This document shows, one piece after another, positions 1 to 32,000 of a DNA stretch of 32,000 nt; positions within the stretch are counted from its first letter, which is position 1, and every line of letters starts with the position of its first letter. Source of the stretch: Ignicoccus hospitalis KIN4/I (GTDB lineage: Archaea; Thermoproteota; Thermoprotei_A; Sulfolobales; Ignicoccaceae); contig NC_009776.1 in assembly GCF_000017945.1 (NCBI RefSeq), forward strand, positions 840,001 to 872,000, in the 5' to 3' direction. The notes beneath the pieces are model-generated. The model ran no database searches. It was not told the DNA's origin and saw only the letters and a list, made by a program, of their open reading frames with translations. The translations under genes and the position numbers were made by a program.

Positions 1-622
1 CGGCGGCCCTCTCGCCCCAGGCGACGAAGGCCAAGCCGGGGGGCGCCATGAGGGCCTTTTGGGAGGCAGAGGCTACAGCGTCCAGCTCCATGGACTCTAC
101 GTCCAGCGGGTGGCCCCCCAAGTAGCTTACGGCGTCCACCAGCAGCAACGCGTCGTTCTCGTGGGCCACCCTAGCCAGCTCTTGTAAGTTCTTGTGGACG
201 ACGCCGGTGCTGGTCTCGTTGGCCACGACCCCCACGGCGCTCGCCTTCGACCTCTTCAATGCGTCGTCCAGCTCCTCAGCGGTGATCCCCTCGCCCTCCG
301 CGGGCTCCACGAGCTCCACCTCAGCGCCCAAGACCTCTGCTATCTTGGCCATCCTGTCGCTGAAGGTGCCGGTCTGTATTATCAGTAGCTTCTCCCCCCT
401 CTCCACGAAGTTAGCTACCATAGCCTCCACCGCGCCCGTCCCGGAGGCGGTCAAGAGAGCCACCCTCTCCGCCCCGAAGAGCTTCTGGAGCTTGGACGTT
501 AGCTCCCTCATCAGTTCTCTGAACTCCGGCCCCCTGTGGTTTATCATCGGCAAGGCTTGGGAGAGCTCCACCTCCGGGTGGAGGCTCACCGGTCCGGGGA
601 GCAAGAGCTGCAAGCGCCTCAC
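1..622 (-). CDS. Class V (AGXT/SerC-like) PLP-dependent aminotransferase; C-terminal part runs off the window
   Basis: Absent from the ORF track because it is truncated by the window edge. My reverse-strand translation reads VRRLQLLLPGPVSLHPEVELSQALPMINHRGPEFRELMRELTSKLQKLFG..LLTASGTGAVEAMVANF..VVANETSTGVV..LLLVDAVSYLGG..ASASQKALMAPPGLAF. These are the LLxPGP N-terminus, the NETSTG motif and the SQK PLP-lysine motif of class V aminotransferases. GTG start at 622 follows an in-frame TAA. The + ORFs 192..695 and 194..388 are low-complexity shadows of this gene. Confidence 0.75.
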   Translation of the reverse strand, partial: MRRLQLLLPGPVSLHPEVELSQALPMINHRGPEFRELMRELTSKLQKLFGAERVALLTASGTGAVEAMVANFVERGEKLLIIQTGTFSDRMAKIAEVLGAEVELVEPAEGEGITAEELDDALKRSKASAVGVVANETSTGVVHKNLQELARVAHENDALLLVDAVSYLGGHPLDVESMELDAVASASQKALMAPPGLAFVAWGERAA

Positions 623-688
623 GGCCTCTCTCCCGGCCCCACCCTTGATAATGAGAGGACTTAGTGCGAATCGCTCGGGAGAGGCAAG

Positions 689-1441
689 TTGTTAGCCCTA
701 ATCACCGACTACGGTTACAAGGACGTCTACGCGGGAATACTCAAGATAGTTGCAAAGGAAGTATGTAAAGACGCTGAGATAATAGACGTCACTCACGGAA
801 TAGAGCCCTTCAACGTGTTAGAAGGCGCGGTGGCTACGCTGGTAGCCGCTAAACACTTGCCCGAGGGTTCCACCTTGGTCGCCGTGGTAGACCCCGGGGT
901 GGGGAGCGAGAGGGAAGCGGTGGCAGCGCGCGTAGGGGGGAGGTTCCTCATAGGCCCCAACAACGGCCTCCTGTGGCTGGCGGCGCAGGAGCTGGGCTTG
1001 GAGAAGGCGGTTAGGATAGAGAAGAAGCTAGTAAGGTATTCTTCTCACACCTTCCACGGTCGCGACCTCTTCGTCCCGGCGGGGGCGTTCTTGGAGTGCG
1101 GCGGGGGCTTGGAGGAGCTCGGCCCCGAGACCTCTCTGACCCCCCTCCCCTTCGAGCTCTACGCCAAGCTAGGGGACAAGAGGGTGGAGACCGTAGCAGT
1201 TTACGTAGACCGTTTCGGCAACGTCATGACTTGGGCGAAAGAAGCCCCCTTCGAGCTCGGAGAGCTTGTAAGAGTGAACGGGAGGCCAGCCCGCTTCGTC
1301 AGGACGTTTTCTGAGGTCAAGCCGGGGGAGCTGGCAGTTTACATAAACAGCTTCGGCTACCTAGAGGTGGCCCAGTACATGGGCGACGCGTCGAAGAGCT
1401 TAGGCTTGAGGCCCGGAGACCCGGTGGTGGTGGAGGCTTGA
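689..1441 (+). CDS. SAM hydroxide adenosyltransferase / SAM hydrolase family (DUF62, chlorinase-fluorinase-like)
   Basis: LITDYGYKDVYAGILK..IIDVTHGIEPFNVLEGA..VAVVDPGVGSEREAV..GPNNGLL..HTFHGRDLFVPAGAF..VYVDRFGNVMT..GYLEVA closely matches archaeal DUF62 proteins over the full length. TTG start. Confidence 0.8.
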   Translation: MLALITDYGYKDVYAGILKIVAKEVCKDAEIIDVTHGIEPFNVLEGAVATLVAAKHLPEGSTLVAVVDPGVGSEREAVAARVGGRFLIGPNNGLLWLAAQELGLEKAVRIEKKLVRYSSHTFHGRDLFVPAGAFLECGGGLEELGPETSLTPLPFELYAKLGDKRVETVAVYVDRFGNVMTWAKEAPFELGELVRVNGRPARFVRTFSEVKPGELAVYINSFGYLEVAQYMGDASKSLGLRPGDPVVVEA

Positions 1442-1953
1442 GGGCGCTTTTCCCCGGGAGGTTTCAGCCCTTCCACAAGGGCCACTTGGCTGTGGTCAAG
1501 TGGAGCTTAGAAAGGGTCGACGAGCTGGTAATAGTCGTGGGCAGCGCCCAAGAGAGCCATACCTTGCAGAACCCAATGACCGCGGGCGAGAGGGTTTTGG
1601 CGATCAGAAGGGCCCTAGAGGACGAGGGAATAGACTTGAGGAAGGTATACATAATTCCGGTGCCGGACATACTAATGAACTCCGCTTGGGTGGCCCACGT
1701 GAGGACCTACGTCCCGCCTTTCGAAGCCGTAGTGACGAGGAACCCCCTAGTTAAGGTCTTGTTTGAGGAAGCGGGGTACGAGGTCCTCGAACCCCCTCCC
1801 TTCGGGAGGGAGAAGTACGTCGCGACGAACATAAGGGCATTGATGGCCTTAGGAGACCCCAAGTGGGAGGAGATGGTGCCTAGGGCGGTGGCAGAGATCA
1901 TAAAAGAGTTAGGAATAATAAGGAGGATGAGGGAGCTCTCGAAACGGGATTAG
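1438..1953 (+). CDS. nadM: Nicotinamide-nucleotide adenylyltransferase (archaeal NMNAT)
   Basis: FPGRFQPFHKGHLAVVKW..VIVVGSAQESHTLQNPMTAGERV is the (H/T)xGH cytidylyltransferase signature of archaeal NMNAT. Size is 171 aa. The TTG start overlaps the upstream stop (TTGA). Confidence 0.88.
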   Translation: MRALFPGRFQPFHKGHLAVVKWSLERVDELVIVVGSAQESHTLQNPMTAGERVLAIRRALEDEGIDLRKVYIIPVPDILMNSAWVAHVRTYVPPFEAVVTRNPLVKVLFEEAGYEVLEPPPFGREKYVATNIRALMALGDPKWEEMVPRAVAEIIKELGIIRRMRELSKRD

Positions 1954-2363
1954 TCTATGTAACCCATGGCCCTCAAGTAGCCTTCCTCGCTGCCGTACTT
2001 GGCCTTGTACTCTTCCACTATGTCGTAACCGAAGAGCTCCTTATACTTCTTCCTCCCCTCCTCCTTCATCTTGAACGGCGTCCAAGGAGGGTCGAACGTC
2101 AGATCTATGTCCACGTCCTTGACCCCGGGTATCTGTTTAGCCATATTGACTATCTGCCACAATATCTGCCCCCCGGCCGGACACGCCGGCGAAGTTAGGG
2201 TCATCTTTATCTTGACTACGCCGTCGTCAGTCACGTCCACATCATAAACCAAGCCCAAGTCCCAAACACTTATGGGGATTTCGGGGTCGCTGACCTTCTT
2301 CAACACCTCTTCGATTACCCTCTTCTTAATCTCTTCCTTGTCTATCTTGGTTTGTTGGCTCAA
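1950..2363 (-). CDS. DUF59 / MIP18-SufT-like Fe-S cluster assembly protein
   Basis: DPEIPISVWDLGLVYDVDV..VKIKMTLTSPACPAGG..VKDVDIDLTFDPPWTP is the typical DUF59 (PaaD/SufT) core with the conserved TSPxCP cysteine. Confidence 0.8.
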   Translation of the reverse strand: MSQQTKIDKEEIKKRVIEEVLKKVSDPEIPISVWDLGLVYDVDVTDDGVVKIKMTLTSPACPAGGQILWQIVNMAKQIPGVKDVDIDLTFDPPWTPFKMKEEGRKKYKELFGYDIVEEYKAKYGSEEGYLRAMGYID

Positions 2364-2469
2364 CGCGCGCTACCCTCCGACGATCACGGGCTGAGATATT
2401 TAATGTGGAAGAGTTTCGCGGCGGCCCCTCCGCTAGGGTTGACCGGTTCAACATACACGGGGACGATCG

Positions 2470-2757
2470 GTGAACTTCGAGGAACTGGTTAATACTATAC
2501 AAGACTGGACCCTCAAGATAACCGTCGTGGCTTGGGCTTTGGTGGGCCTCTCTTGGGTCCTGGGCTGGGCGCTGAGGGGCGCGCCGGTGCCCCTCTCGAG
2601 GATAAAGAGGCTGGGCCACGGCATAGTAGAGGACGCGGTTATAGCGGCTCTGTGGCTGGCCCTGGGCAGCGCAGTATTTTACTTGATATCGGTAATGGCT
2701 AAGAACTTTTTGCCCCAAGCGACCATAGAGGTCAAGCCGCCCGTGAGCGCGCGATGA
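2470..2757 (+). CDS. Hypothetical small membrane protein (two predicted TM helices)
   Basis: GTG-start ORF with two hydrophobic segments (ITVVAWALVGLSWVLGWAL and VIAALWLALGSAVFYLISV). No recognisable family. The overlapping minus ORF 2326..2814 is Arg/Pro-rich and looks spurious. Confidence 0.35.
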   Translation: MNFEELVNTIQDWTLKITVVAWALVGLSWVLGWALRGAPVPLSRIKRLGHGIVEDAVIAALWLALGSAVFYLISVMAKNFLPQATIEVKPPVSAR

Positions 2758-2812
2758 GGGCACTATGGCGGAACCGAGGGGTGAGGAATTAGCCGGGCAC
2801 CGAGCGCAATAC

Positions 2813-2820
2813 ATTTAAAC
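2813..2820 (+). promoter_or_regulatory. TATA box (ATTTAAAC) for the 5S rRNA gene
   Basis: AT-rich octamer about 22-28 nt upstream of the inferred 5S 5' end in an otherwise GC-rich spacer. Confidence 0.5.
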
Positions 2821-2840
2821 TGACCTCTGAAGCTGGACAC

Positions 2841-2969
2841 GGCCCGGCCCGGCCACAGCGACCGGGTAACACCCGGACCCATTTCGAACCCGGAAGTTAA
2901 GCCGGTCGCGCGGGGTCCGGCAGTGGCGTCCGAGAGGCGCCGCAGCCGCCCCGTGCTGGGACCGGGCCT
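2841..2969 (+). rRNA. rrf: 5S ribosomal RNA, stand-alone gene
   Basis: GGCCCGGCCCGGCCACAGCGACCGGGUAACACCCGGACCCAUUUCGAACCCGGAAGUUAAGCC..GCAGCCGCCCCGUGCUGGGACCGGGCC aligns almost base-for-base with crenarchaeal 5S (as I recall Sulfolobus 5S: ..CACCCGGACUCAUUUCGAACCCGGAAGUUAAGCC..). The 5' GGCCCGG pairs with the 3' CCGGGCC as helix I. A T-rich tract follows. Ends are +/- 2 nt. Confidence 0.9.
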
Positions 2970-3027
2970 CTAACCGTTTAACTCCTCCCCCCTTCGCACA
3001 CTTTTCTCCTTACTGAGATGCTCTCCG

Positions 3028-4218
3028 TCACCGTTTCACTTTCTTATACAAGTAACATTTCCCTCCCTTGTATACGAGCTCTAACTTCCTCAAGCGGAGC
3101 TCTTCCCACGAGACCACGTATGAGCTCCTCTTGAGCCACCACTTCAAGCACCCCAAGTCCCAGCACGCGGCCTTCTTGACCTCCCCGAAGGGGTACTCCG
3201 CGTAAGCCCAGAAGGGCTTGTACAGCACCGCCTTCTCCCCTCTGACCTTCAAGAAATCAACGATCTCGAAGGCGCAGCAGTCGTGCTTGAGGGACGACGC
3301 TGCCTTCGTACCTATAAATATAAAAGCTAAGATTATCAAGGCACCCAAGTACTTCCAACCCTTCCACTCTCCCAACGAGTTGGCTATTGCGACCGAGTAC
3401 AGCAAGTGGGCCGGGACTTGGTACCACACTTGGACCGCAGTACCCCTCAAGTAGTTGTCCAGTAGGAGCCCCGCCGGCAGCGAGAAGGATATTAAGAACA
3501 AGAGCAAGTCCCTCTTCTTTATGAGAGTATGTAACAAGACTAGGACCTCCGGCAAGAAGAGCGTGACTATGGCCTTCGCGTCCAAAGGCGCCTTGGCCCA
3601 GCCCGGCAACCTCTTATGGAACAACACGTTGTCCAGAGACGTTGCCAAGCCTAGGGAGGCCGGTATCAAGAACAGTAGGAACCTCCTATCCCTTATTCCG
3701 TACAAGCTCAGTCCCAAATAGAAGAACGTCATGCCCTCCCACATCCCTACCGAGTAAATACCTAGAAGCACTGCTGACAAGACCTTCCCCCTAATCGCTA
3801 GGGCCGCGGAGAGGGCGCCCGCCGCGCCAGCTGGAACGCTCGTGAAAACTTTGCTGGAGTACGTCAAGAACAAAGGGTTGAGTAACGCGGACAACGCCAG
3901 CGCGAGGGAGCCCCACCGACCGTTCCACGCGAGGAGGACGGCTGCCGAGGTTACCAATACGTTGAACGCGGCGTACGCGAACCTTAAGGTCCACAAACTA
4001 TCGGTAACGGGGTTGAAGGTTATCATGAACGACCAGCGGAGGGGAGGCAAGAAGGGCAAGTGGGGGTCCCAGTCCCACTTCAACTCTTTAGTTATGTAGT
4101 AGTACCAAGCCTCGTCCCCATGAGGGTTGCAAGGGACGTACTTAGGCATTAAGAATATTATGGATATGAGGAGGATCGTTAGTGTTAGCTTCTCCAGCAG
4201 CCCGGGGGGCTCCTTCAC
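3028..4218 (-). CDS. Polytopic membrane protein, probable GT-C fold glycosyltransferase (ArnT/PMT-like) with a Cys-rich C-terminal soluble domain
   Basis: About 10 hydrophobic segments. An acidic HGDEAWYY motif follows TM1, the position of the DxD/ExD loop of GT-C enzymes. The C-terminal ~90 aa are non-membrane and contain CC, CWDLGC and KC. GTG start. The family call is tentative. Confidence 0.55.
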   Translation of the reverse strand: MKEPPGLLEKLTLTILLISIIFLMPKYVPCNPHGDEAWYYYITKELKWDWDPHLPFLPPLRWSFMITFNPVTDSLWTLRFAYAAFNVLVTSAAVLLAWNGRWGSLALALSALLNPLFLTYSSKVFTSVPAGAAGALSAALAIRGKVLSAVLLGIYSVGMWEGMTFFYLGLSLYGIRDRRFLLFLIPASLGLATSLDNVLFHKRLPGWAKAPLDAKAIVTLFLPEVLVLLHTLIKKRDLLLFLISFSLPAGLLLDNYLRGTAVQVWYQVPAHLLYSVAIANSLGEWKGWKYLGALIILAFIFIGTKAASSLKHDCCAFEIVDFLKVRGEKAVLYKPFWAYAEYPFGEVKKAACWDLGCLKWWLKRSSYVVSWEELRLRKLELVYKGGKCYLYKKVKR

Positions 4219-4272
4219 CTCGCACCGCCGCTGTCTTTTAACCGAGGAGTTTGTTAACGGCGTCGGTGCCCC

Positions 4273-4830
4273 TTGAGGAGGGAGTTACTCGAACTATTGG
4301 AGGACGAAGGCATAGCTAAGAGACTCTTCGTAACCAACGGCGTGGACTCCCTCTTGTCCACAATAGGAGTTGTTACGGGGACCTACGTCACCACCCACGA
4401 GCTCGACCCAAGGGTTTACTTGGGCGCCTCGTTGGGAGGGGCAATGGCTTTGGGGCTGTTGAGCGGGTTCGTAGGAGTGTACATAACTGAGAAGGTGGAA
4501 AGGTTGAAAGAGTTATCAGAAATGGAAAAGGAAGTAATAGGCAGCTTGAGGAAGTCCGTGTACGCTAAGGCTACTAACTACCTCGCCCTGTACGTGGCCC
4601 TCTGGAGCGCCCTGGGGAGCTTGGGCCTCCCCTTGCTAGCCCTCTCCCCCTTCCTCCTCGCGTTGTTCTTCAACTTCAACGCCGTTTACGCTTCGTTGTT
4701 CCTGGCCTACCTCGAGTTGACGTTTCTGGGACTTTACGCGGGGCGCGACCTCAAGTCGGCAGCGATGTACTTGGCTCTGGGCTTGGCTGCCACGGCCGTG
4801 GCCGCTGCCCTAGGGCGGCTCTTGATATAA
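4273..4830 (+). CDS. Membrane protein, possibly VIT1/CCC1-like (Fe/Mn transporter family)
   Basis: FVTNGVDSLLSTIGVVTG resembles the GxNDGxxSxxxLVxG N-terminal motif of the VIT family. It is followed by a TM helix, an amphipathic acidic helix (ERLKELSEMEKE) and three more TM helices. TTG start. Confidence 0.5.
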   Translation: MRRELLELLEDEGIAKRLFVTNGVDSLLSTIGVVTGTYVTTHELDPRVYLGASLGGAMALGLLSGFVGVYITEKVERLKELSEMEKEVIGSLRKSVYAKATNYLALYVALWSALGSLGLPLLALSPFLLALFFNFNAVYASLFLAYLELTFLGLYAGRDLKSAAMYLALGLAATAVAAALGRLLI

Positions 4831-4868
4831 AAGGGGCGAGGCGGACTAGACCTCGTGGGCGCTCGACT

Positions 4869-5273
4869 TTGGACAAGATTAAAGACTTGAAGGAAGGCAA
4901 GAGCGTAACCATAAGGGGTCGCGTGCTAGAGGTAAGCGAGAAAAGGGTCGTTAACACGAAGTACGGACCGGCAGAGCTCAGCGAGGCGGTCGTGGGCGAC
5001 GAAACCGGAAGGGTGAGGGTAACCCTCTGGAGGGACAAGGCTGGATCTCTGGAAGTGGGCGACGTGGTCGAGATAAGGGACGGGTGGACCACCTCATACA
5101 AGGGAGAGGTTCAAGTAAACGTGAACAGGAGGACCGAGATCGTCAAGCTGGACGACTCGGAGGCGCCAAGCCCGGAGGAGATACCGGAGGAGAGGCCTAA
5201 GAGCACGGCACGCGCAGGACCTTCACGTTCCTCTTTCTCACGAAGACGAGGAAGCAACCGTCCTTCCCCTTAA
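4869..5273 (+). CDS. ssb: Crenarchaeal single-OB-fold single-stranded DNA-binding protein (SSB)
   Basis: [73 protein letters not shown] parallels Sulfolobus SSB (..[48 protein letters not shown].., from memory). It ends in an Arg/Ser/Gly-rich tail. Confidence 0.85.
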   Translation: [134 protein letters not shown]

Positions 5274-5508
5274 CTTTCAACCTCTTTCCCTTCCGTTCCA
5301 CTACCTCAAACGATTCAACGAGTTCCTTCCCCTTTTCTGTCAACTCGTAAGTGTTTTCCTTCTTTTTAATGTAGCCGGCCTTCCTAGCGTAGTAGATCAA
5401 GGTCTTGGTTCGGGAGGAGGGCAACCCTAAACAAGTCGAGAGCTCGCCCGCGGAGGAAGGGTCGTCCGCGAAGCAGAGGAGCAGGGGGAGCAACCAGAGG
5501 TCCTTCAT
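5197..5508 (-). CDS. Winged-helix DNA-binding protein (putative transcriptional regulator)
   Basis: AGELSTCLGLPSSRTKTLIYYARKAGYIKKKENTYELTEKGKELV is an HTH-plus-wing pattern. It lies directly downstream of the cytochrome gene on the same strand. Confidence 0.55.
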   Translation of the reverse strand: MKDLWLLPLLLCFADDPSSAGELSTCLGLPSSRTKTLIYYARKAGYIKKKENTYELTEKGKELVESFEVVERKGKRLKVKGKDGCFLVFVRKRNVKVLRVPCS

Positions 5509-5533
5509 CCCGGAGTGAGAAGGTTACGGTGAC

Positions 5534-5539
5534 AAAAAA
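5534..5539 (-). terminator. Oligo-T tract (TTTTTT on the minus strand) downstream of the cytochrome gene
   Basis: A T6 run 34-39 nt after the stop of the 5573..7234 gene. Archaeal RNAP terminates at oligo-T. It could also be part of the promoter of the next gene. Confidence 0.3.
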
Positions 5540-5572
5540 GCTCTCGTTTGGTTTTACTTATTGCTACCTTTT

Positions 5573-7234
5573 TTACTTAGCGGCGGCCCTGGCGGCCTCC
5601 CAGAGCCGTAGCAAGGTCTTCATGTGCTCTATGTCCTTAGTGAGCTGGTACCAGCCCCTCTTGAAGGTCGTCCAGTCTTGACCGTTCATGGCGGTGCCGT
5701 ACCTTATGCTGTTGCTGTAGAACAGCCAGCTCTCCACCCACAGCTTCTCAATGTATTCGTCGAAGAGCGTGACGGGCTTGGCCAAGTCTACGTGTGCCAG
5801 GCCGCTCTGCCACGCCTTCAGCAGCAGCACGGTAGTCTTTAGGGTGGCCTTGTTGGTCTCCTCTATCTGGGTGTCCAGCAGCCTCATCCTGTACTCCGCG
5901 TACTCGGTGTTGTGACACGCGGAGCATATCTTCACCATCTGCTCCCTCCTCTTGGCCATCTCCTCCTCGCTTATCAGGCCGGGGCTGCCGTCCGGCAGAG
6001 TGGCGTAGAGGAACTTACCGGTCTTGATGTCGGGGGCTAAGCTTATCGGCATGGGTAGCTTCACGCCGACTAATGCCTTAGCTATGGTGAGGCCTTGCTT
6101 CGCCAAGGCTTCAGCGGTGCTCTCCGGCATGGCTTCTACGCTGAGCTTGAAGTGCTGGCCGGTCCTAGGCATCGGGTGGGCGTATATCAGGCCGAACAGC
6201 CTCACCCACAGCCTGGTGTCCACGTTGTGGGTCCTCTCCGCTATCACTTCACCGGTCACCGGGTTGACTAGCAGGCTCATGTGACACGTGGCACAAGTGG
6301 GCGCGGTGAAGTCGGCTCCCGGCTTCCATGCCGGCGCCTTCATGTTGTACTTCTTGTGGTGCATGAACCATATGTTGCCGTGCTTGCTCTCCTTCCACAC
6401 GTTGAACGCCGGCACGTCGGGGTCTAGGTGGCACTGCCCACAAGTGTAGGGGCTCCTAGCTATCTCTATGTCGAAGCTGTGCCTCGGGTGGCAAGCGGTA
6501 CAAGCGCCCAGGCTGCCGTCGGGGTTCACCCTACCGACGCCGTGGTTGGGGTAGCCCTCGTACTTCACCAAGGTGACCGGTATGCCGTGAGATATGGTGT
6601 CAACGGTACCTACGACCTTGACCACGGTGCCGTGGCATGCTAGACAGCTGGTCTCTTGGCTGGTCCTCTCGCCACCGAAGGTCTTGCCCATACAAGTGAA
6701 CATGGTGCTGGCGTTAACTAGAGCTCTGTATATGGGGTTATGCATCAAGTTGTAGTAGGCCCAAGCCTTGCTGCTCTTGGAGTACTGCTCTACTTCGGTC
6801 CTGTGGCAGACAGCACAGTCGTTGGGGGTCACTATGGGGTGTATCTTGAAGCCGAAGTGGTCTATGGTGTCAGGGTGCTTCTCGGGGTTGAGGCCGTGGC
6901 ACTCGTAGCAGCCGACCACCACGTTCCTCAAGTTGGCCGGTATCTCGTCCAGCGGGGTGCTCACTTCCCTCTCCAGAGCTGGCTTCTGCCAAGCTTCAGC
7001 CGGGGTCACGTGGGCCATCTTGCTCTTGAGCCAGTCGGCCACTATGCCCGGAGTGACGCTTATGTGACAGCTGAGACACGTCTTGGTCTGCGGGCTAACG
7101 TTCTTCAGTTTGGCGACGGCCTCTTGGAGGTTCACAGTGTTAGCCATTTCGTCGTGAGCCATCATGTGTCCCATAGGCATGGCGAGGAGCGCGGTCGCCA
7201 GTAGGAGAGCCAGCAGCGCGCCCCTCATGGTCAC
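5573..7234 (-). CDS. Secreted or membrane-associated octaheme cytochrome c, hydroxylamine-oxidoreductase (HAO)-like family
   Basis: Eight canonical CxxCH motifs: C53LSCH, C109YECH, C140AVCH, C197LACH, C245TACH, C265GQCH, C314ATCH, C437SACH. No CxxCK motif. The N-terminus is a hydrophobic signal or anchor (MTMRGALLALLLATALLAMP). The C-terminal third is helical. Confidence 0.93.
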   Translation of the reverse strand: MTMRGALLALLLATALLAMPMGHMMAHDEMANTVNLQEAVAKLKNVSPQTKTCLSCHISVTPGIVADWLKSKMAHVTPAEAWQKPALEREVSTPLDEIPANLRNVVVGCYECHGLNPEKHPDTIDHFGFKIHPIVTPNDCAVCHRTEVEQYSKSSKAWAYYNLMHNPIYRALVNASTMFTCMGKTFGGERTSQETSCLACHGTVVKVVGTVDTISHGIPVTLVKYEGYPNHGVGRVNPDGSLGACTACHPRHSFDIEIARSPYTCGQCHLDPDVPAFNVWKESKHGNIWFMHHKKYNMKAPAWKPGADFTAPTCATCHMSLLVNPVTGEVIAERTHNVDTRLWVRLFGLIYAHPMPRTGQHFKLSVEAMPESTAEALAKQGLTIAKALVGVKLPMPISLAPDIKTGKFLYATLPDGSPGLISEEEMAKRREQMVKICSACHNTEYAEYRMRLLDTQIEETNKATLKTTVLLLKAWQSGLAHVDLAKPVTLFDEYIEKLWVESWLFYSNSIRYGTAMNGQDWTTFKRGWYQLTKDIEHMKTLLRLWEAARAAAK

Positions 7235-7262
7235 TCTCCTCGGTTGGGAGGACTTTCAGGGC

Positions 7263-7272
7263 GTTAAAAAAT
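7263..7272 (-). promoter_or_regulatory. TATA-like element (CATTTTTTAAC on the minus strand) upstream of the cytochrome gene
   Basis: AT-rich element about 30-38 nt upstream of the ATG at 7234. Confidence 0.4.
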
Positions 7273-7333
7273 GTCTTCCATATAGGGCATGGCTCGGGGC
7301 GAAGTTTGCTGGTTGCTCAGCCATTAAACCACT

Positions 7334-7999
7334 TTAAATTGAGGTGTGCAGTTTCCGAGTCCAGGTTACGTGAATACACCTACCGCACTCGCAGAACTTA
7401 GCCGCGGAGGGCTCGAAGTCCGGCGACTCGTCTACCCTTTCGAAGCCCTCCCCTTCGAACAAGTTCGTCCCGGCGCCCAAGACTTTGCCTACGTACGTTA
7501 TTTCCAAGGTATTCACATATTTCAGCAAGCTCCAGTTAAGCCTTCCGCCCCCTTCAACTAAGACCTTCCTCACCCCCTTAGAGCCCAGCTCTTCCAGCGC
7601 CCTCCCCCAGTCCACCTCGGGCCCCTTTCCGGCGACGAGCACCTCGACGCCCAACGACTTAAAGTACTTGTACTTCCACTCGTTATTCCTTATACCTTCG
7701 ACAGTTGTAACGACCAAGCTGGTCCACGGCCACTCCCGGAACAGCCTTAGGTCGTGTGGGACCGAGAGCCTCCCGTCCACTACCCCCCTCAAGGGTTGAC
7801 GTTTGCACGGCACCCTCTTCACGAAAAGTCCGGGGTCGTCCGTCTTAGCAGTGTTCGCTCCAACCAAGACCAAGTCGGACCAGCAGCGCCACTTGTGGAG
7901 GAGCCTTAGGTCGTTTTCACAAGAGAGTTTGGAGTCTCCGGACTTGGTGGCTATTCTGCCGTCCAAACTGGCGGTGGAAAATATGACGACTTCTATCAC
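7334..7999 (-). CDS. RibD C-terminal-domain reductase (2,5-diamino-6-ribosylamino-pyrimidinone 5'-phosphate reductase-like, riboflavin pathway)
   Basis: VIFSTASLDGRIATKSGDSKLSCENDL..DLVLVGANTAKTDDPGL..KVLVEGGGRLNWSLL is the DHFR-like RibD_C pattern. Confidence 0.8.
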   Translation of the reverse strand: MIEVVIFSTASLDGRIATKSGDSKLSCENDLRLLHKWRCWSDLVLVGANTAKTDDPGLFVKRVPCKRQPLRGVVDGRLSVPHDLRLFREWPWTSLVVTTVEGIRNNEWKYKYFKSLGVEVLVAGKGPEVDWGRALEELGSKGVRKVLVEGGGRLNWSLLKYVNTLEITYVGKVLGAGTNLFEGEGFERVDESPDFEPSAAKFCECGRCIHVTWTRKLHTSI

Positions 8000-8042
8000 A
8001 CAAAACCCCTTTCTAACGTCGCTCTAAGGGGTAAGAATATCC

Positions 8043-8600
8043 GTGATCTTCTTGGGGGGAATTAACGGAACCGGGAAGACGTCTTCGTGCTTAGCTTTGG
8101 AGAAGCGAGGCCTCAAGTGTTCTAAGGTCCCTCAACTGTGTTACGGAGGCGAAAACCCGATAGCGTTTGAGATATACGCGCTTAACAACACGATGTTCCA
8201 CGCGAGGGGCGACGCGGTAGACGAGTCGCCTTTGACCCATCAACTCTATTTAGCTGCTATAGCCGAGAACATAGGCATAGCTTCCGAGGGGGACGAGACG
8301 CTAAGGCGCGTGGAAGAGGGCATATTCATGACGGTACGGAAGCTGAAAGACGAAGGTCACAAGTTCGTCTGGCTGACGGCGGACCCGGCGGTCATTCAAG
8401 CTCGTCTGGCTAGGTCGGGAACTTGTAGGTACCGACCTTTCATAGAGCAGATGAGCTTCTTACTCGGCACCTTAAAGTTCCTAGAGAATAAGGCAATTAA
8501 AGAGTGGAGAGAGGAGGGTGTCGTGGACCTAGTCGTGGACACCTCTTCGAAAACCCCCGAGGAAGTTGCGGAGGAGGTGGCGAGGCTCCTTGAGGGTTAG
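8043..8600 (+). CDS. P-loop NTPase, putative nucleoside/nucleotide kinase
   Basis: Walker A GGINGTGKTS at the N-terminus. Size is 185 aa. The C-terminal LID-like R-rich segment (ARLARSGTCRYR) fits small kinases (dNK/AK fold). GTG start. Confidence 0.55.
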   Translation: MIFLGGINGTGKTSSCLALEKRGLKCSKVPQLCYGGENPIAFEIYALNNTMFHARGDAVDESPLTHQLYLAAIAENIGIASEGDETLRRVEEGIFMTVRKLKDEGHKFVWLTADPAVIQARLARSGTCRYRPFIEQMSFLLGTLKFLENKAIKEWREEGVVDLVVDTSSKTPEEVAEEVARLLEG

Positions 8601-9033
8601 GGTGGAGGCCGAAGTCAGGCCCACAGAGGACCCGAACAAGGTCTTGAAGGCCCTTAGGAACTTGTTTAACATGGAGTTCAAGTTGGTCGAGAGGGGCAGA
8701 GGGTGGGCCAGCTGGGTCGGCGAGAGTGAGGACCTAACTTCCCTCCTCCCCCTCAAGAGGGCCATCCAAGCGAAGGCCGTGGACGAGACGTTTTACAAGT
8801 ACTTGAAGAGGCTGAGCAAAGGCACACAGAACTTGTTAATTTTTAAGCTAAATAAACAAGCCGCTTATGCCGGAACGCCCTCTTTAGCGGAAGAGGATGT
8901 CGAGTCCCCCTTAGGGGCTATAACGGTTGAAGTGGAAGCCGAGGACGTGAAGAAAGTAATAGCTTGGTTGACGGGGAAGGAAGGTGAAGTCAGCGGACGT
9001 GACGAGGATTCGTCTGTGCGACAAAACGGTTAG
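8590..9033 (+). CDS. UPF0201/DUF54-family protein (predicted RNA-binding, usually paired with a P-loop kinase in archaea)
   Basis: (M)RVRVEAEVRPTEDPNKVLKALRNLF matches the characteristic N-terminus of the UPF0201 family (..v.a.v.PTED.ekV..al.nlF). I prefer the TTG at 8590 (SD-like GGAGGAGGTGG at 8571-8581) over the track start at 8566. Confidence 0.65.
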   Translation: MRVRVEAEVRPTEDPNKVLKALRNLFNMEFKLVERGRGWASWVGESEDLTSLLPLKRAIQAKAVDETFYKYLKRLSKGTQNLLIFKLNKQAAYAGTPSLAEEDVESPLGAITVEVEAEDVKKVIAWLTGKEGEVSGRDEDSSVRQNG

Positions 9034-10489
9034 GGAGTTCAACCCGGTACATAAGTATAATCCGAGGAAGGGCCCCCGCGTAGCGCTCTTCTACCCGGCC
9101 CCCTATTCTGTGGCCTCCCAAAGCTTGGGCTTCCAGCTGCTCTACGCGTACTTCGTCAGCTACGGGGTGAGGGTTGAGAGGTTCACTTACGACTCTTGCG
9201 GGACGAGCCTGGAGTCCGGCAAGACTTTAAAAGAGTTCGACGTAGTAGTGGTCTCATCGTCCTTCGAGCTGGACTACCCCTACTTATCTGAGTATTTGAG
9301 GAAGTACGGCCGCGAGGGACAAAGAGTAATAGCCGGAGGTATCGCGCCTACGTCCAATCCCATACCGATATTAGACGTGGTGACCAACGTGGTGCTCGCT
9401 GACGTAGAAATTGCTGTGCCCAGTGTTGTAGACGCGCTATTCAGCGGGGATTGGGAAAGCTTCGAGTCCTTAGAGTTCGTGGTCTCTGGGGAGGACGACG
9501 AGGGCAAGAGGGCTTACGCGAACGTCGCTGAGGAGCCGCTGCTATCGACCCAGTTCGTACCCTTGGACTTCGACCCTCCGTGGGGCAAGGGGTTCCTCGT
9601 GGAGGTGACCAGAGGCTGCCCTTGGAAGTGCCGCTTCTGCCTAGAGGGTTGGGTCACCAAGCCCTTCCGCCAGAGGGACGTGGAGCAAGTCAAGAGGGCC
9701 CTAGCTAACGTCCGTAGGCCGTTCGAGAAGGTAATAACCATCTCTCTGAGCTTAGGTAATTATGAGTCAGTAGACGAGTACTTGGACTCATTGATCGAAC
9801 TTAAGAGAAAGAGGAAGGTGCAAGGCTCAGTGCCCAGCCTAAGGTTGGAGACAGTTACGGAGGAGTTGCTCGAGAAAGTTAAGGGTTTGGGTCAGAGGAC
9901 CGTAACGGTCGCGCCGGAGACCTTCGACCCGTTGAAGGCCCGCGTGCTGGGCAAGGGCTATGCTCCAGAATTCTTTAAAGAGAAAGTAAGCATAATCAAT
10001 AAACTCAACTTAAAGCTAAAAGTATACATGATGGTTGTTCCCGGGGAGCCTGCGAGGGTTACGGAGGGCGACGCGGAGGTCTTGAAGGAACTGGCGCCGG
10101 GCTCCCACGTCTCGGTGAACCCCTTAGTACCCAAGCCTTGGACCCCCCTTCAAGGGGCCCCCATTCCCGGAGAGAGGGAGGAGAGGGCTTTGTCCGTCTT
10201 CGCGGAGAAGTTGAGATACGTCGACTTGTACCCGGTCAAGTGGGCCCGCTTGCAAGCCGCGCTCGGCCTAGCGAGGAGGCCTTTGGGCAAGCACTTAGCT
10301 CCCACCTCCGACCCAGAAGGACTGATAAGGGAACTGAACGAAAGGGGACTGATTTCCTTGAAAGAGTTAGAAAGCTGGAGGACCGATTGGGACGAACCTT
10401 GGTTGAGGTTCAGGGTGGGAGACTTGAAGGAAATAAAGAGGCTCGGCGAGGACAGCTACGAGGCTTGGAAGGAGCTGATCAGCTCGTGA
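8984..10489 (+). CDS. Radical SAM enzyme with N-terminal B12-binding-like/flavodoxin-like domain, function unknown
   Basis: VEVTRGCPWKCRFCLEGW contains the CxxxCxxC [4Fe-4S]/SAM motif. The N-terminus (RVALFYPAPYSVASQSLGFQLLYAYF) resembles the TIGR03960-type radical SAM family. The start must be the GTG at 8984 or at 8999, because there are no later in-frame starts. Confidence 0.82.
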   Translation: MKSADVTRIRLCDKTVREFNPVHKYNPRKGPRVALFYPAPYSVASQSLGFQLLYAYFVSYGVRVERFTYDSCGTSLESGKTLKEFDVVVVSSSFELDYPYLSEYLRKYGREGQRVIAGGIAPTSNPIPILDVVTNVVLADVEIAVPSVVDALFSGDWESFESLEFVVSGEDDEGKRAYANVAEEPLLSTQFVPLDFDPPWGKGFLVEVTRGCPWKCRFCLEGWVTKPFRQRDVEQVKRALANVRRPFEKVITISLSLGNYESVDEYLDSLIELKRKRKVQGSVPSLRLETVTEELLEKVKGLGQRTVTVAPETFDPLKARVLGKGYAPEFFKEKVSIINKLNLKLKVYMMVVPGEPARVTEGDAEVLKELAPGSHVSVNPLVPKPWTPLQGAPIPGEREERALSVFAEKLRYVDLYPVKWARLQAALGLARRPLGKHLAPTSDPEGLIRELNERGLISLKELESWRTDWDEPWLRFRVGDLKEIKRLGEDSYEAWKELISS

Positions 10490-11813
10490 AGACCGGGGAG
10501 CCCTCGTCCACCGAGGAGCCCTTCTTCAGCATCTCGTGTAGGTCCTTCTCCGGGTCGCCGACGAGCCTCAAATCGAACTCTTTCACCAACTTCTCTAGCA
10601 CGTTGGGCGTGAAGAACTTCGGGAGGACAGGGCCTATGTAGATACCTCTTATGCCTAAGTACAGCAAGGAGTACAGGATTGCGACGGCCTTCTGTTCCAT
10701 CCAGCTTAGGACAATGCTTACGGGCAAGTTGTTAAGGTCCTTTCCAAGCCTCTTCGCCAGCTCGGAAGCGATGACCAGTATCGAATATACGTTGTTGCAT
10801 TGGCCGAAGTCCATGAACCGGGGTATGCCCTCTATAGTGCCGTAGTTCCTATTGTTATAGTGGAACTTGGCACACGCGGCGCTCAGTATTATGGAGTCCT
10901 TAGGCACGAGCTCGGTAAACCTCTTGTAGTAGCTCATCTTGGGGTTCGGCAAGTCACAGCCGCCCACCACGAAGACGTGCCTTATCTTACCCTCGTTGAT
11001 CAAATCTATCACCTTGTCCAGCAACGGTAGTACGTTCGTGTGGTGGAAGCCCGTAACGAGCTTACCTCCCTCCTTCTTCTCCAGCCTCGGGGTCTCTAGG
11101 GCTCTCTTTATGGCGGGCGTGAAGTCCCCTTCTAGGTGGGGCACCCCCTCGAGCCCGGCTATGTCGGTAGTGAAAATCCTGTTCGCGTAGGCGGGGGTAG
11201 GCTGTTGGACGCAGTTGCTCGTGCCTATTATGACCCCGGGGAACTGGGCGAACTCCCTCTTCTGGTAGACCCAGCTGCCTCCCCAGTTACCGTAGAGGCT
11301 GGGGAAGGCCTTCAGCTTGGGGTACGAGTGAGCCGGGAGCATTTCTGAGTGGGTGTAGACCTTTATCTCGTCTTCCAAACCCATTTCCCTTATCTGTTTC
11401 AAAAGCTCGTACAGCGGCTTGTAGCTGTGACCCGTGACCAATATGCCGTGACCCTCCTCGGTCCCCGTAGGGACCTCCACCACTTGGGGCGCTCCGAAGG
11501 TCTCAACGTACGCTTTGTCCAACAGCTCCATAGTCTTTATGTGTATCCTTCCGGCTTCCAATATCATTTTGATGAAGTTTTCCTTGCTGAAGTCTACGTT
11601 AGTCAGAGTTTTGTACAGAGCTGAGGCCAAGAAGTAACTTATCTCGGGGTCGTCGTAGCCCAAGGAGCGCGCGTGATAATAATATGCGGAGATCCCCTTG
11701 AGGCCGTATATGAGGGCCTCTTGGAGGGACTGCAGGTCGGCGTCCTTACCGCACACGCCGTAGGAGGTGCACCCCCTAGGGGGCAAGCTCATGGCGCATT
11801 GGTCACAGAGCAT
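10479..11813 (-). CDS. hcp: Hybrid-cluster protein / hydroxylamine reductase (short, class III-like)
   Basis: MLCDQCAMSLPPRGCTSYGVCGK gives the N-terminal CxxCx8Cx5C cubane motif. Hcp-like sequence continues throughout (..GILVTGHSY.., ..NCVQQP.., ..VVGGCD.., ..FGQCNN..). I place the start at the ATG at 11813 (MLCDQC). The track's TTG at 11939 adds 42 non-conserved residues. Confidence 0.9.
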   Translation of the reverse strand: MLCDQCAMSLPPRGCTSYGVCGKDADLQSLQEALIYGLKGISAYYYHARSLGYDDPEISYFLASALYKTLTNVDFSKENFIKMILEAGRIHIKTMELLDKAYVETFGAPQVVEVPTGTEEGHGILVTGHSYKPLYELLKQIREMGLEDEIKVYTHSEMLPAHSYPKLKAFPSLYGNWGGSWVYQKREFAQFPGVIIGTSNCVQQPTPAYANRIFTTDIAGLEGVPHLEGDFTPAIKRALETPRLEKKEGGKLVTGFHHTNVLPLLDKVIDLINEGKIRHVFVVGGCDLPNPKMSYYKRFTELVPKDSIILSAACAKFHYNNRNYGTIEGIPRFMDFGQCNNVYSILVIASELAKRLGKDLNNLPVSIVLSWMEQKAVAILYSLLYLGIRGIYIGPVLPKFFTPNVLEKLVKEFDLRLVGDPEKDLHEMLKKGSSVDEGSPVFTS

Positions 11814-11967
11814 GGGAACGGTCTCGACCTTTGACACGTGCGAACCCCTCGGGAAGGGTAGAAACGCCTTCTTGCTTAGAACGTTTTGATCGAACGCGTT
11901 ACCGTCTTCACTCCCCTTCCCTCTCGCATAAACCCCCAACGGACGTACTCTAACAATAGCTAACTGT

Positions 11968-13626
11968 TCAGTACTCTAACGCCCCTCCCTTGTCGGCGCT
12001 CAAGGCCATCTTCGCGTACCTCCTAAGTATTCCCCTCCTCAAGGGCTTCACCTTCGGCTTCCAGCGAGCCCTCCTCTCCTCTAGCTCCTTCTCGTCCACC
12101 AGCAAGTCTAACCTCCTCTTCTCGATATCTATCACTATCTCGTCGCCGTCTTGAACGAGCGCTATGGGCCCTCCGGCGGCGGCCTCGGGGGAGACGTGGC
12201 CTATCGCTGGCCCCCTAGTGGCCCCCGAGAAGCGGCCGTCCGTCACCAGCGCTACCTTATCGCCCAAGCCGAGCGCCATAACTGCTGCAGTGGCCGTCAA
12301 CATCTCGCGCATCCCGGGCCCCCCTCTCGGGCCCTCGTACCTGATCACTATTACGGTCCCGGGCTCTATCTCGCCCCCTCTGATGGCCTTTACCGCGTCC
12401 TCCTCTCTGTCAAAGACCCTCGCCACGCCCTTGAACTTCCAGAGCTCCCTCTTCACGGCTGAAGCCTTAACCACGGCTCCGTTAGGGGCCAAGGAGCCCT
12501 TGAGTATGGCAAGGCCTCCGAAGGGACTGTAGGGGTTATCCAAAGGCCTTATTACTTCTCTATCCAAGACTGCCGCGTCCTTAACGTTCTCCCAGACGGT
12601 CTTGCCGGTCACGGTCAAGGCGTCCTTGTGAATGAGACCGGCCTCCCCGAGCTCTTTTAGTACTGCCGGAATCCCCCCGGCTCTGTCCAAGTCCACTACG
12701 AAGTGTCTCCCGGAAGGCGATATGGAAGCTATGTGGGGCACCTTGCGGGATATTTCGTCGAACACTTCGAGGGGTAAGTCTATTCCGAGCTCGTACGCTA
12801 ACGCTTCCAAGTGTAGCACGGAGTTGGTAGAGCCGCCCAACGCCATGTCCACGGCTATAGCGTTCTCTAATGCCTTCCTTGTCAGTATTTTGTCGGGAGT
12901 CAGTCCCTCTTCCACCATTTTTACTATTCTCATACCGGTAAGCTTGGCGTACCAGAGCCTCCTCGCCTCCACTGCTGGTACCGTGGACGCGCCCGGCAAC
13001 ATCAACCCCATGGCTTCCGAGAGCATATTCATCGTGTTTGCCGTGAAGAGGCCCGCGCAGCTGCCCGGGCCGGGGAGCGCGCTCTCCTCTAACTTCCTTA
13101 GTTCTTCCGTTCTTCCCTCCTTAATGAGGACGTTCATCCTCTCCATGAGGTCCTTGAAGTCTATCCGTTCCTTGCCGTATACGCCGGGCATCATGGGGCC
13201 GCCGTTGATCAGAATTACCGGGACCTCCAGCCTGGCCGCGGCCAACAAGAAGCCCGGAGTTATCTTGTCGCAGTTGGTCACCATAACTACGGCGTCCAGC
13301 CTGTGAGCTTCCACCATTATTTCGACAGTGTCTGCTATGACCTCCCTAGAAGGCAGCGAATACCTCATCCCCTCGTGACCCATTGCGATCCCGTCGCATA
13401 CGGCGATGGTGCCGAACTCCAGCGGAGTGCCCCCTGCCATCCTTATCCCGGCCTTTACCGCCTCCGCTACCTTGTCCAAGTGGACGTGGCCGGGGACTAT
13501 TTCGTTCCAAGAGTTCGCCACTCCTATTAGAGGCCTCCTCAGCTCTTCGTCAATTAGCCCAGAGGCCCTCCACAGAGCCCTATGAGGGGCGTACTCCGGC
13601 CTCAAGAAGACGTCGCTTCTCTTCAA
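11968..13626 (-). CDS. ilvD: Dihydroxy-acid dehydratase
   Basis: Full-length match to the IlvD/Edd family: [91 protein letters not shown]. Confidence 0.96.
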
Positions 13627-13724
13627 CTTCCGGGACCACTTCCACTCCCACGCGGAAGCTAAAACTCGTTCGTAGCGCGCTTAATGTCAAAAACCCAGCT
13701 GCGTTTTCCACACCGGGTAGCGAC

Positions 13725-16319
13725 TTGAAGAGGACCGCGTTTTGGATTGTAATAGCAGCAATTGCCGCCTTGTTCGCGGCCCAACTCGATAGGGTGTTGG
13801 TATACAGCGAGACTGCCATGCTCCCGAAAGATGCGGAGTCCTACAAGGTGAAGGAAGTTGTTAATACATACTTTAAAGATATGGCCAATAACACGCTACT
13901 GTTCGCAATATTCGAGACTAACGTAACCGACGAGAGGGCGTGGAACTGGTACTGGACATTAAAGAACGAGACAAAACTGAACATGACCAGCATCTACGAC
14001 ATCTGGAAGACATCTGAAAAGGGGTTGAAGAAGCTGTACGACGCGTCAAAGAACTTCAAGAACATGTACGAAGGCTTGGGCGAGGGTTTAGCTAACCTCT
14101 GGGCGGCCGTAGACGTGATCCACTACATAATGGTGATCAATGGGCTATATAGCTTGGATAAGGAGGAAGCAGTCTCGACCTTCCAAGCGCTGGTTTATGG
14201 GACCCCGCTGGAGAATATGACTGACGTGGCCGAGCTCTTGTACGACGCTGTGGCCTCCAGCGGGAAGGACCCCACCTCCGTGGACGAGGTCTTCACCCTG
14301 ACCGTAGCTTATCGAAAGCTCAAGTCGGGTTTGGAGTCGGAATACGCCAAGGCGTACCTAGACTGTTTATACAAGGGCTTGATCGGCGAGGTTAAGGGAA
14401 AGAAGTACTGGTTGGACTATCCGATGGACTTCGAAAGCATAAAGAACAAAATAATGGATGACATAAAGTCGGTAGAACCCAAGTCGGTTAGGTGCTTCTC
14501 GAATTGGTTCGCAGCGAAGGTTGGGCTCCCCGGGGACATCGTAGAAGAGGTGGTGGTTTCGGCCTACGAAGGCAAAGAGGTAAACCTCAGAGGTCTGGCC
14601 TTGAAGCTCATATTGGAAAAGGAAGGAGACATAATAAAGACTCTGTTCCTCTCTAAGGACTGGAAGGCCACGATAATAAGGCTGCCTACGAACGATTACG
14701 AAACTGCTAAGAGAGTAAAGGAGGAGGCAATTAAGCTTGGAAAAGGCATACTCTCCAAGGCATACTTACTGGGACCGGGGGTGCTAAGCGTCGAACTCCA
14801 AGAAGCTAACATAGAGGACGCGAGAAGGGTCCAAGAGCTTAGCCACGCCCTGGTACTAGTGGTGTTGTTCCTAATCACGAGGTCGATAGTCGCCAGCGTC
14901 ATACCGTTCTTGGTCGTAGGGATCGGAATAATAGTGGGTATGGCGTTAGCGTACTTCGTCGGGCTGGCCTTCCCTATATATCACATAGCGAAGACCTTGA
15001 TGATAACTACGGGATTGGGGCTAGGTATGGACTATAGCATATTCATATTGGCCAGGTTTAAGGAGGAGGCGACCAAGGGCCTCTCGCCCAAGGAAGCGGC
15101 GGCAGTGGCTGCCAAGCGCGCCGGCCACGCGGTCGGGGTGTCGGCCCTCGCGGCCTCCTTGGGCTTCGCCTCCCTCGCGCTCTCCGGGACTTTGATGCTT
15201 GACAGCATGGGCTTAACCATACCTCTGGTGGTCCTCGCCACCGCGGCCACTGCGATGACCCTCCTTCCCGAAGTCCTCTCCAAGATCGGAGAGAAGAGCT
15301 GGTTCTGGTGGCCGGGGAGGCTGACGGTCAGGGAAGAGAGGCCCTTCGAAGGGAGGCCTAGGACATCTGTCTTGGTAGCGGTGTTCGTGCTAGCCATCAT
15401 ACTTACAGCGTACTCATTAGTATTTTACATCAATTACAAGGGCACTAGCGATACCACGCTCTTCTTGCCCGAGGGCACGGAGGCCTACGAGGCGCTGCTA
15501 GAGTTCGCCCAGCGCTTCCCTCCCGGGGCTTGGGGGCCCGTTTACCTCGTCTCGCTTAACTGCGACTGCCACAACGTCCTAGAGAGCTTGAAGCACAACC
15601 CCGCCGTGGCTACAGTAATCATGCCCGAGGACGTGCCGAGCTTGAAGAAGGACGGTATCAACCTAATAATGGTAATACCGAACTCCCAGCCCTTCAGTGA
15701 AGAGGCAATGAAGTTAGTCGAAGAAATTAGGCATATTCGCGAGGATAAGTGTTGCTTAGTAGGAGGCACCCCCGCGGAGCTGCTCGACACCAAAGTATTG
15801 GTGACTAAGTCGTTCTGGAGTAAGGTGGCCCCCTTCGCGATAACGGCTACCATGCTAGTGCTGTTAGTAAGCACGCGAAGGCTCCCTCCGGTGGTCAGCG
15901 CGGCCTTCAGCTTGGTAGCCGCCATATCTTGGGCCGTGACGCTGTCCCACTACCTCTCCTTGTACGCGTGGGGGTCCCCGCTCTACTGGATAACGCCGCT
16001 GATAGCGTTCGTGGCCACCCTGGGCATAGGGACAGATTACAACGTCTTCTATATAAGCAGGGTGCTCGAAGAATTAGAGAAGAACGTGAAGAACGCCGTG
16101 TGGGCCCCAGTAAAGAGCGCGGCGCCGGTAATACTGGGGCTCGCGAGCATAATGGCCTCCGCTTACTTGGGCATGCTCGTGGCGCGCTCGGTGGCGTTGA
16201 GGCAGATGGGCCTCGCCTTGGGCTTCTCCGCGCTCTTCGCCGCGATCAACGCTACGTTGCTAAATCCAGTAACCTTGAGCATTATAGTATTGATAGCAAG
16301 CATCTTGAAGAAGCGATAG
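13725..16319 (+). CDS. MMPL/RND-superfamily membrane transporter (two 6-TM bundles, two large ectodomains)
   Basis: Duplicated MMPL signatures GMDYSIFILARFKEE and GTDYNVFYISRVLEE, each inside a TM bundle. The first ~114 codons of track ORF 13383..16319 overlap ilvD antisense and are Arg/Pro/Ser-rich, so they look spurious. The first plausible start is the TTG at 13725 (MKRTAFWIVIAAIAALFAAQL = TM1). Confidence 0.82.
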   Translation: MKRTAFWIVIAAIAALFAAQLDRVLVYSETAMLPKDAESYKVKEVVNTYFKDMANNTLLFAIFETNVTDERAWNWYWTLKNETKLNMTSIYDIWKTSEKGLKKLYDASKNFKNMYEGLGEGLANLWAAVDVIHYIMVINGLYSLDKEEAVSTFQALVYGTPLENMTDVAELLYDAVASSGKDPTSVDEVFTLTVAYRKLKSGLESEYAKAYLDCLYKGLIGEVKGKKYWLDYPMDFESIKNKIMDDIKSVEPKSVRCFSNWFAAKVGLPGDIVEEVVVSAYEGKEVNLRGLALKLILEKEGDIIKTLFLSKDWKATIIRLPTNDYETAKRVKEEAIKLGKGILSKAYLLGPGVLSVELQEANIEDARRVQELSHALVLVVLFLITRSIVASVIPFLVVGIGIIVGMALAYFVGLAFPIYHIAKTLMITTGLGLGMDYSIFILARFKEEATKGLSPKEAAAVAAKRAGHAVGVSALAASLGFASLALSGTLMLDSMGLTIPLVVLATAATAMTLLPEVLSKIGEKSWFWWPGRLTVREERPFEGRPRTSVLVAVFVLAIILTAYSLVFYINYKGTSDTTLFLPEGTEAYEALLEFAQRFPPGAWGPVYLVSLNCDCHNVLESLKHNPAVATVIMPEDVPSLKKDGINLIMVIPNSQPFSEEAMKLVEEIRHIREDKCCLVGGTPAELLDTKVLVTKSFWSKVAPFAITATMLVLLVSTRRLPPVVSAAFSLVAAISWAVTLSHYLSLYAWGSPLYWITPLIAFVATLGIGTDYNVFYISRVLEELEKNVKNAVWAPVKSAAPVILGLASIMASAYLGMLVARSVALRQMGLALGFSALFAAINATLLNPVTLSIIVLIASILKKR

Positions 16320-16326
16320 CCCACAC

Positions 16327-16334
16327 TTTTATAG
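16327..16334 (+). promoter_or_regulatory. TATA box (TTTTATAG) for the TIP49 gene
   Basis: Located 30-37 nt upstream of the TTG at 16364, which implies a leaderless or near-leaderless mRNA. Confidence 0.5.
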
Positions 16335-16363
16335 AACCGTTTCTTGCCACACCGGGGAACTCC

Positions 16364-17716
16364 TTGGTAGAGATCAGGGAAGTGAAGGAGCTGCCGAAGC
16401 GCGAGGAAGTTAGGGTGGGATTCCACACCCACATAAAGGGCCTCGGACTCGACGAAAAAGGGAAGGCCAAGAAGGTGGCCGACGGCCTCGTAGGCCAAGA
16501 GGAGGCCAGGGAGGCCCTCGGAGTGGTCGCACAGATGGTAAAAGAGGGTAAGATGGCGGGCAAGGGAGTATTAATAGTTGGCCCTCCGGGGACGGGCAAG
16601 ACTGCGCTCGCGGTCGGCCTGGCCAAGGAGTTGGGCGAAGACACTCCCTTCGTAGCTATGGGCGGTTCCGAAATAATGGGGAGCCAGAGGAAGGGAGAAC
16701 TGCTCATGCAAGCGATGAGGAGGTCTATAGGCGTCAGGGTAAAGGAGAAGAGGACCGTTTACGAGGGCGTAGTAAGGGACATAAAGTACCGCGTCAGCCG
16801 CCACCCCTTCAACCCCTACATCAAGGTGCCTAGAGAAGCAGTAATCACGCTCGAGACCACCGACGACAGGGTAACCCTAACCGTCGACGAGGACATAGCC
16901 GTCCAGTTGAGGCAACTCGGAGTGCGGAAGGGCGACATAATAGCCATAGACGCGGAGACCGGTAGGGTCTACAAGCTCGGCAGGGCGAGGGAGGAGAGCG
17001 ACGTCGGCGGCATAAAGCTCGTCAGGGAAGTGAAGGTGCCGGAGGGACCGGTCAAAAAGGAGAAGGAAATAGTGTATACTCTCACCTTACACGACTTGGA
17101 CACCTACTTCGCCGCCCAGCAAGCGCCGATCAGCTTGTTGGCGGGCCTGGGCCCGGAGAGCGTCACGGACGAGGTGAGGAAACAAGTCGACAAGATGGTC
17201 TCGGAGTGGGTGAAGCAAGGGAGGGCGGAGCTCGTTCCGGGCGTCTTGTTCATAGACGACGCTCACTTGCTTGACCTAGAGACCTTCAGCTTCTTGTCAA
17301 GGGCTATGGAAAAGGAACTCGCGCCGATAATCGTTCTAGCCACCAACAGAGGGAAGGCGAAGATAAGGGGCACGGACGAGGAAGCTCCCCACGGCATACC
17401 CCTCGACATGCTGGACAGGTTACTAATAATTAGGACTAGACCGTACACCAGGTCTGAGATTGAAGAGATATTGAAGATCAGGGCAGAAGAGGAAGGGGTC
17501 AAGCTTTCCAAAGAGGCTCTAGAGAAGCTTGCCGAAATGGGCGAGGCGAGGAGCTTGCGCTATGCGATAAACTTGTTGCAGCCAGCTTACACCATAGCTA
17601 AGATGAACGGAAGGGACGTGGTGGCGCCGGAGGACGTCGAGGAGGCCACGCGGAAGTTCGTCGACGTCAGAGAGAGCGTTAAGTACGTGGAGCAGTTCAA
17701 GGATAAGTTCCTCTAG
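16364..17716 (+). CDS. TIP49 / RuvB-like (Pontin/Reptin-type) AAA+ ATPase
   Basis: HTHIKGLGLDEKGKAKKVADGLVGQEEAREALGVVAQMVKEGKMAGKGVLIVGPPGTGKTALAVGLAKELG..PF..GSE is nearly collinear with eukaryotic RUVBL1/2. A domain II (OB) insertion is present (..VTLTVDEDIAVQL..GDIIAIDAETGRVYKLGR..). The track ORF start at 15929 overlaps the MMPL gene, so I use the TTG at 16364 (MVEIREVKELP..). Confidence 0.9.
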   Translation: MVEIREVKELPKREEVRVGFHTHIKGLGLDEKGKAKKVADGLVGQEEAREALGVVAQMVKEGKMAGKGVLIVGPPGTGKTALAVGLAKELGEDTPFVAMGGSEIMGSQRKGELLMQAMRRSIGVRVKEKRTVYEGVVRDIKYRVSRHPFNPYIKVPREAVITLETTDDRVTLTVDEDIAVQLRQLGVRKGDIIAIDAETGRVYKLGRAREESDVGGIKLVREVKVPEGPVKKEKEIVYTLTLHDLDTYFAAQQAPISLLAGLGPESVTDEVRKQVDKMVSEWVKQGRAELVPGVLFIDDAHLLDLETFSFLSRAMEKELAPIIVLATNRGKAKIRGTDEEAPHGIPLDMLDRLLIIRTRPYTRSEIEEILKIRAEEEGVKLSKEALEKLAEMGEARSLRYAINLLQPAYTIAKMNGRDVVAPEDVEEATRKFVDVRESVKYVEQFKDKFL

Positions 17717-17738
17717 CACGGTTTTACCCTCCAAACCC

Positions 17739-17748
17739 TTCAAATATC
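17739..17748 (+). promoter_or_regulatory. TATA-like element (TTCAAATATC) for the uL3-uL4-uL23 operon
   Basis: About 30-38 nt upstream of the ATG at 17777. Confidence 0.45.
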
Positions 17749-17776
17749 CCCTCTCCTACGCGCCCCGGGGGCGCTC

Positions 17777-18853
17777 ATGGGAGCACGAAAGAAGGAAGCG
17801 CCGCGTAGAGGCTCTGCGGGGCTACGGCCTAGGAAGAGGGCAGCGAGCATAGTCCCAAGGGTGAGGAGCTGGCCCTCCATAGACGAGGTCAAGCCCCTAG
17901 CGTTCCTAGGTTACAAGGTCGGCATGACCCACGTCATCATGATAGACGACAGGGAGCACGTGGACACCGCGGGTCAAGAGATCTTCGTACCCGTGACCGT
18001 AATAGAAACCCCGCCCATGGTGGTTCTGGGCGCGAGGGTTTACGGTTACGACCCTAACAGAGGTAGGTACGCGCTCACGGAAGTTTGGAGGAACCCCAGC
18101 GACACCATAAAGGAGAAGCTGGGCGAGGAGGTCTTGAGGAAATACTTGTTGGGCATGAGCAAGCGCTTGCCGCACATGGTAGAAGAGCTGGGCCCGGGCA
18201 AGGGCTTCGAGTTCAAGGTTCCCGAAAAGGAACTCGACGTGGACCCCGAGAAGGTGGTAGGAGTAGGGCTTATCATGAGCAGCATACCCTTCCTCGCCGG
18301 AGGGGTGAGCAAGAAGGCTCCAGACATACTCGAGGTGAAGGTAGGGGGCTCGCCCGTTGAAGCCTTGGAGTACGCCAAGGGCAAGTTGGGCCAGCTAGTG
18401 GACGTGGAGGAAGTCATAGAAGCTGGAAAGTTCGTAGACGTGATAGGAGTCACCAAGGGTAAGGGCTTCCAAGGCGTCATAAAGAGGTTCGGCGTCAAGG
18501 AGCTCCCCAAGTGGCACAAGCACCGCAAGGGCTCTAGGAGGGTTGGCGCGAGGAGCTGGGGCAAGGGCACGTCCAGCTACGTGCCCCAGCCCGGCCAGAT
18601 GGGCTACCACAGGAGGACCGACTACAACAAGAGGGTTCTGATGATAAGTGACGACCCCAGCAAGATAAACGTGGAAGGCGGTTGGCTCCACTACGGCTTG
18701 GTTAAGAGCAAGTACGTGGTGCTGAAGGGAAGCGTCTTCGGCCCTCCCAAGAGGCCTATAATAATGCGCCTCCCGGTCAGGCCCCCGGCTTGGGTACCTC
18801 CCGGACCCCCCAAGATCACTTACATCAGCTTAAGCTCCAAGCAAGGTAACTAA
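17777..18853 (+). CDS. rpl3: 50S ribosomal protein uL3
   Basis: PRRGSAGLRPRKRA..LGYKVGMTHV..VPVTVIETPPM..GVTKGKGFQGVIKRFGV..GQMGYHRRT are canonical archaeal L3 motifs. Confidence 0.96.
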   Translation: MGARKKEAPRRGSAGLRPRKRAASIVPRVRSWPSIDEVKPLAFLGYKVGMTHVIMIDDREHVDTAGQEIFVPVTVIETPPMVVLGARVYGYDPNRGRYALTEVWRNPSDTIKEKLGEEVLRKYLLGMSKRLPHMVEELGPGKGFEFKVPEKELDVDPEKVVGVGLIMSSIPFLAGGVSKKAPDILEVKVGGSPVEALEYAKGKLGQLVDVEEVIEAGKFVDVIGVTKGKGFQGVIKRFGVKELPKWHKHRKGSRRVGARSWGKGTSSYVPQPGQMGYHRRTDYNKRVLMISDDPSKINVEGGWLHYGLVKSKYVVLKGSVFGPPKRPIIMRLPVRPPAWVPPGPPKITYISLSSKQGN

Positions 18854-18867
18854 AGGGGTGGTTGGTG

Positions 18868-19683
18868 ATGTACTCCAGCTTGTGGCTCCACGCCAGGGTG
18901 TTCGGGTATAACGACTTGAAGAGGCACGTGTGGGACTTGAACGGCAACCCGGTTGAGGAAATAGAGCTCCCGCCGGTCTTCTCCCTGCCAGTCAGGAAGG
19001 ACCTAATAAGGAGGGCCTTCCTAAGTGCCTTCACCGCGAGGCTCCAGCCGAAGGGGAGGGACCCCATGGCGGGCAAGCGCACCACCGCCGAGAGCTTGGG
19101 GCCCGGACACGGCCTCGCGAGGGTGCCGAGGATTAAGGGCACCAGCAGGGCGGCGTTCGTTAACTCCGCGCGTGGCGGACACTTGGCCTTCCCGCCTAGG
19201 CCCGACAAGAAGCTTCACGAGGAGATAAACAAGAAGGAGAGGTTGATCGCGATAGCGAGCGCCCTCGCGGCGACCTCGAGGAGGGAGCTAGTGGAGGCCA
19301 GGGGACACGCGATAAGCTCCGTTAAAGAAGTTCCACTAATAGTAGTGGACGACATCGAAAACATAGAGAAGGCGAAGGACTTGAGGGAGGCATTCGTCAA
19401 GTTGGGCGTCATAGACGACGTTGAGAGAGCCTCTGAATGGAGGCAGAGGAGCACCAAGGGGAAGATGAGGGGGAGGAGGTACAAGAAGAGGGTGGGCCCC
19501 TTGATAATAGTGAGCACGGAAGAGGCGCCGGTTAGGAGGGCTGCGAGCGCCTTCCCGGGAACTGACGTGGTCGCCGTGAACTTGTTGAGCGTAAAGCACC
19601 TAGCGCCCGGAGGGGTCCCGGGTAGGTTAACAATCATAAGCAAAAAGGCCCTCGAGGAGATAGGCAAGAGGTTGACACTATGA
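18868..19683 (+). CDS. rpl4: 50S ribosomal protein uL4
   Basis: [57 protein letters not shown] is L4/L1e-family sequence. TTG 18862, GTG 18865 and ATG 18868 are all in frame behind an AGGGGTG SD, so the start is +/- 6 nt. Confidence 0.9.
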
Positions 19684-19943
19684 GGGCTCCGGAGGACATC
19701 ATAATAAGGCCGCTCCACACGGAAAAGGCGCTAATGTTGATGGAAAAGTACAACACTTTGACGTTCATAGTAAGGAGGGACGCGACCAAGCCAGAGATAA
19801 AGTATGCAGTCGAGAAGTTGTACAACGTTAAGGTAGAGAAGGTCAACACGTTGATAACGCCCAAGAATGAGAAGAAGGCGTACGTGAAGCTTAGCCCGGA
19901 GTACAAGGCCACTGACATAGCGTCCAGGATAGGCCTCATATAA
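19680..19943 (+). CDS. rpl23: 50S ribosomal protein uL23
   Basis: [54 protein letters not shown] is typical L23. The start overlaps the uL4 stop (ATGA). Confidence 0.95.
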
Positions 19944-19952
19944 GGTGGTTTT

Positions 19953-20180
19953 ATGAAACGCGAGGCCGTAGCGCTCGCCTTTCTTGGAGCCATCTTACTC
20001 GTAGTCTCCTTCCTCCCAGACCCCTTCTTCCTGACCCTCTTGAGGGCCCTAGTGATGATGTTAGGTGCCTATTCTCTTTATATAGCTAAGAAAGTTTGGG
20101 AGTTGGAAAAGGGGTTTAATGAAGCAGTTAGGGTGGGAGAAAAGATAAAGAAGAAGTTGGACGAGCTACAGGTATCCTAA
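19953..20180 (+). CDS. Hypothetical small membrane protein (75 aa, two TM helices plus a basic amphipathic tail)
   Basis: ATG lies 9 nt after the uL23 stop, behind an AAGGTGG SD. Hydrophobic segments are VALAFLGAILLVVSFL and LLRALVMMLGAYSLYI. No family recognised. Confidence 0.4.
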   Translation: MKREAVALAFLGAILLVVSFLPDPFFLTLLRALVMMLGAYSLYIAKKVWELEKGFNEAVRVGEKIKKKLDELQVS

Positions 20181-20366
20181 GCTCCTCAGCCTCTCCACGA
20201 CCTCGCGCACGTCCTCCTCCTTAATTTCCACCGCGCTGGTGGCTTCTTCGACTAGGAATTTCACGAACTCCTTAACGTCCTTAAAGCCCGCCTCCTCAGC
20301 CGCTTTGACTAGCCTGGCGAGCTCCTCTTCGTTGAGTTCCACGCAGACCTTCCCCACACCTCTCAC
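20166..20366 (-). CDS. Small ribbon-helix-helix-like protein (66 aa), paralog of 23424..23636, C-terminal ERLRSLGYL tail
   Basis: KVCVELNEEELARLVKAAEEAGFKDVKEFVKFLVEEA fits a beta-strand/helix/helix (RHH, CopG/Arc-like) pattern. The GTG start overlaps the cysC stop (GTGA). Confidence 0.6.
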   Translation of the reverse strand: MRGVGKVCVELNEEELARLVKAAEEAGFKDVKEFVKFLVEEATSAVEIKEEDVREVVERLRSLGYL

Positions 20367-20902
20367 CCGAGCTTCTCCAATACGAAGTTCAATAACTTCT
20401 TTTCGCTCTCCTCCACGTCTTCCTTCTCAGTGTCCAAAACTAGGTCCGGGCTCTCCGGGGGCTCGTAGGGGTCGCTCACTCCAGTAAAGTTCTTTATTTC
20501 ACCCTTTAGCGCCTTCTTGTACAACCCCTTCGGGTCCCTCCTAATGCACTCTTCCAACGAGGCCTTTACGTAGATCTCGTAGAAGGGGACCTCCTCGCTG
20601 ACTATCCTCTTAACCTCCTCCCTCACGTCTCTATAAGGCGAAACGAAGGAACAGAAAACCACGACGCCGTTCCTCGCGAGCAGCCGGGCTATCCAAGCTA
20701 CCCTCTTCAAATGGAGGGCCCTCTCCTCCTTCGTGAAGCCTGCGTCGGGGTTGATGGTCTTGCGGACCCAGTCGCCGTCCAGGACCTCGACCCTGTAACC
20801 CATTTCGGACAGTTTCTTCGCTACCCTCTTGGCCAAGGTAGTCTTCCCGCTGCCCGGGAGTCCCGTTAACCAGAACACCGAGCCCTTATCGAGACACTTC
20901 AT
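20363..20902 (-). CDS. cysC: Adenylylsulfate (APS) kinase
   Basis: GSVFWLTGLPGSGKTTLA..LDGDWVR..GFTKEER..HLKRVAWIARLLARNGVVVFCSFVSPY..EIYVKASLEECIRRDPKGLYKKA are canonical CysC motifs. Confidence 0.92.
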   Translation of the reverse strand: MKCLDKGSVFWLTGLPGSGKTTLAKRVAKKLSEMGYRVEVLDGDWVRKTINPDAGFTKEERALHLKRVAWIARLLARNGVVVFCSFVSPYRDVREEVKRIVSEEVPFYEIYVKASLEECIRRDPKGLYKKALKGEIKNFTGVSDPYEPPESPDLVLDTEKEDVEESEKKLLNFVLEKLG

Positions 20903-22223
20903 CGAGTAGTTCCCTCAGCAGCCCGTAGACCTCGTGAGCTTGAATAACGCCCCTCTCCCCGGAATACCTACCTTCGGGGTCGTAGATCGCCGTAATGCCG
21001 TACCAGTCGTGAACCGCGTCGTCCGCGCCTCTGTCATCCTTGTCCATGTAGAGCTCCCCCCAGCCCACCGTACCTATGGGCTTCCAGTCGAGGTCTGCGA
21101 AGAATGCCATCAAGTCCGGAGCGTCCCCCCTAACCTCCGGGTATATCTCTGAGGGCTCGTAAACCTCGTTCTTCCAAGGCTCCCCTCGGGGCCCGGCGAC
21201 GCGGGAGAGCTTCTCCTTCAGCTCCCTCACGACGTCCTCGTACTCGCTCTGGTCCACCACCCCGTACTTCTCCCTCCCCTTCAAGTTGACGAACACCCTA
21301 GAGTAGTAGCCTCCCCAAGCCCAAGCGAGCGTCTTGCCCCAGTCCACCAACTCCTCGCTGAGTTGCTCGCCCCTCTTGGGTTCTCTCTTGAACTTCAAGA
21401 AGCCCTCCCTTTCCAGCCACTCATTAATCACAAAGGTACCTTTCATAGGCTTTATGCCGTGGTCGCTCAGAAAGACTATCACTGCGTCCTTGAGCGACCC
21501 CTCCAACATCCTCGCGGCCCACTCGTCCACCCGCCGGTAGACCTCCGGTATCACGTTCAGCTCTTCGTTTTCCTCGTACTTCGGGTGGGACTTCTCGAAG
21601 TACCGCAAGAAGGCGTGGTGGGCCCTGTCTATGCCTATTTCAACGTATATGAAGAAGTCCCACTTTTTCTTAGTAACGATATACTCTACTACCTTTAGGT
21701 GGCTGTCTAACATCTTTAACAAATCTTTCTTAACCGCCTCCTTATCGAAGCTGTTGTACTTTATGTCGAAGAGCGGCTTGCCGACCCGCCTTTCCAGCTC
21801 GAGCCTCAGAGAAGGCGGGTAGGCCCAGTTCTCAGCTTGCGAAGGGGTGGTGAAGTCGGTCACCACGTAGCCGTATATCGGCTTAGGCGGGTAAGTAGGG
21901 GGGACCCCGAAGAGGGCGCTCCTAAGCCCCTTTTCGGCGGCGTAGTCCCAAACGGTCTTAGCCTTGAAGTATCTTGAATTAACTATATAGTAGTCGAACG
22001 ACCCGGGCTTGCGGTGCCGAAAGCCGTAAACCCCTAACTCTCCCGGAGTCTTCCCCGTGAACATGACCATCCAAGCGGGAACTGTTATCGGGGGGTAGCA
22101 GCTCCTCATGTGCCACTTGGCAGATTCCTTTATGTAGGAGTGCAAGTTGGGGAAGAACTTATTCCCCATTTCGTAGAAATACCTCGGAGGCATCGAGTCC
22201 AAGCCCAGTACGAAGACCTTCAT
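20886..22223 (-). CDS. Cytoplasmic alkaline-phosphatase-superfamily enzyme, NPP (type I phosphodiesterase/nucleotide pyrophosphatase)-like
   Basis: VLGLDSMPP (metal-ligand Asp), CYPPITVPAWMVMFTGKTPGELGVYGF (NPP-type Thr nucleophile motif yP..T.P....l.TG..P..HG), DRAHHAF and VFLSDHGIKP (DHG metal site). No signal peptide or TM helix. Its stop overlaps the cysC start by 17 nt. Confidence 0.78.
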   Translation of the reverse strand: MKVFVLGLDSMPPRYFYEMGNKFFPNLHSYIKESAKWHMRSCYPPITVPAWMVMFTGKTPGELGVYGFRHRKPGSFDYYIVNSRYFKAKTVWDYAAEKGLRSALFGVPPTYPPKPIYGYVVTDFTTPSQAENWAYPPSLRLELERRVGKPLFDIKYNSFDKEAVKKDLLKMLDSHLKVVEYIVTKKKWDFFIYVEIGIDRAHHAFLRYFEKSHPKYEENEELNVIPEVYRRVDEWAARMLEGSLKDAVIVFLSDHGIKPMKGTFVINEWLEREGFLKFKREPKRGEQLSEELVDWGKTLAWAWGGYYSRVFVNLKGREKYGVVDQSEYEDVVRELKEKLSRVAGPRGEPWKNEVYEPSEIYPEVRGDAPDLMAFFADLDWKPIGTVGWGELYMDKDDRGADDAVHDWYGITAIYDPEGRYSGERGVIQAHEVYGLLRELLDEVSR

Positions 22224-22258
22224 CGTTAAGTGCCCTCGGAGCCTGGCGACGGTCGGTT

Positions 22259-23407
22259 TTAATGAACGAATGGGTCCTCGAACGAGAGGACCACCTCCGC
22301 CACCTCGGGCCTCATCATGTACTCCGGAGGCCTCTTCCCCTCCATTATCATCTTCCTGAGCTTCGTCCCGCTAATTCTAATCCTGTACTCCTCCGGGTGT
22401 GGACAAATCTTCTCGTTGACCATACCTCCGCACTTCTTGCAGTAGAACGCCTCCCTGACGAAGAGGGGAGTTATGCCTAAGTCGGGGAAGTTCTTAAATA
22501 TGTCCCAGGCCTCGTAGGGCCCGTAGTAGTTGCCCACTCCGGCGTGGTCCCTGCCCACTATGAAGTGGGTGGCGCCGAAGTTCTTCCTCACTATTGCGTG
22601 GTGCACGGCCTCCCTCGGGCCGGCGTACCTCATCTCCATTCGTAGCACTGAGAACGCAACTGAGTCCTTCGGGTAGTAGTGTTCTATCAAAGCCTCATAC
22701 GCCTTTATTATTACCTCGTCCCTGAAGTCGCCCGGCTTCTTCCAGCCCACCAGCGGGTTCACGAAAAGGCCGTCGGTGAACGTCAACGCGGCCTTCTGGA
22801 CGTACTCGTGGCCCAAGTGGGGGACGTTCCTGGTCTGAAAGGCGGCCACCCTCTTCCAGCCCTTTTGTTCGAACAGAACTCTGGTCTCCTTGGGCCACAA
22901 CCTATATTTCTCGAAGGGCTCAGGTACGTCGCTTATCTGGATCAGGGGGCCCCCGAGCAAGTAGTCCTTCTTATTGAAGACCTTTCTGACCCCCGGGTGG
23001 TTCAAGTCGTCCGTCTTGAACACCTTTAACGTGTGGTAGTTCTTGTCCCAAGGGAAGATTTCCTCTACATAGAGTATGGCTATCGGCTTACCCTTGAAGA
23101 ATATAGCCACTTCGTCACCCTCTCTGACACTTTTCTTGACGTTCTCGTCCACGTCTAGGATTATAGGTATGGTCCAAGGAAGGTCGTTGCTGAGCCTCAT
23201 GAACTCTAACACGCTGAGGTAGTCTTCCCTCACCATGAAGCCTTCCAGGGGCGAGTAGACCCCGTGGGCGACGTTAGCGACGTCCGCGGCCAAGCCTTCA
23301 TCTACTTGTACGTTTACCATTTCCTTCGCTTCTTCAACCAACCTCTCTCGGGTCTTGCCCTTCGCTACCCTCTCCACTAACTTGCCCCCGTGAGGCTTGG
23401 AGACCAA
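22259..23407 (-). CDS. sat: Sulfate adenylyltransferase (ATP sulfurylase)
   Basis: KPHGGKLVERV.., AFQTRNVPHLGHEYV (QTRNPxHxxH motif), HFIVGRDHAGVG and the C-terminal zinc-ribbon-like CKKCGGMVNEKICPH are typical of archaeal and bacterial Sat. Confidence 0.95.
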   Translation of the reverse strand: MVSKPHGGKLVERVAKGKTRERLVEEAKEMVNVQVDEGLAADVANVAHGVYSPLEGFMVREDYLSVLEFMRLSNDLPWTIPIILDVDENVKKSVREGDEVAIFFKGKPIAILYVEEIFPWDKNYHTLKVFKTDDLNHPGVRKVFNKKDYLLGGPLIQISDVPEPFEKYRLWPKETRVLFEQKGWKRVAAFQTRNVPHLGHEYVQKAALTFTDGLFVNPLVGWKKPGDFRDEVIIKAYEALIEHYYPKDSVAFSVLRMEMRYAGPREAVHHAIVRKNFGATHFIVGRDHAGVGNYYGPYEAWDIFKNFPDLGITPLFVREAFYCKKCGGMVNEKICPHPEEYRIRISGTKLRKMIMEGKRPPEYMMRPEVAEVVLSFEDPFVH

Positions 23408-23423
23408 GGTCTCACCACCTCGC

Positions 23424-23636
23424 TCACAAGTAGCCCAAGCTCCTCAGCCTTTCTATGATCTCCTTCCTCTCTTCCTCGCTTATGTTTGCCTCCTCCACCT
23501 CCTCTTCTAACTTGGCCAAGGCCTCCCTTAGGAGGTGGATGAGGAGGGTGTTAGGGTCCTCGAAGCCGGTCTTCGCGGCTAACTCCCTTAGTCTGTTGTA
23601 AAGCGTAACTGGTACTTTCACCTCCTTCCACTCCAC
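23424..23636 (-). CDS. Small ribbon-helix-helix-like protein (about 70 aa), paralog of 20166..20366, C-terminal ERLRSLGYL tail
   Basis: VKVPVTLYNRLRELAAKTGFEDPNTLLIHLLREAL aligns with the 66-aa paralog. The ORF is open up to 23786 (120 aa), but the extra N-terminus would overlap the divergent permease gene. The GTG at 23636 lies 28 nt downstream of a TATA (ATTAAAG) and gives a paralog-sized product. The start is uncertain. Confidence 0.55.
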   Translation of the reverse strand: MEWKEVKVPVTLYNRLRELAAKTGFEDPNTLLIHLLREALAKLEEEVEEANISEEERKEIIERLRSLGYL

Positions 23637-23663
23637 CCGCTTCCCCGCCCCCGATCGAACGCC

Positions 23664-23670
23664 CTTTAAT
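23664..23670. promoter_or_regulatory. Single AT-rich TATA element (CTTTAAT / ATTAAAG) centred between divergent start codons at 23636 (-) and 23701 (+)
   Basis: It is the only AT-rich element in the 64-bp GC-rich spacer. Its edges are 28 nt and 31 nt from the two candidate start codons. Confidence 0.4.
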
Positions 23671-23700
23671 CTGCTGATTTTGAGGCGAGGCCCGAAAGCC

Positions 23701-24414
23701 ATGTGGGAGTGGTTCGTCGTCGGCTTGGTTTCGTCGTTGTTGGACCAGACGCTGGCCTTGGGCTTCGGCTTGACCTCTTCGCTCATACTGGTCAGCGCGC
23801 TCGGCGCCGACCCGAGGGAGGTTGTGCCGACAATATTGGCAGCCCAAGCTCTGACCTCCGTGCCGGCGTACTTGATAATACGGAAGCTTAAAGTGCCCAG
23901 TCAACTGTTCTTGTTCTTGCTAGTTACATCAGTAATGACGGTAATACTCCCTTTCGGATTGAAAGCTTTGAAGACCAAAGACGCCTTGGCGCTGTATTCG
24001 TTATCGCTGTTCTTGACAGTAGCTATAATGGTAGCTATGGATAAGGGTTTCCTAAAGCCCGACCTAAAGGCCACGTTGTTGTTATCGCTCCTAGTCTCTT
24101 TGGATAAAGTTATGGTAGGCGGAGGCTTGAGCCTAGCACTAGTTATATTACAAAAATCCATGGGCGTTAGTTTAAGCGAGGCGTTGATGTCATTACCAGT
24201 GATAAAGGCTCTACCCGTGCTCACTTCCCTCATAGGCTATTGCGGCTCCTCCCTCTGCCCGAGGCCCGCGCCGTCGTTCGCGATGGCCGCGGGCGCGGCC
24301 TTGGGGAGCTACGCGAGCAAGAAGCTCCACTCGAAAATAAGAATAAGGGACGAGTACTCGGTCCTCTTGCTCTTGATCGGAGCAGCGGTGAGCGCGCTGC
24401 GCGCGCTTTATTGA
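23701..24414 (+). CDS. TauE/SafE (TSUP, DUF81) family anion permease
   Basis: A roughly 238-aa polytopic protein with the internally duplicated motif LDQTLALGFGLTSSLILVSALGADPREVVPT.. and LDKVMVGGGLSLALVILQKSMGVSLSEALMS.., characteristic of the TSUP/sulfite-exporter family. The ATG at 23701 is preferred over the track start at 23680. Confidence 0.62.
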   Translation: MWEWFVVGLVSSLLDQTLALGFGLTSSLILVSALGADPREVVPTILAAQALTSVPAYLIIRKLKVPSQLFLFLLVTSVMTVILPFGLKALKTKDALALYSLSLFLTVAIMVAMDKGFLKPDLKATLLLSLLVSLDKVMVGGGLSLALVILQKSMGVSLSEALMSLPVIKALPVLTSLIGYCGSSLCPRPAPSFAMAAGAALGSYASKKLHSKIRIRDEYSVLLLLIGAAVSALRALY

Positions 24415-24446
24415 GCTTCCTCCGGGACCCCCGAGAGGGCCGGTAA

Positions 24447-25841
24447 GTGGAAAGGAAGTTGCTACTCCTAGTTGGGGACTCGCTGAGGGCCGACTCGTTT
24501 AAGCGTTACGTACCTAAGGCCTCGGAGTACAAGGAGCTGGTGCCGGCCTATTCCCAGACGCCCGGCGCCACCTTTTCCCTCCTCTTCGGGCGCCACCTCA
24601 CCCACGTCTTCTGGCCTACGGAGCTTAACCCCATGACGGTCTTAAGGTTCGCCGGGATAGAGACTCTAAAGGACACTTCTGCCACTTTCGGAATTTTCAA
24701 CTTCATTCCCACCTTGTCCAAGCTGTTGGCTGAGGAGTCCGTGGTACACGCCTTGAGGAAGGCCGGCGTTCGTACCATGGTATACAGCCAGCTCGACAGC
24801 CCCCCGCTGAGCCTTCCCCCGTTTGACGTGGAAGACTTGGCGAACACAACTAGATTGCGATTAGATTACGTAAGCAGAGCAATCCTGGCAGTCTCTTGGC
24901 GTCTGGCGACCGTAGCCACTAAGAGGTATAGAAACCTGGGCAAGATGGCATTGCTGAACACGATAATAGACGTTTTGCCTTGGAAGAAGGGCATAATATT
25001 TGAAGCTGGAAACTTCCCAGCGAGGCACCTTTACGAGGACATGGCAGAGGTCGCTATATACAAACTGAAGAAGCTCAAGGGCGATTGGTTCGTCTACTTC
25101 CACGCCTTCACTCCTCACGGCGAGTACTCTTGCGGCGAGTTCCGGCACGCCTTGGACCTCCACATGCTCACTTGGAGCTTTAACGTACACGTGGGGGAGC
25201 TGCTGAAGCTGTACCAAGTGGACTCCTTGGAGAGATTGCTTCGGTATTACCGAACGTGCGACGTCATAAGGGATGTCCTTGAGGACGAGGGCATCTTCAG
25301 AAAGCTGAGGACTGCTTACGAGGAGTGCGTAAAGCTCTTCGCGAGCTTCGTGAAGCGGCTTGAGGAGGAACTCGTCCCCGAGGGCTGGACGGTCATAGTA
25401 ACTTCTGACCACCCGGAGTACTTCGGCGAGGATTGCCTCAGCGGCCACCCCCCTCTGGTCCCCCTTAGGAGGCCGCCGGAGAGGGTCCCCTTGCTCCTGC
25501 TGGGAGAGGGCAGCTTGGAAGGGGTGAGGGCTTACACTCAGATACCGGAGCTCGTGGCCGAGCACTTCTCCGTCCGGTGGGCTGCCCCATCCTCCGACGA
25601 GGTGTTAGTTACCATACCCTACTTGAGGGACAACAAGTGGAGCATTATGGTCGTGTCCACGGACGGCGACAAAACGGCTTACCACGCTGTAGACGAAAGC
25701 GGCAATGAGGTCTGGGGAGGCCCGGAAGAGTTACGAGAGGCAATCTCTCAGCACGAGCGCCGGGCCGCGGAGGAAAGGAAGAAGATAATAAACCGCCTAA
25801 AGATAAAGCTCAAGCTTCGGAGGAGACTCCTCAACAAATAA
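24447..25841 (+). CDS. Second cytoplasmic alkaline-phosphatase-superfamily protein (sulfatase/LtaS/PglZ-like core) with a strongly basic C-terminal tail
   Basis: LLLLVGDSLRADSF (N-terminal metal-ligand Asp strand), YSQTPGATFSLLFGRH (nucleophile-motif position, Thr where sulfatases have Cys/Ser), VIVTSDHPEYFGE (SDH metal site). No signal peptide. The tail is ERKKIINRLKIKLKLRRRLLNK. GTG start. Confidence 0.6.
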   Translation: MERKLLLLVGDSLRADSFKRYVPKASEYKELVPAYSQTPGATFSLLFGRHLTHVFWPTELNPMTVLRFAGIETLKDTSATFGIFNFIPTLSKLLAEESVVHALRKAGVRTMVYSQLDSPPLSLPPFDVEDLANTTRLRLDYVSRAILAVSWRLATVATKRYRNLGKMALLNTIIDVLPWKKGIIFEAGNFPARHLYEDMAEVAIYKLKKLKGDWFVYFHAFTPHGEYSCGEFRHALDLHMLTWSFNVHVGELLKLYQVDSLERLLRYYRTCDVIRDVLEDEGIFRKLRTAYEECVKLFASFVKRLEEELVPEGWTVIVTSDHPEYFGEDCLSGHPPLVPLRRPPERVPLLLLGEGSLEGVRAYTQIPELVAEHFSVRWAAPSSDEVLVTIPYLRDNKWSIMVVSTDGDKTAYHAVDESGNEVWGGPEELREAISQHERRAAEERKKIINRLKIKLKLRRRLLNK

Positions 25842-25877
25842 CCTTCGCTTTGTACTGCGCTAACGGGTACGTCCGAG

Positions 25878-26270
25878 TTGTCTCAAGAGACCCTAAAGGC
25901 GGTCCTCCCCTCGCACATAGCGAAGGCAAAGGTCGTAGAAAAGCCGTGGGGAAGGGAGATATGGATAGCCAACGAGCCAGAGTACGGCGGCAAAATCCTC
26001 GAAATAAGGAAGGGGTACTCGACTAGCGTTCACTATCACAAGGTGAAGAAGGAAACGATATACGTGGACAAGGGGAAGCTCTTGGTTAGAAGCGGGGATA
26101 AGGAGTACGTGCTGGAGGAGGGCCAGGCAGTGACTATAGAGCCTTACACCGTCCACCAGCTCGTCGCCTTAGAAGACGTCCGCCTAATAGAGGTCTCCAC
26201 GCAGCCCTTGGACGAGAGGGTAAGGGTGGAGGACCCTTACGCCGGGAAGAGGAAGCCGGAGGACCTCTAG
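25878..26270 (+). CDS. Cupin-domain protein (type II phosphomannose-isomerase C-terminal-like)
   Basis: EKPWGREIWIANEPEYGGKILEIRKGYSTSVHYHKVKKETIYVDKGKL..GQAVTIEPYTVHQL contains the cupin motifs G(x)5HxH..E and PxxxxH. TTG start. Confidence 0.72.
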   Translation: MSQETLKAVLPSHIAKAKVVEKPWGREIWIANEPEYGGKILEIRKGYSTSVHYHKVKKETIYVDKGKLLVRSGDKEYVLEEGQAVTIEPYTVHQLVALEDVRLIEVSTQPLDERVRVEDPYAGKRKPEDL

Positions 26271-26320
26271 GGAAAAACTTTCTACTTTATCTTTTCAGTT
26301 TTAATCTTACTGCCTTTGCC

Positions 26321-27361
26321 TTACCTCCTAAGCAGTTGGTCAAGCTCGGCCAGCAGCTGCTGCCTGAACGACTTGGACAGCGGCGCATAGCCCATCTTGA
26401 TGGAGGCCTTTTGAAGCTCGTCGCTGAGCAAGTACTTGACGAAGTCTACTATCTGCTTCAGCTTCGGAGAGTCCCTGAAGAAGATTATGTAGGGGGTCGC
26501 CACTATGGGGTAGGAGTCCTTGCCCGGGGCCAGCACCAGCGAGTCTGCGTAGAAGTAAGGGGCGTGGAGCACGCATATCCAGCGCTTCGCGGCGCCGGCG
26601 GTGGCGGCGCTTATGGTCTCCGGAGTGGGCAGCACGAAGTTACCCTCAGCGTTCTTCAGGGCGGCGGTGGGGAGCTTCGCTTGGACTGCGTAGGCGTACT
26701 CCACGTAGCCTATGCTGTAGGACGTCTTACTGACGGTCGCGGCGACTCCTTGGTTCTTCGGGGCGCCGATGCCCCTTCCCACCTTATCAACGGGCCAGTT
26801 TATCACCAAATGGGAACCTATCTTAGCGTTCCACTCCGCCGAAGACTTGGCCAAGTACTTGGTGAAGACGGCTGTAGTGCCAGAGGCGTCGGAGCGGTGA
26901 ACGGCTATTATCGGCTTGTGGGGGAGCTTCGCGGCCACCTCGGGGTCTTGGAGCGCCTTTATCCTAGGGTCGTCCCAGTACTTTATCTTACCCATGTAAA
27001 TTTCCGCCAGCACTTCCCCGTCCAGCTTGAGTACCTTGTTCCCTAGCTCGGGTACGTTGTATATCACTACCACGGAGCCCGCCACTACTGGTACGTGTAC
27101 AACTTGCTTCCCCTCAAAGAGAAGTGGGGCGTACCTCTCCTTCGGTATAGGCACGTCGCTCCCGGCGAAGTCGGTTAGGTGGTTCAGCAAGTTGGCTATG
27201 CCGGCCCCAGAGCCCACGCCTTGATACGTTACGTGGGCTGCCTTGTAGTAGTACGCTGCGAGGGATACGAAGGGATAGACGAAGGTCGAGCCGCTCCCGT
27301 AGAGGGAAGCGGCTATGACCGCGTGGCTCAACAAGAGCGAAGCTACTAATGCAGTCCTCAT
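26321..27361 (-). CDS. pstS: PstS-family phosphate-binding protein (solute-binding component), no cognate permease or ATPase genes adjacent
   Basis: Signal or anchor MRTALVASLLLSHAVIAASL, then GSGSTFVYP, YQGVGSGAGI, DFAGSDVP and HRSDASGTTAVFTKYL. These match the phosphate-ligand motifs of PstS. Confidence 0.82.
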   Translation of the reverse strand: MRTALVASLLLSHAVIAASLYGSGSTFVYPFVSLAAYYYKAAHVTYQGVGSGAGIANLLNHLTDFAGSDVPIPKERYAPLLFEGKQVVHVPVVAGSVVVIYNVPELGNKVLKLDGEVLAEIYMGKIKYWDDPRIKALQDPEVAAKLPHKPIIAVHRSDASGTTAVFTKYLAKSSAEWNAKIGSHLVINWPVDKVGRGIGAPKNQGVAATVSKTSYSIGYVEYAYAVQAKLPTAALKNAEGNFVLPTPETISAATAGAAKRWICVLHAPYFYADSLVLAPGKDSYPIVATPYIIFFRDSPKLKQIVDFVKYLLSDELQKASIKMGYAPLSKSFRQQLLAELDQLLRR

Positions 27362-27463
27362 CTCTTATCCCACTTTCTCGTGGGTTAGTGAAAAATGCGT
27401 GGTTAAATAGATTTCGTTAATCACACCATCGATCTGCCTTCTCTAACGGGGATACGACCATTT

Positions 27464-28132
27464 TTAAACATTTCCATAGACTAACACGCTTCCAGTCATT
27501 AAATCACTCTTAGCTAAGGCCTTAGCATAGTTGCCGGAGCAGTGTATCGGGTGAACCTCTTCGGCACCCAGGGCGTAGAGAGCGTGTAGTACAGAGTCCA
27601 CCTCTTTCTTGGGCTTGCTAGCTAGGTGGAAGCCCCCAATGACTGCCCTCGGGCGGAAGCCGAAGTCCTCCACGACGCTTCTGTAGAGCATGTGCACTCC
27701 GGGGTGGCTGCAGCCCACGAGCATTACTTGGCCGTACCCCTTCACGTCGACGACTAGGGCTCTCTCCCTGATACCTTCAGCCTCCAAGGTTCTGGACAAA
27801 TAGAGGCCATCGTCCAGCTTGAGGGGCCCCGGCACCCTCTCGGCGGTGGGTATAGGGAAGAGCGGGTCGTCGGGAGCTATCACCTTCTTAGCCCTTATCG
27901 CTTCCGCCCCGCCGGTGTGGTCCCAGTGTCTGTGGCTGAAGATTAAGTAGTCGACTTCGAGCGGTACATTGAGTAACCTAGCGTTGTGTTTGACTGCCCT
28001 CGCATCGCTGTTGGCATCCCAGAAGGCCTTCCAAGAGGGCGTCTCGAGGTAGATGGACAGCCCCCACCTCCCGACGAAAGGAGGCCTGGCCTCATTGTCC
28101 ACGACGACGTGGAGTTTGAGGTAAGGGACCAT
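27464..28132 (-). CDS. Metallo-beta-lactamase-fold protein (COG1237/MJ0301-like)
   Basis: LHVVVDNEA..GLSIYLE..FWDANSD..VDYLIFSHRHWDHTGG (HxHxDH) ..VGCSHPG..HCSG. Architecture resembles the archaeal MBL-fold 7,8-dihydropterin-related synthase family. Confidence 0.75.
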   Translation of the reverse strand: MVPYLKLHVVVDNEARPPFVGRWGLSIYLETPSWKAFWDANSDARAVKHNARLLNVPLEVDYLIFSHRHWDHTGGAEAIRAKKVIAPDDPLFPIPTAERVPGPLKLDDGLYLSRTLEAEGIRERALVVDVKGYGQVMLVGCSHPGVHMLYRSVVEDFGFRPRAVIGGFHLASKPKKEVDSVLHALYALGAEEVHPIHCSGNYAKALAKSDLMTGSVLVYGNV

Positions 28133-28153
28133 AGTTTTCGCCCGAGGTTTGGG

Positions 28154-28263
28154 TGGTGCCGCCGCGGGGATTTGAACCCCGGGCCACCGGGTCTCCCAAG
28201 CCTTCGGTTCTCGCGTACCGGACCTTATGGGCCCGGCGCTCTGCCCGGCTGAGCTACGGCGGC
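28154..28263 (-). tRNA. tRNA with CAT anticodon (elongator Met or Ile2), 33-nt intron at 37/38, genomically encoded CCA
   Basis: Reverse complement: GCCGCCG-TA-GCTC-AGCCGGGCA-GAGC-G-CCGGG-CCCATA[AGGTCCGGTACGCGAGAACCGAAGGCTTGGGAG]A-CCCGG-TGGCC-CGGGG-TTCAAAT-CCCCG-CGGCGGC-A-CCA. All four stems are Watson-Crick. The anticodon CAT is the complement of ATG at 28227-28229. Confidence 0.88.
28193..28225 (-). other. tRNA intron with a canonical helix-bulge-helix-bulge-helix (BHB) splicing motif
   Basis: Loop nt CCCA (32-35) pair with the intron 3' UGGG as a 4-bp central helix. This helix is flanked by 3-nt bulges UA|A and AG|A that carry the splice sites. The outer helix is GGUC/GGCU. Confidence 0.7.
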
Positions 28264-28288
28264 TCTCCGGAGAACGGGCGTTATGGAT

Positions 28289-28296
28289 CTTTTAAG
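28289..28296 (-). promoter_or_regulatory. TATA box (CTTAAAAG on the minus strand) for the tRNA gene
   Basis: 26-33 nt upstream of the tRNA 5' end at 28263. Confidence 0.5.
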
Positions 28297-28352
28297 TTTT
28301 GCTATCAACTCTTGATTAAGGAGGGGAGCCGCCGGCTAGAAGGTCCAATGAG

Positions 28353-30542
28353 ATGGCCGAGCCCGAGAGGGTTGCTGCGCTAGTGTTGCTCTGGGACCCT
28401 CCAGCGATAGCGGCCGTGCTGCGGGGGGACCCGTCTCTATTGTTGAAGGAAGACATAAATATGAATTACTATTTACTAATAAAAAAGGCATACAGCTTGG
28501 AGAACTTTGACGAGTTTAAGAGGATTGTAAAGGAAGGGCTGGGGGCGCGTTGGGACCCGGAGCTCAAGGCTTGGGTCGTGAGGCCCGCCCTGAGGGACTA
28601 CCAAACGGTGACGGAAGCCGTAACGGTCCTTAAAGAGATGGGTGCACGTTTCGAGCTGGTAACTGAGGAAGGCCCGGTTCCAGTGGAGCTGGACGTCGAT
28701 GACGTGGACGCGGCCTTCCTAGAGGGGTCGGCGATTATAAACGAGCTAGCTAAGGATATATCACTATTAGTAAAGTTCAGAACAAAGAAGGACAAAGAGT
28801 TGTTCTTTAGATTGGTTGAACTGGCTCCATATTACAAAGGACGCTTCTACTTGCCCCCCTTCGGTCGCTTGCCGGCTACCTTGGCCCAAGATGTGGCCGC
28901 TAAGGCGACTTCCTCGACCGCCCTCGTTGCCTCGCAGAGGAGGGAGCAAGGGTACCCACTGTTCTTAGGGAACTCTGTTGTCGTTAAGGTCAGCGAGGAG
29001 AAGGCGGAAGAGTTGCAAACGAAGCTCGCCCCTTACGAGGACTGCGACGTAGAGTCTCCAGAGATAGAAAGAGAGAGGAGGGAGAACGCCCTCAGCTATT
29101 GTGAGTACCGCTGGACGAACTACGCGGGGGAACTGGTCAGAGAGGGGAGGCTTACCAGGCTTTACGAGATAACTTTAGAGGACGGTTCTGCCTACATCAG
29201 AACTTTTAGAGGCTTATTGATTAGACTGCTTAGGCATTTGAATGTGGACGTCGATAAGTTATATGCAGACTTACCCTTGGAACCCAATGCGGACTTCTTA
29301 CGGGACTACCAGAGAGTCGCGGTATCCCAAGCGCTGAAGATGCTCGCCGTTCAAGGGGCGGCGACCGTCCAAGCCGCCACGGGCGCCGGGAAGACGGAAA
29401 TGGCAGTAGCCGTAGCGAAGACTCTTCTGGAGAGCGGGCAGGTGAGGAAGGTTTTCTTCTTAAGCTTAAACAGAACCTTGAACGTTCAAGCTGTAATGAG
29501 GTTTAAGAAGTACGGATTAAGCGCGGGGCTGGTGGACTCAGAGAACTTCCAAGTAGGGGAACCCGTGGTGGCTTGTACGGTGCAAACCCTCTATAGGGCG
29601 CTAGTTAAGGTCGGGAAGGCCAAAGAGGTTAAGGATGACGTGGACGAGGAGATAAGGATGGACTACGCTGAGCTGAGCGACGACAAGGCAGAGAGGCTCT
29701 TCGAAGAGTACATGAAAGCCGGCTTGGTGATAGTGGACGAGGTACAACACGTCCCCGCCCGCACGGTCTCCGAAGTGGTGCGTGCCAACCCGTGGTCGCT
29801 AAGGCTAGGCCTCTCGGCTACCCCTTGGAGGGACGACGGAAAGGACGTTCTAATTTACGCGTTGATAGGGGACGTGGTCCCTAAGAGGATAACCTCTTCG
29901 GAGCTGATAGAGAAGGGGTATTTGGTTCCGGTGGAAATAATAATGTTAAAGAGGAAGGTAACCGTGGACCGCGAGGACCTCAAGGCGTTGGAAGGTCTAC
30001 AAGGCGCTCAGAAGTACGTCAAGTTGAAGAACTACATATTCTATGACTCCGAGAGAAACGCGCAGATAGCGAGGGTAGTGAAGAAGCTGCCGAAGCCAGT
30101 ACTAGTCTTAGTAAAAGAGGTAAAACACGCACACGAGTTGTGTAAGGCCATAAAGTCGGAGCGCCTCTCGTGTGCGGTGCTGACCGGCAAGGAGAGCTCC
30201 TCCCAGAGGGAGTCCGTCCTGAGGGCAGTCTTGAGGGGAGACTTGGACGTGGTAGTTGCTACCACCTTGGCCGACGAGGGCTTGGACCTCCCGCCGCTTA
30301 GGTCATTGGTCTTGGCGGCCGGGGGGAGGTCGCAGACGCGCACCCTCCAGAGGGTCGGGAGGGTCACGAGGCCCTACCCCGGCAAGGAGGTGGGCATAGT
30401 AGTTGACGTCTGGGACGACGACCGGGAGGCAGGAGGGATATTTTATAGGCAAGGGCTGGCCCGCATGTCCCTTTACCGCACTGAAGACATGTGGAAAATT
30501 GTGGTTAAAGATATTAAACAATTTCTGAAGGAGAAGAACTGA
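28353..30542 (+). CDS. XPB/Rad25-like SF2 DNA helicase with a roughly 310-aa uncharacterised N-terminal extension
   Basis: Helicase core: LRDYQRVAV..QAATGAGKT (motifs Ia/I), VIVDEVQHVP (II, DExH), LGLSATPWRDDGKD..LIGDVV..LIEKGYLVPVEI (III plus the RED-like motif and following segment typical of XPB), TTLADEGLDLP (V), GGRSQTRTLQRVGRVTRP (VI). An alternative start is the ATG at 28461 (MNYYLLIKK..). Confidence 0.85.
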   Translation: MAEPERVAALVLLWDPPAIAAVLRGDPSLLLKEDINMNYYLLIKKAYSLENFDEFKRIVKEGLGARWDPELKAWVVRPALRDYQTVTEAVTVLKEMGARFELVTEEGPVPVELDVDDVDAAFLEGSAIINELAKDISLLVKFRTKKDKELFFRLVELAPYYKGRFYLPPFGRLPATLAQDVAAKATSSTALVASQRREQGYPLFLGNSVVVKVSEEKAEELQTKLAPYEDCDVESPEIERERRENALSYCEYRWTNYAGELVREGRLTRLYEITLEDGSAYIRTFRGLLIRLLRHLNVDVDKLYADLPLEPNADFLRDYQRVAVSQALKMLAVQGAATVQAATGAGKTEMAVAVAKTLLESGQVRKVFFLSLNRTLNVQAVMRFKKYGLSAGLVDSENFQVGEPVVACTVQTLYRALVKVGKAKEVKDDVDEEIRMDYAELSDDKAERLFEEYMKAGLVIVDEVQHVPARTVSEVVRANPWSLRLGLSATPWRDDGKDVLIYALIGDVVPKRITSSELIEKGYLVPVEIIMLKRKVTVDREDLKALEGLQGAQKYVKLKNYIFYDSERNAQIARVVKKLPKPVLVLVKEVKHAHELCKAIKSERLSCAVLTGKESSSQRESVLRAVLRGDLDVVVATTLADEGLDLPPLRSLVLAAGGRSQTRTLQRVGRVTRPYPGKEVGIVVDVWDDDREAGGIFYRQGLARMSLYRTEDMWKIVVKDIKQFLKEKN

Positions 30543-30553
30543 GCGCGAATGTG

Positions 30554-30561
30554 ATTTAAAA
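30554..30561 (+). promoter_or_regulatory. TATA box (ATTTAAAA) for the Sm-L37e unit
   Basis: 30-37 nt upstream of the ATG at 30591. Confidence 0.5.
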
Positions 30562-30590
30562 CGTAGCTCGCAGGCGGTCCGGGAGGTCAT

Positions 30591-30812
30591 ATGGCGGACA
30601 CGGCCCACAAGGTGATGGCAGAGGCAATAGGCAAGATAGTACTAGTCAAACTGAGGGACGGTAAGGTCAGGGGGAGGCTGAAGACCTTCGACATGCACTT
30701 GAACATAGTCTTGGAGGATGCCGAGGAGGTCAGGGAAGACCAGACGAGGCCCTTAGGAACAATATTAATCAGAGGAGACGGCGTAGTCTTCGTATCTCCA
30801 GTGGAGGTGTGA
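30591..30812 (+). CDS. Sm-like archaeal protein (SmAP/LSm)
   Basis: [35 protein letters not shown]......[15 protein letters not shown] contains the Sm1 and Sm2 motifs. Confidence 0.92.
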
Positions 30813-30816
30813 GGCC

Positions 30817-31008
30817 ATGAGCAAGGGCACTCCCTCGTTCGGCAAGCACAACAAGGGCAAGACCCACATAAGGTGTAGGAGGTGCGGCAGACACTCGTTC
30901 AACGTTAGGAAGGGGTATTGCGTCGCTTGCGGCTTCGGGCGCTCTAAGAGGATGAGGCGCTACAGCTGGCAGAACAAGAAGTCTTGGACCCGCGTTAGGC
31001 TCAAGTAA
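30817..31008 (+). CDS. rpl37e: 50S ribosomal protein eL37 (L37e)
   Basis: [51 protein letters not shown] has the C4 zinc ribbon of L37e. It forms the conserved archaeal Sm-L37e gene pair. Confidence 0.95.
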
Positions 31009-31053
31009 CTTTTAGTTCTTTCCGTATTCCTTGCAACCGGAAGGTGTGACGCG

Positions 31054-31692
31054 TTGAGCGTAGACGAGAAGGTGGCGAGGGCCCTAAAGGGCACTACGAC
31101 CGTCGGCATAAGGTCCGAAAAGGCGGTCGTCCTCGCGGCGGACAAGAGGGCCACTGCGGGGAACTTCATAGTCCACAAGAGGGTGGAAAAGATAGTGAAG
31201 ATCAGCGATTACATGGCGATGACCACGGCCGGCCTCGTAGCAGACGCTCAAGTGCTCGCGGACGTGTTGAGGATGGAAGTGAAGAACTACGAGCTGTTCC
31301 ATAAAAAGAGAATGAGCGTTAAGGCCGCGGCCACCTTCTTATCGAACGTGCTCCACTCGGCCCGCTTCTACCCCTACATAGTTCAACTGCTAGTGGGCGG
31401 CTTTGACACCGCCCCCAGGCTCTACAGCTTGGACTGGTTCGGGACGGTAGCTGAAGAGGAGTTCTTAGTCACCGGCTCCGGCTCTCCGATGGCCGTTGGG
31501 GTCATCGAGGCTGAGTACAACCCCAATATGGACTTAGAGGAGCTGGTGAACTTAGCAGTGCGCGCGGTCTTCGCGGCCACTCGGAGGGACACCGCCTCCG
31601 GCGAGGGCATAGACGTCGCAGTCATCGATCGGAACGGCATCACAATGCGCCATTACCGCTTAGGTGATGTAATAAGGCTTGTGCGCCCGTAA
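31054..31692 (+). CDS. psmB: Proteasome beta subunit (with short propeptide)
   Basis: ..ALKG|TTTVGIRSEKAVVLAADKRATAGNFIVHKRVEKI.. has the catalytic Thr after the Gly-Thr processing site. TTG start behind a GGAAGGTGTGA SD. Confidence 0.94.
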   Translation: MSVDEKVARALKGTTTVGIRSEKAVVLAADKRATAGNFIVHKRVEKIVKISDYMAMTTAGLVADAQVLADVLRMEVKNYELFHKKRMSVKAAATFLSNVLHSARFYPYIVQLLVGGFDTAPRLYSLDWFGTVAEEEFLVTGSGSPMAVGVIEAEYNPNMDLEELVNLAVRAVFAATRRDTASGEGIDVAVIDRNGITMRHYRLGDVIRLVRP

Positions 31693-31739
31693 GAAATAGG
31701 TTTTTCACTCCTCTGAGGAGGAGTTCTGGGCATTAAGCT

Positions 31740-32000
31740 ATGAAGAAGGTGTTGGCGTTCTTACTGACGTTAGCGGCGGCGGCCTTGGCGCAGAAGCTGG
31801 TAGTTCCAACTGCGATGAGCTGTGTTATTTCCGCTAACTACCCCAAGTTCGAGGTCCCCGTTCCCGTAATAACGATAAACGCGACCTCCCTCACGGTGCG
31901 AGTAGACGCTTGCGGCTTGGTTTCTTCTAAGGCTTACGTAGCGATGGCCTATACCAAAGGAACTATAGGTTTGGAGTTGCCCCTCAAGGAGCTGAGGTAC
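31740..32000 (+). CDS. Hypothetical secreted protein, N-terminal fragment (continues beyond the window)
   Basis: The ATG at 31740 follows a GAGGAGGAG SD. The frame is open to the window end: MKKVLAFLLTLAAAALAQKLVVPTAMSCVISANYPKFEVPVPVITINATSL.., which has a signal-peptide-like N-terminus. It is not in the ORF track because it is truncated. Confidence 0.5.
   Translation, partial: MKKVLAFLLTLAAAALAQKLVVPTAMSCVISANYPKFEVPVPVITINATSLTVRVDACGLVSSKAYVAMAYTKGTIGLELPLKELRY

Follow-up and report, generated by a model that had tools for sequence, protein, structure and literature searches.

A PAPS-forming operon of a described type in Ignicoccus hospitalis, with an embedded NPP-fold enzyme that is probably a dedicated pyrophosphatase

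A stretch of 32 kb from Ignicoccus hospitalis KIN4/I, referred to here as the window, carries a compact operon for the activation of sulfate, in which the gene for an enzyme of the NPP fold lies between those for ATP sulfurylase (Sat) and APS kinase (CysC). The reading favored here, with a probability of about 0.7, is that this is a PAPS-forming operon of a described type and that the NPP-fold enzyme is a dedicated, high-affinity pyrophosphatase which pulls ATP sulfurylase forward. The cluster is a conserved sulfate-activation module and is not new; a preliminary description had taken the sat-NPP-cysC arrangement as one that had not been described, however its T. onnurineus counterpart was characterized in 2009 (Lee et al., as cited in PMC4463584) and the cluster was drawn for euryarchaeal and crenarchaeal genomes in 2021 (PMC8268124).

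Organization of the operon and its neighbors

Five co-directional genes on the minus strand make up the operon, and the ORF listing together with reading of the sequence reproduced every coordinate of the packing that had been claimed. In gene order, these are rhhA (23424..23636), which has a GTG start and encodes a 70 aa ribbon-helix-helix (RHH)-like putative regulator of the CopG/NikR type; sat (22259..23407), encoding a 382 aa ATP sulfurylase (sulfate adenylyltransferase) from a TTG start; the gene for the NPP-fold PF01663 enzyme (20886..22223), a cytoplasmic, 445 aa member of the alkaline-phosphatase superfamily; cysC (20363..20902), encoding the 179 aa APS kinase; and rhhB (20166..20366), which encodes a 63–66 aa paralog of RhhA and closes the operon. 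The cluster is as compact as first described: a 16 nt gap containing GAGGTGGTGA ahead of the sat TTG start is followed by a 35 nt gap between sat and the PF01663 gene, a 17 nt overlap of the end of that gene with the start of cysC, and a 4 nt overlap (GTGA) of cysC with rhhB. The longest rhhA ORF extends to 23786, but the public annotation of identical contigs has the 70 aa form. For rhhB, the start within the overlap is the GTG at 20366; an alternative GTG at 20357, 5 nt past the cysC stop, gives the 63 aa protein that is called on public contigs and has the same length as the orthologue at locus L085. Going by gene spacing only, the operon is probably transcribed as one polycistronic mRNA that begins at the rhhA start codon or close to it.

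The assignments of the two activation enzymes are clear. Sat matches PF14306 (PUA_2) and PF01747 (3.6e-96) and scores 541.6 bits against NF003166 (cut-off 387); the motifs HxxH (HLGH) and GRDHAG are present, and the N-terminus read from the TTG start, MVSKPHGGK, matches that of homologs. CysC matches PF01583 at 1.8e-59 and TIGR00455 with 219.3 bits (cut-off 138.7), and carries the P-loop GLPGSGKTT as well as LDGD and FVSP.

The small proteins at either end of the operon share a conserved C-terminal motif, ERLRSLGYL, and RhhB can be aligned with RhhA and its orthologues. A profile of 20 RhhA orthologues matches the RHH domain of NikR (2bj1) with E = 0.0021, Pfam RHH_1 matches 10 of the 20 members below threshold, and in the AF2 model of RhhA three helices follow an extended N-terminus. 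About 49 of 81 loci have an rhhA-type gene immediately upstream of sat, and the P. yayanosii counterpart has been named a putative copG factor (PMC8268124). RhhB belongs to a distinct subfamily whose genes follow the NPP gene or cysC in Pyrodictiaceae, Acidilobaceae and Aeropyrum as well as in close relatives of the window organism. Both RHH-like proteins probably regulate the operon.

Divergent from the operon is a gene for a TauE/SafE (DUF81, TSUP-family) permease (23725..24414, plus strand), with the start coordinate taken from a 229 aa public gene call. Its match to PF01925 is weak (1e-06, below cut-off), and its orthologue at locus L087 is called TauE; clear TauE genes adjoin the cluster in 14 loci and also in T. 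onnurineus, an adjacency likewise noted in PMC8268124. The permease is proposed to be a transporter of sulfate or a sulfo-anion. The next gene, beginning 32 nt past it (24447..25841, plus strand), encodes a sulfatase-like alkaline-phosphatase-superfamily protein of 460–464 aa, which matches PF00884 at 4.9e-05 (below cut-off) and has six homologs in a collection of 5.8 billion proteins. Its position is kept in two relatives and differs in a third. It is a lineage-restricted accessory gene outside the widely conserved core.

The embedded NPP-fold enzyme

The 445 aa protein matches PF01663 across the full model length (2.7e-49) and contains all motifs of the claimed Thr nucleophile and Asp/His metal ligands: GLDS (D9), PPITVPAW (T47), DRAHH (D199, H203) and SDHG (D254, H255). 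No signal peptide was found, and the first core β-strand (strand 3-8 of the model) lies directly at the N-terminus; the family match, the intact Thr and metal site and this N-terminus uphold the earlier proposal of a cytoplasmic NPP-fold enzyme. The confident AF2 model (pLDDT 91.6) confirms the NPP fold, with ENPP1, Xac NPP and ENPP6 as the best Foldseek matches and, for classical NPPs and PhnA, E-values of about 1e-15 at query TM-scores of 0.53–0.59. T47 aligns with the nucleophile of PhnA and Xac NPP, as do the SDHG metal ligands. Among 30 diverse family members, D9, T47, D199, H203, D254, H255 and H405 are invariant, as are the basic residues R200, K258, R309 and R317, and R69, H70 and R71 are nearly so.

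In common with Xac NPP (2GSN), ENPP1-7 and the phosphonoacetate hydrolase PhnA (3SZY) the window enzyme has its fold, Pfam family, nucleophile Thr and DHG ligands; however, identity to these proteins is only 12–17%, the aligned core leaves out about 40% of the protein, and the window enzyme is cytoplasmic. The surroundings of the nucleophile also differ. In NPP structures, the aromatic residue after the nucleophile stacks on the base; Xac NPP has T-F-P-N-H-Y here, whereas the window enzyme family has an aliphatic residue (Ile/Val, T-[IV]-P-A-W). In the alignment, the position of the NPP-family Asn is taken by an invariant Phe followed by R-H-R, which speaks for a small substrate of high charge and against a nucleotide slot of the classical kind.

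Two of its relatives belong to known clusters: the enzyme is 45% identical to ACJ17195.1 of T. onnurineus NA1 over 427 aa (E = 5e-127) and 46% identical to PYCH_17550 of P. yayanosii.

Conservation and previous descriptions of the cluster

Linkage was surveyed in 80 species-level loci carrying a homolog of the 445 aa enzyme, 49 of which were well flanked, each side having at least 2.5 kb of sequence. Sat or cysC is near the NPP homolog in 63 of the 80 loci and in 44 of the 49 well-flanked ones, a strongly positive outcome for a survey that had been set beforehand as a refutation test; in the remaining 5 well-flanked loci neither gene is present. In 31 loci, sat, NPP and cysC stand on one strand in exactly this order. 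Linked loci range over Thermoproteota, Asgard archaea, Bathyarchaeia, Nitrososphaeria, Thermococcales, Archaeoglobaceae and several bacterial phyla, with Aminicenantes and Omnitrophota also among the groups that have the cluster. As dozens of unrelated genomes across phyla share this gene order, chance placement is excluded. In 9 well-flanked loci the NPP gene accompanies cysC with no sat within 10 kb, including those of Archaeoglobaceae where the order is RHH, DHH, NPP, CysC; the NPP enzyme is thus tied to CysC and the PAP phosphatase at least as tightly as to Sat.

In T. onnurineus, the cluster comprises TON_1704 (APS kinase), TON_1705 (pyrophosphatase), TON_1706 (PAP phosphatase) and TON_1707 (ATP sulfurylase), as listed in PMC4463584, and the work of Lee et al. 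(2009, J Bacteriol 191:3415) that characterized it is cited there and in PMC9653972. The order found here at the ACJ17195.1 locus (RHH, Sat, DHH, PF01663, APS kinase, TauE) agrees with the published locus tags. The window has Sat, the PF01663 enzyme, APS kinase and the upstream small RHH protein in the same core order, and in both organisms a TauE permease adjoins the cluster. The two differ in that a DHH PAP phosphatase gene, absent from the window cluster, separates sat from the PF01663 gene in T. onnurineus, and TauE there comes after cysC on the same strand, whereas the window has a divergent TauE and a second RHH paralog after cysC. Jin et al. (2021, Fig. 1B; PMC8268124) drew a conserved cluster of a copG-like regulator, sat, (pApase), "type I phosphodiesterase", APS kinase and TauE for P. 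yayanosii (PYCH_17520-17570), Ferroglobus placidus, Aciduliprofundum boonei and, among Crenarchaeota, Aeropyrum pernix and I. hospitalis itself. Degradation of pyrophosphate by its "type I phosphodiesterase/nucleotide pyrophosphatase" was only speculated upon in that paper (PMC8268124). The spread to Asgard archaea, Bathyarchaeia, Nitrososphaeria, Aminicenantes and Omnitrophota goes beyond that account.

Function of the NPP-fold enzyme

The proposed pathway would begin with the entry of sulfate, probably through the divergently encoded permease. Sat would convert ATP and sulfate to APS and pyrophosphate, the embedded enzyme would hydrolyze this pyrophosphate, and CysC would phosphorylate APS to PAPS, so that hydrolysis and phosphorylation jointly pull the strongly unfavorable sulfurylase reaction forward. 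Judging from the fold, the chemistry would use a two-metal site (D9, D254, H255; D199, H203, H405) and Thr47 as nucleophile.

Among the candidate substrates that had been put forward, pyrophosphate agrees with the activity reported for TON_1705, in the accounts of it given by PMC4463584 and PMC9653972, whereas a sulfonucleotide substrate or transfer of a sulfo group found no support in this analysis or the literature examined. The window enzyme probably has the same activity, although an identity of 45% is no guarantee of equal specificity. According to a secondary table in PMC9653972, TON_1705 acts on pyrophosphate with a Km of 18.8 µM, a kcat of 2.1 s-1, a kcat/Km of 1.1x10^5 M-1 s-1 and a pH optimum of 9.5; classical NPPs act on a diester or nucleotide. 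Ton1914, the bulk family I pyrophosphatase of T. onnurineus, has a Km of 1.1 mM and a kcat of about 3x10^4 s-1 (PMC9653972), so that by these tabulated values TON_1705 turns over about four orders of magnitude more slowly with a Km about 60-fold lower. Soluble pyrophosphatases of families I and II, the usual enzymes to pull ATP sulfurylase, have the same proposed job, removal of pyrophosphate that lets APS accumulate, and the need of ATP sulfurylase for fast removal has been noted experimentally (PMC10322725). They differ from the NPP-type enzyme in fold and mechanism, a covalent Thr intermediate being expected for the latter, and in that the NPP-type gene is embedded in the pathway operon.

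The low tabulated kcat of TON_1705 suggests that in the cell another substrate may be used besides pyrophosphate, or may even be the main one. The enzyme could instead serve as a safety valve or in regulation by splitting the phosphosulfate anhydride in APS or PAPS, or some other nucleotide anhydride, with the in vitro pyrophosphatase as a side activity; classical NPPs, whose fold the enzyme matches, do cleave nucleotide pyrophosphate bonds, and at loci that lack sat the gene still accompanies cysC and the DHH PAP phosphatase. This is nonetheless unlikely, as the tabulated Km and kcat/Km for pyrophosphate are physiologically sensible, the aliphatic residue after the nucleophile and the Phe and R-H-R replacement point away from a nucleotide, and destruction of the operon's own product would be futile.

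Considerably less probable is a sulfatase- or sulfotransferase-like role after PAPS, by which the enzyme would transfer or hydrolyze a sulfo group and be the missing PAPS consumer. Sulfatases do belong to the same superfamily and no PAPS consumer was seen in the window, however the active site follows the Thr/bimetal pattern of NPPs rather than the formylglycine pattern, no evidence of such chemistry was found in the family, and conventional consumers are encoded in relatives. Already disfavored, and the most improbable, is a reverse flow in which Sat would produce ATP from APS and pyrophosphate during dissimilatory sulfur oxidation, or a role of the NPP gene as an unrelated phosphate scavenger. 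Sat is reversible, and a gene for the phosphate-binding protein PstS is found 4 kb from the cluster; against this, APS kinase and a pyrophosphate-destroying enzyme are sensible only in the direction of PAPS, Pfam scans found no APS reductase in the window, PstS is conserved near the cluster in close relatives only, and synteny is kept across phyla.

Fate of PAPS

Pfam scans of the ORFs of at least 110 aa in the 32 kb found no PAPS/APS reductase, sulfite reductase, CysQ, DHH-type PAP phosphatase or sulfotransferase, in agreement with the preliminary description as to a reductive branch; four ORFs (192-695, 2326-2814, 3028-4218 and 4273-4830) match no Pfam family, thus this absence is not absolute. 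Given the lack of reductase, sulfotransferase and PAP phosphatase genes, the PAPS consumer would be encoded elsewhere in the genome. The window cluster is flanked by ribosomal protein genes. P. yayanosii, too, reportedly has no recognizable sulfotransferase or reductase (PMC8268124). In T. onnurineus, by contrast, the cluster adjoins a canonical Sulfotransfer_1/3 gene and glycan-synthesis genes, and in a close relative of the window organism rhhB is followed by a sulfotransferase-like gene. From this genomic context, PAPS made by the operon would more likely serve the sulfation of a glycan or metabolite than reduction to sulfide.

Organization of the operon and its gene products

Five minus-strand genes make up the operon, in the order rhhA (23424-23636), sat (22259-23407), the gene for a 445-aa NPP-fold protein (20886-22223), cysC (20363-20902) and rhhB (20166-20366). 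The layout in the preliminary description was reproduced exactly from the ORF list and the sequence itself: 16 nt containing GAGGTGGTGA separate rhhA from sat and 35 nt separate sat from the NPP gene, which overlaps cysC by 17 nt, and cysC in turn overlaps rhhB by 4 nt (GTGA). Translation of rhhB could equally well begin at the in-frame GTG at 20357, giving a 63-aa product; this form is called on public contigs and is seen in an orthologue. The gene spacing and the SD-like sequence before sat suggest that the operon is co-transcribed, and an ATTAAA element roughly 30 nt before the GTG of rhhA is positioned compatibly with a leaderless first gene. An operator search found no inverted repeats in the divergent promoter region (23600-23800). 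Identical copies of the operon proteins occur on metagenome contigs from hot environments.

Rfam matched only tRNA and 5S rRNA in the window and nothing inside the operon. The 5S rRNA gene at 2851-2957 (+) stands alone, and the tRNA match at 28157-28263 (-) spans 107 nt, hence the gene probably contains an intron.

Sat is an ATP sulfurylase of the homo-oligomeric type, with PUA-like and ATP-sulfurylase domains above curated cut-offs in the profile search (NF003166, 541.6 bits against a cut-off of 387; PF01747, 3.6e-96; PF14306, 6.6e-54) and with the motifs HLGH (HxxH) and GRDHAG (GRD). CysC is likewise an APS kinase (TIGR00455, 219.3 bits against a cut-off of 138.7; PF01583, 1.8e-59) that carries the P-loop GLPGSGKTT together with LDGDW and FVSPY. 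A CxxC-x9-CxH segment (CKKCGGMVNEKICPH) is also present at about residues 322-338 of Sat (window 22400-22470), which we take to resemble the zinc site of Thermus ATP sulfurylase.

A divergent NPP-fold enzyme

The protein encoded between sat and cysC matches PF01663 (NPP/type I phosphodiesterase, alkaline-phosphatase superfamily) over its full length, with residues 3-401 on model positions 1-342 of 342 at 169.1 bits (cut-off 23; E=2.7e-49); no NCBIfam model matches it, and its closest named kin are from Hyperthermus, Pyrodictium and Pyrolobus (55-58% identity). All four motifs previously noted (GLDS, PPITVPAW, DRAHH and SDHG) are found, and the reported lack of a signal peptide holds, the chain opening directly on the first core strand. 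The AF2 model (pLDDT 91.6, pTM 0.90) has the alkaline-phosphatase-type alpha/beta core, and its Foldseek hits ENPP1, Xac NPP, ENPP6 and ENPP7 have E values between 1e-14 and 3e-16, a probability of 1.00, query TM-scores of 0.53-0.59 and identities of 12-17%. The structure prediction and active-site comparison that the preliminary description had proposed yield an NPP fold in which the Thr nucleophile and DHG ligands align with those of PhnA and Xac NPP. Among solved structures, a sequence search gave nothing closer than phosphonoacetate hydrolase (E=0.0018); no member of the family therefore has an experimentally solved structure.

In profile alignments, T47 aligns with the nucleophile of PhnA (Ala in the variant entry 3t02) and with T90 of Xac NPP, and the SDHG motif aligns with the family DHG. 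The Thr nucleophile and six Asp/His ligands for two metals are accounted for by D9, T47, D199, H203, D254, H255 and H405, with D199, H203 and H405 assigned by motif position; a set of 30 diverse members from archaea and bacteria keeps all seven without exception, together with the basic residues R200, K258, R309 and R317, and R69, H70 and R71 are nearly invariant.

In classical NPPs a conserved Asn hydrogen-bonds the transferred phosphoryl and an aromatic residue beside the nucleophile stacks on the nucleotide, and it is here that the active site of this family departs from theirs. Where PhnA (GICGN) and Xac NPP (GIVHN) have this Asn, the profile alignments place the invariant Phe68, followed by R69-H70-R71, and T47 is followed by Val or Ile in place of Phe or Tyr, leaving the enzyme with neither the Asn nor the stacking residue. 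The two replacements are read as loss of the nucleotide slot, with a gain of positive charge that would fit a small polyanionic substrate, and the family appears from its alignments to be a divergent NPP subfamily. More distant PF01663 paralogues (21-31% identity) also lie near the cluster in several of the relatives' loci (L026, 3271-4713; L038, 5635-6471; L039, L054, L063, L079 and L084) and sometimes adjoin glycosyltransferase-like genes.

Conservation of the gene cluster

One genome per species (GTDB) was scanned with an alignment of the enzyme family, the best 80 loci of at least 563 relatives were kept, and linkage was scored by tblastn with the window proteins and by independent ORF clustering. 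In these best 80 of at least 563, sat or cysC lies in the flank of 63 and both in that of 44, and in 31 the genes follow one another on a single strand exactly as sat, NPP, cysC. Where the sequence extends for at least 2.5 kb on each side, 44 of 49 loci are linked to sat or cysC. The survey proposed in the preliminary description therefore decisively shows a conserved linkage, and the lack of linkage in related genomes that was to refute the association is not what is seen. On the archaeal side the linked loci belong to Thermoproteota, Bathyarchaeia, Nitrososphaeria, Methanomethylicia, several Asgard lineages, Thermococcus and Archaeoglobaceae, and on the bacterial side to Aminicenantes/Saccharicenans, Omnitrophota and Desulfocucumis. 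The five unlinked loci among the 49 are L017, L022, L028, L045 and L071; copies unlinked to sat or cysC have no other conserved neighbour in common.

Further genes recur around this core. A small RHH gene lies directly upstream of sat in about 49 of 81 loci, and among the loci surveyed a DHH-family gene (PF01368) lies between sat and the NPP gene in 20, a TauE permease gene occurs in 14 and NAD-dependent sugar epimerase/dehydratase genes in 20. In Archaeoglobaceae the locus comprises RHH, DHH, NPP and CysC but lacks sat; those that reduce sulfate presumably carry the sulfurylase gene elsewhere, with the dissimilatory genes. Clusters of NPP and CysC with no sat within 10 kb were seen at L049, L052, L060, L066 and L083 (Archaeoglobaceae) and also at L046, L072, L080 and L084, with RHH and/or DHH in most of them.

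Copies of the Thermococcus-type enzyme share 69-91% identity among Pyrococcus, Methanocaldococcus, Methanotorris, Geoglobus, Archaeoglobus, Korarchaeum and Asgard MAGs. Such high similarity between distant phyla points to horizontal transfer, and as it lies far above the expectation for vertical descent, it would imply that the cassette spread horizontally, and recently, among hyperthermophiles.

Relation to described clusters

The arrangement was thought in the preliminary description to be new as a pathway module, a claim that has to be withdrawn: the Thermococcus onnurineus cluster goes back to Lee et al. 2009 (J Bacteriol 191:3415), as cited by PMC4463584, and an activity of its embedded enzyme appears in Table 1 of PMC9653972. 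In that table TON_1705 is a pyrophosphatase with a pH optimum of 9.5 and a kcat of 2.1 s-1, and the Km for pyrophosphate is given as 18.8 µM (kcat/Km 1.1x10^5 M-1 s-1); the family I enzyme of the same organism, Ton1914, has a kcat of about 3x10^4 s-1 and a Km of 1.1 mM (PMC9653972). Hydrolysis of inorganic pyrophosphate by this enzyme type is reported only for TON_1705 (PMC9653972, PMC4463584). The Pyrococcus yayanosii cluster comprises a copG-like factor, ATP sulfurylase, a DHH PAP phosphatase (pApase), PYCH_17550 and APS kinase, with DUF81/TauE adjacent; PYCH_17550 is named a 'type I phosphodiesterase/nucleotide pyrophosphatase' and 'speculated' to degrade PPi, and the cluster is also shown in F. 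placidus, A. boonei, A. pernix and I. hospitalis itself (PMC8268124). An NPP-type pyrophosphatase is not discussed in the ANME assimilation paper or the M. thermolithotrophicus paper, and the annotation of TON_1705 is absent from the supplement of PMC4463584.

A search seeded with the Thermococcus homologue recovered PYCH_17550, to which the window enzyme is 46% identical over 423 aa. A cluster look-up gave the protein of T. onnurineus NA1 (ACJ17195.1/B6YUW7), a full-length homologue of the window enzyme with 45% identity across 427 aa (E=5e-127). Contigs encoding ACJ17195.1 carry, on one strand, RHH (75 aa), Sat, DHH, the PF01663 protein (476 aa), APS kinase and TauE; since this order matches TON_1707, 1706, 1705 and 1704 in the published locus tags (PMC4463584), we infer that ACJ17195.1 is TON_1705. 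The window gene occupies the position of TON_1705 and PYCH_17550, co-directional beside sat and cysC with a small RHH gene upstream. Its operon is a further example of this known cluster type with minor layout variations: the TON_1704-1707 and P. yayanosii clusters include a pApase and the window has none, the window adds a second RHH paralogue, and its TauE gene is divergent.

Next to this divergent gene, the window encodes at 24447-25841 (+) a cytoplasmic sulfatase-like protein of the alkaline-phosphatase superfamily, with a Pfam match only below threshold and without the CxPxR motif. It has six homologues among 5.8 billion proteins. In two relatives the gene likewise follows TauE next to the PAPS operon, and in a more distant one it is flanked by the TIP49 and rpl3 genes, some 3 kb away from cysC-rhhB. 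This near-orphan gene has a loose tie to the operon. The product of 26321-27361 (-), considered as a periplasmic sulfate-binding protein, is the phosphate-binding PstS (TIGR00975, 309 bits), and no pstCAB genes adjoin it within the window. The gene lies 0.5 kb past the sulfatase-like gene and a cupin gene, a neighbourhood repeated at another locus, L088. Elsewhere in the window are genes for a 553-aa multihaem c-type cytochrome matching several cytochrome Pfam families (5573-7234, -) and a hybrid-cluster protein/hydroxylamine reductase (10479-11939, -; TIGR01703, 621 bits).

Small RHH-like proteins

The small proteins encoded with the cluster are likely to be regulators. A profile built from their orthologues hits the NikR RHH domain of P. 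horikoshii (E=0.0021), and 10 of 20 members match Pfam RHH_1, the best at 2.3e-4 and below the gathering score; the family has no Pfam or NCBIfam model of its own. A single-sequence model shows an extended N-terminus and three helices, for which Foldseek, run on the monomer, gave no significant match. All 55 copies recovered from archaea and bacteria (L001-L082) end in (K/E)RL(R/K)xLGY(L/I), to which a D, E or G may be added and ahead of which lies an acidic linker, and F25, L64, L67, G68 and Y69 are invariant in an alignment of 20. Ligand sensing, oligomerisation and partner docking are possibilities for this C-terminal helix. A PDB search with the motif matched nothing, and a weak profile resemblance to the C-terminus of the APS kinase chain 7yq0 was dropped as not significant (E=0.76).

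A second RHH subfamily (GGFxSVxELVEFLLxE...EDEEKVKERLRALGYI) follows the NPP gene or cysC and closes the cluster on its 3' side, so that these operons are bracketed by two paralogous small proteins. Its genes lie at 20166-20366 in the window and, among the relatives' loci, at L005 4007-4144, L006 11437-11577, L007 11361-11501, L015 5820-5963, L021 1608-1748, L037 4079-4279 and L085 12497-12688; the hosts are Pyrodictiaceae, Acidilobaceae, Aeropyrum and relatives of I. hospitalis.

Fate of PAPS

Within the reach of Pfam scans of every ORF of at least 110 aa, four of which match no family, the absence of a reductive branch noted earlier is borne out: none of the products encoded in the 32 kb was recognised as a PAPS/APS reductase, sulfite reductase, CysQ, DHH phosphatase or sulfotransferase. 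A search for PAPS consumers in the window and the 80 loci, by motif scanning and by tblastn with two sulfotransferase-like queries, was likewise negative, and ten immediate neighbours inspected in diverse loci appear unrelated. At L085, from a relative of I. hospitalis, a 265-aa ORF (11670-12467, -) directly follows cysC-rhhB on the same strand and contains the sulfotransferase-like motifs FNGTPRSGTAYL (5'-PSB) and HIIRDPVSVCLSF (3'-PB); with no Pfam or NCBIfam match and no counterpart in the window, it is a candidate divergent PAPS-dependent sulfotransferase. Beyond TauE in the T. onnurineus cluster (L089, 7035-11431) are genes for a Wzx-like polysaccharide flippase, a convergent Sulfotransfer_1/3 protein, an epimerase/dehydratase and a DegT aminotransferase. 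Sugar-nucleotide epimerase genes recur near the cluster, and in Aminicenantes they directly follow cysC.

The T. onnurineus cluster is treated in the papers cited here as sulfate assimilation; the neighbouring genes suggest that its PAPS may feed glycan sulfation. In P. yayanosii no reductase or sulfotransferase was identified, and the significance of archaeal sulfate assimilation was called still unclear (PMC8268124). Together, the T. onnurineus sulfotransferase and glycan genes, the L085 ORF and the nearby epimerases favour sulfation over reduction; for I. hospitalis itself this would hold by analogy with its relatives.

Proposed role of the enzyme

The equilibrium of ATP sulfurylase demands very low PPi. 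In the best-supported account, sulfate would enter probably through the TauE/TSUP permease, Sat would form APS and PPi, the NPP-fold enzyme would remove the PPi with high affinity, and CysC would trap the APS as PAPS. Removal of pyrophosphate was rate-limiting in a reconstituted archaeal Sat/CysC assay (PMC10322725), and the Km of TON_1705, which on the values tabulated in PMC9653972 is roughly 60-fold below that of the bulk pyrophosphatase, provides a rationale for a dedicated enzyme. A reverse, ATP-yielding role of Sat and a chance placement of the gene are both ruled out by the presence of CysC and by synteny. The interpretation in the preliminary description stands in part: a cytoplasmic NPP-fold enzyme with conserved linkage to sat and cysC is supported, but its further suggestion of sulfo-group transfer by the enzyme is unlikely because canonical sulfotransferase genes adjoin related clusters.

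The low kcat tabulated for TON_1705 on pyrophosphate (PMC9653972) and the persistence of the NPP gene beside cysC and the DHH phosphatase gene in loci that lack sat would both suit an enzyme with sulfonucleotide-directed activity or a scaffolding role, a reading that we consider improbable beside high-affinity PPi removal. With the fate of PAPS unsettled in several hosts, the same observations leave a small chance that PPi hydrolysis is not the main job, the enzyme acting on a sulfonucleotide or as the hub of a Sat-CysC(-pApase) assembly within a mobile, RHH-governed PAPS cassette, where the invariant C-terminal helix (RL[RK]xLGY[LI]) might sense a pathway intermediate. If true, this would describe a horizontally mobile supply-and-control cassette, governed by a dedicated RHH family, that provides PAPS for the sulfation of glycans or metabolites or for pAp/PAPS signalling.

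The survey shows the cassette to be far more widespread than published, extending to Asgard archaea, Bathyarchaeia, Nitrososphaeria, Aminicenantes and Omnitrophota. The purpose of PAPS in many anaerobic hyperthermophiles has been called unclear in the literature, and the neighbouring sulfotransferase and glycan genes point to sulfation, not assimilation.
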